DNA from: a virus
Lineage: Duplodnaviria > Heunggongvirae > Uroviricota > Caudoviricetes
Virus record (IMG/VR): IMGVR_UViG_3300027887_000330
Length of the DNA stretch: 64,000 nt
Reading direction: 5' to 3' (one strand)
Each line of letters opens with the position of its first letter. Position 1 is the stretch's first letter. Positions 1-64,000 of this stretch are shown here, piece after piece. The position numbers and the translations under genes are program-made. The notes under the pieces are model-generated. The model worked only from the letters and a program-made list of their open reading frames with translations. It was not told where the DNA came from and did no database searches.

Positions 1-232
1 AATACATAAGAAGGTATAAGGATGACAAGACCTCACTGACAGAAAATGAGAGGATCTCTTTGGGAGCCCATCTCTTAGTAAAAAATATCATTGAATTAGA
101 CATAATAGTCCGGGAGCGAAAGAATAGAGAAGATAAATGGCGGGAAGAGAGAAACAAGCTTTCTAAAGAGATCCCCAGGATGTCGGGTGCAGAGAAAGAG
201 AAGGCAATTAATAGGGTTAAGGAGTTAAAATC

Positions 233-1012
233 ATGGATGCAATCGTCATCTGCGGTGGACAAGGCACAAGAGTCAGAGAAATAACGAAGGACGAAATCCC
301 AAAGATACTGATAAAGGTTAATAGGAAACCCTTCATAGAGCATCTGATAAACACTCTATATTCTCAAGGGGTTCGTAGAATCGTCTTTGCAGCAGGCTTC
401 AGGGGAGAAAAGATCAACGAATACCTAGAGCACAGAGGTGTTGATAGCAGCTGTATCCCCTGGCCCAGGATGTCAGTAGTGATAGAGAAAGAACCATTGG
501 ACACGGGGGGAGCGGTTCTCAATATCTTGAACAAATCTGGACTCGGGATACACAGCAACCCTTTCTTGGTGGTGAATGGGGATAGCCTGATCATTCCGGA
601 GAAGGGGGTTGATTGCTATGAGGAATTATATTATGAAGATACATATGGTCACCCCAGCTGCGCCATGTTTACGTGTAAAGTGGACAACGACGGGAGGTAT
701 GGCAGCTTAATTTTTGACGCGGACGGCTGGATATCTGAATTTAATTCAGCTAGGAAAAAGAAAAATTCATGGATTAATTGTGGGTGGTACATAATGCGGC
801 ATGAATTCTTTGATCATTATAGGAATCCAATTTGTAACAGGGATAAAATACAGATCTATGATGTGGAGCGCATTTCTCTGGAAAGAGAGTTTTTTCCTAA
901 TCATCTGGAACAGGGAGAAGTGATCAAACCAATAGCGATAGATCAAGAACAGTTCCTAGAGATAGGAACGCCGGAGGCGTTAGCAGAGACTAGACAAAAA
1001 TTAAAGAGGTAA
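233..1012 (+). CDS. hddC: Sugar-1-phosphate nucleotidyltransferase, HddC-like (D-glycero-D-manno-heptose 1-phosphate guanylyltransferase)
   Basis: N-terminal GGxGTR-type motif (ICGGQGTRV) typical of NTP_transferase fold. It lies directly upstream of a GHMP kinase and a GmhA isomerase, which is the gene content of the GDP-heptose pathway. Confidence 0.55.
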   Translation: MDAIVICGGQGTRVREITKDEIPKILIKVNRKPFIEHLINTLYSQGVRRIVFAAGFRGEKINEYLEHRGVDSSCIPWPRMSVVIEKEPLDTGGAVLNILNKSGLGIHSNPFLVVNGDSLIIPEKGVDCYEELYYEDTYGHPSCAMFTCKVDNDGRYGSLIFDADGWISEFNSARKKKNSWINCGWYIMRHEFFDHYRNPICNRDKIQIYDVERISLEREFFPNHLEQGEVIKPIAIDQEQFLEIGTPEALAETRQKLKR

Positions 1013-1016
1013 TAAT

Positions 1017-2009
1017 ATGATAGTATCGAGTTGTCCGACCCGCATTAGTTTAGGGTCAGCAGACCATCATCCATTCGCTGAGCGGTTCGGTGGAATAGCA
1101 TTAAATTTCTGTATTGATAAGAAGATATACGTAATAATACGTAAACGCACGAGGCTAGAGAAAGAAAAGTTTCGAATAAGTTATTCTAAGACGGAACTTT
1201 GTAGCAGTGTGGACGACATAACATTAGACCCAGTGCGTGAGGCATTAAAGATGGTGGGACTAGACACTCCACTGGAAATCATTTATGCCTCAGATGTCCC
1301 CGCCCGGCTAGGCCTGGCTACCAGTAGTGCATTCATCCTAGCTCTACTAAAGGGTCTATACTATCTTAGGAATACCTCTGTATCCCCTGAGATACTAGCG
1401 GAGAAAGCCTTCACGTTAGAGAGGGAGCTATTGAAACAGGCAGGGGGATTTCAGGATCATTACATAGGCTGGGGTGGCATTAACTTTCTTAGGGGCTCTC
1501 CTCATAGAGTAACCAGGGAAGCAATAGTCCTAACTCCTGAGCAGATAAGAGAATTTGAAAATCACTTCTTTCTTATTTACACCGGGGACCAGGGGGATTC
1601 AGAGAAGATACTTCCCGAGCAGCTAGAAAAGTTAGCTAGGGGAAAAACCCTGGATGACACAATCAAAATAAAATCCTTGGTGCACGAGATGTATTCTGCC
1701 ATGTTAAAACCTACATTTCATCCCATGGATTTAGCAGTCTACATGAATGAACAGTGGGAGCTTAAAAAGAAACTATCCACTACCATGACTAACCCTGTTA
1801 TAGACCATATCGAGCAAGCAGTTAAGGGGGCGTGCCCCCAATCAGGTATCAGGCTTATAGGAAGCGGTGGACGCGGCTTTATGCTGGTTTTAGTGCCACA
1901 AGAAATGAGAGATAAACTGATAGAGGCTCTACCAGGTTTTAAGACAGCCACCTTTTCGATAGACCAAGAGGGCTGCAGGGTAACAGGACATACATTTTTA
2001 GGAGCATAA
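1017..2009 (+). CDS. hddA: GHMP-family sugar kinase, HddA-like (D-glycero-D-manno-heptose 7-phosphate kinase)
   Basis: GHMP kinase phosphate-binding motif (PARLGLATSSAF). About 330 aa. Flanked by a nucleotidyltransferase and a phosphoheptose isomerase. Confidence 0.55.
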   Translation: MIVSSCPTRISLGSADHHPFAERFGGIALNFCIDKKIYVIIRKRTRLEKEKFRISYSKTELCSSVDDITLDPVREALKMVGLDTPLEIIYASDVPARLGLATSSAFILALLKGLYYLRNTSVSPEILAEKAFTLERELLKQAGGFQDHYIGWGGINFLRGSPHRVTREAIVLTPEQIREFENHFFLIYTGDQGDSEKILPEQLEKLARGKTLDDTIKIKSLVHEMYSAMLKPTFHPMDLAVYMNEQWELKKKLSTTMTNPVIDHIEQAVKGACPQSGIRLIGSGGRGFMLVLVPQEMRDKLIEALPGFKTATFSIDQEGCRVTGHTFLGA

Positions 2010-2012
2010 GAA

Positions 2013-2666
2013 ATGAGCGGTGTTAATATTGGTATAGACCAAATGTTCAGAGAACGGAGAAAGCATATGCGAATTCAGATAAGAGATTGGGTACATGACT
2101 CAATGGTTCTAAAGCAGCAGATATATAACTCAGAGGCTGTGGTCACACAGATAACAGGTGCGGCACAGATCCTAATAGATGCTCTGTGTGTGCACGGACC
2201 CAAGATATTAGTATGCGGAAACGGCGGGAGCAGCTCTGATTCGGCCCATTTTGTTGGAGAGCTTATGAATAGATTCACTCTCCTAAGAGACTACCCACTG
2301 CCTGCTATAGATCTGTCTGCCATGAATAGTACCATAACCGCCATAGCAAATGACTACTCTTTTGAGGAGATCTTTGCAAAACAGGTGAGGGCCCTCGGGA
2401 ATGAAAATGATGTACTCTTTGCGATAAGCACTAGCGGAGCCTCCAGCAACATCATTAGAGCTATAGAGGTGGCGTGGCTCAAAGATATGCATGTCATACT
2501 ACTCACGGGCAATATGAATGATTTCTACAAATGCTACCGTCCGGAAGAGGGTTATGTGCACCAGATAAGGGTTCCCTCAACTGAGACTCCGTTAATACAA
2601 GAGGCACATATAATGATAATTCACTTGCTCTGCAAGCTAATAGATACAGCGCTGGAGGAGGATTAA
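2013..2666 (+). CDS. gmhA: SIS-domain phosphoheptose isomerase (sedoheptulose 7-phosphate isomerase)
   Basis: GNGGSSSDSAHFVGEL matches the GmhA GNGGSxxDAxH signature. Length 217 aa. SIS fold pattern. Confidence 0.7.
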   Translation: MSGVNIGIDQMFRERRKHMRIQIRDWVHDSMVLKQQIYNSEAVVTQITGAAQILIDALCVHGPKILVCGNGGSSSDSAHFVGELMNRFTLLRDYPLPAIDLSAMNSTITAIANDYSFEEIFAKQVRALGNENDVLFAISTSGASSNIIRAIEVAWLKDMHVILLTGNMNDFYKCYRPEEGYVHQIRVPSTETPLIQEAHIMIIHLLCKLIDTALEED

Positions 2667-2675
2667 GGAGAGGAT

Positions 2676-3698
2676 ATGTTTGATAAAATTTTACACATGC
2701 TAGAGGGCAAGAAGAAGCCCTCCTATCAAGACAGACTACAGAGCATACACGAGTTTTTTACCAAGTATGACCTGTACAAAGAGATGTGGCCAAAACAGCC
2801 GGACACCCCACTTTCTATAGTGTGGGCTGTGGGTACCCATTTCCCTGAGATATTTATGCAGCAGCTAGGGTCTTTCATGCAGTTTGATAATATCTTTCAC
2901 CCGGAAGATGACATCATCTTTGTGGCGGACGTCGAGAGAAAAGCAGACATAGTAACTAGCAAGTTTATGACCAAGAGCCTGCAGACACGGGGAGTAATAG
3001 TTAAGAGGCCACACCCTGGGGACGGCCCCGCCCTTAACTGGGACGTAGGTATGGATTATGCAAAACATGATCGGGTTCTCCTGATACGAGACTTAGGGCT
3101 ATTCTTTAATCCGTGGCACATGCTTTCAGAGGCTAGGTCTGTTAATATAGACAAGTCTCTGTACAACTTCAGCACAGTCCTGGGGCCAGTGTGGTCCCGC
3201 TTCTCCGATAGGTGGCTATACCTGGTACACCCAAGATTTGCCCCCAACCCATTTCTATTTTCTCTAGTGCTGAGTAAGGCCGATTACCTGTCAATGAATG
3301 GTTTTGATACAATACTGAGCCGGGGCTTTGATCACACGGGGGAGCTAGATTTCCTATTACGTTGGAATATGAAAGGCTACTCGTATGTTATGAGCGAAGA
3401 GGCACATGTATTCCACCCAGGAATATCAGCTAACTCTCAAGAAGAGCTCAATGAGATGCAATTCCAGTCTTCCATAAACAGGCGATACTTCTTTGATAGA
3501 TACGGAGAAAGCTTTATCAACGGACTCAAGCCTCCATATAAATCAGACATAAATATGATAGAAGTAAATCATGCGCTTACCTATGACCCTCTATCCGAAG
3601 TCATACTGGATGATTTTGACGAACAGCTAGAAGAAGTCAAGGACGCGTTCACCTTTAATAAATGGTACCATGAGAACTTGGTGCAGGAGGTTTTATGA
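2676..3698 (+). CDS. Hypothetical protein
   Basis: 340-aa ORF with good start context (GGAGAGGATATG), coupled to the upstream gene. No recognisable motif. Confidence 0.5.
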   Translation: MFDKILHMLEGKKKPSYQDRLQSIHEFFTKYDLYKEMWPKQPDTPLSIVWAVGTHFPEIFMQQLGSFMQFDNIFHPEDDIIFVADVERKADIVTSKFMTKSLQTRGVIVKRPHPGDGPALNWDVGMDYAKHDRVLLIRDLGLFFNPWHMLSEARSVNIDKSLYNFSTVLGPVWSRFSDRWLYLVHPRFAPNPFLFSLVLSKADYLSMNGFDTILSRGFDHTGELDFLLRWNMKGYSYVMSEEAHVFHPGISANSQEELNEMQFQSSINRRYFFDRYGESFINGLKPPYKSDINMIEVNHALTYDPLSEVILDDFDEQLEEVKDAFTFNKWYHENLVQEVL

Positions 3699-4288
3699 CT
3701 CTCAGAGAGCCTACCCCTGTCCAGAGAGTAGGCGCTGAACAGATCGGAAGATCATTCACGGAGACCAAGGTCTGTAGTAAGTGCGGGGACGAGAAATCCA
3801 TAGACGACTTTAATATACGGGGCAGACGAGGGGCCAGTAAGCTAAGAAATGTATGTAAGAAATGTCAGAAGATTTACGAAGAAAAAATTAAACCTCGAAG
3901 GAGACAGCGTTATCTGGATAATAAGGATGAAATATTACAAAAATGTAAGAACTATAGGCATAAAAACAGGGAAGAGATCTCGCGAAGGCGGGCGTTACGA
4001 AGGGAAGAGTTTAATATAACTGTTCACCTTTATTACAATGGGTGTTGTTTCATATGTGGTGTTACTGATAGCTGTCACGAAATGTACGACTGTCACCACA
4101 TAGACCCTTCTATAAAAGATTGGAATATCTCTAAAGCATACGCCTCTCCGTGGGATACGGTAGTTATTCCAGAACTTGAAAAATGTATTTATCTGTGCTC
4201 TAATTGCCATAGAAAGTTACACGGCCATAGGTTTGATGAACAAATTAAAACAGGCGAGCTAGTCTTAGTGCCTGGGAGGAAAACATAA
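3695..4288 (+). CDS. HNH endonuclease with N-terminal CxxC zinc fingers (probable homing endonuclease)
   Basis: CSKCGD...CKKCQ zinc-ribbon pairs, then DCHHIDP...CSNCHRKLHGH, a classic HNH motif. Confidence 0.65.
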   Translation: MTLREPTPVQRVGAEQIGRSFTETKVCSKCGDEKSIDDFNIRGRRGASKLRNVCKKCQKIYEEKIKPRRRQRYLDNKDEILQKCKNYRHKNREEISRRRALRREEFNITVHLYYNGCCFICGVTDSCHEMYDCHHIDPSIKDWNISKAYASPWDTVVIPELEKCIYLCSNCHRKLHGHRFDEQIKTGELVLVPGRKT

Positions 4289-5301
4289 TGGATATATGTG
4301 GCTATTTAGCCGTTTGTGAACCTATTTCAGGAAGATTGCCAATACAGGAATGTATTGAAGCGCTTTACGATCATTTAGATTCTTTCGTAGTCTATGACTG
4401 CAGCAAATACGATAGGTTAGATCTATCTAAGTATGGAAAGGTTAAGAAACACGTCAGAGGTGTCTTCAATTGTTTTGATAATCCCTTTGGCTCGATGTTT
4501 ACGCAGGCTTTAAACTTAACAGATTCGGAGTATGTTATGTTTATTGATGGGGATGAATTGTTTGAATTTAAGTCTTCTAGTTTGAAAGATATAATTAAAC
4601 GCTATCCTATGCAACCAGGTGTAGGTGTAGCTTTTAGCCTCAAAAATTATTATTGCAGTAGAAATTTTATAATAGATGGTTGCAGCAGTAAAGGAGCCCA
4701 TGTATTTAAAAAAACCCCGGAACTTGCCCATGACTCATTACAGGGCTTCTGGCAGCACCGTAGCCGAATCCGTAGGACCAATAATGACCCGGACGGCTGT
4801 GACGGGGTACGTCTGTGTAATGAGAGTTGTCAGCCCGCCATGCATTATCCTCCGATCCCGCTAGAAGAGGTGGTGGTCCACCATACTTCGCACCTGGACT
4901 TGGCTGGCAAGATGGTGAGAAGTGTATTACAGTACAATCATACCAGCACTCTAGATCTGATGGATTTCTTTCCAGTGGATATGAGGCTGAGGCCAGAGCT
5001 AGTAGAGAAGATCTACAGCTTGCAAGTAAAAGAAATAGAAAATGGGGATGTTAAATTATACGGAAAGCCCGTTCCTATCGTCTACGAGGGGAACAAATAC
5101 GTAGATGCATTTGTCCAACGATATAACATAAAGGAATTCAATCCTACAAAAGTAAAAGACTACGAGAATTGGAAAGACATCGACACTATTGCATGTGACA
5201 CAGATGTAGATGGAGGAAAAGATGGCGAAAGCATCGAACGGGCTGAGGCCGTGGAGCCTGAGCCCAACGTGCATCAAGACATTCAACCAATGTCTTCTTA
5301 A
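4288..5301 (+). CDS. Hypothetical protein, possible GT-A-like glycosyltransferase
   Basis: MFIDGDELFEF resembles a DxD nucleotide-sugar binding motif. Located next to the heptose-nucleotide genes. Weak call. Confidence 0.3.
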   Translation: MDICGYLAVCEPISGRLPIQECIEALYDHLDSFVVYDCSKYDRLDLSKYGKVKKHVRGVFNCFDNPFGSMFTQALNLTDSEYVMFIDGDELFEFKSSSLKDIIKRYPMQPGVGVAFSLKNYYCSRNFIIDGCSSKGAHVFKKTPELAHDSLQGFWQHRSRIRRTNNDPDGCDGVRLCNESCQPAMHYPPIPLEEVVVHHTSHLDLAGKMVRSVLQYNHTSTLDLMDFFPVDMRLRPELVEKIYSLQVKEIENGDVKLYGKPVPIVYEGNKYVDAFVQRYNIKEFNPTKVKDYENWKDIDTIACDTDVDGGKDGESIERAEAVEPEPNVHQDIQPMSS

Positions 5302-6382
5302 GTACTGGTATCAGTATATTAAGAAAGAGAAGGGGATAGAAGATTCTGTGCCCCTTCGTTTTGGTACTACAGTCCACAGCGCCTTAGAAGAACTGGGGCG
5401 AAGACTTCACAGCGGAGAGCCACTGACCGTGGAGCTCTGTGAAGAGGTGGCGCAGATGGTACCAGCGTTTGCAGCTCAGAATCAGATAGATGATGCTGAG
5501 TTAATAAAAGAGGGACAGCAATTTGTCAGGGAGCGTTACTACAAACACAACCCTGAATACAAAGTTGTAAAGACAGAGTTGAGTTTCTTCAAGATGAAAC
5601 TTACTACTGATCAGGGTGTCCCCCTTAATGGGGTTATCGACTTACTAATGCAGATGGACCCCACCACAGCTATTGTGTTAGACTATAAGACCTCACGCAA
5701 GGCGGACACAGTAGCAGAAGCCAAGGTAGATATTCAGCTATCCATGTACGACTACATGATCTCTAAACTCTACCCGCAGTACACCCATATTTGGCTGGTC
5801 CTGGACTTCCTACGAAGCGAGTCTGTTATATCAGACCGAACGATTGAGGAAAGAAAGAACTTTGAGTCATGGCTTAATGGCTTATGGGTGACGATGGGGA
5901 ATATGACAGAGAAGGACGTGGTTGCTTCAGTGAATGAGTACTGTCCTTGGTGTAAGTACAGGCACATGTGCCATGAGTATGAATCGCTTTTAAAAGACGA
6001 CCTAAAGCTAAAGCCCATGATGGTCATCACAGACCCGGCCGAGTTCGCCGCTGAATGGAGATTAGCTAAAGTATTGGAGAGGGCAGCCGAGGGTCGTTTA
6101 CACGAACTCAAGTCTTGGGCAGATAAGAAAGTTGCCATGGAGGGTTTAGTTCAGTTCGAGGATGACAAGTCGATTGTGTCCTGGGGACAAGGGTCTAGAA
6201 AATTCTACGATCCTAACGCCTTGGTAGGACACATTCCGTCAACAGATCTAGCTAGATTAATTTCTTTCAAGAACAAAGATCTTGAAAATTATTCTCACAC
6301 CAGACCGGACCTAAGGCCTTTGATAGAGAGAGCTTCTAGAACAAGTCCTGGGGCCCCACGAATAACTATGCGTAATAAGTAA
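5210..6382 (+). CDS. PD-(D/E)XK nuclease, Cas4/RecB-family with C-terminal Cys cluster
   Basis: VIDLL...VLDYKTS core (D...D/ExK). C-terminal CPWCKYRHMC (CxxCx5C) plus N-terminal Cys, as in Cas4-like Fe-S exonucleases. Confidence 0.6.
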   Translation: MEEKMAKASNGLRPWSLSPTCIKTFNQCLLKYWYQYIKKEKGIEDSVPLRFGTTVHSALEELGRRLHSGEPLTVELCEEVAQMVPAFAAQNQIDDAELIKEGQQFVRERYYKHNPEYKVVKTELSFFKMKLTTDQGVPLNGVIDLLMQMDPTTAIVLDYKTSRKADTVAEAKVDIQLSMYDYMISKLYPQYTHIWLVLDFLRSESVISDRTIEERKNFESWLNGLWVTMGNMTEKDVVASVNEYCPWCKYRHMCHEYESLLKDDLKLKPMMVITDPAEFAAEWRLAKVLERAAEGRLHELKSWADKKVAMEGLVQFEDDKSIVSWGQGSRKFYDPNALVGHIPSTDLARLISFKNKDLENYSHTRPDLRPLIERASRTSPGAPRITMRNK

Positions 6383-6486
6383 TAGTTCACTTTTTGATCA
6401 AAGAAATCACACGGTTATATGACCCAAACCTCTCTGGAATTAGCTAAGCAAGTTAGTTCTAGAGAGGCTTTAATTCAGGAGAGGCT

Positions 6487-8436
6487 TTGAATAGTTATCA
6501 ATCACAAAGCGTTGAAAAGCTAGAAATTCCGTATCGGTTCTTACAGACTAATAATGAAATATGGGAAGCTTTTGTAGAGATACTTAAAGCCCCGTTAAGG
6601 CCTATGGATACAGAGACAACAGGCTTGGACCCACATACGGTCCAGCTGTTGCTCTTACAGATAGGAACGGGCGCTATGAATTATGTCATAGACATGACGG
6701 CTAACAATGCCCTAGCTCGGAAGGATAAAGATGCCCCGATCTGGAAGATGGCTATCGACATATTCACCGACTCAGCAACTAAAATTTTTCACAATGCAGC
6801 CTACGACTTTAAAATAATTAAAGCCCACTTCGATTGTGAAGTTACTAATATTTATGATACAATGATAGCTGAGAGGCTGCTCACCGCCGGTAAGTTCGCG
6901 AAGAAGCACGCGAATCTGGCTGAGTTGGCGACCAAGTATGCAGGAATCTCTGTTCAAGAGATGAACAAATCCATTAGAGCTGGTTTTTATGCTGGTTACG
7001 TGCTAGATAAGTTTTCTGATGACCAGATACTTTATTCTGCCAGGGATATACATGTACTTCTCCCTATTTATTGGGCCCAGATCAGCCAATTAATGGAAGA
7101 AAACCTTATACCTACGGCGGCCCTGGAGTTCTCAGTAGTACCGGTAACAGCCAGTATGGAATATGTTGGAGTTAATTTTGACACTGATAAGTGGGTCCAG
7201 GCCGTAGAGGAATTGGATGTTGAGAGACTACAGAAACGACGAGAAGTAGAAGGGATTTTTAAGAGCAGCGGGCTAGAAAAGCAGAAATCCCTGTTTAATG
7301 ATTTCTGCACAATCTCTATAGATAGTCCAGCCCAGCTATTAAAGGCTTTGAAGCAGTTAGGTATACCCTTGGAGGATTCAACCAACAGTGGTATCTTAGA
7401 GAGGATGATTAACGACTATCCAATCCTGGAGCCATTGCTCAAATACCGGGAGCACCAAAAGCTGGTTACATCCTTTGGAGAAAGTCTTTTAGACAGACTC
7501 AATTCGGTGACAGGCAGACTTCACGGAAGCTTCATGCAGATAGGTGCTGACACTGGTAGATTTAGTGCTCGCGACCCAAACCTGCAGCAGATCCCTAGCG
7601 ACCAGAAGTGTTCTTTGCGAGATTGCTTTATACCTCCAGAAGGTTATGTAGCTTTAGGTGCGGACTATTCTCAGCAAGAACTTAGGGTGTTAGCCTGTAT
7701 CAGTGGGGAACCCAACATGCTCTTAGCCTACTCACAGAATGAAGACTTGCATACTGTGACCACGGCGTTCTTATTTAAACGGGGCGTAGAAGAACTTAAA
7801 GCTCTGTTGAAATCTAGGGACGAGAAACTAAAGGCAAAGAAATTTGATCTCGTTACTGATGAGGAAAAAGAAGCCGTCAGACAAAGAGCTATTGCTAAGT
7901 CCATTAACTTCTTGATAGCTTACGGAGGTACATACAAAAGGCTGGCTTACACGGCCCGTATAACTGAAGACTTTGCTAAGGAAGTTATGGATAATCACGG
8001 CGCGTCTTTCCCACGTCTTAAAAACTTCATTAAGGTAGAGGGGGATCGCACGCTGCGCAACATGTATAGTCAGACCGTGCTGGGGCGCAAGAGATACTAT
8101 ATACTTCCAGACCGCAGCGATCCTGACTACGGTAAAAGAGAAGCAGGATTAAAACGACAGGGAGTTAATCATATTATACAAGGAACCAGCGCTGACATTA
8201 CTAAACAGGCCCTGGTCTACATTGACAAGAGATTTACAGAAAGGTTTGGAAGGCAGAACGCGTATATATGGGCCGTTATACACGATGAAATACAAACTAT
8301 GGTTAAGGCGGAGATAGTCGAAGAGGCCGGTCACCTACTAACAAGTAGTATGGAAGAGGCCTACTATAAATTCATACCACAAGAAGTGTGTCCCATTAAG
8401 GTAGATGCACAGTCGGGCCCGCACTGGGTCCATTAA
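6487..8436 (+). CDS. DNA polymerase I (family A) with 3-5 exonuclease domain
   Basis: Exo I motif DTETTGLD. Motif A LGADYSQQELRVLA. Motif B RQRAIAKSINFLIAYGG. Motif C VIHDEIQ. Confidence 0.9.
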   Translation: MNSYQSQSVEKLEIPYRFLQTNNEIWEAFVEILKAPLRPMDTETTGLDPHTVQLLLLQIGTGAMNYVIDMTANNALARKDKDAPIWKMAIDIFTDSATKIFHNAAYDFKIIKAHFDCEVTNIYDTMIAERLLTAGKFAKKHANLAELATKYAGISVQEMNKSIRAGFYAGYVLDKFSDDQILYSARDIHVLLPIYWAQISQLMEENLIPTAALEFSVVPVTASMEYVGVNFDTDKWVQAVEELDVERLQKRREVEGIFKSSGLEKQKSLFNDFCTISIDSPAQLLKALKQLGIPLEDSTNSGILERMINDYPILEPLLKYREHQKLVTSFGESLLDRLNSVTGRLHGSFMQIGADTGRFSARDPNLQQIPSDQKCSLRDCFIPPEGYVALGADYSQQELRVLACISGEPNMLLAYSQNEDLHTVTTAFLFKRGVEELKALLKSRDEKLKAKKFDLVTDEEKEAVRQRAIAKSINFLIAYGGTYKRLAYTARITEDFAKEVMDNHGASFPRLKNFIKVEGDRTLRNMYSQTVLGRKRYYILPDRSDPDYGKREAGLKRQGVNHIIQGTSADITKQALVYIDKRFTERFGRQNAYIWAVIHDEIQTMVKAEIVEEAGHLLTSSMEEAYYKFIPQEVCPIKVDAQSGPHWVH

Positions 8437-8445
8437 GGAAGCGAA

Positions 8446-9108
8446 ATGTCAGGAAAGTTGGTATTACAGATCTATGAGGACGACGTACCTCTCACCCTAA
8501 TAGGAACTGCTAAAGTAATTATGGGGCTGAAGGACGAACAGATAAGGGAGGTAGCCAATTCTGCAAATGACAGAGCTCACCTCCCTAAGTATTGTAATAA
8601 CAAGGAACATCATCATTATAATGCATGCATAGGTGGAGGCATCTGTTTGGCAAAGAAGTACAAGCGTCTGTTCTCTTTTGTGGACGTGGTATGTACTACT
8701 TGCGATTCGTATGTTATAGTGGATACCTTGAATTATATGTTTAGTGAATACTATGAAGGTAAATACAGAGCTGAATGGAGAAAGACACGTAGGGACAAAC
8801 GCTCTGGCTTCACAGATAAACCGGTAAAGGCTGTTACTAAAAAGCGTGCCAAAAAACAAACCGAGACAGAGCCGATACAGGCTCCAGCCGAACTAAAAAC
8901 AGAGTCAATTACTAAGAAGGACTCCCCTAAAAAGAAAAGGGAGCGGCCACCCAAGCTGTCTATCCAGGCAACTGAAACTGGTCGTGTCTCCGGGATTACT
9001 CCCAATGAGTCCAATAAACCAAAGACATTAACCAAGGCAGTCGTAGAGAGGGGCAAGCCAAGAGTCAAACAGGGGAGACCTAAGAAGAGGACAGCGGAGG
9101 CAGCTTAA
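8446..9108 (+). CDS. Cys/His-rich protein with C-terminal AT-hook-like basic tail (DNA-binding)
   Basis: C-terminus RGKPRVKQGRPKKRT contains GRP AT-hook cores. Lys-rich tail. Confidence 0.4.
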   Translation: MSGKLVLQIYEDDVPLTLIGTAKVIMGLKDEQIREVANSANDRAHLPKYCNNKEHHHYNACIGGGICLAKKYKRLFSFVDVVCTTCDSYVIVDTLNYMFSEYYEGKYRAEWRKTRRDKRSGFTDKPVKAVTKKRAKKQTETEPIQAPAELKTESITKKDSPKKKRERPPKLSIQATETGRVSGITPNESNKPKTLTKAVVERGKPRVKQGRPKKRTAEAA

Positions 9109-10977
9109 ATGACTATGAATGCGTATCAGAAGTTTATTTTTTATCGCACGTACAGCAGATGGATTGCTGAGAAGGGCCGTCGAGAGACCTATAACGAAAC
9201 CGTAGATAGGTATCTAGACTATATATTTTCTAGAGTCCCCAACGCCGACCAGATACCTGATAAGGTGAGGCGGAAAGCAGAGAAGTATATAAAGGGCCTA
9301 AATGTAATGCCCAGTATGCGTGCTCTGTGGAGCGCCGGGGCCAATGCCGATAAGGATAATTCGGTATTTTATAATTGTTCCTTTCTAGTTGTAGATTCTC
9401 TGGAAGCTTTTGGAGAGTCTCTTTATTTGCTGGCGTGCGGTTGTGGCGTAGGTTACAGTGTACAAGCCAAGTATGTAGATGTGCTCCCTGAGATCCCAAA
9501 GCAGCAGAACATGCCTAAATTACAGTTTCTGATTCCAGATGACCGAGAAGGGTGGAAAGCTTCTCTGGACTTCGGGGTTAAGCAATGGTTCAAGGGGCGA
9601 GACGTCGCTTTTGATTACTCCTGTGTAAGGCCCGCTGGCGCGCCTCTGGTAACTTCTGGTGGTTATGCTAGTGGACCAGAGCCATTAAGACGTTGTTTGG
9701 AGTACGCAAGAGATACTATCTTGGGTGCCCAAGGTCGAAAGTTAACTACACTAGAAGTCTCTGACATAATGAATGAGATAGCCTCTGCTATAGTAGTGGG
9801 TGGGGTAAGAAGATCATCTGAGATCGCTCTCACTGATCTACGGGACGTCGACATGAAGACGTCCAAGCATGGTAATTTCCATCCTCGTAGGTTCATGGCT
9901 AATATATCAGCCGTGTACAATAAGAGGCCCGATGTGCTCACATTTGCACAAGAATTCTTTGACATGGCTAAGTCCAAGACTGGCGAGCGCGGAATGTTTA
10001 ATCTCTATGCCGCCAAGCAAAGAGCTCCGCAGCGTAGACGTAAAGGGCCGTTGGCCGGGACCAACCCGTGTGGAGAAATTGTATTAAGAAATATGTCTTT
10101 TTGTAATCTTACTGAGGTTGTTATAAGGCCCGAGGATGATGAAGATTCAGTTAGAGATAAAATAACCACAGCAGTGTGGTTGGGTGCAATGCAGTCCTGC
10201 TTTACCTACTTCCCGCAACTGCGGCCGGAGTGGGCAAAGAATTGTGAGGAAGAGAGGCTGCTAGGGGTATCTTTAACAGGGTGTGCTGACAATCTAGCCC
10301 TACTGCAGCCTGAAGTTCTTAGGATGTGGAAGAAGCACGCTCTCAAAGTATCCAGGCAAGCAGCGGATATACTAGGAATCAACTATGCTGCCGCTGTAAC
10401 TACCATAAAACCTAGCGGAACAGTCAGCCAGATGTGCGATTGTGCTTCTGGTATGCACTCTAGATGGGCTAAATATTACATCCGCAGAGTAAGGATAAGT
10501 TTGCATGATCCACTACTGCAGATGATGAAAGACCAAGGCTTTAAGGTGATCGAAGCTCCGGAGAATAATGACACCTATATACTGGAGTTCCCGATCAAGG
10601 CTCCGGAGGGCTGTAAGACAACGAGGGATGACACAGCCCACGGCCAACTGGAGTGGTACAGATCATTAGTTGAGAACTGGGCAGAACATAATGTCAGTTG
10701 CACTGTCTATGTACGTGATGACGAATGGTTGGATGTCACAAAATATGTCTATGATAATTTTGATCTCATTAATGGTGTATCTTTTTTCCCCTACGAAGAA
10801 CATAGCTACAATATGGCACCATACGAAGAGATCGACGAAGAGACATATAACAAGATGGTCACACAGATGCCTGTGTTAGATTTCAGCCAGCTCACACGCT
10901 ATGAGGATAGAGATATGACAACGGGTCACTACGAAATAGCCTGTGCTGGCAATGCTTGCGAGTTCTCTTTACAGTAA
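9109..10977 (+). CDS. Ribonucleotide reductase large subunit, class II-like (no beta subunit seen in window)
   Basis: Active-site GTNPCGEIVL motif. 622 aa without ATP cone. C-terminal CAGNAC redox tail. Confidence 0.75.
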   Translation: MTMNAYQKFIFYRTYSRWIAEKGRRETYNETVDRYLDYIFSRVPNADQIPDKVRRKAEKYIKGLNVMPSMRALWSAGANADKDNSVFYNCSFLVVDSLEAFGESLYLLACGCGVGYSVQAKYVDVLPEIPKQQNMPKLQFLIPDDREGWKASLDFGVKQWFKGRDVAFDYSCVRPAGAPLVTSGGYASGPEPLRRCLEYARDTILGAQGRKLTTLEVSDIMNEIASAIVVGGVRRSSEIALTDLRDVDMKTSKHGNFHPRRFMANISAVYNKRPDVLTFAQEFFDMAKSKTGERGMFNLYAAKQRAPQRRRKGPLAGTNPCGEIVLRNMSFCNLTEVVIRPEDDEDSVRDKITTAVWLGAMQSCFTYFPQLRPEWAKNCEEERLLGVSLTGCADNLALLQPEVLRMWKKHALKVSRQAADILGINYAAAVTTIKPSGTVSQMCDCASGMHSRWAKYYIRRVRISLHDPLLQMMKDQGFKVIEAPENNDTYILEFPIKAPEGCKTTRDDTAHGQLEWYRSLVENWAEHNVSCTVYVRDDEWLDVTKYVYDNFDLINGVSFFPYEEHSYNMAPYEEIDEETYNKMVTQMPVLDFSQLTRYEDRDMTTGHYEIACAGNACEFSLQ

Positions 10978-11154
10978 TATGGGAGATGTGATACACATAG
11001 AGGATTGGTTTGAGCGTAAGGTAAATGACTATGCTCAACGCTACCGAAAGTGTATGGGCACGTGTATAGAAAAAGAAATGAAAGAGGAGCTGCGGGCGTT
11101 AGGTATGAAGCTCGCTGATTATAAAACCTTTGTCATGAGACGGGAGGATAAAAA

Positions 11155-11898
11155 ATGATAGCAATAAAGTATGGGTGGATCAAGGATAGCCCTGACGCCC
11201 GAGACAGATTGTACAATAAACCGAGGGGGCTCAGGAGGCCTAAGAAGCAGGACCTGAGACCCGCGTGTTCTCCCATTGAGAACCAGACCACTCTAGGCTC
11301 TTGTACAGCTAACGCGGCTGTAGGGACCACGGAGTTTCTGGAGATCAAGGATAAGGTCCAGTTTATAGACTTTAGCAGACTCTACGTTTACTATAACGAA
11401 CGTGTAATGGACGGGACCGTCAACGAGGATGCTGGATCTCAACTCAGAACAGCAGCGAAGGCTATGGCCAAGTGGGGCGTGTGCAACGAAAAGAGCTGGC
11501 CCTACAATGTAGATAAATTTACTATAAAACCACCGGCCAAATGTTACACAGAGGGAGCAAAGCATAAGATAACATCCTACAGACGCTTAGGTACCCTGGA
11601 TGATATTCTTGATTGCCTAGCCGAAGGTTACCCAGTTATGTTCGGCTTTGATGTTTACTCTTGCTTGAACGAAGTGGGCGCGGACGGCCTACTAAGAATG
11701 CCCACAGAGGATGATGAATATGAAGGCGGCCACGCAGTTGTCTTTGTTGGGTATGACATGGCCAAGAAACTTCTCATAGTTAGAAACTCATGGGGAGTAG
11801 AATGGGGTGATAAGGGTTACTTCTATATGCCTTTCGACTACGTGCTTAAAGGCTTAGCTAGTGATTTCTGGACCATCAGAAAAGGAGAAAACATGTAA
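11155..11898 (+). CDS. Papain-like cysteine peptidase (C1 family)
   Basis: QTTLGSCTANAA (Gln/Cys oxyanion region), GGHAVVFVGYD (His) and VRNSWGVEWGDKGYFYM (Asn/Trp), all canonical C1 motifs. Confidence 0.75.
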   Translation: MIAIKYGWIKDSPDARDRLYNKPRGLRRPKKQDLRPACSPIENQTTLGSCTANAAVGTTEFLEIKDKVQFIDFSRLYVYYNERVMDGTVNEDAGSQLRTAAKAMAKWGVCNEKSWPYNVDKFTIKPPAKCYTEGAKHKITSYRRLGTLDDILDCLAEGYPVMFGFDVYSCLNEVGADGLLRMPTEDDEYEGGHAVVFVGYDMAKKLLIVRNSWGVEWGDKGYFYMPFDYVLKGLASDFWTIRKGENM

Positions 11899-12122
11899 TG
11901 CTGAGCCCACGACTTTATAAATTGTACTGGCCTTATACGTGCCCACATTGTGGGCACAAAGGCCTAGTCCGAGAGAAAGACTGGAGATGCAAGAATTTTG
12001 ACTGCAGAAAAGACGTTGTGCCCGACGAGTATGAAAGTTTGGAAGACCAAGAGGCAAGGTGGCGGGAAGAAGGTTCGAAGGGGAGGGAAAAGGAAAGACT
12101 ATGGCAAAGTTTGAACGAGTAG
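11898..12122 (+). CDS. Small zinc-ribbon protein
   Basis: CPHCGH...CKNFDC pairs. 74 aa. Confidence 0.4.
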   Translation: MLSPRLYKLYWPYTCPHCGHKGLVREKDWRCKNFDCRKDVVPDEYESLEDQEARWREEGSKGREKERLWQSLNE

Positions 12123-12787
12123 AAACAGCGGCGGGATATGAAGACTTAAATAGCGATAATGTCCATATTAGTCTAGATAGAAGAAGGATATTTCTTAATA
12201 TCAGGACACGATTTGATTATCTTTACACATATTTGAAAGAGCAGTGGTGCGAGGCTCCGTTTAGGTCTTTGCCCTTTCCAGTGCAAGCAGTCACCCCGGA
12301 TTACTTTATACTCCAGAACTCTTGGAATATTGAAGAGAATTCTAGAGATAAAATCATGGACGCGGGGTGGGAGGTAGAGACTGCTTATACAAAAGAGAAG
12401 GAAGATAACACCTGTTATCAAGAGATAAGTGGTGGCCCTTATTACAAAGCGGGCGCTCCTGTAAAAACTTATATCTCTGAGCAGTATGCAGGTCTTAAAT
12501 CTGTGGCAGTAGGGTCTTCAATCGAAGAGGATGCCTTTTTATACTACCGTCAATATCCCCACTCCTTATGGATTCCGTTGCCCGTTATTGGTGGCGGGGT
12601 CAATCAGGCTATTCGGGTGTATGAGAGATTTGAAGACAAAAAGATAAATGATTACAGAGAATTTCTACAAATAAGGGGGGTATATAAGGGTAACACCGTT
12701 ACTATGTCCCTAGAAGATTTATTAACGGAAAAATTGAAGCCCAGACTATATTATTTTCCAGTATGTCCTGCAGCGTGGAGGGATTAA
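12101..12787 (+). CDS. Hypothetical protein (start set at MAKFERV)
   Basis: ORF with AAGGAAAG RBS before the ATG at 12101. The N-terminal MAKFERV and its DNA are shared with the thyX start region. Confidence 0.45.
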   Translation: MAKFERVETAAGYEDLNSDNVHISLDRRRIFLNIRTRFDYLYTYLKEQWCEAPFRSLPFPVQAVTPDYFILQNSWNIEENSRDKIMDAGWEVETAYTKEKEDNTCYQEISGGPYYKAGAPVKTYISEQYAGLKSVAVGSSIEEDAFLYYRQYPHSLWIPLPVIGGGVNQAIRVYERFEDKKINDYREFLQIRGVYKGNTVTMSLEDLLTEKLKPRLYYFPVCPAAWRD

Positions 12788-12933
12788 AGTGTCCAAAGAC
12801 CAAGACATAACTGGTATAGATATAAATGTCAATGGAAATGTAAGCTATACCTATGGCTACGACACTTATTTTATGAAGCCCGTTGGGATTGCTGAAGATG
12901 GAGAAACAATATTAGTGGAGTTAGTTAAAGAAG

Positions 12934-13260
12934 ATGAACAAGAAGCAAAATCAAAATGAAGTTGTGCTTACATTGAGAAACGTAAAGGCGGGGGTTAAGT
13001 TCTGGATAGGCCGTCCAATCCCCCAACCTCCTGGTTTATATGGTGCTAAGACCTATGCTCTCGGGGTGCAACAACAGTCGGATGCGCCTATTGTCATAAC
13101 TTTACCTAGGGAATTGAACAGACAAACAGTAGTAAGGCTAGTTAATCCGGGGTTTAAGATTTTTGAATGGCGCAGCACGATGAGCAAAGATACTATTTTA
13201 TGGGTCGCTGACCCCAGGATAGACTGGGCCTATCTGCCGCATGAGAGAGATAATGGGTGA
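12934..13260 (+). CDS. Hypothetical protein
   Basis: 108-aa ORF in the plus-strand block. No motif. Confidence 0.4.
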   Translation: MNKKQNQNEVVLTLRNVKAGVKFWIGRPIPQPPGLYGAKTYALGVQQQSDAPIVITLPRELNRQTVVRLVNPGFKIFEWRSTMSKDTILWVADPRIDWAYLPHERDNG

Positions 13261-13459
13261 ATGGATGGAAGCCTATATAGAAGGCAAGGACGCTGAGCCA
13301 AACTATCTTGGTGACGGGAAATCCTCTTTGAGGAAGTGCTCTGGTCTGATGGATAGGAAAGGTAAGTGTGGAAATACTTTTAGGTCTATAGGTAGAATAT
13401 TTTGTGATGAATGCAGGCGTTATTATGACTCGGGGGAGTGGAAAAAGGAGAACAAATAA
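13241..13459 (+). CDS. Small Cys-rich protein
   Basis: CSGLMDRKGKCGN...CDEC cysteine pairs. 72 aa. Confidence 0.35.
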   Translation: MREIMGEWMEAYIEGKDAEPNYLGDGKSSLRKCSGLMDRKGKCGNTFRSIGRIFCDECRRYYDSGEWKKENK

Positions 13460-13695
13460 TGGAATGGATAGTTATTTTTCTGGGTGTATTTTGTATTTAT
13501 TTGTTTAGCAGATGCAGGGAACTAGAAACTAAAATAGACGATGTAAACAAATACAGGGAAGACTGGGTTGACAACAACTTGAGGGCTCTGTATACTCAAC
13601 TGTATAATCATACGCACGATACAGCAACAGGCTATGTGGACAGAATGAGTGTAATGGACCGGCCTAAAGAGGAGGAGCCAGGTGGCAAGGTTTGA
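13438..13695 (+). CDS. Small membrane protein
   Basis: N-terminal hydrophobic helix IMEWIVIFLGVFCIYLF. 85 aa. Confidence 0.4.
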   Translation: MEKGEQIMEWIVIFLGVFCIYLFSRCRELETKIDDVNKYREDWVDNNLRALYTQLYNHTHDTATGYVDRMSVMDRPKEEEPGGKV

Positions 13696-14587
13696 ACGAG
13701 TAAAGGACAAGTGGAAAGACTTACGTAAGGATTTGTATGGTAATGTAGAGCCCGAGGTTACACTAGAGGCTATTACAATGCCCATAAAGATGGGCCTGGA
13801 CTACCCTCGGGGACCCCTTGATGCAGTCCACCAACAGATAATAAATAAGGATGTTGTTACAACGCCCTGTATTAAGGGATTTAATTTTGACTTTCAAGAG
13901 ATAGAAAAACTACCTGCATTAGCGGCGGGGGTAAGCTATGGAACCAAAGACAAACTGGAAAATGATTCCGATAAAGCTATTCAGCTCAATAAGAAGCTTA
14001 TTAAGATGGGTCACCTTACACCGCTTGAGTCGATCCAAATTAATTTTGGAATATCCGGAATTTCGAAGGCTTGTGGAGCACAGATCTCGCGGCACCGCAT
14101 CGGGCAAGGGCACACGAGTGTGAGTCGTAGATACAAGGAAGCTGAACCTTACTTTGTGTATCCTGCGCTGGGTTCTATTGATGATGAATCTGAAGCTTTA
14201 CAGATGCTGAAAAATTTAGAGGCTGCCTATGACGAGGCATTTGCTGACTACTCTCGCTTCAGGGATATACACAACTCCAGTGGTTATAAACACGTCATGA
14301 AGAAAGAAGATGCCCGCCTGGTCCTGCCTATATCCTATGCTACGGAACGAACGTGGTGGGTAAATGTCAGAGCACTTAGAGACTTTTTTCGTCTCCGTCT
14401 GGCTGCGGACGCGGAATGGGAGATACGAAGGTTGGCTTGGATGATGTATGATATAGTAGTCGGATTATTACCTAGTTTATTTGAGGATTTAACCAATGAA
14501 CCTAAGACAACTGTTGCTCGCAGTAATGACGATGATACTTTTCATCGGGGGATGCTCAGCCTCCTATCAGGACATCAGACGGTGTAA
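13682..14587 (+). CDS. thyX: Flavin-dependent thymidylate synthase ThyX
   Basis: ThyX signature RHRIGQGHTSVSRRY (RHRx7S...RY). GTG start preceded by GGAGGAG. Confidence 0.8.
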   Translation: MARFERVKDKWKDLRKDLYGNVEPEVTLEAITMPIKMGLDYPRGPLDAVHQQIINKDVVTTPCIKGFNFDFQEIEKLPALAAGVSYGTKDKLENDSDKAIQLNKKLIKMGHLTPLESIQINFGISGISKACGAQISRHRIGQGHTSVSRRYKEAEPYFVYPALGSIDDESEALQMLKNLEAAYDEAFADYSRFRDIHNSSGYKHVMKKEDARLVLPISYATERTWWVNVRALRDFFRLRLAADAEWEIRRLAWMMYDIVVGLLPSLFEDLTNEPKTTVARSNDDDTFHRGMLSLLSGHQTV

Positions 14588-14684
14588 TGATATAGTAGAT
14601 ATGGATCGACTGGAGCATCCGGAGTGGAACAGAACATACACGGGGTGTATGTATCAAGCATTTATTCCTTTTTAGGAGGGAAAG

Positions 14685-14852
14685 ATGTCAAAACTAAAGC
14701 CATGTCCTATGTGCAGCCCTGACGGGTGGCTGGACGAGGAGGGTAAGCCCGTGAGGGCCGTTAGAAGTAAACACCATTGTGAGTTTTGCGGAAGTACCGG
14801 AAAGCTCCTGGTGATAAAAGAAGATTTAGAGAACGAAGGGGAGGAAGAGTAA
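14685..14852 (+). CDS. Small zinc-ribbon protein (below track cutoff)
   Basis: ATG preceded by AGGAGGG. CPMC...CEFC pairs. Stop overlaps the next start (TAATG). Confidence 0.4.
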   Translation: MSKLKPCPMCSPDGWLDEEGKPVRAVRSKHHCEFCGSTGKLLVIKEDLENEGEEE

Positions 14853-15346
14853 TGAGCGAATTATGGGATGCAAGCGGAGCGGTAAAGGACACCGCAGAAG
14901 ATCTATTAGGAAAACATCACCCAGAGATAGCTACAGCATCATTTGGGTATGTATTTAAGGACAAGGCCGCGGCCGCAGAGATTGAGGCTGGGATTGTGGC
15001 GATGGCTAAAAAAGTCCCGCCTATTTACAAGCTGTTAACCAAGGATGACTTGGACTTTGTAATTGTTATAGCCAAGGACATGTTCGATGAACTAGAGCCC
15101 GAGGAGCAGGAAGCTCACCTGGACTCGGCGCTGTGCTCTTGTTCAGCAAAGCTGGATGAACACGGAGATTTCAAAGTTGATGCGGCCGGGAATCCCATCT
15201 ATTGTCTCAGGGCGTTTGACTTACAAGGACACTCCGAGGTATTAGCACGCTATGGTATAGACACCTTTGCTGAAGTGGGTGCCAGAATAAAGGCCGCTAT
15301 GGCTAAGGATAAAGACGACGAAGGGGCGGACATAGTAGAAGACTAA
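14852..15346 (+). CDS. Hypothetical acidic protein
   Basis: Start MSELWDA is coupled to the upstream small ORF. No motif. Confidence 0.45.
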   Translation: MSELWDASGAVKDTAEDLLGKHHPEIATASFGYVFKDKAAAAEIEAGIVAMAKKVPPIYKLLTKDDLDFVIVIAKDMFDELEPEEQEAHLDSALCSCSAKLDEHGDFKVDAAGNPIYCLRAFDLQGHSEVLARYGIDTFAEVGARIKAAMAKDKDDEGADIVED

Positions 15347-15358
15347 TAGGAAAGGCTT

Positions 15359-16003
15359 ATGAGTATTTTTCTCATGGAAGAAGAAAAACAATTAGAGAAA
15401 CTTAAACAAGAAGCAATAGGGTGTTATGAGTGTTCGTTTGGGCACTCATGCACCCAAAAAGTTTTTGGTGAGGGGCCTTTAGGCGGCTCTATTATGAGTA
15501 TATCTGAAGCCCCGGGCGCAGAAGAGGATGCTTCTGGAAGACCCTACATGGGTAAGGCTGGGCGTTTCTGGGAGGGGATGCTTAGGTCGGTAGGGATGGA
15601 ACGGTCAAATCTATATATCTGTAATGCCTTAAAATGCAGACCTCCCAATAATAAGATAGAAGGATTGGTAGAGCTAGATGCTTGTAAGCATTTTTTAATC
15701 AAGCAAGTAGCTATTATACAACCAAGATTAATCTTGGTGTTTGGAAAACCAGCGGCTTACGCCCTGGGGATATTGGCTCAGGCAGATTATGGGAAACCAG
15801 TAAAGACAAGATTAGGCATACAAAAGGAACCCTACAAATATGTGGGACTGGACGGGGTCCAAAGGACGGCAAGGATTATGTGGACGTATCATCCCTCTTA
15901 TTTACAGAATAAGCCGGATGGGAGAAATTACTGTTTCCAAGCTTATAAGCAGTTGTGTGATGCGAAGAAGCTTCTGGAGGCAGATTTACCGTGGGATGGA
16001 TAA
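15359..16003 (+). CDS. Uracil-DNA glycosylase, family 4 (Fe-S type)
   Basis: GEGP...SEAPGAEED...GRPYMGKAGRF motif A. HPSYL motif B. Four Cys (CYEC...C, C...C) for a 4Fe-4S cluster. Confidence 0.8.
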   Translation: MSIFLMEEEKQLEKLKQEAIGCYECSFGHSCTQKVFGEGPLGGSIMSISEAPGAEEDASGRPYMGKAGRFWEGMLRSVGMERSNLYICNALKCRPPNNKIEGLVELDACKHFLIKQVAIIQPRLILVFGKPAAYALGILAQADYGKPVKTRLGIQKEPYKYVGLDGVQRTARIMWTYHPSYLQNKPDGRNYCFQAYKQLCDAKKLLEADLPWDG

Positions 16004-16719
16004 CAGACAAAATCGAGAGCGGAAAGCCGATAACGGCTAAGAGTCTATATAATAAATTTGGTTTCAGACACGTTATAGGAGTTCACATATATGCACGGAG
16101 GGCCATAGCTGGTCCTATCTGTGTGGCTGCGGTCACTATAAGGCCTAATCATAAGTTTGATTTAAAAGATGTCAGCCAACTAAGCATGACAGACTGCTAC
16201 AAGTTGAATGATGCTATACGAAGGAAGGCTGACCTGCTTAATCTAGGGTGGGCTTCTGTTGATAGTATAAATAAGCTAGGCATACATGAAGCCATAATGT
16301 CAGCTATTAGGTCTGCCTTGATCGGGGTCTCGGAGTTTGACCCACCTAGTCTTTTATTCATTGATGGCTTCCAGATGGAACCGATGATCAATGGGCTTAG
16401 AGACTCCCAAACTCCGGTTATTGTAGTTAAAAAAGGAAAGGAACAAGTAGATGTCATAGCGGCAGCCAGTGTTGTCAGTAGGGTCGCTAGGGATAGTCTT
16501 ATGTCTTGGATGCACAAAGAATACCCCGAGTATGAGTGGGAACAAAATGAGGGCTTTGCTACACCAAGACACATACAGTTAATAAAGGAACACGGGATAA
16601 GCATTTACCATAGAGATTTGAGTAATGTAAAAGCATTAAAGGATTTCAGGGCTTTTCCCAATGAGCGGTGGAGGAAACAATATGAAGATAGTTATTTTGG
16701 CGAACGAGATTGGGGATAA
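15991..16719 (+). CDS. RNase HII homolog with degenerate catalytic residues (predicted inactive or repurposed)
   Basis: Clear RNase HII pattern (IAAASVVSRVARDSLM, FIDG, GFATPRHIQLIKEHGISIYHR). The DEVGRG catalytic box reads HIYARRA and the KGD box reads KKGKEQ. Confidence 0.65.
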   Translation: MGWITDKIESGKPITAKSLYNKFGFRHVIGVHIYARRAIAGPICVAAVTIRPNHKFDLKDVSQLSMTDCYKLNDAIRRKADLLNLGWASVDSINKLGIHEAIMSAIRSALIGVSEFDPPSLLFIDGFQMEPMINGLRDSQTPVIVVKKGKEQVDVIAAASVVSRVARDSLMSWMHKEYPEYEWEQNEGFATPRHIQLIKEHGISIYHRDLSNVKALKDFRAFPNERWRKQYEDSYFGERDWG

Positions 16720-17692
16720 ATTATGGCCCCTGACTAACGCCAAAAATCCCAAGGCCTTACTAGCCTTGTATAGTGAAAACTCTATGTTAGTTGAGACTAT
16801 TAGTCGTTGTCTACCTCTGTGTGTAAACAAGGGAAAAGATATCTACATAGTATCTACGGCTGAATCCAAGAAAGTAATCAGAGAACAAAAAATCCATCAG
16901 AAATTTGGTATACCCTTAAAGAATATAATAGACCTGTCCCCTAACACGGACGAACCAGCACTGATCATAGGAGAGATGGTTGAGGTATTTAGCCACCTGC
17001 CTGATGAAGAGTTAGTGTGTTTCGTTCCGTCGGACCAGTTTTATTGGCCAGAGGAGGGCTTTGTCTTTCATTTGAATAACACAGCTAAGGGAGCTGAGAC
17101 TAATCCTGATCACATCATGTTTATGTCTATGCTTCCTGGGATGCCTGCTGGTAGTATGAATTACATTAATGTAGACTGGAAAAAAGATAGCACCGTAGGT
17201 ACAGTCTTTGATGCCCCCACGGAGAGCGGTACAAATACACTAAGCACCACTATGGTTTCTATCCTAGACTATCGCAGAGTATTGGATCCTGGTACAGCAG
17301 AGGAACTGGTACTTAAAAAGTGGCTATGGGATCTCAAAACCTGGGTATCTTATTTAAAGAATTTTAGGAAACATATCACGGGGGCTACTGATTTCTATGA
17401 AGAACTCTTGCCAAAACTTATACTAAAAGATGTGCTAAAGGCAACTATAGCTAACAAGGTAGTATGGTCAGTGTTAGATAATTGGGCAGCCCTAAAATAT
17501 CTTACTTATGATGCTGGTCTGTTTCCTGTTAAAGAAGACCCGAAGGTGCATACCATAGACGCTTCGGGTAATCTCGTTAAGAGAATCAGTGATAAAGAAA
17601 TAATACTTATAGGAGTTGAAGACTTGATTGTAGTAGAAACAGAAGACAAGCTATTGATCGCTACACCGGGGGGAGCGTATGAGCATCTATAA
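16661..17692 (+). CDS. Mannose-1-phosphate guanylyltransferase-like nucleotidyltransferase domain protein with degenerate G-loop
   Basis: KIVILANEIGDKLWPLTNAKNPKALLAL aligns to ManC [24 protein letters not shown]. C-terminal DLIVVETEDKLLIA matches the ManC DLVVVQTKDAVLIA. No cupin/PMI domain. Confidence 0.5.
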   Translation: MSGGGNNMKIVILANEIGDKLWPLTNAKNPKALLALYSENSMLVETISRCLPLCVNKGKDIYIVSTAESKKVIREQKIHQKFGIPLKNIIDLSPNTDEPALIIGEMVEVFSHLPDEELVCFVPSDQFYWPEEGFVFHLNNTAKGAETNPDHIMFMSMLPGMPAGSMNYINVDWKKDSTVGTVFDAPTESGTNTLSTTMVSILDYRRVLDPGTAEELVLKKWLWDLKTWVSYLKNFRKHITGATDFYEELLPKLILKDVLKATIANKVVWSVLDNWAALKYLTYDAGLFPVKEDPKVHTIDASGNLVKRISDKEIILIGVEDLIVVETEDKLLIATPGGAYEHL

Positions 17693-18344
17693 GCCCGAGT
17701 CCCGGGTAGCTTTTGACATTGATGGAATAGTATTAGATACTGCCACAGCTATATGGCGGGCGGTCACAAGTCATTATGACATACCAGCCTCGATAGAGTC
17801 GTGGAAAGAATATTACATAGAGAAACAGCTTGGTATTCCTCAGCAGGACCTGAGACCAGTTTATGAACCAGTGATGGCCAAGACAGATCTGCCTCTGTTG
17901 AAGGGTGCGGCCAGGGCCTTAAAAGCCTTTCATGAGGCTACTCAAGAGCCTATTTTATTCATCACTGCACGGAGACCCCAATTTGTAGCCAGTGCTGCGG
18001 CTTCTATACGAAGAGAACTTCCTGATATAGAACTAGAAATCATAGCAGCCTCGGAGTCAGCCGCTAGGCTAGGTGATAATAAAGGGCATGATAAGACTGA
18101 GTATCTAAAAAATCATGGTATTGAATTTTTTATTGATGACCACCCGCATTCATGGCAGAAATATGTTGACGCTGGGATAGTGGTTGGTACAATTGACTGG
18201 CCATGGACCAGGGAACTTGCCAAATCTATGAATAGGAAACGATTCATCATGTTCAAAGACTGGAAAGAAATCGGTGAGTTCTTATCCACGGGCCTGGCCG
18301 CAAAAAAGCTTTTTCAGGAACTAAGGGAGTTGCCTACATTATGA
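17679..18344 (+). CDS. HAD-superfamily hydrolase (possible sugar-phosphate or nucleotide phosphatase)
   Basis: N-terminal FDIDGIVLDT is HAD motif I (DxDG). About 220 aa. Confidence 0.5.
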   Translation: MSIYKPESRVAFDIDGIVLDTATAIWRAVTSHYDIPASIESWKEYYIEKQLGIPQQDLRPVYEPVMAKTDLPLLKGAARALKAFHEATQEPILFITARRPQFVASAAASIRRELPDIELEIIAASESAARLGDNKGHDKTEYLKNHGIEFFIDDHPHSWQKYVDAGIVVGTIDWPWTRELAKSMNRKRFIMFKDWKEIGEFLSTGLAAKKLFQELRELPTL

Positions 18345-18928
18345 ATAAGCAAGTATATAGACTAGCCTTCATGGGTAAAATGGGAGCAGGGAAATCAACG
18401 ATAGCTTTAGAAGCTCTGGGCCAGTTCGTAGCAAAATATACGACGGAGGATTCCATAGGCTACTTTATAAAGTTCGCTAACCCACTACACCAATGTGCCC
18501 TGGCGTTTCACCGCAGGGAGAAGCCCCGCACCTTTCTACAGAGATTAGGCGACTTGGGTCGAAGAGAATTTGGTGATGATGTGTTTGAGAAAATCTTTGA
18601 AGAAAACGTAGAAGGATTAATAACTAAGAAGGTTCCAGAGCTGGAGCAAAATAATATCCTTTTAATGACCGATGATTTAAGATTCATGGGTGAATATAAT
18701 CTAGTTAAAAGACTTGGATTCACTGTCGTAGCTGTTGAAGCCGATGAAGAGATACGTAAACAGCGCATCGGTCCTGCTTTTACTAATGTAAAGCATAGAT
18801 CAGAGATGGAGATGGAACAAATTACTCCAGACTTTGTCATAGATAACAATGAAGACGATCCCCACATGCTAGCCGTGAATTCTCAGCTAAGACAGATATT
18901 CAATGAACATAAATTAATAGGAGACTAG
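18341..18928 (+). CDS. P-loop NTPase, probable (deoxy)nucleoside monophosphate kinase
   Basis: Walker A FMGKMGAGKST. 195 aa. Nucleotide-metabolism neighbourhood. Confidence 0.5.
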   Translation: MNKQVYRLAFMGKMGAGKSTIALEALGQFVAKYTTEDSIGYFIKFANPLHQCALAFHRREKPRTFLQRLGDLGRREFGDDVFEKIFEENVEGLITKKVPELEQNNILLMTDDLRFMGEYNLVKRLGFTVVAVEADEEIRKQRIGPAFTNVKHRSEMEMEQITPDFVIDNNEDDPHMLAVNSQLRQIFNEHKLIGD

Positions 18929-18929
18929 G

Positions 18930-19367
18930 ATGGCTCAACTGCTAGATATACTAGAGTTTAAACCAGACAATTTCTTGGTAGCCCCGAAGGAAGAATGGCG
19001 TATAATGAGTATAGGATCTTCCAAGAAGGCTGGAACACAGCCAAGGTACTGTGCTGCTAATTGTGAGGATTACCTAAAGGATAAAGATCAGAAGTGCGGC
19101 CGATTTTATGAGTGTACCAAGCTCGTTTTTGATATGCACAAGATAGATAACGGAGAGTCTATGATCCTGATAATGTTTGCCACTGAGACAGACCCTCCTT
19201 ACGATGGTTTGGCCTGGTGGGTAAGCGAGGCTCAGCTAGTAGAAACAATGGGCAGGTTACCGAATGGACACATAGACATAGAATTAGGAAAGAAGATAGT
19301 AAGTGCGATGCTAAAGGAATTTCACGCTCTTACCAATCCCCCTAGCGAGGGCATCTTAATAACTTAG
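18930..19367 (+). CDS. Hypothetical protein
   Basis: 145-aa ORF coupled to the upstream gene. Confidence 0.45.
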   Translation: MAQLLDILEFKPDNFLVAPKEEWRIMSIGSSKKAGTQPRYCAANCEDYLKDKDQKCGRFYECTKLVFDMHKIDNGESMILIMFATETDPPYDGLAWWVSEAQLVETMGRLPNGHIDIELGKKIVSAMLKEFHALTNPPSEGILIT

Positions 19368-19490
19368 GAGGTTATCTTATGTTGACTAGGAAATATATGT
19401 TACCAATAGTCAGGCATTGTTGCTCTGGCAATTGACTTAGAGTCCTGGGTATGACTCACCAAAAACTACCCAACATCAAAACAACAGGAG

Positions 19491-20468
19491 TTGTATAGAA
19501 TGGCAGAAAGCAAAGATCCCAGAACGCCCAAGATGAAATCAGTAGTCAAGGCGATCTGTGAAAACTTCGAAGAGAAAAAGATTCAAAGTAGGAAAGGCCA
19601 GGGCGGCAAGTCTTTTAACTACGTTAAGGCACAAGAGTATATAGTTAAATTGAATGACGTATTTGGTGTAGCTTGGAGTATTGAAACTATCAGCCATAGC
19701 TTCGCTAATAATAACATAGTTATGTGGGTGAGAATTACTTACCCTAACCCTGACAACCCGGACCAGTTGTTCCATAAGGACGGTTGGGGCAGTCACCCGA
19801 TTGCTGGGGACCCAGGGAATGCATTCAAATCAGTTTATTCAAAGGCATTCACTAAGGCAGCCTCTATGATAGGGGCCGGACTACACCTGTGGGGAGTAGA
19901 CGCTGACGAAGACGACGCCCCTGTATGGGATCAAATGGGGACCCCTCCAGCAGCGGCAGTTCCTACCGGAGTAACTGGTCTACCACCAGTTCCTAGTCCT
20001 CAGGGGACTGCAGGAAGCCCTCTTCCTCCACCGCCCCCTCATACTGGAACGGGCGTACCACTAGCCCCGCCACCACAGGTTACAGGGCACCCTTTGCCTC
20101 CACCTCCGCAGTTCTCTAATAGCGGAGCGGGCGTAAACCCAGGAGCGGCTTATATACCACCATTACCACCCCCTCCTATCCCAACGGGGAATCCAGGAGC
20201 AGTGGATACAACTCAGGCAGTCGGCATAACTAGCGGGCCAGATACACCTGCTTCTGCCGCGATAGGAATACCCAGTTCTGGAAGACCGGGCGGCATAGAA
20301 GATTTTCAGGTTAATGGGATATTAGGAGCGGCTGTAACCAGAGCTATGGATCCACTCCAATTGGTCGCTAGTATTCTAGGTCAAACTGGAATAACAGATA
20401 TAGGACAATTGACTGCTGAGCAAGCTCAACGAGTTTTAGATGCCGTTAGGCAGATGCCTCCGCAGTAA
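19491..20468 (+). CDS. Rad52/Sak-like single-strand annealing protein with Pro-rich C-terminal tail
   Basis: N-terminal domain pattern KLNDVFGVAWSIE...VRITY resembles the Rad52/Rad22 family. C-terminal 150 aa is a P/G-rich low-complexity tail. Confidence 0.4.
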   Translation: MYRMAESKDPRTPKMKSVVKAICENFEEKKIQSRKGQGGKSFNYVKAQEYIVKLNDVFGVAWSIETISHSFANNNIVMWVRITYPNPDNPDQLFHKDGWGSHPIAGDPGNAFKSVYSKAFTKAASMIGAGLHLWGVDADEDDAPVWDQMGTPPAAAVPTGVTGLPPVPSPQGTAGSPLPPPPPHTGTGVPLAPPPQVTGHPLPPPPQFSNSGAGVNPGAAYIPPLPPPPIPTGNPGAVDTTQAVGITSGPDTPASAAIGIPSSGRPGGIEDFQVNGILGAAVTRAMDPLQLVASILGQTGITDIGQLTAEQAQRVLDAVRQMPPQ

Positions 20469-20479
20469 GGTAGGTATAA

Positions 20480-22510
20480 ATGTTGGATTATAAAAAGATT
20501 AAGCTAGACGATTACAATTTGGAGATCGAGGTTGGGGTAGTTCCTAACAGCTCAACCTCTGATTTCCTTTCTAATCTGAGGGTAGGCAACACTATCGCTA
20601 AGAGCGACTATGAAGAGTTTTTGTTGTCTAGTTTAGTTCGAAATTTCCCTGGCTTGGTAAAACGCCTTGGCTCTATAGCCGATGACCAAGAAAAGAATGT
20701 GATACGACTGCGACTACTGGAAGCTATCTATCATTTAAATTCCAAGCTGCAACCCGGTCATGTAATCATACACGACCAGAGATTGTTACACAGAATGGAT
20801 TCAATACGCGGCGGTGGCCCCTCGGAACCCGTGCTTACAATGAATCCGGGTTGGTTAGATTCCAATAAAGGAGACTTACAAGTGTTTGCTGCCCCTGTAC
20901 AGGAGCTGATTAACAACATATGGGAAGAGCTTAAGTCTGATAGGTCTAAAGACTATACCTTAATGAAGGTGAACGTACTAGAAATGGAACTGCCTATTTT
21001 AGTTCTGTCTAGTACTAAAGTTGATCTGGACGACTTGATCGTGGATTTTTTATTCAAGAAGTGCGATGGTAACTTATTTTTGGCTAAGCACGATCTGAGA
21101 TTATGGATTGGCTATGTACTTGCTGTATCTATACCTCATATAGAGAAAATTATTTATGCCCTGGCCAAATCTAATTACATGAATGCTTACACTGAGAATG
21201 TAATTTATACTCAGATGTACATGTCTGTATTAAAGATTAATCCAGAGTTAAATTGGGAGATCATAGACTGGGACTCATTTCAGAACCAAGAGACCAGCCA
21301 GAAGGAACCAGAAGAGACACGTATACGGCGTATAACTTCCAAGACTCCTCTAACTAGAGAGAAGATTAGGACTTCGCGAGAGGAGGCGGAAGAAGAGAAG
21401 CCAAAGTTTAGGGACGTTCCGTATGAAAAAGTTTTAGGGTTACCCGCTGAGGTAAAGACCAGGATTATAGGGCAGGACCAGGCTGTTGACTCAGTATGTG
21501 AGTCCATAGCTGTAGCTAGAGTGGGCCTCCGGGGAGATAAAAAACCCGTAGGAACGTTCTTGTTTGCCGGAAAAACTGGTGTTGGTAAGACCGAGTTGGC
21601 TAAAGTATTGGCTGATGTCTTAACAGACCATGAGCCCATACGGATAGATTGTTCTGAGTATCAGCAAGCTCACGAGATCTCCAAGATCTTTGGGGCTCCC
21701 CCAGGCTACATAGGATTCGAAGACGATGGCAAGCACCCTAATCAGGGGACTCCACCGGCAACGGTAGCTTCTAAACTGAAGGAAAAACCATTTAGTGTCG
21801 TACTTTTTGACGAAATAGAAAAAGCTGACCCTGCTATTAACAATGTCCTTCTACAAATTATGGACGAGGGGCATGTAACCAGCGGGCGCGGGGAAGTAGT
21901 ATCATTCAACAACGCTGTTGTGATACTTACTTCTAACATCGGTACAGCTGAGGCTGAGGAGGCTTGTTTAAAGGAAGACTTGGGCTTCGTGATAAACGAA
22001 ATTGATAAGTGCTCCCTAGCCGAGGAAACAATTAAGTCATCCATACGAGAAAGGTTTAAACCAGAGTTTCGTAATAGGCTGACGGAGACGATCATATTTA
22101 ATTCTCTAGAGAAGGATACCTGTAAAGGAATAGTAGACGTATTGCTGAGAAAGACCAAGGAGAACCTGGAAAAGGCCCAGCATATATCTATGAAGTGGGA
22201 CGATGCAGTTAGAGATTTTGTACTGAGTGAAGGTTTTAGCGAGGACTTCGGAGCCCGTGAGATGGAACGAGTAATTCAAAAGCAAATAGAATTGCCTCTG
22301 GCTAGGCATATACTAGAAAATAAATACATGACTGCTAAGAAGGCAGAGATGCCAGCCGGGTCTACAATACATCTTAGTATAAAAGCCGGTGAGTTAACAT
22401 TTAAAATTAAGGATGATACTAATGAAAAAACTGATATTCGGAGAGCAAGACTTTCTAGTACAGATGTCACCCCTGGAAGGAAGTCCAGATCGGGTAATAA
22501 TCAGACATAA
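20480..22510 (+). CDS. ClpA/ClpB-like AAA+ ATPase (D2-type module with unknown 300-aa N-terminal domain)
   Basis: GQDQAVDSVCESIA...FLFAGKTGVGKTELAKVLA (Walker A). VVLFDEIEKA (Walker B). sensor/SRH VVILTSNIG. ClpB_D2-small-like C-terminus. Confidence 0.75.
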   Translation: MLDYKKIKLDDYNLEIEVGVVPNSSTSDFLSNLRVGNTIAKSDYEEFLLSSLVRNFPGLVKRLGSIADDQEKNVIRLRLLEAIYHLNSKLQPGHVIIHDQRLLHRMDSIRGGGPSEPVLTMNPGWLDSNKGDLQVFAAPVQELINNIWEELKSDRSKDYTLMKVNVLEMELPILVLSSTKVDLDDLIVDFLFKKCDGNLFLAKHDLRLWIGYVLAVSIPHIEKIIYALAKSNYMNAYTENVIYTQMYMSVLKINPELNWEIIDWDSFQNQETSQKEPEETRIRRITSKTPLTREKIRTSREEAEEEKPKFRDVPYEKVLGLPAEVKTRIIGQDQAVDSVCESIAVARVGLRGDKKPVGTFLFAGKTGVGKTELAKVLADVLTDHEPIRIDCSEYQQAHEISKIFGAPPGYIGFEDDGKHPNQGTPPATVASKLKEKPFSVVLFDEIEKADPAINNVLLQIMDEGHVTSGRGEVVSFNNAVVILTSNIGTAEAEEACLKEDLGFVINEIDKCSLAEETIKSSIRERFKPEFRNRLTETIIFNSLEKDTCKGIVDVLLRKTKENLEKAQHISMKWDDAVRDFVLSEGFSEDFGAREMERVIQKQIELPLARHILENKYMTAKKAEMPAGSTIHLSIKAGELTFKIKDDTNEKTDIRRARLSSTDVTPGRKSRSGNNQT

Positions 22511-22618
22511 TGCTACTAAGCTCTCCTCTATAGCAGACACACAGGTGGAAGCCTGGCGGGAGATGTTTGATATATTAACTAAGCATTATGGTATGAAGGT
22601 AATAAAAAGAGGCCTCTA

Positions 22619-23158
22619 ATGAAGTGGAGTGACCGCGAGCTGGGACATTTAAGAATGATTTTAGAGAGATATCAATCTCATTCTGTTCATGACATGTCCC
22701 AGCTTGCACATAAAACAATTAAGAGGAGATCCGCTAACGCTATAAGCCACAAGCTTCGAGAGTTAATTGCGGAGCAGGAATTCAAGGACGATCATATAGA
22801 AGTAAATGGAGTTGTATATCCTGCACAAGTAATTTCTGGATACGTAGTAATGACACTGCCGGACGGGATCATGTACCCGGCTCATATATTTGTATGGGAG
22901 AGTGAGTTTGGGCCGGTCCCCGTGGGCTATCACATCCATCATATAAACGGTAAGAGCTATGACAATAGGCTAAAAAACTTACAGCTGATGTCAGCCCCTG
23001 ACCATATTCGACTCCATACTTCAGGCCAACCCTCGGAAACTGCCATGTTATTTTGGTTCTTACAAGAACATAATATGTGGAGTAACTATCTGGATTACCG
23101 TAAGCAGATAATTGAATCAGACTGGTGTAATAAACCAAGGGAAGAAGGAACTGAATAA
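22619..23158 (+). CDS. HNH homing endonuclease
   Basis: GYHIHHINGKSYDNRLKNLQLMSAPDHIRLH HNH motif. Confidence 0.7.
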   Translation: MKWSDRELGHLRMILERYQSHSVHDMSQLAHKTIKRRSANAISHKLRELIAEQEFKDDHIEVNGVVYPAQVISGYVVMTLPDGIMYPAHIFVWESEFGPVPVGYHIHHINGKSYDNRLKNLQLMSAPDHIRLHTSGQPSETAMLFWFLQEHNMWSNYLDYRKQIIESDWCNKPREEGTE

Positions 23159-23568
23159 TGGAATGCTTAAACTGTCCGCACTGCGGACAACTATTAACGA
23201 CTGTTGAGACTCCGGTATTTTCGAAGTGGGGGGGAGTAGAACTGAACATATGTTTAAATGATTTTTGTGATTATTTTGCACGTTCATGGAAAATGCTATC
23301 TGAACAGTCTGGCTCGTGGTTAGGTTATCGTTATTTTCATGGAGAAAATGGCCAAGAAGGACCGATAGCAGTGGCCTCCGTGGACACTTTTAAAGACTCT
23401 ACTATTACTGAAGAAGAAAAGAAATCACGCCAGCAACGTGCCTATAATCGTGAGAAAGAATTTAGAAATTTATTAGAGGCTATCTCCTCCGCAGAGGAAA
23501 AAAAAGACTTACAATTGTCTGAGTGGCTTCAAGAGCTTAGGAAATTAAAATATCCTAATAAAACCTAA
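23158..23568 (+). CDS. Zinc-ribbon protein
   Basis: CLNCPHCG...CLNDFC pairs. Last gene of the plus block. Confidence 0.45.
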   Translation: MECLNCPHCGQLLTTVETPVFSKWGGVELNICLNDFCDYFARSWKMLSEQSGSWLGYRYFHGENGQEGPIAVASVDTFKDSTITEEEKKSRQQRAYNREKEFRNLLEAISSAEEKKDLQLSEWLQELRKLKYPNKT

Positions 23569-24490
23569 GGTTTTTCTTACGTTTTAAACCTAATTTAAAA
23601 GCTCTCATCTGTATACCAGACCAGTTACGGCCAGGGAGCTTTTTCATTAGGTCCTCCCTCAACATGATATCATAATTTTTTCTAAGGAGGTCGTCTTCGT
23701 GTGGCCTCCAAATACAATTATGAATAGGTTCAGGGTTGTCTATAATTTCCTTTGCTTTGGAGTGTTTTCTATCCATATATAAATTTGATCCTTCATAGAT
23801 ATATCTTAGGAAGTGCCACGCATCCCTACCAGAGTAAGTAACACACCATGAGGTCCCTGATTGAGTCACATTATAGTTATTTGCCCATACCTGTGAAAAA
23901 CATTGGTGTACGAAGGTAATCATTTGCTTATTTCCCGTTATATTTGCCTCCGGCCTATTGTGGTTTCTACCTCCCATTCTTACACACCCGTCACCGTCAA
24001 ACAGCCCCCTGATAAAGTGTCTAGTAAGTTCCGGAGGCAAGACCGGCGGGTTTACAACTTTGGATTTTTTTGGAATTATATTATAGGATGAAAGGCTTCG
24101 TAGCAATTCTGTATTATAGATACACAGCCCTTTTTGTGCCTTAGTATTTTTATACCCTCGTTTGTAACTAATAGGCGAGTCTGGGGAAGCTAGATTACGG
24201 ATTTTTATTAGTATGTCTTCGTCAGATTCCTGTAACCACAGGTTAATAGCTCGGTGATTTATACACCCATCAGCAGACCACATCCCTAATATATACGCTT
24301 TTTCTTCTGAATCAATCTTAGAGAAATCCAAGACTACTTTTCTAGGGACTCTTTTCTGCAAGCTATGTCGACTTATTTTATTTCGAATTGCTATAATGTC
24401 CCGTCTTGGTAGTAGTTTACATAAATCAGGGCCTTCCATATTTGGATAGTTATCTTCTAAAATTTTGAGCTCCTCTTTTGACCAACGCAT
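23555..24490 (-). CDS. LAGLIDADG homing endonuclease (double-motif)
   Basis: YILGMWSADGCI and FIRGLFDGDGCV, two LAGLIDADG blocks. Confidence 0.8.
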   Translation of the reverse strand: MRWSKEELKILEDNYPNMEGPDLCKLLPRRDIIAIRNKISRHSLQKRVPRKVVLDFSKIDSEEKAYILGMWSADGCINHRAINLWLQESDEDILIKIRNLASPDSPISYKRGYKNTKAQKGLCIYNTELLRSLSSYNIIPKKSKVVNPPVLPPELTRHFIRGLFDGDGCVRMGGRNHNRPEANITGNKQMITFVHQCFSQVWANNYNVTQSGTSWCVTYSGRDAWHFLRYIYEGSNLYMDRKHSKAKEIIDNPEPIHNCIWRPHEDDLLRKNYDIMLREDLMKKLPGRNWSGIQMRAFKLGLKRKKNLRFY

Positions 24491-24571
24491 TTAATACCCT
24501 CTTGCTATTTTTCTACCTACTTATACGAGTTAGTAAGTTAAAAGGATTGCAAATAAAAAACCTTAGGTATA

Positions 24572-24600
24572 GGGGAGCCCCGAAGGGCTCCCCTTTTTGT
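24572..24600. terminator. Strong GC hairpin plus T-tract (intrinsic terminator-like, plus-oriented)
   Basis: GGGGAGCCC-CGAA-GGGCTCCCC followed by TTTTTGTTT on the plus strand. Sits 1 nt from the stop of the minus-strand gene 24601..25278. Confidence 0.5.
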
Positions 24601-25278
24601 TTAATGGGCCGCAGCCCGTCTCATGTCTACCAGCTCGTCGAAAAGCCTGGTAGTGGTGGTGTCCACGAGGGTGTCAACCTTGTTCTTGTAGAACTCAAAC
24701 ACGTCTTCATGCATGAATCTGTTGGTGTCCCTGCGGGCAGTGGCCTCTGTCCGATACTTGGTGGCTATTGCCCTAGACTTGTCTTGACCAATAGGTTTAG
24801 CTTGCCGGTTATAGGCATTCAACTCAAGAAAAGAAGACTGTAGGTCAGCCATAGCCCTGGGTTTGTCCAGAATGAGGTCCTTGAGAGTCGAGTCCTCTTG
24901 GATGTAGTCTTTCCTCAATTCCACCAGATCATTCTGTTCCTTCTGCTGGGCTCTCCGCAAAGACTCTACCATTTCTTTGGCTTGATTAGCCTTAGCAAGA
25001 GCTTCCTCCCCCACCTGTCGGTGTCTGAGGGCATCTTCTACGCTAGTCGCCTCTGTAAAAGCAGCCGCGGCTCCCTGAGCTATTCTGAGGTTTTCATCCA
25101 GAGAGACCTGTTCTTTGACAATCTTCTCTTCCAGGCTGTGAATGATCTTGAATCTCTCATTGCTGGCGGCTGTAAGTTTATCGGTTAGAACGCGCCGATT
25201 CCAGATAGCTGCATCGTATCTCATATCGGTCATGAAAAATCTGAGTTTGAACTTAACCCAGTCCATTGCTTTAGACAT
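24601..25278 (-). CDS. Coiled-coil protein, weakly PspA/IM30-like
   Basis: 225 aa, all-helical, charged heptad-rich, PspA-like length. Weak similarity only. Confidence 0.3.
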   Translation of the reverse strand: MSKAMDWVKFKLRFFMTDMRYDAAIWNRRVLTDKLTAASNERFKIIHSLEEKIVKEQVSLDENLRIAQGAAAAFTEATSVEDALRHRQVGEEALAKANQAKEMVESLRRAQQKEQNDLVELRKDYIQEDSTLKDLILDKPRAMADLQSSFLELNAYNRQAKPIGQDKSRAIATKYRTEATARRDTNRFMHEDVFEFYKNKVDTLVDTTTTRLFDELVDMRRAAAH

Positions 25279-25295
25279 AGTGTCAACTCCTTTGG

Positions 25296-25712
25296 CTAGT
25301 TCACCAGTTCTTCTGCTATTCGCGGTGATACAAATATTCGGTGTTCTACACTGCCATTCCAGACGACATTGTAGTTCTCCTCCTTTAGACGCCGGACTAT
25401 AGTGTTACCTGCCCGAAGGCTCCCGGCTTCCGAATTGCCCAGGAACCCTATGTAAAGTCCCGACTTACCCTCGCTCATCCCCTCTTCATCTTGGATATGC
25501 CAAAATAACCCGTAGATCTTATTGGACTCGTTCATTGCTGAGCCTACCTCATAAGAGGCGCAGGTTGTACAGCAACAGTCTCCGGTTAGCATGACAAAGT
25601 CTTTCTCCAGTGGGGCTAAGGAAGCTTTAAGATTCTCCAAAAAGTATAAAACCTCTTCTCGAAAGTTCCATCTCTCCAGACTATAAGTATTTTCTTCTGC
25701 TAATTGAGCCAT
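25296..25712 (-). CDS. Acidic protein related to the central domain of the MFYR paralog family (lacks the conserved N-terminus)
   Basis: GLYIGFLGNSEAGS parallels YLTIGFPTVS and FYLCIGFPHIG in array members. Directly abuts the array. Confidence 0.5.
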   Translation of the reverse strand: MAQLAEENTYSLERWNFREEVLYFLENLKASLAPLEKDFVMLTGDCCCTTCASYEVGSAMNESNKIYGLFWHIQDEEGMSEGKSGLYIGFLGNSEAGSLRAGNTIVRRLKEENYNVVWNGSVEHRIFVSPRIAEELVN

Positions 25713-25719
25713 GTATTTC

Positions 25720-26070
25720 CTATCCGTATGAGTACGAAAACACCCAGCCGGGACTTGTTGAGGGCGTTATGTTGTATTTCCTTAGTGTTGCAAGAAGAGA
25801 AGTATTCCACTCTATTTTCTTGAGTTGATTATCTTCAACGAACTGCACGAAGTCTTCGTCTGAGTAACGGGCTATTAAGATTACCAGAGCCGGTTCATTC
25901 TCATCGTGTATAAAATGAGGGCTCTCTTCGTTTCCCCAGGAATAGGTATCGTAAAGTGCATCTCTTTGATCCTCTGAGAGACAGTGTAGATCCTCTTTTG
26001 TTAGTCGATACCCCCATCCAATGTATGAACTAGAACTCGAATTGGTTACAAATTTAGATCGGTAAATCAT
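25720..26070 (-). CDS. MFYR-family paralog 1 (start at MIYRSKFVTNSSSSS)
   Basis: Conserved N-terminus and C-terminal SPGWVF motif. The track ORF extends 8 codons upstream. Confidence 0.6.
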   Translation of the reverse strand: MIYRSKFVTNSSSSSYIGWGYRLTKEDLHCLSEDQRDALYDTYSWGNEESPHFIHDENEPALVILIARYSDEDFVQFVEDNQLKKIEWNTSLLATLRKYNITPSTSPGWVFSYSYG

Positions 26071-26414
26071 GATGCGTGGTGTGTGAAGAACCATCCAGGA
26101 CTCAGACCTTCAGTGTCTAAGCCTAGGTTTTTACATTGCTCCTGTATTGCTTCTGCCCATTCAGGTTTTACTGAGTCCCCGAATGTGTTGATGCAGATGG
26201 TTCCGTAGTAGTCGTCCAAGTCTTGGTAGGACTCTGAGATGTAAACTAGGTAGTTGTCATCGTCTGAGCAGCCTTCTACTATCTTGTCTCCGTCGTAGAG
26301 TTTGTCAAAGAAGTCATCTGGCTTCTCTCTTAGTCTATTCTCAGGGATAACTATACCCCAAGCTACGAATGAAGTGGTGCTCGAATTGGTTATAAATTTG
26401 CTGCGGTAGAACAT
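26067..26414 (-). CDS. MFYR-family paralog 2 (start MFYRSKFITNSSTTSF)
   Basis: Start ATG overlaps the stop of the upstream paralog (TGATG). C-terminal SPGWFF. Confidence 0.6.
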   Translation of the reverse strand: MFYRSKFITNSSTTSFVAWGIVIPENRLREKPDDFFDKLYDGDKIVEGCSDDDNYLVYISESYQDLDDYYGTICINTFGDSVKPEWAEAIQEQCKNLGLDTEGLSPGWFFTHHAS

Positions 26415-26728
26415 CAGCCGTCGTACCATCCGTCTTCGATGTAACCTATGGTATCATCCACATTGTTCCTCTTGGCCCATGCTTCCAGGGCTTTGTACTT
26501 TTCCTGCAGTTCATTGGCGGGGCCAAAGACTATCATTCCTTCTTTGTCTATGCTCACCGTCGGAAAGCCAATAGTGAGATACACCACGTCTCCGGGTGTC
26601 CAGTATTCCTGTATTCCTTCTGGTAGCCCCTCTTCAATTTTATCAAATGTTCCTCGGTGAACCTCTATTCCAAACGCTACCAAAGATGTGCTGCTTGAAT
26701 TCGTTACGAATAATTTCCTGTAAAACAT
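26414..26728 (-). CDS. MFYR-family paralog 3 (MFYRKLFVTNSSSTSL)
   Basis: Conserved N-terminus. C-terminal EDGWYDG. Confidence 0.6.
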   Translation of the reverse strand: MFYRKLFVTNSSSTSLVAFGIEVHRGTFDKIEEGLPEGIQEYWTPGDVVYLTIGFPTVSIDKEGMIVFGPANELQEKYKALEAWAKRNNVDDTIGYIEDGWYDG

Positions 26729-27180
26729 TAGCTATACCAGTTGTCCTCCACTATCTGTATTTGTTCGTCAAGGCCCACTCCCACAATTATGTCCATGAGC
26801 TCTTGGTAACCATCCACCAACGCTTGGTCATCATGTATGAAAGTAACGCCCGTTTCTGTTATGCCTATGTGAGGAAAACCTATACACAGGTAAAACCGAT
26901 CCCCGTCGGGGGGAAGTTCCATGTAGACTGTCCCTGTAGGAAGCACAGCCTCCAGGAATTCATAGTCCATATCGTTTTCTTCCAGATACTTTCCAGGGTC
27001 TCCCAGAAAAGCATCGGAATCCACGTTGGGCCAACTATTAATTATTTCCAAAGCCTTAGCAGTATTCTTTTCTACATAATAGGTGCAGATGTCTACCATC
27101 GTTCCCCGGTCCAGTTCTATTCCAAAGGCTATGAACGAGCTCGAACTTGAGTTTGTTACAAATTTTTGTCGGTAAAACAA
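26728..27180 (-). CDS. MFYR-family paralog 4 (MFYRQKFVTNSSSSSF)
   Basis: Conserved N-terminus. C-terminal EDNWYS. Strongly acidic. Confidence 0.6.
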   Translation of the reverse strand: MFYRQKFVTNSSSSSFIAFGIELDRGTMVDICTYYVEKNTAKALEIINSWPNVDSDAFLGDPGKYLEENDMDYEFLEAVLPTGTVYMELPPDGDRFYLCIGFPHIGITETGVTFIHDDQALVDGYQELMDIIVGVGLDEQIQIVEDNWYS

Positions 27181-27435
27181 TTACCACTCCTTGTTTTCTA
27201 CCATCCTAACAATTTCCTCTACAGGAAGCTGCTTGTGGTCTTTGTAATCCTGTATTGCTCCCTCAATTTCATTTGTTATCCTGACGAGATCTGGTGTCAA
27301 GTGCTGTCCGTCATCATCCTCGTAGTTAGCGGCACAACGTATAAGGCGGCGGGCTTCTTTCAAGGATTTCAGGGCATCCAGTATCACGTAGGAACTTGAA
27401 CTTGAGTTCGTTATATGTTTTGGTCGATAAAGCAT
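27181..27435 (-). CDS. MFYR-family paralog 5 (start MLYRPKHITNSSSSSY)
   Basis: Internal Met gives the conserved N-terminus. The track ORF has a 17-codon upstream extension. Confidence 0.5.
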   Translation of the reverse strand: MLYRPKHITNSSSSSYVILDALKSLKEARRLIRCAANYEDDDGQHLTPDLVRITNEIEGAIQDYKDHKQLPVEEIVRMVENKEW

Positions 27436-27436
27436 C

Positions 27437-27784
27437 TTAATGTCCTGAGTTATAGAATCCCCAAGCAGGGCTGTCGTCCATGTCAAAGCCGTACTTGGTA
27501 ACTGCTTTCTTTAACTCTGTTAAAGCCGCCACTTCGTCAATTTCTTTGTGCCCAATAGGTTGCCAAATCCCATACTCGAACGCAGGTAACTCTGACGCCT
27601 TGATATAAAACAAAGCGGAGCCCTCATCCATGTATGTCCTGGCTATACCCACAGGGCCATCTTCATATATATCTGCTTCTGCTAGTTCATCATACCTTTT
27701 AGGATCATTCGCTCGGGCGTAAACTCCGTAGGCTATGAAACAAGTCGATGAGCTGTTCGTCACAAACTTTGCTCGGTAATACAT
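27437..27784 (-). CDS. MFYR-family paralog 6 (MYYRAKFVTNSSSTCF)
   Basis: Conserved N-terminus. C-terminal SPAWGF. Confidence 0.6.
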   Translation of the reverse strand: MYYRAKFVTNSSSTCFIAYGVYARANDPKRYDELAEADIYEDGPVGIARTYMDEGSALFYIKASELPAFEYGIWQPIGHKEIDEVAALTELKKAVTKYGFDMDDSPAWGFYNSGH

Positions 27785-28215
27785 TAAGTCCTCACATCAA
27801 TCGCTACTCTCCAAGCGGGTTCAGCTGTGCTGTCCCCATAAGCAGTAGCGGTAATTCCGTACTCCAGACAGAAGAGTTTTATTTTGTGCATCCACTCTTC
27901 TTCTTTTGCCTTGCTTTCTTGTAGGTGATCTATAGGGAGATCATCTACGCTGCCCTCTAGGGACCAATATGAATTATTGATATAGGCCATGCCGCTTTGG
28001 CAGTCAGGATCTATGTATAATCCTATGTCTCCCTTTAAGGTCTCTGCCCAGTCCCATAGTATTTGAGACTGATCTTCCCACGTAGCTTTGGTGAGCTCTT
28101 CCGGCGGGATTATTTTTTCTAGTATATTATTAGCTGAGTCTTCATCAAAATTAATTCCAAAGAAAATGAAACTCGTTGAAGAAGAGTTCGTTACGAACTT
28201 TTGTCTGTAAAACAA
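27784..28215 (-). CDS. MFYR-family paralog 7 (MFYRQKFVTNSSSTSF)
   Basis: Conserved N-terminus. C-terminal EPAWRVAI. Confidence 0.6.
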   Translation of the reverse strand: MFYRQKFVTNSSSTSFIFFGINFDEDSANNILEKIIPPEELTKATWEDQSQILWDWAETLKGDIGLYIDPDCQSGMAYINNSYWSLEGSVDDLPIDHLQESKAKEEEWMHKIKLFCLEYGITATAYGDSTAEPAWRVAIDVRT

Positions 28216-28605
28216 TTAGCGCTCCACGTGTATGGCTATCTGCCACGATGGCGTATGATAGGGGAGACCTTGGTTGTCACAAAGCTCCTTGATTGCCTGA
28301 TTCCATTCTTTATTCTTATCACGAGAAAATAATTTAAGTAAAATCTGGACCGGAAGAGCTTCGACTCCGCTTTCATCGAGGCCAATGTAGCTTTCTTTGG
28401 CATAAACCATAGCTCTTTCGACTTCCCAGCAATGATGTAGTCCCGCTGTAGACTCTTTATCACAGTCAAGCCTATAGGCTAGGTCTTGTAAAGACTCTCC
28501 TCCAGAGAATGATTCTCGCTCTACATCTTTTGTTCTGAATTCTATCCCATAAAAGATGAAACTCGTTGATGAACTGTTAGTTACAAATTTAGTCCTTAGG
28601 AACAT
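28216..28605 (-). CDS. MFYR-family paralog 8 (MFLRTKFVTNSSSTSF)
   Basis: Conserved N-terminus. C-terminal TPSWQIAI. Confidence 0.6.
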   Translation of the reverse strand: MFLRTKFVTNSSSTSFIFYGIEFRTKDVERESFSGGESLQDLAYRLDCDKESTAGLHHCWEVERAMVYAKESYIGLDESGVEALPVQILLKLFSRDKNKEWNQAIKELCDNQGLPYHTPSWQIAIHVER

Positions 28606-28855
28606 CCAGTTTGCCTTCTTCCATGCATGTTTTCAATTCTTGTTCGTCCGTAATGGCCCGCCCCCCGGCGGTAGTAAACACATACCCACATTCACATGCG
28701 ATGTGACTTATGTATGCGTCATTCAGAAAAGTCTCCAGATCTCCATATTCTATTTCTCCGTCTTCGTCGAAGCTGATGGTCTCAGCCTCCTCCACACCTT
28801 TATAGAGCTTATAAAACTCGTCGCTACCACACCTGGGGCACTCATAAATGCTCAT
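28589..28855 (-). CDS. Small zinc-ribbon protein
   Basis: CPRCGS...CECGY pairs. 88 aa. Confidence 0.4.
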   Translation of the reverse strand: MSIYECPRCGSDEFYKLYKGVEEAETISFDEDGEIEYGDLETFLNDAYISHIACECGYVFTTAGGRAITDEQELKTCMEEGKLDVPKD

Positions 28856-29123
28856 TCAGCAACCCCATGCTTTCCATGTCATCTAGCTCGGCGGCTATAC
28901 CGTCGAGGTCATCCCCGAAATACTCTCGGGCTATCTGCATCATCTCTGCCCTTATGGGCCGTTCCTCGGGTGCTTTTTCTCCCATGCCACAACAGGGACA
29001 ACCCTCCCCGTTTAGGAAGGCTGTCCCGTATGATCCCAACTCGTGTAGGCTACTGAGATCCCAGGATTCCCCACACTTTTGACAATAGATGTCCATCATT
29101 CTCCTTGTCCAATTGCCGCTCAC
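28842..29123 (-). CDS. Small Cys-rich zinc-binding protein
   Basis: CQKCGE...CPCCGMGE. 93 aa. Confidence 0.4.
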   Translation of the reverse strand: MSGNWTRRMMDIYCQKCGESWDLSSLHELGSYGTAFLNGEGCPCCGMGEKAPEERPIRAEMMQIAREYFGDDLDGIAAELDDMESMGLLNEHL

Positions 29124-29314
29124 GCCGCCCTCCCAATAACCTTATGGTTTATAGGAAATCTGCGGCAATTTTTTCCAGAGACAACATCATATTCCCACTG
29201 ATAGCCGCATACCGGGCAGTCATACAGATAGGCAGTAGGCCCATAACCCGCTGTCCTCCAAAATTTGAGTTCGCCCGCTGACCCACAATAAAAGCACTCG
29301 TTTTTTTTATCCAT
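29120..29314 (-). CDS. Small zinc-ribbon protein
   Basis: CFYCGS...CPVCGY. 64 aa. Confidence 0.4.
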   Translation of the reverse strand: MDKKNECFYCGSAGELKFWRTAGYGPTAYLYDCPVCGYQWEYDVVSGKNCRRFPINHKVIGRAA

Positions 29315-29322
29315 TCTACCCC

Positions 29323-31302
29323 CTATAACGTAGCGTTGATGGCGTCCATGAGATCACCCTCGGACCAGATCAACACCTTATTGTCCTTGGCAAAAGTCAG
29401 TTTCTTGGGACCGGCTTCCTTGCCAGCTAAAAGTATGTTAACTTTAGCACTCAAGGAACCCACGCATTTTCCTCCGTACTGAGCTATAAGAGCTTTGAGA
29501 TCCTCGCGCGGGGTGCTGTGATTTCCTGTGACTACAAACACCTTTCCTTTCAGCTTGTCGCTGGTTACGGTAACCGAAGCGACTTCGTCAAACGTCATCA
29601 GGTGTAGCAGCCCGTTTACCAAGTTCCTGTTTACTTGCTGGCTGAAGAATTGTTTTGTGTTCTCTGCAATAGCCGTTCCAATACCGTCCAAAGATAAGAT
29701 GTCTTTAGTATCGGCGTCCATGACAGCTTCCATAGTCTTGAACTTCTCTGCGAATTGTTTTGAGACACTGCGCCCTACCAGAGGAATACCTAACGAATAG
29801 ATGAACCTATCCAGAGTAGTGGCCCTGGCTTTCTGTATGGCCGCTATGATCTTTGCTGCCAGCTTGTCCCCCATCCTCTCCAACCCTGCAAAATGCAAAG
29901 GCATAAGAGTAAACAGATCGTAGGGGCTTTGAATTATTTTCTTATTAACCAGCTGTTCGACGACCTTCTCGCCCAGCCCCTCTATGTTTAGGGCGTCCCG
30001 GCAGACGAAGTGTTTGATGCTCTCAGCCAGTTGTGCTATACATGTTTTATTGGTACAGCGTAAGGCGGCCTCTCCTGTAATCCTGACGGCTTTGCTTCCA
30101 CAGGCAGGGCAAGTATCAGGTATTATGAAAGGACCGTCAGTTTTCTTCTCAGAGACTTTAACGACCTCTGGGATAACATCCCCCGCCCGTTGGATTATAA
30201 CCTTGTCACCGACGTTGATGTTCTTGGCGTTCAACATGTCTTGGTTATGCAGCGTGGCCCTGGATATGGTGGCTTGTCCCACTTTCACCGGCACTAACTC
30301 GGCCACAGGAGTCAGAGTCCCTGTTCTGCCTACCTGCACTGTGATGCTCTTGACTGTTGTCTCTGCCTGTTCAGCCTTGAATTTGAGAGCGATGGCCCAC
30401 CGAGGTGCTCGGGAGGTGAAGCCCAGCTTCTCCTGTTCATCTGTTCGGTTTACTTTTATGACAGCTCCGTCTATATCATACGGGAACTTGGACCTGTCTT
30501 CCTCTATTTTCTTTACTTGGTCTACCAAACCATCCACAGACTTAACATGAAAGGTGACCGAAGACGGAATGTGCAGACTGTCAAGAAAGAGTTGCTTCGC
30601 CGTTTGACTATCTAAATCTCTCCCCTCTGCTAGTAACTCGTACCCGAAGAAGCGAAGTCTTCTCTTGGCCGCCTTTTGAGGGTCGAGATTTCTTACCCCT
30701 CCCGCTGCGGCATTACGAGGGTTGACATAGGTATCTTCTCCCTCAGCCTCTCGCTCTGCATTGATGGCTAAAAGGTCTTTTTTGTAAATAACAACTTCTC
30801 CGCGTACACGGAAGAACAGATTAGAGTCAAACTTACCTCCCACATCAAGAGGGATACCCCTGATTGTCCGTATGTTGTGGGTGACGTCTTCCCCAGTTTC
30901 CTTGTCGCCCCGCGTAGCAGCCAGCACAAACTTGTTAGCGTCATAAACCAGCTCTATCGCTAGTCCGTCGAGCTTAGGCTGCACCACAAAATCAGAAGAT
31001 CCAGTCTTCTTCGCCCACTTCCGCAGTTCGTCTAGGCTGAATACATTATCCAAGGACAGCATGGGGACGGCGTGCTTAACCTTCGTGAAGCTGCTTAGGG
31101 GGGCGGAACCCACGCGCTGGGTGGGGCTAGTGGAGACGATCAGATCAGGATAAGCCTTCTCCAGGTCCTGCAACTCCTTCATCTTCTCGTCGTATTCTTG
31201 GTCTGATATGGTAGGAGAGTCCAACGCGTGGTACTGATAATTGGCGTTGTCAATCTCCCCGCTGAGTTCCTTAATCCTCTTTTCAGCTTGCTCTTTTGTC
31301 AT
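29323..31302 (-). CDS. ligA: NAD-dependent DNA ligase LigA
   Basis: Adenylation motif KLDGLAIELVY (KxDG). OB domain. Cys4 zinc finger CPACGS...C..C. HhH region. C-terminal BRCT (VFVVTGNHSTPREDLKALIAQYGGK). 659 aa. Confidence 0.9.
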   Translation of the reverse strand: MTKEQAEKRIKELSGEIDNANYQYHALDSPTISDQEYDEKMKELQDLEKAYPDLIVSTSPTQRVGSAPLSSFTKVKHAVPMLSLDNVFSLDELRKWAKKTGSSDFVVQPKLDGLAIELVYDANKFVLAATRGDKETGEDVTHNIRTIRGIPLDVGGKFDSNLFFRVRGEVVIYKKDLLAINAEREAEGEDTYVNPRNAAAGGVRNLDPQKAAKRRLRFFGYELLAEGRDLDSQTAKQLFLDSLHIPSSVTFHVKSVDGLVDQVKKIEEDRSKFPYDIDGAVIKVNRTDEQEKLGFTSRAPRWAIALKFKAEQAETTVKSITVQVGRTGTLTPVAELVPVKVGQATISRATLHNQDMLNAKNINVGDKVIIQRAGDVIPEVVKVSEKKTDGPFIIPDTCPACGSKAVRITGEAALRCTNKTCIAQLAESIKHFVCRDALNIEGLGEKVVEQLVNKKIIQSPYDLFTLMPLHFAGLERMGDKLAAKIIAAIQKARATTLDRFIYSLGIPLVGRSVSKQFAEKFKTMEAVMDADTKDILSLDGIGTAIAENTKQFFSQQVNRNLVNGLLHLMTFDEVASVTVTSDKLKGKVFVVTGNHSTPREDLKALIAQYGGKCVGSLSAKVNILLAGKEAGPKKLTFAKDNKVLIWSEGDLMDAINATL

Positions 31303-31519
31303 GTTATCCTCTTGGGGTTGCTGCGGTAGAAGGAAAGACTGTGGTTGCGACTTCGATCTTTCCTTCTATAGGTGTCTTAAAGGGAGAGATGTCGTTCACA
31401 GCTATCCACAATTCTTCCAGCACTCCATTTTGTTTAAAATATTCTTCTGCCTTTTTCATGGCACCTGTTTCGATATCCAATCCCGTGATTCGAACACTCA
31501 CTTTCATTTGCTATTCTCC

Positions 31520-31810
31520 TTATCCATCCATGTAGTCGTCTACTGATCCCTTTATGTCCCAGCAGTAATTGCAGTCCCGGCAGGAGGCAGAGACGGGGGC
31601 GTCCTCAAATTCTTCACTGTCATCTCCGTATTCAAAATCAAAATAGTAAAGGGGCTCATTAGCCACTTGCTGCCAGTATCTATACTGCAGAAAATCTTTT
31701 CCAAAGGTAATCTCTTGGCTTCCACACTCGGGGCAGACTAATTTCATTTCATTGGCCCCGGTGGGATGATTCTTTCCCCTAGAGTGAATTGTTCTGGGAT
31801 CAGGGAACAT
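31520..31810 (-). CDS. Small zinc-ribbon protein
   Basis: CPECGS...CRDCNYC. 96 aa. Confidence 0.4.
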   Translation of the reverse strand: MFPDPRTIHSRGKNHPTGANEMKLVCPECGSQEITFGKDFLQYRYWQQVANEPLYYFDFEYGDDSEEFEDAPVSASCRDCNYCWDIKGSVDDYMDG

Positions 31811-32396
31811 CTATATCTCTCGTGCCAGGGATACACAGGCCACACAACGGGATGGTTCTCGTACCTCTTGTCTATCTCAATAATCATCCACAGGCCGCTT
31901 TTCATTTGGGCCCAGTAGAGTCCTTCTTCTGTGTTTTCAATGTCTATGGCCATAATACTACGGCCCTAATGATTTTAGAGCCCTCCTTGTATTTGTCCTC
32001 GTCATCCGGATGTATCGGATATTCATCTTCAGTGTTAAAGAGGCAAGGGGATATATCCCACAGACGTTTAAACCCGTTGCCTTCTTCATCCCGTGAGACA
32101 TACACGGGTAAATTATCATCCAGGTTTTCAATTTGTTCCTTCAAATCCTTTATCAATAAAGGTTCTGGCATTATCCACTGCTCCTTAAGTTAGGATTAAA
32201 ATAACAATAAGATCCGGGTTGTCTTTCTAGGAACAAGCGGTCCGCCTCTTCTACGGTTTCTACGGAACAGGTGCACCCGAATAACACTATCTCCTTATCT
32301 ACGTGGCATCTAGCCAACTCTATGCCTTCGGGAGTCGGGTAGTGTTCTGTTCCTCTGGCTCTGTACACTTTCACTAATTCAGTCATTGGTTGTTTC

Positions 32397-32873
32397 CTAT
32401 CTGAGAAGCCAGTCAAATACCTCTGGGTCCTCATGGTATATCTGCATGAATGGTTTGTCCCTCATATCCTTAATTTTCTCTATGAGGTATCTACCTTTCT
32501 TCTGTTCTATCACTTTTTGTAGGGCTGTGTCAAGGATTAATTTCCATCTTTCTCGGTAGGCAAGTATCTTTAGGTAAGCGTTTGAAGAAATCTGCTCTCG
32601 TAACCACCGCAGGTAACCGTTGGAGGCCAGGGCCAAGAAGATCTGTTCGGCATCAATATCTTCGTCTTTGGCGATCATTATGGTGTGGAACTTGTCATCA
32701 TTCTCCACGGCATTAGTGACGAACTTAAACCGTAGGCCGAAGGCATCAACATCAACCACGCCGAAAATAGGTTCAGCAATATACATGCCTAGCTGAAAGG
32801 CTACGAGTTCCTGTCTGACATGTTTGATAAGCTCTTCGAGCCTGTCGCGTGTTATCTTACTGGGATCTGACAT
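32397..32873 (-). CDS. Hypothetical protein
   Basis: 158-aa ORF in a gene-dense operon. No motif. Confidence 0.45.
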   Translation of the reverse strand: MSDPSKITRDRLEELIKHVRQELVAFQLGMYIAEPIFGVVDVDAFGLRFKFVTNAVENDDKFHTIMIAKDEDIDAEQIFLALASNGYLRWLREQISSNAYLKILAYRERWKLILDTALQKVIEQKKGRYLIEKIKDMRDKPFMQIYHEDPEVFDWLLR

Positions 32874-33136
32874 TTCTCGTCGTCCTCGCCTAGCATGTTA
32901 TGTTCTTTTAGCCACGCTATGGCTTCAGTCTCGGTTGCACCTAAACTAAAATCACAACTGCTACAAACCCAGTCCCATGTATCAATTGTTTCGGAGTCAA
33001 CTACATCCCCGAAAGCAAAGTACTCCACACCGTCCACGCAATCTACCTCTCCGGTCCACATAGATTCACGCACGTCTTGCATTATATGCATCGAGGTGTT
33101 GCCACATTCAGGACAAACAAAATTAATTTTTCTCAT
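32852..33136 (-). CDS. Small zinc-ribbon protein
   Basis: CPECGN...CSSCDF. 94 aa. Confidence 0.4.
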   Translation of the reverse strand: MRKINFVCPECGNTSMHIMQDVRESMWTGEVDCVDGVEYFAFGDVVDSETIDTWDWVCSSCDFSLGATETEAIAWLKEHNMLGEDDEKCQIPVR

Positions 33137-33338
33137 GTCTTAGTTGGTAGGCTTTCTTGACAGTCTCCGGGGACTTCGTCCCTATCTTTCTTTCCTGTCT
33201 AAGCCTAGTCATTTTCCTTTCTATGGACGCTTTAGAGTGTTTAGGGAACATAAGATCAAGCTCTTGTATGGGCTTATCATAATTCTCTATCAATTTTTGT
33301 GTTTCACTCAGTGTCCACGCCTTTCGCCTTGGTGTCAT
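33123..33338 (-). CDS. Hypothetical basic protein (start MTPRRKAW)
   Basis: ATG at 33338 preceded by GGAGG, which is also the 3-prime arm of the upstream terminator hairpin. Confidence 0.45.
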   Translation of the reverse strand: MTPRRKAWTLSETQKLIENYDKPIQELDLMFPKHSKASIERKMTRLRQERKIGTKSPETVKKAYQLRHEKN

Positions 33339-33341
33339 AAT

Positions 33342-33381
33342 AAAAAAACCTCCTAGCATTTTTGGTATCAATGCCAGGAGG
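33342..33381 (-). terminator. Intrinsic terminator (minus strand) after gene 33403..33678
   Basis: CCTCCTAGCA...TGCCAGGAGG 9/10-bp stem followed on the minus strand by UUUUUUUA. Confidence 0.6.
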
Positions 33382-33388
33382 TTAGTTA

Positions 33389-33400
33389 TTAGGATGGGAT
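33389..33400 (-). promoter_or_regulatory. Recurrent promoter-like motif copy 1 (TTAGGATGGGAT)
   Basis: 51-62 nt upstream of the ATG at 33338, immediately after the upstream stop and terminator. Confidence 0.35.
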
Positions 33401-33402
33401 CG

Positions 33403-33678
33403 TTAGTTGTCTACCTGAAGAACTTTTCCTTTTTTCAGGGCTTCCCGGTAGCTTAGAAAGTAATATTCAAACTCACCCTCCAAGAATTCATTTCCAAGAG
33501 CAGCATAGAAATTCGCGGCCGCTTTGTCGCCCCTTGAGAAAGCCTGGGTCACTTTTGTTTCAAAGAACTTGTCAATAGCAACAAACAACTCGTTGTCCTG
33601 TCTTTTTGCTACCTCTTCTTGGATGGAGGCTTTCATACGGGAGTTGTATTCTTGTTCTGTCTCTAACCTTGTAGTCAT
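33403..33678 (-). CDS. Hypothetical protein
   Basis: 91-aa ORF followed by a terminator. Confidence 0.45.
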   Translation of the reverse strand: MTTRLETEQEYNSRMKASIQEEVAKRQDNELFVAIDKFFETKVTQAFSRGDKAAANFYAALGNEFLEGEFEYYFLSYREALKKGKVLQVDN

Positions 33679-33705
33679 TATTGCCTCATCAGCAGTTAGA
33701 TGTGA

Positions 33706-34026
33706 TCACTCTTGCTCCACAACGATAGTGATCCTGGAACCCCGGGGAATTTTGATGGTTTTAGTAGCTCTGGTCTTCTTTCGCTCGGTCTTTATGGCGT
33801 CGGTGTAGCGGTTGGAGAGTTCTACTAAGCTGCCTACTATACTATTGATAGCTACATAGCCACTTTCACCCAACTTTTCTTTGAGGAGTTTCTCCCGGCG
33901 TTGCCGCGTGACTACTTTTCCTTGTGGAGTTCTTAGTCCGAGACCTCTGGCGATGTCTTTCATCACCTCGTTCTTGACGGATGCCGGGTCTACGACACCT
34001 TCAGGAAACTTTGTTGAGAGTTTCAT
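33706..34026 (-). CDS. Hypothetical basic protein (possibly nucleic-acid binding)
   Basis: Lys/Arg-rich 106 aa. No firm motif. Confidence 0.35.
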   Translation of the reverse strand: MKLSTKFPEGVVDPASVKNEVMKDIARGLGLRTPQGKVVTRQRREKLLKEKLGESGYVAINSIVGSLVELSNRYTDAIKTERKKTRATKTIKIPRGSRITIVVEQE

Positions 34027-34051
34027 TTTTTTCCTTTCTACTATTCATCAG

Positions 34052-34390
34052 TCAACCGCGCTCAAACTTACGTGTCTTTTCTTCCTTGGGCTTAAGTTCC
34101 TTACGCAGGTATTTGAGGGCCTTTTCAGGCATCATGGAGGGCATACAAGTGTAGACATCGAGTGATATGTAGTCATGTTCTGGACTATAATGAGCGCTCA
34201 TGTGCGATTCTGCGAGCATCACGATAGCTGTTGCACCCTGTGGCTCGAATTGGTGTCCCATATAATCGAGCACCTTACAGCCTGCAATCTTAGCCGTGTC
34301 TAACAACAGAGCTACCAAATCATACTCGTTGCTTATCCTCTCCGGATCGCAACCATACCAGTCTAGTAGTAGGTGTGTCCCCTTTTCCAT
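34052..34390 (-). CDS. speD: Pyruvoyl-dependent S-adenosylmethionine decarboxylase proenzyme (SpeD/SpeH type; the pyruvoyl arginine decarboxylase relative is not excluded)
   Basis: HLLLDWYGCD...LAESHMSAHYSPEHDYISLDVYTC matches the class 1 AdoMetDC core, including the ES self-cleavage site. Confidence 0.75.
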   Translation of the reverse strand: MEKGTHLLLDWYGCDPERISNEYDLVALLLDTAKIAGCKVLDYMGHQFEPQGATAIVMLAESHMSAHYSPEHDYISLDVYTCMPSMMPEKALKYLRKELKPKEEKTRKFERG

Positions 34391-34443
34391 CTCATGTTGC
34401 CCTCCTTTACATAGATGTTTAAAATTACAACTGGTTAGTTATT

Positions 34444-34481
34444 GTGGTCAGAAATCTTCCAATGATCCTGACCACTTTTTT
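34444..34481. terminator. Plus-oriented hairpin plus T6 within a 220-nt noncoding gap
   Basis: GTGGTCAG-16 nt loop-CTGACCAC then TTTTTTGTTG. Confidence 0.4.
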
Positions 34482-34611
34482 GTTGTCTCTTCGTCCTCAA
34501 CCAAGCGGGGATCCATCTCTTCCATTATCGCGGCCACGTATTGAGCATAAGGATCTGGATTGATCTTCATAGAATCATAGAGGTCGTGCCACATGTCGTG
34601 GTAGTCAAGGT

Positions 34612-35184
34612 TCATGGACATAAGGTTAAGTCCCTTAGCAATTCTAGGAGCCTATCGAAATGAGCTGCTACAGCATCCCCTGAATCAACGTGCTCCACCC
34701 ACATTTGTCTGAGTAAAGATACTGAAGCATTGGTTCGCTCTACGATGGATCTTTTGTGAAAATCCAGTTTAGATTTCTTTGGTTGGGATGGAGGCGGCCA
34801 TATGATCCTTTCGAAGGCCAATTCTGGGTTTATCTGCAACACAGCCTTATAGATGAGCGTGAAGATGATGTTTTCAGAGTAACAGCTGATGTGATTGCCA
34901 CCCCTCAAGGCCTTAAGGAGAACCTCAGCCTTTGGTATGGTATTGGTAATTACGTATCCCATCCACATAGGTCTGTTAGCAACATCCGGGCTCCCGCTGC
35001 ATCCATCTATGACGTAAGATTGGACCAGCTCGGTAGCCTCGCTTGGTGTGAGAGCCTTGATCGGAATATTGATGTCTATTATCTCTACAGGTTCATTTGC
35101 ATGTATTCGACCACTAGAGAAAGCCTCTCTCATCATCTCTTTCAAAGCTCTTCCGACTGGCTCATAATTTACTTTCCCGATCAC
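34612..35184 (-). CDS. Hypothetical protein
   Basis: 190-aa ORF. No motif. Confidence 0.45.
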   Translation of the reverse strand: MIGKVNYEPVGRALKEMMREAFSSGRIHANEPVEIIDINIPIKALTPSEATELVQSYVIDGCSGSPDVANRPMWMGYVITNTIPKAEVLLKALRGGNHISCYSENIIFTLIYKAVLQINPELAFERIIWPPPSQPKKSKLDFHKRSIVERTNASVSLLRQMWVEHVDSGDAVAAHFDRLLELLRDLTLCP

Positions 35185-35945
35185 GCCGCGTTCCTTATCA
35201 TGCGATACTCAGTGATTTCGTCCTTGGCCTTGTTCAGCAAGGACTCCAAAGCGCCGTGCTTTTCACCAGAGCCCAACAGTGAGTTCTTTTTCAGCAGCTG
35301 TGTAACAGCGCCGTGGAAGCCGCCCAGGTTGTCCTCGTAGCGTGCTACGTTGTCTTCATTTTCTTTTTGGAAGAACAGCTTATGGAAAGCACTGAACCTA
35401 GCGCCCGGTATTACATCCTGCTCTATTGCCCGGAAGGTGAGAGCCTCAGCGTCGGATCTTTTGAGTGGGTAGTTCTTCAAAGAACCTTGCCATTTCTCAA
35501 AACCCAAAAGCTTAACTTCCATCTCCTTGACAGCATCATTGGACAAAGCTTGGAGCTCCTCCTGGTTAAGGCCGCCGGTGTGCTTTCTGAATCGTATAAA
35601 ATCCCCGGAGAACGCCAGGTTATCACACACAAATACTCGTGTTCCGGCTGTGATACCTACTTTGAGTGTCTTGTTGATCGAATTTCGGAAACCGATCATC
35701 CATGCGAGATCACCAGTGGCATGGTCTAAGGTAAAGGCCCCGAACATTTTTCCACCGTCTTGTGAAAGAGAGAAATCCTGGTTTACGATCCTGTGTCCGG
35801 CTTCTCTCACAGATCCGGACAGCGTATTTATTAGCTGCCCGTGCCCTATTACTCCCCACGTTTTGGTTCTGTCCGGTGTCTCCACCGCTAGAACCTGTTC
35901 CAGAGTAGCTCTCCTGGTGTCTACGTGAGCTGCCAATCCTTGCAT
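35181..35945 (-). CDS. Hypothetical protein
   Basis: 254-aa ORF coupled to its neighbours. Confidence 0.45.
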   Translation of the reverse strand: MQGLAAHVDTRRATLEQVLAVETPDRTKTWGVIGHGQLINTLSGSVREAGHRIVNQDFSLSQDGGKMFGAFTLDHATGDLAWMIGFRNSINKTLKVGITAGTRVFVCDNLAFSGDFIRFRKHTGGLNQEELQALSNDAVKEMEVKLLGFEKWQGSLKNYPLKRSDAEALTFRAIEQDVIPGARFSAFHKLFFQKENEDNVARYEDNLGGFHGAVTQLLKKNSLLGSGEKHGALESLLNKAKDEITEYRMIRNAA

Positions 35946-36229
35946 CAGTCCTCCTCGGCGTCTGCCTGGCTAAGCGAACGCGCTTCTGCGGTTATTTCAT
36001 CAATATCTATTTCTTCATCTTGCCACTCTGCGTCTACAACTCCGCTCTCGTCTAACAAATTAACGACCACCACCGCGGGTAAATAGTCTAGGCAGATGTG
36101 AACTGACAGCGAGATGTTTGGCATTTCCACGTGAGAGAAAGACATATTTATACAGTCATCGTCTGTCAGCGTCACACCATTGGAGCCGTAATCCAAATCC
36201 CAGCCCGCAATACGTAATTCAGATAACAC
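35945..36229 (-). CDS. Small strongly acidic protein
   Basis: 94 aa, D/E-rich. Confidence 0.4.
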   Translation of the reverse strand: MLSELRIAGWDLDYGSNGVTLTDDDCINMSFSHVEMPNISLSVHICLDYLPAVVVVNLLDESGVVDAEWQDEEIDIDEITAEARSLSQADAEED

Positions 36230-36585
36230 TATTTTCCTCCTCGCTTTGAGGCCTTTAGGGGGTTAACCATCTTCTCTACCTCTTCGATGATCTCGCGGGC
36301 AGCCATGGGACAAGCATGAACAGCCCATCTCCTGAAGGGGTAGCGGTAGACAGAGCACAGATCTCCGTCTATTTTTCGACAAGGAACTTTTGTTCCTATC
36401 TTTTTCTCTTTGTCTTTTGGATCAGGAGCGTAAGACATATCGGCTGTCTTACACTGCTCCACAACAGGGCCTCTCTCGTCCAAGTTAGCCATAACCACAC
36501 TCCCTTTTGGTAAGGGGGCGGCCATAGCCACCCCAATATGATTACCCATTGGTCGGATACCAATGCCCACATTTAGGACACTCAA
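36229..36585 (-). CDS. Hypothetical protein (true start probably internal)
   Basis: Overlaps the end of a small zinc-ribbon ORF. Internal Mets are at residues 13, 21 and 32. Confidence 0.4.
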   Translation of the reverse strand: MSVLNVGIGIRPMGNHIGVAMAAPLPKGSVVMANLDERGPVVEQCKTADMSYAPDPKDKEKKIGTKVPCRKIDGDLCSVYRYPFRRWAVHACPMAAREIIEEVEKMVNPLKASKRGGK

Positions 36586-36715
36586 ACTTAAAATCTATCC
36601 TGGTGTCATCGAGGTCATAGTCAAAGGTGCGGTCCATCTTTTCTCCACACTCTGGGCATTTTGGTTTGTATCCCCCCATTACAGAATAGGTTCCGTCAAT
36701 TACTCCCTGAGTCAT
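36542..36715 (-). CDS. Small zinc-ribbon protein (57 aa, below track cutoff)
   Basis: MTQGVIDG...CPECGEK...CPKCGHW. Confidence 0.35.
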   Translation of the reverse strand: MTQGVIDGTYSVMGGYKPKCPECGEKMDRTFDYDLDDTRIDFKFECPKCGHWYPTNG

Positions 36716-36730
36716 TAATCAACCTCTCCC

Positions 36731-37258
36731 TTAGTGGTGATTCATGGTGACTACACCACCAACACCTTTCTTTTCCAGTATGTTCACACTACCTGAGTGA
36801 TAGTCCATCGCGGAGGCGTAGGACCCTGAGTCGTCAGCATACTCAATGTGGACAATACGATAGCCGCGTTTTACGGCACCCAGTAATTTAGAATATGCTC
36901 TGATCCTCTGCTTTGTGTAGTAGCTAAAGCCGTGTTTTTCTCCTCGATCTTTAATAAGCCACTTCACCTCTTCTAAGATGCTGGCCCGGAGGCCGGGGAT
37001 ACTAAATTCCTCTAACCGTTCTTTGAAGTGGGGAGAGTTCGAGGCCTCCAGTTTGGCCATGGCTTCTTTGTCTTCTTGTTCTGTCCGGAGGAAATCCCTC
37101 AGTAAATTAAGGCTGTCTATTTTGAACCCGTCATCAGCAAAGATAGGTGTTAGGCCGATCTCGTCAAAGAATTCGTGGCTGATGTTTTGATTCTGTGGGA
37201 TAAAGAAATAGTAGCCTGAGCTTGAGGAATTGGTTACAAATTTAGGTCTGTAGAACAT
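36731..37258 (-). CDS. MFYR-family paralog 9 (start MFYRPKFVTNSSSSGY)
   Basis: Internal Met restores the conserved N-terminus. The same 45-nt DNA block sits at the start. Confidence 0.55.
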   Translation of the reverse strand: MFYRPKFVTNSSSSGYYFFIPQNQNISHEFFDEIGLTPIFADDGFKIDSLNLLRDFLRTEQEDKEAMAKLEASNSPHFKERLEEFSIPGLRASILEEVKWLIKDRGEKHGFSYYTKQRIRAYSKLLGAVKRGYRIVHIEYADDSGSYASAMDYHSGSVNILEKKGVGGVVTMNHH

Positions 37259-37268
37259 CACTTTATCC

Positions 37269-37592
37269 TTAACACTGGAATGAATACCAGCCAGAACTGT
37301 CTGTGCCGTATTCGATTTCATCTTCAGCGAAGTGACCTAAATATTCTATATCGTAGAAAATGGCACAACCCTTTCCAATTTTATCTCTCACTACAGCCTG
37401 TGCTCCTTCGTCCATATAATCGTCCAGCTCCTCTGCGGTTCCTCCAGTAAATATGGACTCTCCACAATGAGGGCATCTGAGATTACCGGGACTGTAATTC
37501 TTCATCTCCGTGGGGTAATTTTCAGGGTCTTTCTCCCATATTATCATACAGGAGGAGGAGGAGTTTGTCACAAATTTAGGTCTGTAATGCAT
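37269..37592 (-). CDS. MFYR-family paralog 10 (MHYRPKFVTNSSSSCM)
   Basis: Conserved N-terminus. C-terminal SSGWYSF. Contains CPHCGE. Confidence 0.55.
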   Translation of the reverse strand: MHYRPKFVTNSSSSCMIIWEKDPENYPTEMKNYSPGNLRCPHCGESIFTGGTAEELDDYMDEGAQAVVRDKIGKGCAIFYDIEYLGHFAEDEIEYGTDSSGWYSFQC

Positions 37593-37787
37593 GTTACTCC
37601 CCTATCATAGCTAAAATTTCTTCCGCGATCTCTTTCTTTCCCACAAGAACCCACTCCGCGATTCTTTTATGCTCACGACTGGTGTAGAGATCCATGCCGC
37701 CCAATTCTAAGTCTCGGGCGGCAAGGCATAGTTCCCTAACCCTGTCAAGCACTACTACGTTCGTGTGATCAGGGCTCAGGACCATGG

Positions 37788-38126
37788 TTAATCTCTCACG
37801 AACTGGCTTCGGTTCTCGAAGTGGTCAAACTCCCGCACCTGGTCAATGTAGTAGGTGCCCGCGGGCAGGGTGATGGTATTGTGCTCCTCGTGGGAGATGG
37901 TGCACGGCTCAGTGAGTTCGAAAACTATCATGTTGTTGCTGGCCTGCTTCGGAACAAACTTCACAATCTTGCCACGGATCACGTGGGAATGTCCTGTGGT
38001 TTCCCCTTGTGCAACAACCAGCTCTCCGACATCCTGTTTGTCCCTCTTCATCGCTTCTTCGCGCTGCCAATGCGGTAATTCGCTTACCGGCTTAATTAGT
38101 ACGTCGCCTTGTTGAAAATAATTCAC
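37788..38126 (-). CDS. Hypothetical protein
   Basis: 112-aa ORF. Confidence 0.4.
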   Translation of the reverse strand: MNYFQQGDVLIKPVSELPHWQREEAMKRDKQDVGELVVAQGETTGHSHVIRGKIVKFVPKQASNNMIVFELTEPCTISHEEHNTITLPAGTYYIDQVREFDHFENRSQFVRD

Positions 38127-38138
38127 TGCTTTGTCTCC

Positions 38139-39272
38139 TTAGGTCAATATAATAGGGACAGCATTGGTACCATTTCTGTATTCCAAAGCTGCCGCTACGG
38201 TAGTGGTCCTTGGTTCCACGCCCTCGATGTGCCAGGTTCCAGTGGACGGGTTTAACATTTTCAGATAGGGCCGATTTCGGTTAGCATCAATCGCCAGATT
38301 GACTAACTCATACTTGCCGTCGTCGCTCTTGTCTAGGAGGGTGGCCCCTAATTCTGCAAGTACCCTCTCAATTCCTATCTTTCTGACTAGCTCGCGCCGG
38401 ATCTCAGCGTTTCTAGTTTTTGTGATCATTTCGGCCTTCAGCTTTTCGGCTGGGGTAACAACGACCTGCTTCGATACCCGAACGTCATTCATGCAGTAGA
38501 TGCCCGACTTCAGTTTAGGAAAGTAAATTGCCGGGCCGTCCTCGCGGTGTAGGAAGTTCCTGCTGTCTATGTGTAGAACAGGTTTTTCCACCAGGATCAG
38601 CTTGTTGTTTATGAACAGGATCGAATACAAGTTCAAGGCTATTGTCTCACAGGCCTTGATGTATTTCAAAGTTGTCTTGGCGTCCTCGACATAGTACTTG
38701 CCAAGGGCATAGACCTTCGGGTAGTTCGCTACCCTAAGGGGCAGAACCGATCTGGAGTAGTAATTACGGGTTCTCCAGTCGGTTACGATAGGGGATTTCT
38801 TGTTCAGGTTGTACATCTTCCCAGAGATGGTCTTGGCCTGATTGACTAGTCTATTCACCCGTCCTATATAAAGCTGGGTGATGACCCCGATGTCGAGGAA
38901 AGTATCAAGGAGCTCTTGTGGCGGCTTTGGCTCCGCCCAGTAACCGAATAGGCCTGAGTGTAGAAGACTGTTGACAGTGGAAAGTTTGTTAGTAACTCCC
39001 CAATGAGCCTTATAATAGCTGGACATTTGTTCAGCTAGTGTAGCCTCTCCTACCTTTGCTGGCTCAAGGTCTTTGGTTTTGAGCTCCGAAAGCCATAGTA
39101 ATTTAGGCTTCTTGGGAACTACAGCGATGTCTGCCACAACCGTGCGAACAGCTTTAAACACATCCGATTCGCTGTCCGTCTTATCCCCGATCAGCCGCCC
39201 CTTGAAAAATAAGGCTTGATCCTGAATTTCCTTCATCAATACTTTGTCTTTAGGGTCTAATTTTACATCCAT
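38139..39272 (-). CDS. Hypothetical protein coupled to the radical SAM gene
   Basis: 377 aa. Start overlaps the stop of the radical SAM gene. Confidence 0.5.
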   Translation of the reverse strand: MDVKLDPKDKVLMKEIQDQALFFKGRLIGDKTDSESDVFKAVRTVVADIAVVPKKPKLLWLSELKTKDLEPAKVGEATLAEQMSSYYKAHWGVTNKLSTVNSLLHSGLFGYWAEPKPPQELLDTFLDIGVITQLYIGRVNRLVNQAKTISGKMYNLNKKSPIVTDWRTRNYYSRSVLPLRVANYPKVYALGKYYVEDAKTTLKYIKACETIALNLYSILFINNKLILVEKPVLHIDSRNFLHREDGPAIYFPKLKSGIYCMNDVRVSKQVVVTPAEKLKAEMITKTRNAEIRRELVRKIGIERVLAELGATLLDKSDDGKYELVNLAIDANRNRPYLKMLNPSTGTWHIEGVEPRTTTVAAALEYRNGTNAVPIILT

Positions 39273-40312
39273 TAAATCGTTCGCTCCGTTTTTTCACATG
39301 GGTTTATGCCAGGCAACACATGACAACTATGACATAGGTCGTTAACATCACAGCCTGGGCACGCCGTGGTCACTTTTTCTCGGTAAGGTTGGAGTTTCTC
39401 TTTCCATATCTCCTCAAAAGAGTGGTCATGTAAACTAAACTTGTCTTTGAGATTGAAAGAGCAGGGAGATACGGTGAGATCCTCCCCAACAAACACGCTG
39501 AAGCAACCACTGTCACAAGGTCCGAGTGTATATCTCGGAAGGTCTTGGCGGGGCACAATGGACATAAGGGAGGGTGAAAAGCAACTATCAATTCCTACGC
39601 TTACCTTTCCCTTATAATTCCTCAGGGATTTTACAAACCTGAGTTTCTGGTCTCGATGGGGATGCTGTTCCCAGCTCCCCCGCCCGATGGGTTTGTGCAT
39701 CAAACAGATACACGAATACAGAGGGTATTTCCCGCCGAACAAACCCTCTCCCTGTGCTGCTATGTCTAGTTCGTGGCCCCACTCATCAATGTGTGCCTTG
39801 TCTAAAACGACATGGATAGCGGGCTCTATCCCTGCCTCTAGCAGCCGTTCAACCTCCTTTAACGCCGTCCGTCTGTTGTGCATCGAAATTGCTACAGCTC
39901 CAGCATAGCGTTTGGTAGCCTCTAGTATCTCGTCTGTCATGTCTACGCCATTTGAAGTGTAGCTGGGCGGTATTCCTTTGTCATGAGCGATCCTCAGGAT
40001 CTCGATGAATTCGGGGTGGTGCTGCGGGCTGCCGCCCCCAATTGCAACTTGAAGAACGTGAGGACTCATAGCGTCTAATACTGCCGCGAAATCCGACGGA
40101 CTCATGTGGTGACTCTTACTAGGGTCGCTCTCCCTGTAACAATACTCACAGTTAAGAGGACAATAGTCAGTAATATGAATGTCCGCTAGCTCCGGACCGT
40201 GCAGAGAAAATTTTGGATCTGAATAACCGGGTTTTTCCTTCCTTAAGAACTCTCCTGTTTCCACATCGAAAAAAACCACATAAGTTCCGTAATCAATGAC
40301 TTTGATTGGCAT
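39272..40312 (-). CDS. Radical SAM enzyme with C-terminal SPASM-like auxiliary Fe-S domain
   Basis: CPLNCEYC (CxxxCxxC) near the N-terminus. C-terminal CFSVFVGEDLTVSPC then CPGCDVNDLCHSC then C fits the SPASM pattern. Confidence 0.7.
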   Translation of the reverse strand: MPIKVIDYGTYVVFFDVETGEFLRKEKPGYSDPKFSLHGPELADIHITDYCPLNCEYCYRESDPSKSHHMSPSDFAAVLDAMSPHVLQVAIGGGSPQHHPEFIEILRIAHDKGIPPSYTSNGVDMTDEILEATKRYAGAVAISMHNRRTALKEVERLLEAGIEPAIHVVLDKAHIDEWGHELDIAAQGEGLFGGKYPLYSCICLMHKPIGRGSWEQHPHRDQKLRFVKSLRNYKGKVSVGIDSCFSPSLMSIVPRQDLPRYTLGPCDSGCFSVFVGEDLTVSPCSFNLKDKFSLHDHSFEEIWKEKLQPYREKVTTACPGCDVNDLCHSCHVLPGINPCEKTERTI

Positions 40313-40509
40313 TCAACCTCCTTAAGTGGACTCCTCTTCTTGCTCTACCAGCTCACCTTCCAAGGAGTTTATCTCCCCGGATAGCCAGTCCATTGCTTGG
40401 TGGAGTGTCTGGAAGCCTTTATCATAGTATTTTCCCAAGATAGCTTCGTCGTCTTGGAATTCCTTGATAGCGGCCTCTATGTTCAGTCTTTCCAGGGAAG
40501 ATTTAGGCA

Positions 40510-41073
40510 TTAGTCCTCCTCGTCAAATTCCTCTGTGAAGTCCTCGTCGAGCCTGACCTCTCCGGGAGTCACTATCAGAGTCATGTGCTCAATAGAAAGG
40601 TTCTCTATAGTGATGTTGACCACCTGGGTGGGCCGTGGCTCGAAAGGTTTTAAGGCTGTGGCCCCCAGCACAAAACGGCCGGGATCGTCGCCTTCCACGT
40701 CATAATCTGGGCTTAGACCCCCAGCCGCTGCCTTAGGGGGGCTGTCAGTCTTGGCCTCATCCGGAGACATGGCCTTCTGGTTTGTCTTCGTGTAAGTTGC
40801 CGCGTTGGTCCCTGAGACATGATACAAAGTTGCCTCTGTATTAGATCCGTTAGGAAGTTTCACATCAATTGTGGTTGTTGTGTACTTGAATCCGTATTGT
40901 GGGGCCATGTTAACCACATTGGTCCGTAGAAAGTCTGCCACGTCTCTGTTCCGGACCCAGTCTCCTCTCTGTTTAAGAGAATTGGCTATGTCTACAGAGG
41001 TAAACATCTTTCCTCTCTGCATCCATTGCCCTGCTTCTACTCTAATCTTGCTTGCATCTGCTGGTGAACACAT
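40510..41073 (-). CDS. Hypothetical protein with acidic C-terminal tail
   Basis: 187 aa. Confidence 0.4.
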   Translation of the reverse strand: MCSPADASKIRVEAGQWMQRGKMFTSVDIANSLKQRGDWVRNRDVADFLRTNVVNMAPQYGFKYTTTTIDVKLPNGSNTEATLYHVSGTNAATYTKTNQKAMSPDEAKTDSPPKAAAGGLSPDYDVEGDDPGRFVLGATALKPFEPRPTQVVNITIENLSIEHMTLIVTPGEVRLDEDFTEEFDEED

Positions 41074-41077
41074 TATG

Positions 41078-41593
41078 TTATACCGCTCCTTGGCGCTTTC
41101 GATGTATTGCGTTGTATTCTTCTTCTTGTCTACGCCGTTCCGCGTAGTGTTCTTCTGCTCTTCGTCTGGACCTAATTAGAACTCTTTCTTTCAAGTCTGT
41201 GATATCCTCTGCGGGCCAGGATATTAATCCCGCTTCTCGTAGAGTATCACAAAAGAAATTAAGACCAGACTGAGAATCTATGTGGTAGTTATTCACAAAA
41301 CCATTTTTGGCCCACTCTTCTGGGGGCGGACAACCACAATGTCCAGCGACCCTCACATCTTTTATTCCCCTAGGGTGCTTGTATAGGATCTTTGCAACGT
41401 CTAAGGGAACGGGGCCATTGACTACCCAGTAATACCAGGCTCTCCAAAATTCAAAGTCTCCAGCTATGCCGGTTAACTGGGCTGGAACCTCATTCCTTAA
41501 AGGCGTTCCGTGTTCTACTATAAGAACTCCAGCCTTATACAATTCGTCGAGAATATTAATATCACAGTCGGGTTTTCCTGCTAAATTTTCCAA
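41078..41593 (-). CDS. Hypothetical protein
   Basis: 171 aa. Confidence 0.4.
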   Translation of the reverse strand: MENLAGKPDCDINILDELYKAGVLIVEHGTPLRNEVPAQLTGIAGDFEFWRAWYYWVVNGPVPLDVAKILYKHPRGIKDVRVAGHCGCPPPEEWAKNGFVNNYHIDSQSGLNFFCDTLREAGLISWPAEDITDLKERVLIRSRRRAEEHYAERRRQEEEYNAIHRKRQGAV

Positions 41594-41594
41594 A

Positions 41595-42095
41595 TCAATT
41601 TTCCTTTACCCTCTCCCAAGAAGCGATCTTCATGTCACTGTTATCTACACTGAAGGCCGAGTTTATTTCTACCCCTCTACTCCAGCCGGGAAGGTCCCCG
41701 TTTCCTCCGCTGAGGTGCTCAAGAGTTTTTGAAACCTCAAGATACTTTTGCTTATCTCTCTTAGCTAATTTTCCTAGGAGTAGCCGTATCTCATGGTTAA
41801 CTTGTCCGCGAGATATTGTCATTGGATACAGGTGTCTTTCTCTCCTGTGTATCAGGGAGCGATCAAACTTATATCCTCTGTGAGTTCCCTCCCAATAGAT
41901 CTCCATGAGATAACAACCTATAGCGGAGAGTGGCTCGCTGTGGGTTTTAAATCTTTCCATCTGCGGATGAGTGCCATAGGATAGTTTGTATGGCGGGCCA
42001 GCTATTAATATCCTTTGTGCATGTAGAGCTTCCCGCCACAATCCCAATAGGCCCATCCTGTCAAGAAGTTCCGGATGAATGGACCAAAGTCTCAT
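41595..42095 (-). CDS. Possible pyrimidine-dimer DNA glycosylase (T4 endonuclease V/DenV-like)
   Basis: N-terminal MRLWSIHPELLDRMGLLGLWREALHAQ resembles the Pyr_excise family N-terminus. Weak. Confidence 0.35.
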   Translation of the reverse strand: MRLWSIHPELLDRMGLLGLWREALHAQRILIAGPPYKLSYGTHPQMERFKTHSEPLSAIGCYLMEIYWEGTHRGYKFDRSLIHRRERHLYPMTISRGQVNHEIRLLLGKLAKRDKQKYLEVSKTLEHLSGGNGDLPGWSRGVEINSAFSVDNSDMKIASWERVKEN

Positions 42096-42502
42096 TATGC
42101 TGCCTTTTTCTTGCCCCTCTTCTTGGCTCCTGTAGCTTCTACCGCGGGGGTTGGGGGTTCCGGCTCAACCACAGCCACAACCACTGGTTCTGCAACTGCT
42201 TCTGCTTCACCTTCACCCTCTGCTGAGGGCCAGTTGGGGAGCTCTGTAATCTCTGTGATGCCTCGGACTGTCCAACGATGCTTGCAGCCTTCAGCTTGAC
42301 AGATAGCTCTCACCCCAATAAGATCTCCGTATTCTGGTTCCTGTTCTGGGCCGATCTTTCCGTCTTCGTCCTGTCTCCACACTCGGTATTCTTCGGATAC
42401 TTCTAGTAATTTGATATCTTTGCTCTTACACTTAGGGCAAATGATATCCGTTCGGATGTTATGTCTGGCCATATATTCTGGCTCTCCTTTAGTAGTTGTC
42501 AT
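42095..42502 (-). CDS. Zinc-ribbon protein with Ala/Gly/Glu-rich C-terminal tail
   Basis: CPKCKS...CQAEGC. 135 aa. Confidence 0.4.
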   Translation of the reverse strand: MTTTKGEPEYMARHNIRTDIICPKCKSKDIKLLEVSEEYRVWRQDEDGKIGPEQEPEYGDLIGVRAICQAEGCKHRWTVRGITEITELPNWPSAEGEGEAEAVAEPVVVAVVEPEPPTPAVEATGAKKRGKKKAA

Positions 42503-42739
42503 CGTAGGGAGGGCGCATATTTACAATATCTATAGGATGCTCTCCCGTTTCTTCTCCCCACTGAGATCTTGGGGCAAGTCGTTGTCCTGCCCAGTTGTAG
42601 TCGGCCCCACATATATCACATGTATTTGTGAAGCCATAACATGCTAATTGCTCTCCACAGCACTCAATGACTGTAGGTTCTTTAACCAATTTGCCGTCTT
42701 CTCCCACATAACTCTGGCCTCTTTGTATCACTCTTGACA

Positions 42740-44143
42740 TTACTCTTCCAGTTCTATGAGGTATGTTACTGTGCATTGCTCCAATTTGTAGACAATGAAT
42801 TCGTCGTTGTATAGGCTGCCCAGTCGTGCGAGGGCAGAAATACTGTGGTAACCTGACGGGGCACCCTGTGTTTTGGAGGAGCCCACCTCATAGGTTTTAC
42901 CCATAGCGAATTTACATCTCAAAAGGAACGTGTTTTTGAATGTGTTTCTCCTACCAGACCATCCCCCTACGCTGTAGTTTAATGACTTAGTAGATGAATT
43001 AGCGCCATAGATACCATTCCCAAACATTCTCCCGGTGACGTGCCCGGCAGAAACCGGAGGTATAATGAGGCCGCCCAGCATGATGCTGAGTAAATTAGCG
43101 TTCTGAGATCCGTGAAAGAATTCTTGTGTGTTTCCATATTTGGCTTCGGCCTTTTCGTACCTTTCCCGCTCCTTCCCAATCTTTATTATGTAGGCGTTCT
43201 TTACTTTCCACCTATCCAGATGGGCGTGTTTCTTTGTTCCGTTAACCGTATCCACCAAGTCTTTGTAGACTTTTGTTTTCTTGTCTATAGGCTCTATGTC
43301 AGTTTCGAATCCGCTGAACTGCTTAGAGGCATTGGTATTGGTAGTCATACCCATCTTTACGGACGCCTCTAGCTGGTCTAGCAAGTCATATTCTTCAGCG
43401 AGTTTAACATCGGTTATGATCCAGTCGTCTCTCGTTATTTTTCTTCCAAACTGATGGGGGATCTTACTGTAATAGAAGTTATTACTCATCCGGGTGATTT
43501 CTTTGTCCGGATCTATCTGGCCATCCTCAGACATCATATCCTTCAGATCATTCAGCGCCCGTCGAGCGTCATTAACCGTGTTAATGGTTACTGGCCCCAG
43601 CGCGGTCTCAAGTCCGTTTGCGGTAAGCGTGATGCTGGAGAGTGACGTAACTTTATGTATGTTTTCTTGTGCGAACTGCTCGATCAGCCGCTGGACATCT
43701 GGGTCAAATCTAGACGCTTCGTTAATTATCTCCTTGGCAGAAAGTTGAGTTGCTACGTCTTTAGTTGCCTTGCCCCTTACGTTAGGGGAACCTACTGTAG
43801 GACTAACCAACTCTACTAACTCATAATTCTCTCGGCGTGAAGACCCATCTTCTTCTTTTATGTTCTTTCCCTTGAGCTTCTTCTTAACTATGGAATCAAA
43901 TTCACTCTCCGCATTATAGAGAGCAGGCCATGGCCCGCGCTCGTCATAGACGCTGCTGGTATTTATTCTCCCATAGTGTGTAAAAAGTCTGTAATTCCCT
44001 GAGGCCGGGTCATGCTGTATCTCTATGGAGTAGAACTTATTATTATTCCCCTCGATATTTCCACAGCATAAAACCGTATGCTTAATTGTTTCTGTATAAG
44101 GACCGGGGCTGTCATCATACAGTTTCGTTGCTTTTACTGCCAT
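42740..44143 (-). CDS. Poly(ADP-ribose) polymerase homolog (WGR domain, helical domain and PARP catalytic domain)
   Basis: N-terminal WGR-like FYSIEIQHDPASGNYRLFTHYGRIN. Catalytic FHGSQNANLLSIMLGGLIIPP...VTGRMFGNGIYGANSSTKSLNY...YNDEFIVY aligns with the PARP1 H-G-S, G-I-Y and YNEYIVY blocks, giving an apparently intact H-Y-E triad. Confidence 0.8.
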   Translation of the reverse strand: MAVKATKLYDDSPGPYTETIKHTVLCCGNIEGNNNKFYSIEIQHDPASGNYRLFTHYGRINTSSVYDERGPWPALYNAESEFDSIVKKKLKGKNIKEEDGSSRRENYELVELVSPTVGSPNVRGKATKDVATQLSAKEIINEASRFDPDVQRLIEQFAQENIHKVTSLSSITLTANGLETALGPVTINTVNDARRALNDLKDMMSEDGQIDPDKEITRMSNNFYYSKIPHQFGRKITRDDWIITDVKLAEEYDLLDQLEASVKMGMTTNTNASKQFSGFETDIEPIDKKTKVYKDLVDTVNGTKKHAHLDRWKVKNAYIIKIGKERERYEKAEAKYGNTQEFFHGSQNANLLSIMLGGLIIPPVSAGHVTGRMFGNGIYGANSSTKSLNYSVGGWSGRRNTFKNTFLLRCKFAMGKTYEVGSSKTQGAPSGYHSISALARLGSLYNDEFIVYKLEQCTVTYLIELEE

Positions 44144-44409
44144 TTGTTACCAGTTCCAAGCCCTGTGTTGTTCTAGTTGCTCATTCATATCCATAGAGAG
44201 GTCGTAAACCTCTTCTATTCTCTGCATGTTTGACATCCTGAATTCTTTAGCCTTTTCCCGAGGATCTATACCCTTTTCTACCTCAACTGGGTAATCGTCA
44301 TAGTCATAGGTGTCACACACTATGATAAGGTGTGAATATTTACCTGCTCTTACTGCTTCCTCAAACCACCGTTTTATGTCTTCATATGAAGCTGCCACTG
44401 TGTTCCCTT

Positions 44410-44438
44410 AAAAGAAAAGGGGGCCCCGTAGGGCCCCC
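44410..44438 (-). terminator. Intrinsic terminator after the SPFH gene
   Basis: GGGGGCCC-CGTA-GGGCCCCC followed on the minus strand by UUUUCUUUU. Confidence 0.65.
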
Positions 44439-44445
44439 TGTTTCG

Positions 44446-45714
44446 TCACTTAGACTTGGGTTCCGGAGTCATTCCTATGTCGAAGCCCAACGCCTTCATG
44501 CTCATAAGCTGTAACATCTGTTGCGAGCTCATGAATTCCTTGTCAGTGTCACCACCGGCACCCATGATAGTGCGTGGCACTAGGCGCGTCTTGAAAGCTT
44601 CAGCCCAGGCGAGCTGTGTTTCTTTCCAGGCGTCGATCTTCATGGCCTGATAGTTATCTGCTTTCATCTTCAACTCGCGGGCCTTAGATTCACCCTCCGC
44701 TATCAAAATAGCAGCGAGTTTAGTCTGCTCGGCGGACTGTTTATCGAGTTCAGCTACCTTCAGCTTTTGGGCCGCGTCAATTTCCGCAACCTCTTTCTTC
44801 TGGTTAGCTAGAACAACAGCCCTTGCCTTCTTGGTTTCCTCTTCCCACTTTGCCTGGATTGCGTTGGCTTCCCCCTTGGCCTTTTCGGTCAGCTTATTCT
44901 GCTCAGCCTTCTGAGCTTCGGCGCGGGCGGTTTCCACGGACATGATCGCTTCTTGCTGCTTGTCGATCTGTTCGGCTACCTTGGGGCTATACTTAAACTT
45001 TTTCACTTCAAAGTTTGAGAGCGTAATCCCCGTGCCCTCCAATGGGTTGAACATATGCTGTGGTTTCCCGTCTTTGTCTCTCTTAATAACCTTTACGTAG
45101 CGGGAAACTTTTTCGCCAGTAATCGGGTCGTCCACTTTTTGCCATTCTTCAGAGGTAGCAAACATCCCCTTCTGGATCTGATCATACGACCACGTAATGA
45201 AGTCTGGTCTCTTCTCAGAATAGCTCTGCCGTGCTGACATTAAGTTAGCTGACATGCTCAACGAGTTTCGTAATGTAGGTAAGACAAGCTTTGTCATAAC
45301 TTCGTCAGGACTCGTGTAGCCTTTGTCGCTGATTAACTTCATCGCATCTTTATCAGAGGAAGGAAAGATTACTCGACAAGTCCCAGAGATCCAGCACAAT
45401 GAGCCGTCATTGAATCTCACCTCGATGGAGTTATCCTTGTTGACGTCGTCCTTGTGGTCCTTATCATCTGTGAAGAAGAATGTTTTTTCCTTGGGCCAGT
45501 TCCATACGTGGCCTATAGGAAACCACAAGCCGGGCCTCATATGTGCGTCAACTGTCCCGGTAAACCACTGCTGGCTGATCTGGTAGTAACCGGCGGGCAC
45601 CACGTTGTAGATCCCACCTATGATTGTGAGTCCTGATACTAGGACAACGATCCCTATTACCGCCCACTTAATTGCTCTCCACGGAAGCTTGGGAAGCCTA
45701 ATTTCCTCGTCCAT
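44446..45714 (-). CDS. SPFH/band-7 (stomatin/HflK-like) membrane protein with long coiled-coil
   Basis: N-terminal TM helix, SPFH-like core, then an Ala/Glu/Lys-rich coiled coil (AIQAKWEEETKKARAVVLANQKKEVAEIDAAQ...). Confidence 0.65.
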   Translation of the reverse strand: MDEEIRLPKLPWRAIKWAVIGIVVLVSGLTIIGGIYNVVPAGYYQISQQWFTGTVDAHMRPGLWFPIGHVWNWPKEKTFFFTDDKDHKDDVNKDNSIEVRFNDGSLCWISGTCRVIFPSSDKDAMKLISDKGYTSPDEVMTKLVLPTLRNSLSMSANLMSARQSYSEKRPDFITWSYDQIQKGMFATSEEWQKVDDPITGEKVSRYVKVIKRDKDGKPQHMFNPLEGTGITLSNFEVKKFKYSPKVAEQIDKQQEAIMSVETARAEAQKAEQNKLTEKAKGEANAIQAKWEEETKKARAVVLANQKKEVAEIDAAQKLKVAELDKQSAEQTKLAAILIAEGESKARELKMKADNYQAMKIDAWKETQLAWAEAFKTRLVPRTIMGAGGDTDKEFMSSQQMLQLMSMKALGFDIGMTPEPKSK

Positions 45715-45818
45715 TGTTTGCCTCTCTATACAAAATTGCTATGACCAAGTGATGGATCACCTTGGTTTGGAGGATTATAGCTATGGTAGCTACAATCGCG
45801 GTTATGAGTGTTACCATC

Positions 45819-46202
45819 TTATTCCAGCTCCCTACTACTTCGTAGGGGTGCTGACCCCAACCTCCGTATTTGTACCGGGTCCATCTCTACTCGGGCCCTA
45901 GGTATGTCATAAACCAAGGTTCCTGTATCCAAATCCACATCGGCCGTAGCCAAGCCCTCCTCGGTCGCCCGGGTCAGTATAGTCTCAGCTTCTGGCAGCG
46001 GTATCTCCAATGCAAATGCCAGGTCTGCTACCGTGATACGACCCTTCGTATTCTTGGCGACATTTATTGCTTCTTTAAGCATCCTAACTTCATCCACGTT
46101 TGTTTTTGCCGTTAGGCTGGTAGTTATCTTTTTGACAATCCAGTAGCCCAGGAATAGGGCCGCTAGTAACAGCGCGATCCTCAGGATGATGATTTCGGCC
46201 AT
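45819..46202 (-). CDS. Membrane-anchored protein with winged-helix-like domain
   Basis: N-terminal TM (IIILRIALLLAALFLGYWIV), then ITVADLAFALEIPLPEAETILTRATEEGLA, a wHTH-like segment. Confidence 0.35.
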   Translation of the reverse strand: MAEIIILRIALLLAALFLGYWIVKKITTSLTAKTNVDEVRMLKEAINVAKNTKGRITVADLAFALEIPLPEAETILTRATEEGLATADVDLDTGTLVYDIPRARVEMDPVQIRRLGSAPLRSSRELE

Positions 46203-46643
46203 TTAAAACTCTCCGATCACCTCTATATTATCTCTATCTGGATCGTGACAGACGGGACAAAGACTCTGGTCACACCGGTTAGGCGTATAGAAATAGGTCC
46301 CGTCATTAGGACAGTAGCAATAGAAGGTGGCCACCTCTAGGCCGCTCTTCATATGCTTGAACATCTCGATCTGCTTTAGGCGCTTCTCAGCAGCGGGTTT
46401 ACTATTATAGCATCCCATTCTTTTGCCACCCTCGCTGAATACGCACCACTGTTTACCGACCTTCTTGATATAAGCCGTATCTTTTAGTAGATCAAACCCA
46501 CTTACGTCAAGGTTTTCTTCTTCGACGAATTGTTCCCACGTTTTCTCAGCCATCTTAATTCTTCTTTTATCTCCTCCACAAAGTCGTGCCCGCAGTATTC
46601 GCATACGTCTGAGCCCAGGTGGTCTTGGGACCTTTCGAACCAC
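46203..46643 (-). CDS. Hypothetical Cys-containing protein
   Basis: 146 aa. CYCPNDG...CPVCHD. Confidence 0.4.
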   Translation of the reverse strand: MVRKVPRPPGLRRMRILRARLCGGDKRRIKMAEKTWEQFVEEENLDVSGFDLLKDTAYIKKVGKQWCVFSEGGKRMGCYNSKPAAEKRLKQIEMFKHMKSGLEVATFYCYCPNDGTYFYTPNRCDQSLCPVCHDPDRDNIEVIGEF

Positions 46644-46969
46644 GCCTCCTCTAGGTTTAAGTCTGACAAATTATCTTCAGTCCAGGAGACCTCAAACCTG
46701 TATACCCCGTCGCCATTCGCTTTTATCCACCCTTTGCCCTTGCAATTAGTGCAGTCGCTGCCGTCAGCCATTCCCTCTCCGCTACCGCTGCACACTCCAC
46801 ACGTATAACCGCAATCCTCATGCAGGATTCTCAGGGTATGCCTATAGTAGAATTCACCTAGTTCATAGACTCCAAAGGGCTTCCACCCATCCTTATACTC
46901 CAGTTGCAGGTCTTCAGGCATCTTTTTGCACCATCCCTCTTTGGTATAGCCAGTTGAATAGATCCGCAT
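46502..46969 (-). CDS. DnaJ-type CxxCxGxG zinc-finger protein
   Basis: CGVCSGSG and CTNCKGKG repeats plus CEYCGH. Confidence 0.4.
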   Translation of the reverse strand: MRIYSTGYTKEGWCKKMPEDLQLEYKDGWKPFGVYELGEFYYRHTLRILHEDCGYTCGVCSGSGEGMADGSDCTNCKGKGWIKANGDGVYRFEVSWTEDNLSDLNLEEAWFERSQDHLGSDVCEYCGHDFVEEIKEELRWLRKRGNNSSKKKTLT

Positions 46970-47228
46970 GGTCCTTTATGTCGGAGTCTAGCAGTTCCAA
47001 ACACCTAGAACAGACCCAGTAAGGCTCAGAAAAATCAGGTTCGTGAACCTCGCGCGGGCCCCAGTCAGCCTCGACAGCGATAGCCTTTACAAAATTTCCG
47101 CTCTCGTCGTCTTCCCAGCTTGTTATTTCAAGGTTGGTCACCTCGTTTGCTACTGGGCAGGACTCTTCTTCTATTACAGCTGTTTCTTTTCCGCAACTAG
47201 GGCAGGTGAAATTGATTGTATAAAACAT
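46914..47228 (-). CDS. Small zinc-ribbon protein
   Basis: CPSCGK...CSRC. 104 aa. Confidence 0.4.
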   Translation of the reverse strand: MFYTINFTCPSCGKETAVIEEESCPVANEVTNLEITSWEDDESGNFVKAIAVEADWGPREVHEPDFSEPYWVCSRCLELLDSDIKDHADLFNWLYQRGMVQKDA

Positions 47229-47230
47229 AA

Positions 47231-48322
47231 CTACTCCTGTGATAATTTCTTTGCTCGCGAGACTACCATTTTAGTTACAGCGTGCAGAAATTCTTTCTTG
47301 GTTTCGTCATCCAACAGGTTAGTATCAAAGAAGTCTCCGAACACAGCGGTAGCCCCAGCCATCCAATCATGACCCCCACCATTAGGAGCCTTAAAAACTT
47401 GTCTAGCTAGGTCGCTAGCTTTTATGTCTCCTTTGCCCCTTACTCTGATCTTGCCGGTAAGAGTGTTATCCACGATGGCGCACGTGATTACTACCCGCAC
47501 GTCCTTCCAACGCCGCCACAATTCAGCTATGAAAGACAGCGCCCCCTCTTGTTCCGCCGTTATATAGCCCAGATTAATTACAAGTAATGAGCCTTCTTTC
47601 ACAACGCCTAACCCATCTTTAGACCCATCCCTATGTGCAACAGCCATAAGATCAAAGTAATAACTATTGAGTTCGAAGTCCTGGATATTGTTAAAGACTT
47701 GCTGGCCGTAATATTTCTTTAGGTACTCAAAAGCTTTTAGGTCTCGTGGGGTTACAGAAGCGCTTAGGAGGTTGCTGGTATCTGTCATTAAGCCTAGCAA
47801 TAAAGCTGTGGCCACGTTTTGATCCGCTTTGTCTTCTACATTAAACGCAACTTCCAGTTGTTGTAGATATTCAGAGACGATAGTACAGGTTGAGCCTACT
47901 GGCTCCAGGTGGGCGCTGAAGCCCAGTGGTTTGTCCTTGTCGATGTGGTGGTCTATCGTCCAGTCTGGTTTGAGATCCGAGTCAGCTTTATACCGAAAAT
48001 TACCGGAGTGTTCATTAACATCTACAAAGATAGTGATGTCTTCTTCTTTTAAGTTATTGACACCCTTCAGATATTCCTGAGCATTCTCCAGGTCTATGTT
48101 TAGGACGTTAGCCATCACTTTGTTTTGGGGTCTAGAAAATCCCTGGCCAAATAGAAGAACAGATTTTTCATACTTATCCTCTATTAGTTTTTGCATTCCC
48201 AGGGCAGCACCCATAGCGTCAGGATCAGGAAAATCATGGATAAAAATTAGTATCCGCCCCTCCCTGCTCCTGACTAGTTTATCGAACTCGTCTATCTTTT
48301 CTTGGTTCATTCCAATCTCCAC
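47231..48322 (-). CDS. DHH/DHHA1 phosphoesterase (NrnA-like nanoRNase/pAp phosphatase, or RecJ-like)
   Basis: Motif I IHDFPDPDAMGAA. DHH (TIDHHIDKD). DHHA1 GGGH (NGGGHDWMAGA). Confidence 0.75.
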   Translation of the reverse strand: MEIGMNQEKIDEFDKLVRSREGRILIFIHDFPDPDAMGAALGMQKLIEDKYEKSVLLFGQGFSRPQNKVMANVLNIDLENAQEYLKGVNNLKEEDITIFVDVNEHSGNFRYKADSDLKPDWTIDHHIDKDKPLGFSAHLEPVGSTCTIVSEYLQQLEVAFNVEDKADQNVATALLLGLMTDTSNLLSASVTPRDLKAFEYLKKYYGQQVFNNIQDFELNSYYFDLMAVAHRDGSKDGLGVVKEGSLLVINLGYITAEQEGALSFIAELWRRWKDVRVVITCAIVDNTLTGKIRVRGKGDIKASDLARQVFKAPNGGGHDWMAGATAVFGDFFDTNLLDDETKKEFLHAVTKMVVSRAKKLSQE

Positions 48323-48450
48323 ACTCGATTAGTGGGACTGTGTGTATTATTCTTTCCAGGGAGTTGACCTTCATCCACATCTCATCCAGCTTCTTGGTTG
48401 AATATCCAGTCACCTTAGAAGAGTTATCTTCTAATTTCAATAGGAGTTGG

Positions 48451-49176
48451 TTAGTTAGCCTTACGTTCCATATTAGTAGGAATATCACTAGGAGGGTTAA
48501 GAATAGCCCTAACCACCATCTCGGGTTTGTCTGGAATTCTTTTAAGAAGTTCATCTATCTCATCCCTGAGTACTAATAGTTCGGGACGTATACCGGCTAA
48601 TAAAGCCGTGACCGTACTCCCAATTAAGGTAGCACTCCTACCTACAGTTATTATGCAGGGTTTGTAGTAGGCTCGGACGCAGTAATTCCTTCCTGCCACC
48701 CAGCCCTCAACGTCAAAGTCTTTTCCTAGTTCTTTTCCAACAATGGCTTCCACCATCTTACGGGCCGCGAGGGTATCCTCTGTTGACACGGCTGTCGCTT
48801 TGAGGTGATCCGAAAGTTTGTTGATGTCCTCAAAGCTGACCGGGACCTTGGGGAGGTCTATGTAGTCCACAATAAGAGGATCTGGTTTTACTTTGATTGG
48901 TTTAAAGTCTATGTGAATATCAAAACCTACGCGTATCGTTTTGTCATTCAGGAAGATGAAGCCATCCGGTGGGTAATCGAACTCTTTACAGGCTCTTTCC
49001 CACTCTTCTCCATAGGGCCAAGTCACAAAGAACATGCCCATGCCGCCCACTTTTAGTGGTACGAGATCTCCTATTTCCACTTGTAGTTGTTGCACCAAGC
49101 GGTAAGGAATCCCCACATAACCTAGGGGAATGTTTGGAGAGGCAATTACCTTTACCTCTTTATGTAGGATCATCAT
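48451..49176 (-). CDS. Hypothetical protein (start MMILHKE)
   Basis: GGAG RBS before ATGATG at 49171-49176. The promoter-like motif lies 26-41 nt upstream. Confidence 0.45.
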   Translation of the reverse strand: MMILHKEVKVIASPNIPLGYVGIPYRLVQQLQVEIGDLVPLKVGGMGMFFVTWPYGEEWERACKEFDYPPDGFIFLNDKTIRVGFDIHIDFKPIKVKPDPLIVDYIDLPKVPVSFEDINKLSDHLKATAVSTEDTLAARKMVEAIVGKELGKDFDVEGWVAGRNYCVRAYYKPCIITVGRSATLIGSTVTALLAGIRPELLVLRDEIDELLKRIPDKPEMVVRAILNPPSDIPTNMERKAN

Positions 49177-49201
49177 AATTTTTTTCTGCTCCAAAGGAGA
49201 G

Positions 49202-49217
49202 TTAGGGATGGGATTAA
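49202..49217 (-). promoter_or_regulatory. Recurrent promoter-like motif copy 2 (TTAGGGATGGGATTAA)
   Basis: 26-41 nt upstream of the ATG at 49176. Overlaps the stop of the upstream gene. Confidence 0.35.
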
Positions 49218-49597
49218 CGAAGTTTACCCTCGTGGTCAACCTTGTATATTGCTGACTTGGACCACGCATAAAACCATTCGTCTGTTTCATCCGCTAGTTT
49301 GAATTCGTAAGGTCTGTTCTTTGCCGCCAGCCCCAATGCAATGTCGTCCATCCTTTCATGCATGGCCTTAAGCGATTTAAAAGTATCCGAGAGCTGGTCT
49401 TTGAACTGCCCGTAGTTTTCCCATAGTATGAATACGAGATCAGACCAATCCCCTGATCCGGCTTCGACCTCTTTATATTCCCACCGACCGTCTTTGTATC
49501 TGGTTTTCACTATCACGTAAGTTGGAACCCAGAGGTCTTCGTCTTGTTTTTTCCAGTCAGTCATAGCTATCCTTAGAGCGGGGCCCGAAGGCCCCAC
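49214..49597 (-). CDS. Hypothetical protein
   Basis: 127 aa. Confidence 0.45.
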   Translation of the reverse strand: MGPSGPALRIAMTDWKKQDEDLWVPTYVIVKTRYKDGRWEYKEVEAGSGDWSDLVFILWENYGQFKDQLSDTFKSLKAMHERMDDIALGLAAKNRPYEFKLADETDEWFYAWSKSAIYKVDHEGKLR

Positions 49598-49601
49598 ACA
49601 A

Positions 49602-50048
49602 TTATCTTGCTGCTGATCTAAGCCTGTTATTAGCAGGCAGAGCTAACGGACTCCCAACCTGGATTGGAATTAGCTTTTTTATGCTCAATGAAGCTACCTC
49701 GACTACAGAACAAATAGAGTTTAACTCTTCTTGTCCCAAGTAAGAATCAGCACCGGCCAGATCCTTCTTCTTGTTGGCCTCGACTCTTACTTTCACTGAG
49801 GCCAGGAGCTTATCAACATCCCCGTCTATCGCTTCAAAATAGGCTTCGGGATCGACCTCTCTCAGCTCCTTCATTGTTATGACAGCTTCGGCTTTTTTGG
49901 CCTGGACTGAATCAACCTCGTGTCCTATCATAAACTGCTTGATAGTATCAGCCAATTCTTTCTCTTGTGCCTCTAAAAGCTTCAGGTCATTCCTAACTCT
50001 ATACAATTCATCTATGGCTTTGGTAACCCCCACGGGTATTTTTGCCAT
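49602..50048 (-). CDS. Hypothetical coiled-coil protein
   Basis: 148 aa. Confidence 0.45.
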   Translation of the reverse strand: MAKIPVGVTKAIDELYRVRNDLKLLEAQEKELADTIKQFMIGHEVDSVQAKKAEAVITMKELREVDPEAYFEAIDGDVDKLLASVKVRVEANKKKDLAGADSYLGQEELNSICSVVEVASLSIKKLIPIQVGSPLALPANNRLRSAAR

Positions 50049-50056
50049 ATTACTCC

Positions 50057-50224
50057 TTATATCTTTTTAAGTTCATCTACCGCCATTGATTGCGCTAGAT
50101 CCATAGTTCGGATGGTCTGTTCTACCATCCTGCTTTGATTCGCTACGTAAGCTTCATAAGCATCGACGAATCTTTCGGCTGCGGATACAGCCCTCTCCAA
50201 AATTGATAGTAAACTGCTGTCCAT
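50057..50224 (-). CDS. Small hypothetical protein (55 aa, below track cutoff)
   Basis: GGAGAAATTATG start context. MDSSLLSILERAVSAAERF... Helical. Confidence 0.3.
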   Translation of the reverse strand: MDSSLLSILERAVSAAERFVDAYEAYVANQSRMVEQTIRTMDLAQSMAVDELKKI

Positions 50225-50232
50225 AATTTCTC

Positions 50233-50835
50233 CTAATGCTTTTTGAAAACTACGTCTTTGTCAATTTCATATATGTGCCAACATGCATAACATTCATCAC
50301 AACCTTTATTACAATCAAATCTTGCATGCATGTATCTGTCTTCGCGTCCATCTTCCATCCAAGCGATACGTTTAAATTCTTTCGGTAATGCGTACCCTGG
50401 CCAAGCCGAGGGAAGAATCGTTAAGTTAAACGGGCATTTGTTGATAGGCAATGTGTATCGTTTGGTGAAAGCTAAAAATCTGGTGTTAGGGTAATCGTCA
50501 GCGAGTCTTATCATTTCGTTAAAATACTTCTCGTCAGGTATGTCACCATCTGTATGAAATCTAAAATAGTGCGGCTTTTTCTGATCTAAGAACTCGCGGA
50601 TGTTTCTGAAATACTTGTGTGGCTGTGTTAACCATACTCTCCAGTTATGGAGGCGGGCGTCCCTTACATTGGGATACGCTCTCCATGCCTTGAGAGAATA
50701 ACACAGATTTTCTTCCGCACACGGTACTCCCTTTACGCACGACAAAATCGGCGGGAGAGAGACGTTGGGGATTTTGCCTATCTTTTGATTGCCCTCACTG
50801 ATCACAACCGGATCTCGTGTAGTATAGAGGGTCAT
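50233..50835 (-). CDS. Hypothetical protein with C-terminal Cys cluster
   Basis: CNKGCDECYACWH at the C-terminus. The promoter-like motif is 68-82 nt upstream. Confidence 0.45.
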   Translation of the reverse strand: MTLYTTRDPVVISEGNQKIGKIPNVSLPPILSCVKGVPCAEENLCYSLKAWRAYPNVRDARLHNWRVWLTQPHKYFRNIREFLDQKKPHYFRFHTDGDIPDEKYFNEMIRLADDYPNTRFLAFTKRYTLPINKCPFNLTILPSAWPGYALPKEFKRIAWMEDGREDRYMHARFDCNKGCDECYACWHIYEIDKDVVFKKH

Positions 50836-50902
50836 TTTTCGAAAATTACGCTATTTCGCCTTTTCTGCTATTTGGGGATTTTTTTTCGGAAGCTCCGAAA
50901 AG

Positions 50903-50917
50903 TTTAGGATGGGATTA
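50903..50917 (-). promoter_or_regulatory. Recurrent promoter-like motif copy 3 (TTTAGGATGGGATTA)
   Basis: 68-82 nt upstream of the ATG at 50835. Adjacent palindromes TTTCGGA/TCCGAAA and ATTTCGCGAAAT. Confidence 0.35.
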
Positions 50918-51092
50918 TTCGCGATTTTTCAATATTTCGCGAAATTTGCCAAATTCGTCTAGCACGTCAATCGAGAAATGTGCTGTTTTCACTTGTACGT
51001 GAGCTAAGGTCAAAATCGCTGCAATTAGGTCATCCACCTTTTCATTTAATTTCCCCGTCGTCAGATTAAGCTGACGGACAGGCTCTATTAGT

Positions 51093-51791
51093 CTATATGG
51101 CATCCAGATGCTCCTTGAGCCTCTCGATAAAATCGAGTTGTTTAGGCGTGATTGGCTCCAAATCACGACTTATGCGATCAGCCATACGTAATTGAAATAA
51201 TGACACTTTTTGCCATTCGTCTAAATCGGGGCGCGTGATCCCGGTATTTTTGACGAATCGGGACAGCGCCTTTTCAGACCAATCTGAAGTGTAGTTATAC
51301 ATGTGATTAGAGATTAACTCGACTACCTTGTGCCCTGTCTCAAAAGGCACTTTATACCTTTTCAGCACTTTTTTGGCTATTCGCTCAGACGCGATTTCGT
51401 GCCGGTAAAAGGTAATCCGCTCCACTGCGTTGTCACACCTTTTGTAACACTTCTTTTTCTCTCGTTTACAGTATTGGATGATTCGTTTTTCGGGAAAGTA
51501 CAACCTACAGAGTATATGCCAGCTTCTAACGTCGTATTTACCTGTATCATGCAGCAAACCTGCCCACCGCAGCACTATGTCTGAAGGGGTATTATCACAG
51601 GTCTTTATGCAGTGTGCAAATACGTCGTCCTGGTGAAACTTAGGGTCCTGGTGTATTCCGACACACCTGTCTAATGCTAACAAGTGCCGTTTTAATACTC
51701 CTTCTTTTTGCCATTCTATTATCCTTATGGAAGGCTGTTTAGCTAAAAGATTCTTTTTGAATATCTCTGAAAACTCTGTGAAGTCCTTCAT
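51093..51791 (-). CDS. HD-domain phosphohydrolase
   Basis: KFHQDDVFAHCIK...GLLHDTGKYD is the H...HD...D metal-binding pattern. Confidence 0.5.
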   Translation of the reverse strand: MKDFTEFSEIFKKNLLAKQPSIRIIEWQKEGVLKRHLLALDRCVGIHQDPKFHQDDVFAHCIKTCDNTPSDIVLRWAGLLHDTGKYDVRSWHILCRLYFPEKRIIQYCKREKKKCYKRCDNAVERITFYRHEIASERIAKKVLKRYKVPFETGHKVVELISNHMYNYTSDWSEKALSRFVKNTGITRPDLDEWQKVSLFQLRMADRISRDLEPITPKQLDFIERLKEHLDAI

Positions 51792-52707
51792 TCAACCTGA
51801 GCGTGTTCAGGACTGTGTCACCAGCTAACAGCAATTCCCGATATTGCTGCGTGGATAGGTTGTATTGTTCTTTTATCCTCTTGTTGCTCCATCCTGTAGG
51901 AGTCTTCATTACAAGATCAGACTCCAGGTGGTTTAAATCCAAATCTTCCATGGATAAGCAGTATATATCGTATAAGTCAGGGTGGAGAGCATTCAATCGG
52001 CTCTGCATCTTTCTTAGGTCCGCAGAACCATCAAAATCGTAATTTACTGGAATATCCGGTACATTACTTGAAACTGAATACATACGTAAAAGCTCCAACG
52101 CCCTGATCCACTCTTCAAAAGTTTTTCTGTACCATTTTGCGTAAAATTCAAGGCTTTTTCTGGGGCCTCTTAATACAGCGAATAACTCTTTTCTGTCTTT
52201 TCCAGAAACTTCACTTATGGGACATTCAGAATAGCCGAATTCGCATATTTTACACTTTTTAGAAAGTGGGCTACAGCCTTCTATGCATAAAACGTAATAT
52301 AGATCCGAATGCGCCGCGTCCTTTATGGACTTGACATATTTGTTGATTATTCGCAGGGCCTCCATATACTTCTTCAGACTGAATCTCAGTGGTCTAGGAA
52401 TTACGACCGGCAAATACACATATTTAGAGTATTCCAGAATAGCATTCTGAAATCTTCTGATAATGTGCTTATGCCACTCATTCTGTGGCCACTTATGGGA
52501 GTTTGTGTCCTCCTTTAGTTTATTTTTGATAAATCTCAGTCCTTCTAACAGGGCCTCAGATTCGCTATCGTCTCTATCAAGCTTATTTACGTAGTGCGAG
52601 AAATAATGTCTTTGTATTTTTCGTATAGAAGCTGTAGCTGTTATAAAAGCTTGATATGCGTCTTTGGGCAAGTCAGAATCGCTAAGCTTGAGCTGTTTGT
52701 GTATCAT
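51739..52707 (-). CDS. Hypothetical protein
   Basis: 322 aa. Confidence 0.45.
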   Translation of the reverse strand: MIHKQLKLSDSDLPKDAYQAFITATASIRKIQRHYFSHYVNKLDRDDSESEALLEGLRFIKNKLKEDTNSHKWPQNEWHKHIIRRFQNAILEYSKYVYLPVVIPRPLRFSLKKYMEALRIINKYVKSIKDAAHSDLYYVLCIEGCSPLSKKCKICEFGYSECPISEVSGKDRKELFAVLRGPRKSLEFYAKWYRKTFEEWIRALELLRMYSVSSNVPDIPVNYDFDGSADLRKMQSRLNALHPDLYDIYCLSMEDLDLNHLESDLVMKTPTGWSNKRIKEQYNLSTQQYRELLLAGDTVLNTLRLNEGLHRVFRDIQKESFS

Positions 52708-54121
52708 ATGACTGAAATGCAGCCGCTGGCACCATCTTTACGTCCATCCCTAACCCCTGATAAATGAGATTACGTGTTCTAGCTTGTTTTTGCAGGACAG
52801 GGTTAATATCAAGAGGATCCAACATAAAAGAAGCTTCTTTTCCGTCCACGGGTCTTTGGGCCCGGCCAGAACACTGTTCTAGTAAGACTGAATCCTTGAA
52901 TGGGGTCGCTAACAAGATGAAGTTAATTGGTGGGTAGTCAAATCCCTCATTGAGCAGCTTAGAAGTGGCTATGATCAGTTGTGCTGCTCTAGACTTTATC
53001 TTTTCGGCTGCTAGTGTCCGATTTAGAGTGCTCATGTCTCCGAGCATCATTAAGGGATCTAGCCCTTCCTCTGCACACCTATGTGTAAGCAATTCTACGT
53101 GTTTTCTACGAGCACTTAAGACTAAAATAGTGTTAGCGGGGTTATTATCCCTTCTAACATATTTTATTATGTCTATAAGTATCTCGTTGCGGGCTTTGTG
53201 GTCCACTAAGTCACTTAATAAGGTGCTATAGTTGACTCCAGGTAAGTAAACACCAGTATCAACCATATAAACAGAAGGAATAATGATTATACCCTCTTTT
53301 ACTAGCATAGCCTTATCAGCCAACGTCACGACCGGTCCCATACAATCAAACATCATCTGTGTAAGACCGTCATTTCTATAGGAAGTCGCGGTTAGGCCGA
53401 AAGTGGTTTCAGTGGAAAGCATATGGGTCGCCATGTGCCAACTGGTCGCGGGGGCATGATGAACTTCGTCTACGATAGCCGTTCCAAAGATGTATTTCAG
53501 CTCTTTGAGCTTTTCTCTTCGTCTGTGTAGCGTTTGTACCGTGGCAATAGTTAGAAATTGCCCTAGATGAAATTTGCCTTGTCCTATTACCCCTATTTCT
53601 TTTTTAGGAATCTTAAACAAGTCTGAGGCTGCCTGACGAGTTTGATTAGCTAACTCCTTTGTGTGTGTTATCCACAGAGTTCTTCTTCCTAGCCGCCGCG
53701 CTAGTTCTAAACCAGTAAATGTCTTCCCAGTCCCCGGAGGAGCTTGCATGATGAAGCCGGGCCCTGGATAAACCATAGCCTCTTGAATCATCTTCTCCTG
53801 ATAGGAGCGCAAAACTCCGTGTATCTTTGGGACTGGTACTTTGTCCTTGTGCCTTAGGTCAACAATTTGATAGGGAGACCCGGATTTAGCAACAACTTGG
53901 GCAAGAAACTCCATGTAATACCCTTTAGGCAGCCACAGTTCGTTATGGTCGTAACCATAGGACCTAACTGTGCGGGGTATCCAACTCACGTTACCCTGTC
54001 CAAATTTGAGAGCATTCAGAAACTTTGGGTTAGGGTAGGTTAGTCTCTTGAGCACCATGTCGAAACTTTCCCTGGGGAGCCCAGAGACTCTAACGTAGTC
54101 ATCAATTACTATATTTATCAT
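52682..54121 (-). CDS. Superfamily 2 DExH-box helicase
   Basis: Walker A APPGTGKT. Motif II VDEVHH. Motif III TATSYRNDG. Motif VI QCSGRAQRP. Confidence 0.75.
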   Translation of the reverse strand: MINIVIDDYVRVSGLPRESFDMVLKRLTYPNPKFLNALKFGQGNVSWIPRTVRSYGYDHNELWLPKGYYMEFLAQVVAKSGSPYQIVDLRHKDKVPVPKIHGVLRSYQEKMIQEAMVYPGPGFIMQAPPGTGKTFTGLELARRLGRRTLWITHTKELANQTRQAASDLFKIPKKEIGVIGQGKFHLGQFLTIATVQTLHRRREKLKELKYIFGTAIVDEVHHAPATSWHMATHMLSTETTFGLTATSYRNDGLTQMMFDCMGPVVTLADKAMLVKEGIIIIPSVYMVDTGVYLPGVNYSTLLSDLVDHKARNEILIDIIKYVRRDNNPANTILVLSARRKHVELLTHRCAEEGLDPLMMLGDMSTLNRTLAAEKIKSRAAQLIIATSKLLNEGFDYPPINFILLATPFKDSVLLEQCSGRAQRPVDGKEASFMLDPLDINPVLQKQARTRNLIYQGLGMDVKMVPAAAFQSYDTQTAQA

Positions 54122-54734
54122 TTTTCCAAAAGAGACCTAAGATACTTTACAGCATCTACTGTGTCCTCAAAGCATGCAGCTAAATCCTCTAATGCGCCCC
54201 CTACGGTGGCTGCCGCATCCATCAGATCTTCTTCGCTATCTCCCTCAGGGTCATATTTATACATAAATTCAGCCACCAAGCCTGCTAGTTCTTCGAGGTA
54301 TCCAGTATTAAAAGATGAAAGCTCTGATTCAATTCTATTTGTTAAAGAGGTTATTTCCCCTGGTTTGTCCATCTACACCTCATGGACACTCATGGTTTGG
54401 GTCAGTGCAGGCCGCCCGGCCCGCGGGCAAATGGGGGCATCTAACTTGCACACACTTCTCTGGAAGGTACGCGTTTGGGTCAGATGTCTCTCCCGTTCTC
54501 CCAAATTCTGATCTTTTTGTTTGCCAATCCCAAAAACCTAAATGATACTCTGCGGCCTTTCGCACTTTTAGGTATTTCGGACCTGTGTCTCCTGCCATGA
54601 ACATCCTGTTTGAAAGGATTTGTAATTTCTGACCCTTCTTGGGGTCCTTCCTCTTTGACCACTCTTTAATTTTAATAACTTTAGCCATAAGAGTTCCCTA
54701 AGGGGAAGGGTGGCGGCCCTTCCCCAATGAAAAG

Positions 54735-55400
54735 CTATTTTACGGACTCATATGAAGCCATATAAGTAGCCAGTTCCTTGTCATAGTCAGCAAATTCCAT
54801 TGCTGCCTCTTTAGCCTTGTTGAACTTGTGGTCGGAAACCGTAGCTGTGACCTCTTTGATGAATTCATGGATGAAGTACCAACTCTTATTGAGCACTATT
54901 GAATTCACCGTAGGTCCGCTGATCCCAAACACCGATCCTATGGCGTCGTAATCGGCAAGGTCTTCTTTGGCTAGTCGGCTAACCACGTCTCGTAGGGAAA
55001 GCACCCCTAAAGCATCCATCTTGGGAACAACTTCATTTGCCATGATCTTCGTGTAGGCGGCTCGTTTATGGGTTACCCAACGTAGATTAGCGGGCTGGAT
55101 ATTCCACTTGTTTCCGTCTGACGGAAGAGCAAATCCTTCTCTTGGTTTGAAAGGAGAACCGGCCTGTAATACGGCCAACACCACCCTACCAACCTGTTGA
55201 AATTTACCTTTTCCAAGACCAGCCTGCCCTTCATTCTTGGGCAGAACAGCAATTACTGTTCCATTTATTTTGCTACGGAAAGTAGGGATTGCTTTCCCCG
55301 TGCTAATCCGTATCAGTGCCCCGCTCTTCTTATGTACACGGGTATCAATAGCTGGGGCTTCGACCCAGTCGCTCTGGGACGTTTGTTGAGTTGAACTCAT
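54735..55400 (-). CDS. Hypothetical protein
   Basis: 221 aa. Confidence 0.45.
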   Translation of the reverse strand: MSSTQQTSQSDWVEAPAIDTRVHKKSGALIRISTGKAIPTFRSKINGTVIAVLPKNEGQAGLGKGKFQQVGRVVLAVLQAGSPFKPREGFALPSDGNKWNIQPANLRWVTHKRAAYTKIMANEVVPKMDALGVLSLRDVVSRLAKEDLADYDAIGSVFGISGPTVNSIVLNKSWYFIHEFIKEVTATVSDHKFNKAKEAAMEFADYDKELATYMASYESVK

Positions 55401-55443
55401 TATTACCTCTTTTTGTTATCGTAGAAATTCGGGTTGGGTTAAT

Positions 55444-56004
55444 TTATTGCATTTTCAAGCTAAAGGGATCAAAACGAGCCGTTTTGGCTAGAAAAGCGTC
55501 TTCAACTCCGCTTAAGAAACCAGCATATAGTGAGGATTCATGAATAACTTTGATTAGTCTCACAAATCTGTCCTCCAGCCCTAAGACCAGGGGACTAAGA
55601 GGTTCCGAAAACATCCTGTTGAATATCTCAGAAGAGGCCTCTAAAGCGTATTTCTTTGCTTGTTCATCTATATACGTAGTTATGTAGAAATCTCCAGATC
55701 TCAGGATAGGCTGTCCACCCGCTGGAGCAGGGTTATCCTCGATCAGTTTACCGGAGTCTTTCCAGCCGACTAAATAACCAGCGAACATGCACAGCTCTAC
55801 CCAAGATTGTAAAAACCCAGCTGTGCCGTCGTCTTTAATATCAAATTTCTCTATGATCTCATAGGAATGTTCTTGTGTCTTCTTGTACGCCTGTTTCACT
55901 ACTTCTTCGTCTATCGCAAGGTCATCGGAGCTTTGAAATTCTAGCCATTTTTGAACTGATCTTAATAATTTATTGAATCGCTCCTTATCATCCCATATCT
56001 GCAT
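55444..56004 (-). CDS. Hypothetical protein
   Basis: 186 aa. Confidence 0.45.
   Translation of the reverse strand: MQIWDDKERFNKLLRSVQKWLEFQSSDDLAIDEEVVKQAYKKTQEHSYEIIEKFDIKDDGTAGFLQSWVELCMFAGYLVGWKDSGKLIEDNPAPAGGQPILRSGDFYITTYIDEQAKKYALEASSEIFNRMFSEPLSPLVLGLEDRFVRLIKVIHESSLYAGFLSGVEDAFLAKTARFDPFSLKMQ

Positions 56005-64000: not shown

Follow-up and report, generated by a model that had tools for sequence, protein, structure and literature searches.

A phage-encoded SPASM-type radical SAM enzyme and its companion family of TNSSS-tagged proteins

The sensor KpAvs2 needs Avap2, a small accessory protein that binds it, and against some phages it requires its radical SAM accessory, Avap1, as well (Bechon et al. 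2024, PMC11564622). Avap2, which gives an HHpred match to DUF6375, could not be deleted while Avap1 and KpAvs2 were present; no viperin-type nucleotides were found for the radical SAM accessory, and its model has no NTP pocket (PMC11564622). FxsB/FXSXX-COOH and other STAND- or vWA-linked radical SAM/SPASM peptide systems have also been described (Kaur et al. 2020, PMC7159879). The window, a 64,000-nucleotide stretch of DNA from a large phage of the class Caudoviricetes (IMG/VR record IMGVR_UViG_3300027887_000330), encodes an enzyme and a set of small proteins that can be compared with both. As in the FxsB/FXSXX-COOH systems, a radical SAM/SPASM enzyme accompanies a short conserved motif on a variable protein, within NTPase-based conflict systems; the FxsB-type motif (FxSxx and others) is C-terminal and released by a peptidase (PMC7159879), whereas the motif described here, the TNSSS tag, is N-terminal, has a register fixed from Met1 and has no associated peptidase. 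Bacterial operons holding relatives of the enzyme have the same three parts as the published KpAvs2-Avap1-Avap2 operon (PMC11564622); the window locus and all other true phage loci differ from it in having no STAND gene. Taken as an enzyme alone, the phage protein would simply add to the uncharacterised radical SAM proteins of the SPASM type; it is the context that matters.

Features of the locus are collected in Table 1. The first-pass annotation had described the enzyme as translationally coupled to a 377-residue protein, and both reading frames were found where it had placed them, with the one-nucleotide overlap: the junction TTTAATGG contains TAATG, in which the last base of the stop TAA is the first of the start ATG. 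A strong Shine–Dalgarno sequence (AAGGAGG) lies 5 nt ahead of the ATG of the enzyme. Short overlaps between successive genes are the rule across this gene block. Paralogues of the enzyme and of the 377-residue protein were searched for elsewhere in the window and none was found.

Table 1. Enzyme, neighbouring genes and tagged proteins in the window
Feature	Coordinates	Strand	Remarks
Radical SAM enzyme with SPASM-type C-terminal domain	39272..40312	-	346 aa
DUF6745 protein	38139..39272	-	377 aa; conserved C-terminal domain of ~150 aa, variable N-terminus
Protein with GExxGHxH...HxEH...REYDHF motifs	37788..38126	-	112 aa; phrog_27831 (PHROG match)
TNSSS-tagged small protein	37269..37592	-	107 aa, MHYRPKFVTNSSSSCMII..., CxxC pair further on; motif scan; orthologue in L004
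TNSSS-tagged small protein	36731..37258	-	175 aa, MFYRPKFVTNSSSSGYYF...; motif scan
Tandem array of eight abutting TNSSS-tagged paralogues	25720..28605	-	84–150 aa each; motif scan
Array paralogue 1	28216..28605	-	TNSSS-tagged
Array paralogue 2	27784..28215	-	TNSSS-tagged
Array paralogue 3	27437..27784	-	TNSSS-tagged
Array paralogue 4	27181..27435	-	TNSSS-tagged
Array paralogue 5	26728..27180	-	TNSSS-tagged
Array paralogue 6	26414..26728	-	TNSSS-tagged
Array paralogue 7	26067..26414	-	TNSSS-tagged
Array paralogue 8	25720..26070	-	TNSSS-tagged

The 346-residue protein is a radical SAM/SPASM enzyme with three predicted clusters, two of them auxiliary [4Fe-4S] clusters expected from its cysteines. 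Residues 1–40 make up an N-terminal three-stranded mini-domain and are followed by the radical SAM core, which has the partial TIM-barrel fold of the superfamily. C51, C55 and C58 are the cysteines of CPLNCEYC (CX3CX2C), which the first-pass annotation had rightly read as the canonical CxxxCxxC; they are invariant in 33/33 aligned homologues. The Pfam Radical_SAM profile (PF04055) matches at an E-value of 1.5e-15, above its curated cutoff, and the cysteine set is kept in 52 homologues, so the pattern is not due to chance. The cysteines of the C-terminal region are residues 244, 266, 270, 284, 318, 321, 327, 330 and 339, and all of these except C270 are assigned to the auxiliary clusters. C266-x17-C284 is predicted to form a β-hairpin and is followed by C318-x2-C321-x5-C327-x2-C330 and by C339, all conserved; an eighth cysteine, C244, is invariant in the family, as in anSME. 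The arrangement is that of the seven-cysteine SPASM motif (CX9-15GX4C...CX2CX5CX3C...C) with deviations. The 'G' position is G or D among the relatives, and the enzyme has, like the huge-phage clade, CX2CX5CX2C, one residue under the CX2CX5CX3C of canonical SPASM maturases and of its 33–38%-identical relatives. By Pfam SPASM (PF13186) alone the domain escapes detection: the window protein has no match at E ≤ 1, whereas 14 of 33 homologues do (best E 3e-8), and precomputed PF13186 matches are on record for P0022, P0023, P0026 and P0027. The family profile aligns with SuiB and anSME through the SPASM cysteines, and in structure the C-terminal domain corresponds to its counterpart in the solved SPASM enzymes. 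The SPASM-type identity proposed in the first-pass annotation is thus borne out by the eight-cysteine pattern, the profile alignment and the PF13186 matches. Its description of the cysteines holds for CX2CX5CX2C and the last cysteine; the 'CX13C with internal Gly' (C270–C284) has to be replaced by the pair C266...C284, since C270 is not conserved in the family, and C244 had been missed.

No named family accommodates the enzyme. All 49 matches among the NCBIfam equivalogs (MftC, NirJ, AhbD, PqqE, AlbA, anSME, MoaA and viperin included) fall far below their cutoffs, the best being the mycofactocin maturase MftC (TIGR03962), with 51.5 bits against 265. A QueE or viperin-like identity had been discounted from size and motif, and the analysis agrees: viperin_w_prok scores 45.5 bits against 180 and covers residues 44–144 only, short of a full-length match with the C-terminal NTP-binding extension, and the enzyme is not a QueE. 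Nor is it a HemW or an NrdG-like activase, the non-SPASM families against which the first-pass annotation had weighed its assignment. The comparison that it proposed with the structures of the anSME and PqqE families leads to SPASM enzymes: the nearest solved structures all belong to enzymes that modify peptides or proteins, and the top five are SPASM enzymes aligning through the C-terminal domain. Identity to SuiB (5V1Q), SkfB (6EFN), PqqE (6C8V), anSME (4K36) and CteB (5WGG) is only 15–19%. The window enzyme differs from the known SPASM maturases in its unique, conserved three-strand mini-domain of ~40 N-terminal residues. It is not a RiPP recognition element of the winged-helix, PqqD-like type (~80–100 aa), as only ~40 residues with three short predicted strands precede the core, and no PqqD or other N-terminal Pfam match was found at E ≤ 1.

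An enzyme acting on a small molecule or nucleotide (a viperin-like chain terminator, nucleoside or DNA base modification, or cofactor chemistry), with the tagged proteins merely co-inherited, would suit some of the data. PADLOC pVip models match within residues 45–163 (E 1e-14 over 45–145), the gene block is one of replication and nucleotide metabolism, with DNA polymerase, RNR, ligase, PARP and glycosylase, and relatives without a SPASM domain exist. The pVip matches, however, are limited to the shared radical SAM core, the five best structural neighbours modify peptides or proteins, and the KpAvs2 radical SAM accessory shows neither viperin-type nucleotides nor an NTP pocket (PMC11564622). 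More than 150 loci of unrelated phages and bacterial phyla, described below, have tagged genes abutting the enzyme, which would be difficult to account for unless the two were linked directly in function, and we regard small-molecule chemistry as improbable.

The 377-residue protein overlapping the enzyme contains DUF6745 (PF20530; 41.3 bits, gathering score 27, residues 223–328), and its C-terminal domain is common to 43 homologues. It has no match among PDB sequences, PHROGs, PADLOC models or phage genomes, and a literature search on DUF6745 found nothing relevant. In the first-pass annotation the two proteins were a probable functional pair; in such a pair DUF6745 could serve as substrate, chaperone or second enzyme. 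The overlap itself suits such a pair, as does the position of DUF6745 directly downstream of the enzyme in the 87%-identical relative (L004) and in the 71%-identical one (there as two tandem copies); a distant locus (L038/L061) has DUF6745 beside a short radical SAM enzyme by an independent adjacency. In the 69%-identical relative, however, DUF6745 lies upstream and separated from the enzyme, the 56–57%-identical relatives have none adjacent, and it appears in 1 of ~100 other viral loci and in none of the 80 from bacteria. L007 and L008 contain DUF6745 and no radical SAM gene. Its constant neighbour is a ~110-aa GExxGHxH protein, found directly downstream in 6/6 loci examined, including the two that lack the enzyme, and short gene overlaps are too commonplace in the block to single out this one. 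By this distribution, DUF6745 is rejected as the partner; the pairing appears already largely refuted, and we consider it very unlikely. Since the ~110-aa partner comes right after DUF6745 in every locus examined, the two genes look like a module inserted between the enzyme and the nearest tagged gene in the window lineage. The one-base overlap had led to an attractive but wrong inference, which the distribution corrected.

A better lead than DUF6745 was given in passing by the first-pass annotation, which named MFYR-family tag peptides among candidate substrates. Ten matches to the tag motif are found in the window against 0.04–0.1 expected from shuffles, two at 36.7–37.6 kb and eight at 25.7–28.6 kb (1.7 kb and 10.7 kb from the enzyme). 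All eight array paralogues begin M-[FYLI]-[YL]-R-x-[KL]-[FH]-[VI]-T-N-S-S, and M1, R4, T9, N10, S11 and S12 are invariant in an alignment that includes these paralogues and the 107-residue protein. An AF2 model of array paralogue 2 has a flexible tag (residues 1–12, pLDDT <50) followed by a confidently folded domain. The 175-residue tagged protein aligns end to end with the product of L002:7072-7617 (BLASTP, E 8e-9); in L002, a 56%-identical relative, this orthologue lies immediately downstream of the enzyme gene and carries the variant TNSSG.

The family at large consists of unannotated proteins of 100–200 aa, labelled 'hypothetical' by NCBI and UniProt, with a fixed N-terminal tag; a literature search on TNSSS found nothing relevant. 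Grouped at 50% identity, it amounts to no fewer than 1,371 clusters, and its tie to the enzyme clade extends over huge phages, ordinary phages and bacteria of hundreds of species. The consensus is M-phi-phi-R-x-x-F-V-(T/S)-N10-S-S-S-(T/S)-S-F-phi-x-aromatic-G20, and its N falls on residue 10 in 131 of the 145 independent cluster representatives. All 141 representatives that were aligned share N-S-S, F(-3) and G(+10) without exception, and the remainder of the protein diverges. As a putative substrate motif, this N-terminal TNSSS without cysteine matches no known SPASM substrate.

Enzyme and tag lead to each other in both directions. About 34 of the 41 distinct viral loci (IMG/VR and other assemblies) have 1–11 tagged genes, usually abutting the enzyme; L002, with its TNSSG variant, is one case more. 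Of the 80 loci from bacteria and archaea, 78 have a tagged gene abutting the enzyme start, the two exceptions being contig edges. When loci were fetched with tagged-protein alignments alone, a relative of the enzyme was found within 6 kb in 69/77 and 15/26 of them. The tag variant follows the enzyme clade: MF[YL]RxKFVTNSSS in huge phages, MK[IV][KR]xDFV[TS]NSSS in the bacterial type and HSxVDxITNSS[ST] with the short phage enzymes. From these gene neighbourhoods, the consistent companion of the enzyme across phages and bacteria is the TNSSS-tagged family and not the overlapping DUF6745 protein.

In bacteria the enzyme/tag pair is, as judged from operon content, an accessory of Avs2-like STAND antiviral sensors. 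The bacterial homologues (33–38% identity to the window enzyme) lie in operons of a small tagged protein, the radical SAM enzyme and an Avs2-like STAND NTPase, the last adjoining the pair in 73 of 80 loci (PADLOC Avs2 E 1e-20 to 1e-42; Pfam SMEK_N). Some, for example L013, L164 and L232, have an Avs2-like protein of 1300–1370 aa (PADLOC Avs2 E 1.8e-42); most have a shorter SMEK/other-effector STAND protein (~850–890 aa) and an extra 133-aa protein, in both of which they differ from the KpAvs2 operon. In operon architecture alone, the enzyme and tagged protein resemble Avap1 and Avap2. HMMER gives no match of the tagged proteins to Pfam DUF6375, and the searched collections contain no Klebsiella or E. 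coli match to the bacterial cassette, the only plasmid examples being from Rhizobiales and Rhodobacter. Literature searches on STAND and SMEK and on radical SAM enzymes of phages found nothing relevant. No STAND gene lies beside the window enzyme or in any huge-phage or short-enzyme phage locus examined.

Genomic association and structure prediction incline us, with moderate confidence, to the reading that the enzyme is a maturase of the tagged proteins, acting through the N-terminal tag and possibly serving counter-defence. The flexible tag would dock on the enzyme, probably by adding a strand to the conserved three-stranded mini-domain, which would stand in for a RiPP recognition element. 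The invariant N-S-S stretch would then be set over SAM and the [4Fe-4S] cluster, and the 5'-deoxyadenosyl radical would take a hydrogen from one of its residues. The auxiliary clusters could finish the reaction by oxidation (for example, of serine to formylglycine, as in anSME), by epimerisation or by a crosslink. Many phage relatives (~270–310 aa) lack any SPASM cysteine, yet keep tagged neighbours; the shared function therefore cannot rely on auxiliary clusters in every lineage, and this speaks against an oxidation strictly of the anSME kind. Two further observations run against a maturase: the tagged genes of the window are not adjacent to the enzyme, and T4-like Klebsiella/Enterobacter phage relatives (L006) have no tagged gene nearby.

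The tagged proteins could instead be adaptors or regulators, bound by the tag and either directing the enzyme to a third partner (in bacteria the STAND sensor, in phages a protein of host or phage) or holding it inactive. Avap2 binds the KpAvs2 sensor itself and is undeletable with Avap1 and KpAvs2 present (PMC11564622), many diversified paralogues with one constant tag would fit adaptors for different targets, and the SPASM-less enzymes keep the association. We nevertheless find this rather unlikely, as a disordered, invariant, Ser-rich N-terminus of fixed register would be expected of a substrate motif, modified or recognised, more than of an adaptor interface, and a third conserved component is absent from the phage loci. 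On the maturase reading, the tag is a concrete and testable candidate substrate for the chemistry of the radical SAM accessory of Avs2 operons.

The bacterial pair accompanies a STAND sensor and the phage pair does not, so it is a reasonable guess that matured tagged proteins bind or decoy host STAND sensors; the absent sensor in the phage copies suggests such a counter-defence use. More tentatively, and in our estimate with a low probability, phages may have taken over the accessory part of a bacterial Avs2-type immune operon, the enzyme with its tagged protein, and multiplied the latter into arrays of diversified copies; once matured by the phage enzyme, these would bind host STAND sensors and silence them, or act as decoys. 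Were this capture true, the tag would define a novel type of protein modification, installed by an enzyme and employed by phage and host alike in their conflict, and would offer a way into the function of Avap1 and Avap2. The enzyme clade itself is uncharacterised but widespread: 166 deposited phage genomes carry a relative, and the remark in the first-pass annotation that anaerobic chemistry in a phage is notable was overstated.

The enzyme and DUF6745 genes have the coordinates and minus-strand orientation that the first-pass annotation had given, and their junction is TAATG, with one base common to stop and start. The enzyme is a SPASM-type radical SAM protein. Pfam matches it only with Radical_SAM (E 1.5e-15); PF13186 (SPASM) was not detected in the window enzyme itself and is detected in 14 of the 33 members of its family. 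All 49 radical SAM/SPASM families of NCBIfam that match are far below their cutoffs, the best being MftC (51.5 bits against a cutoff of 265, spanning residues 44–330). SuiB (E 3e-12) and anSME (E 3e-7) both align to the family profile over a stretch that starts at the cluster motif and takes in the Cys-rich tail. In comparisons with known enzymes, SuiB ranks first at 25.8 (299 residues aligned), followed by SkfB (23.4), PqqE (20.6), anSME (19.7), CteB (19.6), BlsE (19.2), TigE and viperin (both 18.9), ChlB (18.7), MoaA (17.5), PFL-AE (13.4) and QueE (11.3). The profile and these comparisons therefore bear out the SPASM reading made from the sequence, and place the enzyme away from HemW and NrdG-like proteins, the assignment named as the one that would overturn it. 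No RRE was found in the enzyme; the part ahead of the core has only some 40 residues, for which three short strands are predicted and in which G20, R24, P33 and P40 are conserved.

The cysteines of the enzyme are at positions 51, 55 and 58 (CPLNCEYC), 201, 203, 244, 266, 270, 284, 318, 321, 327, 330 and 339. In an alignment with 32 homologues, C51, C55, C58, C244, C266, C284 and C321 are invariant, and conservation is 90% or more at C318, C327, C330 and C339. The central CX2CX5CX2C that had been read as SPASM holds; the accompanying CX13C used C270, which the homologues do not keep, and the first pair that they do keep is C266 and C284; an eighth Cys, C244, had been missed. CX2CX5CX2C is found in the clade of the window enzyme and the canonical CX2CX5CX3C in relatives of 33–38% identity, so the clade motif differs by a one-residue deletion. 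Some relatives use CX4CX2C or CX7-8CX2C at the cluster motif, and three short homologues of the enzyme have an intein-like insertion there, splitting CX3CX2C and ending in ...(H/Y)(F/Y)xxN(G)ILVHNC, which resembles an intein C-terminal junction. An acidic ORF of 58–62 aa (..LERLNIEAAIKEFQDDEAILGKY..) lies directly upstream of the enzyme gene in the window and in the related locus L004, and is kept in three related loci, these two and L005.

Features of the window and of related loci (L numbers are fetched loci of relatives)
Feature	Position	Strand	Remarks
Radical SAM enzyme	39272-40312	-	346 aa; AAGGAGG Shine-Dalgarno 5 nt before ATG
DUF6745 protein	38139-39272	-	377 aa; PF20530, 41.3 bits vs cutoff 27
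~110-aa His-rich-motif protein	37788-38126	-	phrog_27831; downstream of DUF6745
~110-aa protein, other loci	L004:3680-4024; L005:7139-7507; L007:7207-7542; L008:6870-7241; L038:10309-10605		
Two tagged genes	36731-37592	-	
175-aa tagged protein	36731-37258	-	
Zinc-ribbon-like tagged paralogue	37269-37592	-	
Eight abutting tagged genes	25720-28605	-	
Two-domain tagged protein	L193:5146-5946		266 aa, bacterial
Acidic ORF	40322-40510	-	
Acidic ORF, other loci	L004:1253-1441; L005:5739-5915		
Intein-like split loci	L031:6305-8591; L050:6296-8561; L089:8928-10343		
Two IS605 OrfB/TnpB genes	L001:2087-3046 and 8205-9308	- (of locus)	
Candidate AdoMet_dc	34052-34390	-	112 aa
Pyrimidine-dimer DNA glycosylase (Pyr_excise)	41595-42095	-	
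PARP-like protein	42740-44143	-	467 aa; WGR + PARP_reg + PARP catalytic domains, E 2e-22
NAD-dependent DNA ligase	29323-31302	-	
Lon-like ATP-dependent protease	20480-22510	+	
Ribonucleotide reductase	9109-10977	+	
DNA polymerase	6487-8436	+	

The enzyme assignment is supported and the partner assignment is not: DUF6745, taken from the overlap as the functional partner, has a distribution that does not track the enzyme. In the 87% and 71% relatives it comes straight after the enzyme (two copies in the latter), and in the 69% relative it is upstream with two genes between; no DUF6745 adjoins the enzyme in the 56–57% relatives, and loci L007 and L008 hold it with no radical SAM gene. Of some 140 viral loci only one contig (L038 = L061) carries it, and the 80 bacterial loci all lack it. 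Each of the six loci for which DNA was available has a protein of about 110 aa (GExxGHxH...HxEH...REYDHF) after DUF6745, and the two therefore form a two-gene module of their own; this protein accompanies DUF6745 even in phages unrelated to the window phage. Because the 175-aa tagged protein is an end-to-end homologue (E 8e-9) of the gene directly after the enzyme in locus L002, the module appears to have been inserted after the enzyme in the lineage of the window, separating it from the tagged gene nearest to it. The 1-nt overlap is tight gene packing of the block, not partnership.

The real system is the enzyme with the TNSSS-tagged family, which the first-pass annotation had named, as the 'MFYR family', as a candidate substrate only. 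Among the neighbours of the enzyme in relatives are small proteins of 100–200 aa, all starting with a hydrophobic strand and then (T/S)-N-S-S-(S/T)-x-x-aromatic. The window has ten copies, all on the strand of the enzyme, against 0.04–0.1 motif matches expected from shuffles. Viral loci have 1–11 tagged genes, mostly abutting the enzyme, with none in about seven of 41 distinct loci; the L002 tag is a TNSSG variant missed by the motif pattern. In bacterial and archaeal genomes, 78 of 80 loci have a tagged gene abutting the start of the enzyme, and the other two are contig edges. Of the loci retrieved from tagged-protein alignments alone, 69 of 77 and 15 of 26 have a radical SAM relative no more than 6 kb away; those that do not are for the most part truncated, or are distal arrays on contigs of huge phages. 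The enzyme is consistently associated in genomes with proteins bearing an N-terminal tag of fixed register. Of 1.84 billion cluster representatives, 1,371 match a profile built on the window-type proteins; the tag Asn is residue 10 in 131 of the 145 best, and the consensus M-[KF]-[IV]-R-x-[GK]-F-[VI]-[TS]-N-S-S-S-[TS]-S-F-phi-x-[YFW]-G is followed by divergence. The tag is predicted to be flexible, and its variant follows the enzyme clade. No library or database searched gives the family a name.

One window paralogue has a zinc-ribbon-like CPHCGE...(CxxC) stretch that the others lack, with weak NCBIfam matches to CxxC small proteins (E 0.0016). The bacterial protein at L193 apparently has two tandem carrier domains behind one N-terminal tag. 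Foldseek against BFVD gave weak matches of the carrier domain (E 2e-4 to 5e-3, TM 0.4–0.5) to uncharacterised giant-virus proteins, from Clandestinovirus, Klosneuvirus, Pithovirus LCPAC302 and Marseillevirus LCMAC101. In L001, a 381-kb phage contig, eleven tagged genes surround the enzyme and the array is broken by two IS605 OrfB/TnpB (Cas12f-like) genes.

In phage relatives of 270–310 aa, core, N-terminal mini-domain and hairpin are retained and none of the SPASM Cys is left, yet 1–4 tagged genes still adjoin them, so the auxiliary clusters are not needed everywhere for the common function, which counts against any strictly oxidative (anSME-like) proposal. In these IMG/VR phage contigs (L017–L041 and L048–L124) the hairpin reads ..SLYEPE..S.Y..L.D..KVY.SSF and the tandem tagged genes (HSxVDxITNSST) are directly upstream.

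The bacterial counterparts of the pair are associated with STAND NTPases, which adjoin it in 73 of 80 loci. In type A, an SMEK_N (or other effector)-STAND protein of about 850–890 aa is followed by a 133-aa protein, the tagged protein and the radical SAM protein (Pfam SMEK_N 1e-39 to 1e-45; PADLOC Avs2 about 1e-20); pAt of A. tumefaciens Ach5 is one annotated example. Type B has one or two tagged genes, the radical SAM gene and an Avs2-like protein of 1300–1370 aa (PADLOC Avs2 E 1.8e-42, aligned from residue 5). No true phage locus among those examined has a STAND gene. The KpAvs2 operon has such a three-gene layout: Avs2 sensor, radical SAM protein Avap1 and small protein Avap2, the last with an HHpred match to DUF6375 (Bechon et al. 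2024, PMC11564622). From this architecture, the enzyme and tag pair may be equivalent to Avap1/Avap2. In KpAvs2, Avap2 is required for defence, and Avap1 is required against T2, not against SECphi18 (PMC11564622). The pairing, undescribed to our knowledge within the searched literature, is close to these recently reported and mechanistically unexplained accessories of Avs2.

We suggest that the tag is the site of recognition and modification, which would dock on the N-terminal mini-domain of the enzyme by strand addition, with hydrogen abstraction within N-S-S; in phages, the matured proteins may target host STAND sensors. Alternatively, the tagged proteins would be adaptors or regulators and not substrates; Avap2 binds the sensor and could not be deleted with the other two KpAvs2 genes present (PMC11564622). 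As another alternative, the enzyme would make a small molecule; against this, no viperin-type products were found in the KpAvs2 study (PMC11564622).

The glycosylase, ligase, protease, polymerase and reductase together identify the window as a block of replication and repair genes from a large phage, with nucleotide metabolism genes, a helicase and the PARP-like protein. The closest enzyme homologues (51–87% identity) come from metagenomic contigs, the longest 647 kb, with the common synteny PARP ... rSAM ... DUF6811 ... 254-aa protein ... AdoMet_dc; more distant relatives are present in 166 deposited phage genomes. A PARP-like gene is kept a few kb upstream of the enzyme gene in huge-phage relatives (L002, L007 and the contigs of homologues P0002 and P0015). 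The 112-aa ORF is a candidate AdoMet_dc by syntenic position and equal size, its counterparts in L004, L005 and the P0002 and P0015 contigs being annotated PF02675 (AdoMet_dc, pyruvoyl-dependent decarboxylase).

Follow-up and report, generated by a model that had tools for sequence, protein, structure and literature searches.

The sequence analysed here, the window, is a 64-kb (64,000-nucleotide) stretch of DNA classified as viral. It carries, on the minus strand, a gene for a homolog of the poly-ADP-ribose polymerases (PARPs), embedded in a string of small co-oriented genes. The features discussed below are listed in Table 1.

Table 1. Features of the PARP locus and of the NAD+-dependent ligase gene of the window.
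Feature	Position	Strand	Description
NAD+-dependent DNA ligase (LigA), full-length	29323..31302	-	Pfam Nlig-Ia, adenylation, OB, Zn, HhH and BRCT
Conserved PARP partner, 187 aa	40510..41073	-	Residues 1-100 winged-helix; remainder a disordered tail ending in an acidic stretch
T4 endonuclease V-type pyrimidine-dimer DNA glycosylase	41595..42095	-	Pfam Pyr_excise, E 3e-17
Small ORF directly downstream of PARP	42489..42776	-	JGI product 83 aa; weak Phage_gp86 match, PHROG 3207 E 5e-4
PARP homolog gene	42740..44143	-	467 aa plus stop; ATG start, TAA stop; order WGR-HD-ART; from ORF list and codons
ADP-ribosyltransferase (ART) catalytic domain	42743..43315	-	Residues 277-467; Pfam PARP
Helical regulatory (HD, autoinhibitory) domain	43316..43714	-	Residues 144-276; Pfam PARP_reg, E 5e-12; aligned to PARP1/2 HD
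Family-specific linker motif S-P-T-V-G-S-x-N-[IV]-R-G-K	43769..43804	-	Residues 114-125, between WGR and HD
WGR domain	43814..44143	-	Residues 1-110; Pfam WGR
83-aa ORF	44147..44398	-	First gene after terminator; stop codon 3 nt before PARP start
Intrinsic-terminator-like hairpin	44418..44439	-	9-bp stem, 8 G-C pairs, T-rich tail; consensus match only

All three Pfam domains of the PARP homolog score above their gathering cut-offs (GA): WGR at residues 26-92 (44.0 bits; GA 22), PARP_reg at 144-260 (46.6 bits; GA 26.8) and the PARP catalytic domain at 293-437 (79.9 bits, E 2e-22; GA 26.7). The best match among PDB sequences is human PARP2, both for the single sequence (phmmer, E 8e-23, residues 24-442) and for a family profile (E 6e-44); E-values of this order exclude chance as the explanation for the sequence matches. 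The AF2 model (pLDDT 83.9, pTM 0.78) places predicted HD helices at residues 148-168, 187-203, 215-227, 245-264 and 272-276, and a Foldseek search with this model finds PARP2 and PARP1 on DNA breaks as the best matches (7aeo, 6x0l, 7s6h and 4dqy; E ~1e-27). The first-pass annotation, made from the sequence alone, had described a full-length WGR-PARP homolog in which a WGR-like module and a helical domain precede the catalytic domain. The Pfam matches and the AF2 helices bear this out, and the structural matches are to PARP2 and PARP1 chains with the order WGR-HD-ART, not to a toxin mono-ADP-ribosyltransferase (mono-ART) without HD.

The intact H-Y-E catalytic triad and the motifs announced in the same annotation (HGS, VTGxMFGxGIY and YNDEFIVY) are likewise present. 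Inspection of the codons places the triad at H344 (43112-43114, in FFHGS), Y379 (43007-43009, in VTGRMFGNGIY) and E448 (42800-42802, in LYNDEFIVY), together with K386 and Y390. In a profile alignment E448 is in register with the catalytic glutamate of PARP2 ('LyndEfivY' versus 'LNYNEYIVY'). The triad is invariant in all 66 close relatives and is retained in 58-59 of 60 diverse viral relatives; K386 and Y390 are also invariant among the relatives. Taken together, these features suggest that the window protein is an active ADP-ribosyltransferase akin to the DNA-dependent enzymes PARP1, PARP2 and PARP3. The toxin-type mono-ARTs (diphtheria/ExoA-like, DarT, Alt/Mod) are a different class: the best matches of the window protein are HD-bearing PARPs and its triad is H-Y-E, not R-S-E. 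Among them, T4 Alt, ModA and ModB are, like the window PARP, phage-encoded enzymes that use NAD+, but they belong to the R-S-E, cholera-toxin-like clade, lack WGR and HD, and modify host proteins with single ADP-ribose units, without regulation by DNA breaks (PMC8120803).

The core of human PARP2 has the same domain order and is the best match in both sequence and structure, although the two proteins are only ~21% identical. Equivalents of K903 and Y907 and nine of 11 WGR DNA contacts are, like the triad, common to the window protein and human PARP1/2/3, whereas the disordered N-terminal region, zinc fingers and BRCT domain of the human enzymes are absent from it. Also setting it apart from PARP2 are a Y-G-R sequence in place of W-G-R (Y57-G58-R59), a loop ~30 residues shorter before the catalytic glutamate, and the linker motif PTVGSxN[IV]RGK. 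Within this linker P115, G118, S119 and N121 show little or no variation among the 66 family members, and of 60 diverse viral PARPs 45-46 retain G118 and S119; residues 114-125 have no counterpart in PARP1/2, and AF2 confidence drops across the stretch.

The WGR domain is informative as to how the enzyme might be regulated. From the published list of DNA contacts of the PARP2 WGR domain (PMC6294510), HMMER alignments identify N33, N35, K36, Y38, Y57, R59, K89 and Y107 as equivalents in the window protein. Nine of the 11 contacts are kept, including the equivalents of R153 and of Y201, the residue that senses the 5'-phosphate and is required for activation by it in PARP2 (PMC6294510); W151 is replaced by tyrosine, and contacts Q159 and K179 are not conserved. 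All 66 family sequences have the equivalents of N127, N129, K130, R153, K183 and Y201, and the last of these is present in all of 59 diverse viral sequences as well. The probable DNA-break sensing put forward in the first-pass annotation gains support from this conservation, and by analogy with PARP2 we infer that the enzyme is most likely activated by a DNA nick or break.

The nature of the product is a separate question. The acceptor loop of the window PARP spans 14 residues (S434 to E448), and in 56 of 60 viral PARPs its length is 13-15, compared with ~44 in PARP2; the long PARP1/2/3-type loop before the catalytic glutamate is absent. Chain elongation and branching may therefore differ from those of PARP1/2, and with so short a loop the product may be either poly- or mono-ADP-ribose. 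Nor is the H-Y-E triad proof of polymer synthesis: PARP3 and PARP4 have it, yet are mono-ARTs. It is quite possible that the window protein, in spite of its triad, transfers single ADP-ribose units only, as PARP3 and PARP4 do, and makes no polymer. HMMER alignments to PARP1/2/3 break at residues 437-442, whereas those to PARP4, named 'protein mono-ADP-ribosyltransferase' in the PDB, and to the tankyrases, which have a similarly short loop, continue unbroken through E448 to residue 464. Tankyrases, however, are PAR makers. Tankyrases and PARP4 are much less similar overall to the window protein (E 1e-9 to 1e-13) and, unlike it, have no WGR; tankyrases also lack HD. Bacterial WGR-PARPs with the same triad also weigh against a mono-ART: HaPARP of Herpetosiphon aurantiacus and CdPARP of Clostridioides difficile CD160, which consist of WGR (with or without PARP_reg) and PARP, make PAR in vitro, HaPARP in a DNA-dependent manner (PMC8120803, PMC5966428, PMC4245714). 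Most bacterial PARPs are reported to have no recognisable PARP_reg (PMC8120803), in contrast to the window protein, in which this domain is above the Pfam cut-off.

Although the first-pass annotation held PARPs to be rare outside eukaryotes, this was overstated: the phage PARP has at least 475 metagenomic homologs, and PARP loci number 60 in IMG/VR and 120 in GTDB (bacterial) genomes. The exact window protein is annotated by JGI as PARP 2/3/4 and falls into PHROG 23333 (E 8e-36). To the same PHROG family belong the annotated PARPs of Xanthomonas phage XacN1 (BBA65562.1), Xoo-sp13, Cellulophaga phage phi4:1, Klebsiella phages 05F01 and FBKp34, and Stenotrophomonas phages CM1 and RAS14; they are only 23-33% identical to the window PARP (tblastn) and their neighbours differ, being a vWA protein in XacN1 and an unrelated radical SAM protein in 05F01. 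No near-identical DNA to the window was found in GenBank phages, and cellular relatives in GTDB are at most 31% identical to its PARP. One apparent intein, in homolog P0004, proved to be an N-terminal extension of 290 aa with a LAGLIDADG match, not an insertion in the PARP. Three surveys have already described phage PARPs (Perina 2014, Iyer 2021 and Iyer 2022; PMC4245714, PMC7824862, PMC9503650), and as these enzymes are known from genome surveys the window PARP is in itself not very novel; the literature yielded no experimental characterisation of any phage PARP.

The gene lies in a transcription unit that a pattern scan separates from an upstream SPFH gene by a terminator-like hairpin. The 83-aa ORF that precedes it has no family match and is not conserved at other PARP loci. 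Downstream, the ATG of the JGI-called ORF overlaps the PARP stop codon (TAATG), an arrangement that suggests translational coupling of the two genes; a homolog of this ORF, 75% identical, adjoins PARP in one of the closest relatives (L003). The endonuclease V-type glycosylase is part of the same co-oriented gene string, two genes downstream of PARP and between PARP and the partner, but is not conserved beside PARP at other loci. The PARP gene is set in a region of replication and repair genes, which encode PolA, a PD-(D/E)XK exonuclease, RNR, ThyX, UDG, RNase HII, Rad52, SSB, a DHH protein, a helicase and the NAD-dependent ligase that the first-pass annotation had correctly noted as co-encoded. 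LigA is, like PARP, a consumer of NAD+ that acts at nicks. In one related phage clade it lies ~2-6 kb from PARP in 19 of 22 loci. As candidates for conserved partners, the 83-aa, 95-aa, 135-aa and 171-aa ORFs, Pyr_excise, SPFH and DUF6745 were rejected: none of them recurs beyond the closest relatives (L003 and L004), and some not even there, apart from a single additional case of SPFH near PARP (L069). Because no neighbour other than the winged-helix partner is conserved, the link between PARP and repair genes rests on the layout of a single genome.

The partner lies 1.7 kb from PARP in the window, with four genes between. Its N-terminal domain is predicted by AF2 (pLDDT 81-90) to adopt an H1-b1-H2-H3-b2-wing-b3 topology, similar to known winged-helix domains. 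No Pfam or PHROG family match was found, a partner profile matched none of the PDB sequences, and GenBank phages gave no match. The partner accompanies PARP in 36 of 60 viral loci by BLAST (38 of 60 by HMM) and lies beside it in 11 of 80 cellular loci, always on the same strand and 30-223 bp away, in bacteria of four phyla. The pair is found in seven of 13 PARP clades in phages as well as in bacterial chromosomes, in one case on a 5.7-Mb contig, and a reciprocal test of the association held at all 27 testable loci. Over the whole library the partner family comprises ~610 representative clusters. For the partner pattern scan we used the clade alignment (A4), the alternatives being too diverse (A3) or too narrow (A2). 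An apparent fusion of PARP and partner (L125) was discarded; it is an out-of-frame ORF in high-GC DNA, and the true partner starts 30 nt after PARP. The pairing of PARP with this protein in phages and bacteria was previously unnoticed and is the new observation of the present analysis. Human PARP1/2 operate in the context of HPF1 and histones; the PARP of this prokaryotic virus has a winged-helix partner gene instead.

An ADP-ribose eraser of the macrodomain or PARG type, for which the first-pass annotation had advised a search elsewhere in the genome, did not come to light: Pfam detects no macrodomain, PARG, ARH3 or NADAR in any ORF of the 64-kb window, comparisons of the Macro and NADAR proteins of related loci with the window (tblastn, HMM and hhalign) were negative, and none was found in the ~10 kb upstream, a left extension in which a glycan-biosynthesis island lies. 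Two kinds of spurious match arose during these searches. 'Serglycin' matches were artefacts of the GS linkers with which small ORFs were concatenated for Pfam, and weak, recurrent tblastn matches of Macro proteins to the GP88 ORF (50233-50835) were noise (hhalign probability 0.7%). In contrast to the window, PARP has erasers beside it in many relatives, Macro in 28 viral loci and NADAR in 22; some cellular relatives have the same partner or a Macro gene adjoining PARP, with Macro directly downstream in one bacterial clade, and the neighbours of PARP in one related phage clade include Macro, NADAR and an NAD ligase. The presence of erasers beside PARP in relatives argues that, in this family, the modification is real and reversible.

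On the basis of these comparisons we consider it somewhat probable that the window PARP is a nick- or break-activated ADP-ribosyltransferase acting in DNA replication, recombination and repair of a large uncultured phage. If it works as PARP2 does, then the WGR domain would clamp a nick or break bearing a 5'-phosphate, and the clamped break would destabilise the autoinhibitory HD and so open the NAD+ site. ADP-ribose would then be moved from NAD+ onto the enzyme itself, nearby proteins or the DNA end; the winged-helix partner, with its disordered, acidic-ended tail, is the prime candidate acceptor, although it could also be a plain transcription regulator. The role of such a reaction, we infer, may be to mark or regulate the nicks and breaks that arise from phage replication, recombination and repair, with PARP acting upstream of, or competing with, the phage NAD+-dependent ligase.

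More tentatively, PARP and the winged-helix protein may constitute a hitherto undescribed two-component, DNA-break-responsive ADP-ribosylation module, one that several bacterial phyla have in common with huge phages. Bound to DNA, the partner would be the dedicated acceptor of the module or would lend it specificity, and so take in prokaryotes the part that histones or HPF1 have for PARP1/2. With this module, LigA and, where a clade has them, Macro and NADAR erasers, phages would govern how nicks in their genomes are processed. Phage and bacterial PARPs are regarded as near to the ancestral forms of the eukaryotic DNA-damage PARPs. A compact protein of 467 aa with full PARP2-type sensing and autoinhibition, from a family large enough for good structure prediction, would accordingly be a tractable model both for the origin of WGR-HD-ART allostery and for ADP-ribosylation in phage replication; the partner is a concrete and testable candidate substrate or adaptor. 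Together with the PARP-Macro-NADAR-LigA neighbourhoods, it ties these PARPs to NAD+-centred phage-host conflict systems, at present a busy field of research.

Such systems bring to mind another role, in which the enzyme serves host takeover or counter-defence by ADP-ribosylating RNA polymerase, translation factors or defence proteins (compare T4 Alt/ModA/ModB and AcrIF11), or by draining or redirecting host NAD+, with WGR as a DNA tether only. Modification of the host is the function that existing surveys prefer for phage ARTs (PMC7824862), PART is named there as one of the most frequent viral ARTs of conflict systems (PMC9503650), and the Macro and NADAR neighbours seen in relatives are typical counter-defence genes, for example against DarT. 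We nevertheless regard this role as doubtful. The HD and the 5'-phosphate-sensing residues are under strong purifying selection, and a constitutive host-modifying toxin has no need of them; head and packaging genes are not close to the gene, which has no MuF fusion either; and the same PARP-partner pair is found in bacterial chromosomes. Were the enzyme merely another host-modifying ART, it would add little to the existing surveys.

An unlikely variant, compatible with action at phage nicks and breaks and not exclusive of it, is that the enzyme mainly modifies nucleic acid. It would cap DNA ends or nicks that have 5'- or 3'-phosphates with ADP-ribose, as PARP2 and PARP3 can in vitro, and the cap would protect them from exonuclease attack or hold up ligation until its removal by an eraser. 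The invariance of the 5'-phosphate-sensing tyrosine is in keeping with this, as is the position of NADAR a few kb from PARP in its 22 viral loci, along with LigA and two metallophosphoesterases; however, characterised NADARs act on base-linked ADP-ribose (DarT-like) and not on the phosphate-linked form (PARPs), and the window itself has yielded neither NADAR nor Macro.

The label 'phage PARP' would be wrong if the window were part of a cellular genome or of some other mobile element. Capsid, terminase and tail genes are absent from the 64 kb, the exact contig was not found in IMG/VR, the island upstream is devoted to glycan biosynthesis, and close homologs are labelled as Nanoarchaeia, Nitrosarchaeum, Altiarchaeales or Chloroflexota MAGs. 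Against this stand the gene content typical of large phages (PolA, RNR, ThyX, Rad52, exonuclease and SSB), a cluster of six tRNAs, HNH and LAGLIDADG endonucleases, matches to PhageMetallopep, GP88, Phage_gp86 and PHROG families, and dense co-oriented small ORFs with an eight-member paralog family. In addition, all IMG/VR PARPs at least 39% identical to that of the window are on contigs of 52-545 kb classified as viral. A cellular or other non-phage source therefore appears improbable, and the phage origin, which rests on gene content and viral relatives, is the probable one.

Least probable of all is a toxin-antitoxin-like or abortive-infection pair in which the partner neutralises or represses a toxic ART: many ARTs are toxins of such systems (PMC8120803), little space separates the two genes in bacteria, and some partners have a weak MazE/AbrB match in their C-terminal part (L005, E 6e-4; P0173), but the window partner has no AbrB-like domain and is set apart from PARP by four genes, the PARP has its own autoinhibitory HD, and in phage clade 12 the pair sits amid LigA, Macro and NADAR genes and not in an isolated two-gene cassette. 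A final resemblance between loci, that of the radical SAM gene following PARP in Klebsiella phage 05F01 to one near the window partner, is a coincidence, the two having no significant similarity.

The PARP gene of the window (467 aa, ATG to TAA) lies exactly where the first-pass annotation had placed it, and it encodes the full-length arrangement claimed there: a WGR domain, a helical regulatory domain (HD; Pfam PARP_reg) and a catalytic ADP-ribosyltransferase (ART) domain, all three well over the curated Pfam gathering cut-offs (GA) by which domain calls were judged. Of the PDB sequences, human PARP2 matches best, both for the single sequence (E 8e-23, residues 24-442) and for a profile of 66 family members (E 6e-44); PHROGs assigns the protein to phrog_23333 (E 8e-36). 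On this sequence evidence chance similarity to PARPs is excluded. An AlphaFold2 model built from the alignment of the 66 family sequences (A1; mean pLDDT 83.9, pTM 0.78) agrees with the Pfam calls, showing an N-terminal beta-rich WGR, a helical bundle at residues 148-276 and a C-terminal ART. Its top Foldseek matches in the PDB are WGR-HD-ART chains of PARP2 (7aeo, 6x0l) and PARP1 (7s6h, 4dqy) at E ~1e-27, from complexes with DNA breaks. Because these lead the search and no toxin-type mono-ADP-ribosyltransferase occurs among the 50 matches listed, we reject the toxin fold without a helical domain. The observation holds, with support for the interpretation first given to it.

All 66 family members retain the catalytic residues H344, Y379 and E448, along with the residues matching PARP1 K903 and Y907, and the H-Y-E triad is kept in 58-59 of 60 far more diverse viral homologs. 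The profile alignment sets 'LyndEfivY' over PARP2 'LNYNEYIVY', which identifies E448 as the catalytic Glu; the triad is thus intact with its Glu in register, as first noted. Between a conserved Ser and this Glu, PARP1, PARP2 and PARP3 carry ~30 residues (the acceptor loop) more than the window PARP, where the distance is 14 residues (13-15 in 56 of the 60 viral homologs), whereas tankyrase and PARP4 chains align with it unbroken across the region. Tankyrases synthesise polymers; PARP3 and PARP4 add mono-ADP-ribose only. That the window enzyme attaches single units rather than chains is quite conceivable, if not the outcome we would expect.

On nicked DNA the PARP2 WGR makes contacts through N127, N128, N129, K130, Y132, W151, R153, Q159, K179, K183 and Y201; activity requires R153 and N127, and 5'-phosphate-dependent activation requires Y201 (Obaji et al., PMC6294510). 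HMMER alignments give the window equivalents, in the same order, as N33, N34, N35, K36, Y38, Y57, R59, V65, I85, K89 and Y107. All 66 family members share N33, N35, K36, R59, K89 and Y107, the last of which also occurs in 59 of 59 diverse viral PARPs; the Y38 position is always aromatic, and the W151 equivalent is Tyr in 65 of 66 (motif Y-G-R); only the Q159 and K179 contacts are lost. Conservation of these contacts, the Y201 and R153 equivalents included, gives good indirect backing to the break-sensing proposed in the first-pass annotation: the WGR would recognise 5'-phosphorylated nicks or breaks in the manner of PARP2. Between WGR and HD lies a motif, S-P-T-V-G-S-x-N-[IV]-R-G-K, invariant in the close family and without counterpart in PARP1/2, which could serve for automodification, for docking of the partner or for contact with DNA.

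The statement that PARPs are rare outside eukaryotes proved too strong. A word-seeded search with the window PARP returned at least 475 proteins at E <=1e-5, the best 120 of them sharing its ~450-490-aa architecture at 42-83% identity. We found 60 PARP loci in IMG/VR, many on contigs of 200-550 kb, and 120 in the GTDB species set (Armatimonadota, Cyanobacteria, Acidobacteriota, Myxococcota, Planctomycetota, Actinomycetota and large plasmids). Among cellular relatives, identity to the window PARP does not exceed 31%, except on two MAG contigs (41-43%) that probably represent phage binned wrongly. Relatives also appear in 16 GenBank phage records, several of which already carry a PARP annotation. 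Phage PARPs were listed by Perina et al. 2014 (PMC4245714) and noted in jumbo phages by Iyer et al. 2021 (PMC7824862), PART/PARP is among the most frequent viral ARTs (Iyer et al. 2022, PMC9503650), and the bacterial HaPARP and CdPARP synthesise PAR in vitro (PMC8120803, PMC5966428); for phage PARPs, a literature text search turned up no experiments. JGI and Logan contain wetland-sediment metagenome contigs (longest 78.7 kb) with the identical protein, which JGI calls 'poly [ADP-ribose] polymerase 2/3/4'. Since the protein is annotated and surveys describe its class, of which it is a divergent member, the PARP itself is modestly novel. What is added to the known class is a conserved winged-helix partner, writer-eraser-ligase neighbourhoods in related phages, the short acceptor loop and the linker motif.

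The partner's conservation is the main new result. When ORFs within 10 kb of PARP were clustered for the 60 viral loci and the window, the most widespread companion was the family of the window's 187-aa ORF, present near PARP in 36 (BLAST clustering) or 38 (HMM) of the 60 and in 7 of 13 PARP clades (set at 40% identity). It lies on PARP's strand in every viral locus, and downstream except in L040 and L041. With the same HMM it is detected in 11 of 80 cellular PARP loci, from Kofleriaceae, Blastocatellia (including a 5.7-Mb contig), Armatimonadota relatives and Chloroflexota, on the same strand with an operon-like spacing of 30-223 bp. Searching reciprocally from the partner, PARP was found within ~6 kb in 27 of 27 testable viral loci, upstream in all but one, although these loci are not independent, as most come from one clade. 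The N-terminal domain carries the signature LFT[AS][LV]D[VI][SA]N..K … RHR.V … LYHP (window ORF; homologs P0121-P0281) and defines a family of ~610 representative clusters without a Pfam model. The C-terminal half differs among members: disordered with an acidic end in the window (…DEDFTEEFDEED), a weakly AbrB/MazE-like module in others (L005, P0173), and occasionally swapped for Phage_pRha and ANT regulator domains (P0235) or an ACP-like PP-binding domain (P0250, P0253). No partner-PARP fusion was found among the loci examined; an apparent one in L125 was rejected as an out-of-frame artefact. Tentatively, PARP and partner may form a two-component system common to phages and bacteria.

Other genes recur beside PARP in one phage clade of 22 loci, whose PARPs are ~26-28% identical to that of the window: a Macro-domain gene in 19, NADAR in 16 (Pfam E 7e-34) and the NAD+-dependent ligase LigA in 19, together with two metallophosphoesterases and a 101-aa ORF. 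In one clade of huge-phage contigs (L025, L031, L034, L038, L044-L048, L051, L059, L061 and others) a conserved cluster, about -6 to +5 kb around PARP, comprises LigA, metallophosphoesterase, 101-aa ORF, PARP, Macro, NADAR, winged-helix partner and a second metallophosphoesterase. The arrangement has the look of a full module of writer, eraser and ligase built around NAD+/ADP-ribose. A Macro gene lies directly 3' of PARP in a Myxococcota/Planctomycetota clade. The window has neither Macro, NADAR, the metallophosphoesterase pair nor the 101-aa ORF, and its ligase, correctly reported as co-encoded, is distant. The suggested search for a macrodomain or PARG-like eraser found none in the 64 kb or in ~10 kb upstream, where glycan-biosynthesis genes lie.

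From the observed architecture, fold, residue conservation and gene linkage we infer activation, substrates and role. The best-supported reading, held with modest confidence, is a nick- or break-activated ADP-ribosyltransferase acting in phage replication, recombination and repair. WGR would recognise 5'-phosphorylated nicks or breaks, and its binding would relieve HD autoinhibition; ADP-ribose from NAD+ would then be attached to the enzyme itself, to DNA-bound proteins such as the partner, or to a DNA end, so regulating nick and break processing during these events in interplay with the ligase, an enzyme that works at the same 5'-phosphorylated nicks with the same cofactor. An effector that modifies the host or counters its defences is a doubtful alternative. 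Nucleic acid as the principal substrate is unlikely, and would be compatible with the regulatory reading. A toxin-antitoxin-like role for PARP and partner is very improbable.

By its gene content the window appears to be the part of a large phage genome devoted to replication and nucleotide metabolism. It encodes PolA (at most 29% identical to anything in GenBank phages), RNR and ThyX; PD-(D/E)XK exonuclease, UDG, RNase HII, Rad52, SSB, helicase, a DHH/DHHA1 protein, LigA and a T4 endoV-type glycosylase; and, typical of phages, six tRNAs, HNH and LAGLIDADG endonucleases, PhageMetallopep, GP88 and Phage_gp86 matches, a Ro60-like protein and many small co-oriented ORFs. GenBank phages offer no near DNA match to the window. 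A phage origin is highly probable, short of certain because virion genes are absent from the 64 kb and IMG/VR does not contain the contig; a non-phage source is improbable.

Features of the window, with the PARP gene string in order of transcription
Feature	Position	Strand	Remark
SPFH/Band-7 protein	44446-45714	minus	long coiled-coil tail; directly upstream of PARP
Terminator-like hairpin, strong	44439-44418	minus	3' of SPFH/Band-7 gene, before PARP string
Gene 1, 83-aa ORF		minus	stop 3 nt before PARP ATG
Gene 2, PARP	42740-44143	minus	
WGR	residues 26-92		44 bits, GA 22
Linker motif	43769-43804	minus	residues 114-125
PARP_reg	residues 144-260		46.6 bits, GA 26.8
PARP catalytic	residues 293-437		79.9 bits, GA 26.7
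Gene 3, small ORF		minus	ATG overlaps PARP stop (TAATG)
Gene 4, 135-aa ORF		minus	
Gene 5, pyrimidine-dimer glycosylase		minus	
Gene 6, 171-aa ORF		minus	
Gene 7, 187-aa partner	40510-41073	minus	
Gene 8, 62-aa ORF		minus	
Gene 9, radical SAM enzyme (gene 10, DUF6745, follows)	39272-40312	minus	
LigA	29323-31302	minus	11.4 kb downstream of PARP
Homing-endonuclease-type genes (this row and next: LAGLIDADG, HNH)	23555-24490; 54735-55400	minus	free-standing
Homing-endonuclease-type gene	22619-23158	plus	free-standing
Eight paralogous ORFs	25720-26094; 26067-26429; 27181-27486; 27437-27784; 27784-28215; 28216-28605; 36731-37321; 37269-37592	minus	about 100-196 aa
RNase HII	15991-16719	plus	second copy: L063 9107-9736
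Ro60-like protein (TROVE + vWA)	60793-62235	minus	
tRNA genes	59651-59851; 60491-60751; 62305-62391	minus	four Leu, one Ser, one Pro
Glycan/sugar-nucleotide island	233-2666	plus	also L063 1-9000
S-adenosylmethionine decarboxylase	34052-34390	minus	
Papain-family C1 peptidase	11155-11898	plus	
ClpB-like AAA+ protein	20480-22510	plus	
PilZ-domain protein	58653-59156	minus	

An SPFH homolog (L069 3515-4957; 24% identity, E 2e-19) also precedes PARP in a Planctomycetaceae MAG that has a Macro-like gene as well; with two cases only, the adjacency may be coincidence. In a 77%-identical PARP relative (P0004) the gene model is extended at its N-terminus by 290 aa that include a LAGLIDADG match, probably from a homing endonuclease gene that either went in just upstream or was joined on by the gene caller; an intein was rejected, the extra residues being N-terminal to PARP. 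The second RNase HII lies on L063, the same phage just upstream of the window, and the two enzymes with UDG, Rad52 and the endoV-type glycosylase make an unusually rich repair repertoire.

The eight paralogous ORFs share an N-terminal motif, Y-R-x-K-[FH]-[VI]-T-N-S-S-[ST]-[ST]-x-[FYM], diverge beyond it and have no Pfam match; they form an expanded phage gene family. The Ro60-like gene sits inside the cluster of six tRNA genes. As bacterial Ro60 partners Y RNAs that carry tRNA-like modules, a Y-like RNA that annotation has missed may be present close by; at gathering thresholds Rfam reports tRNAs only. The large glycan island, with nucleotidyltransferases, GHMP kinase, SIS isomerase, epimerases, dehydratases, TylF-type methyltransferases, a sulfotransferase and a large glycosyltransferase, is an unusual auxiliary metabolism for a phage.
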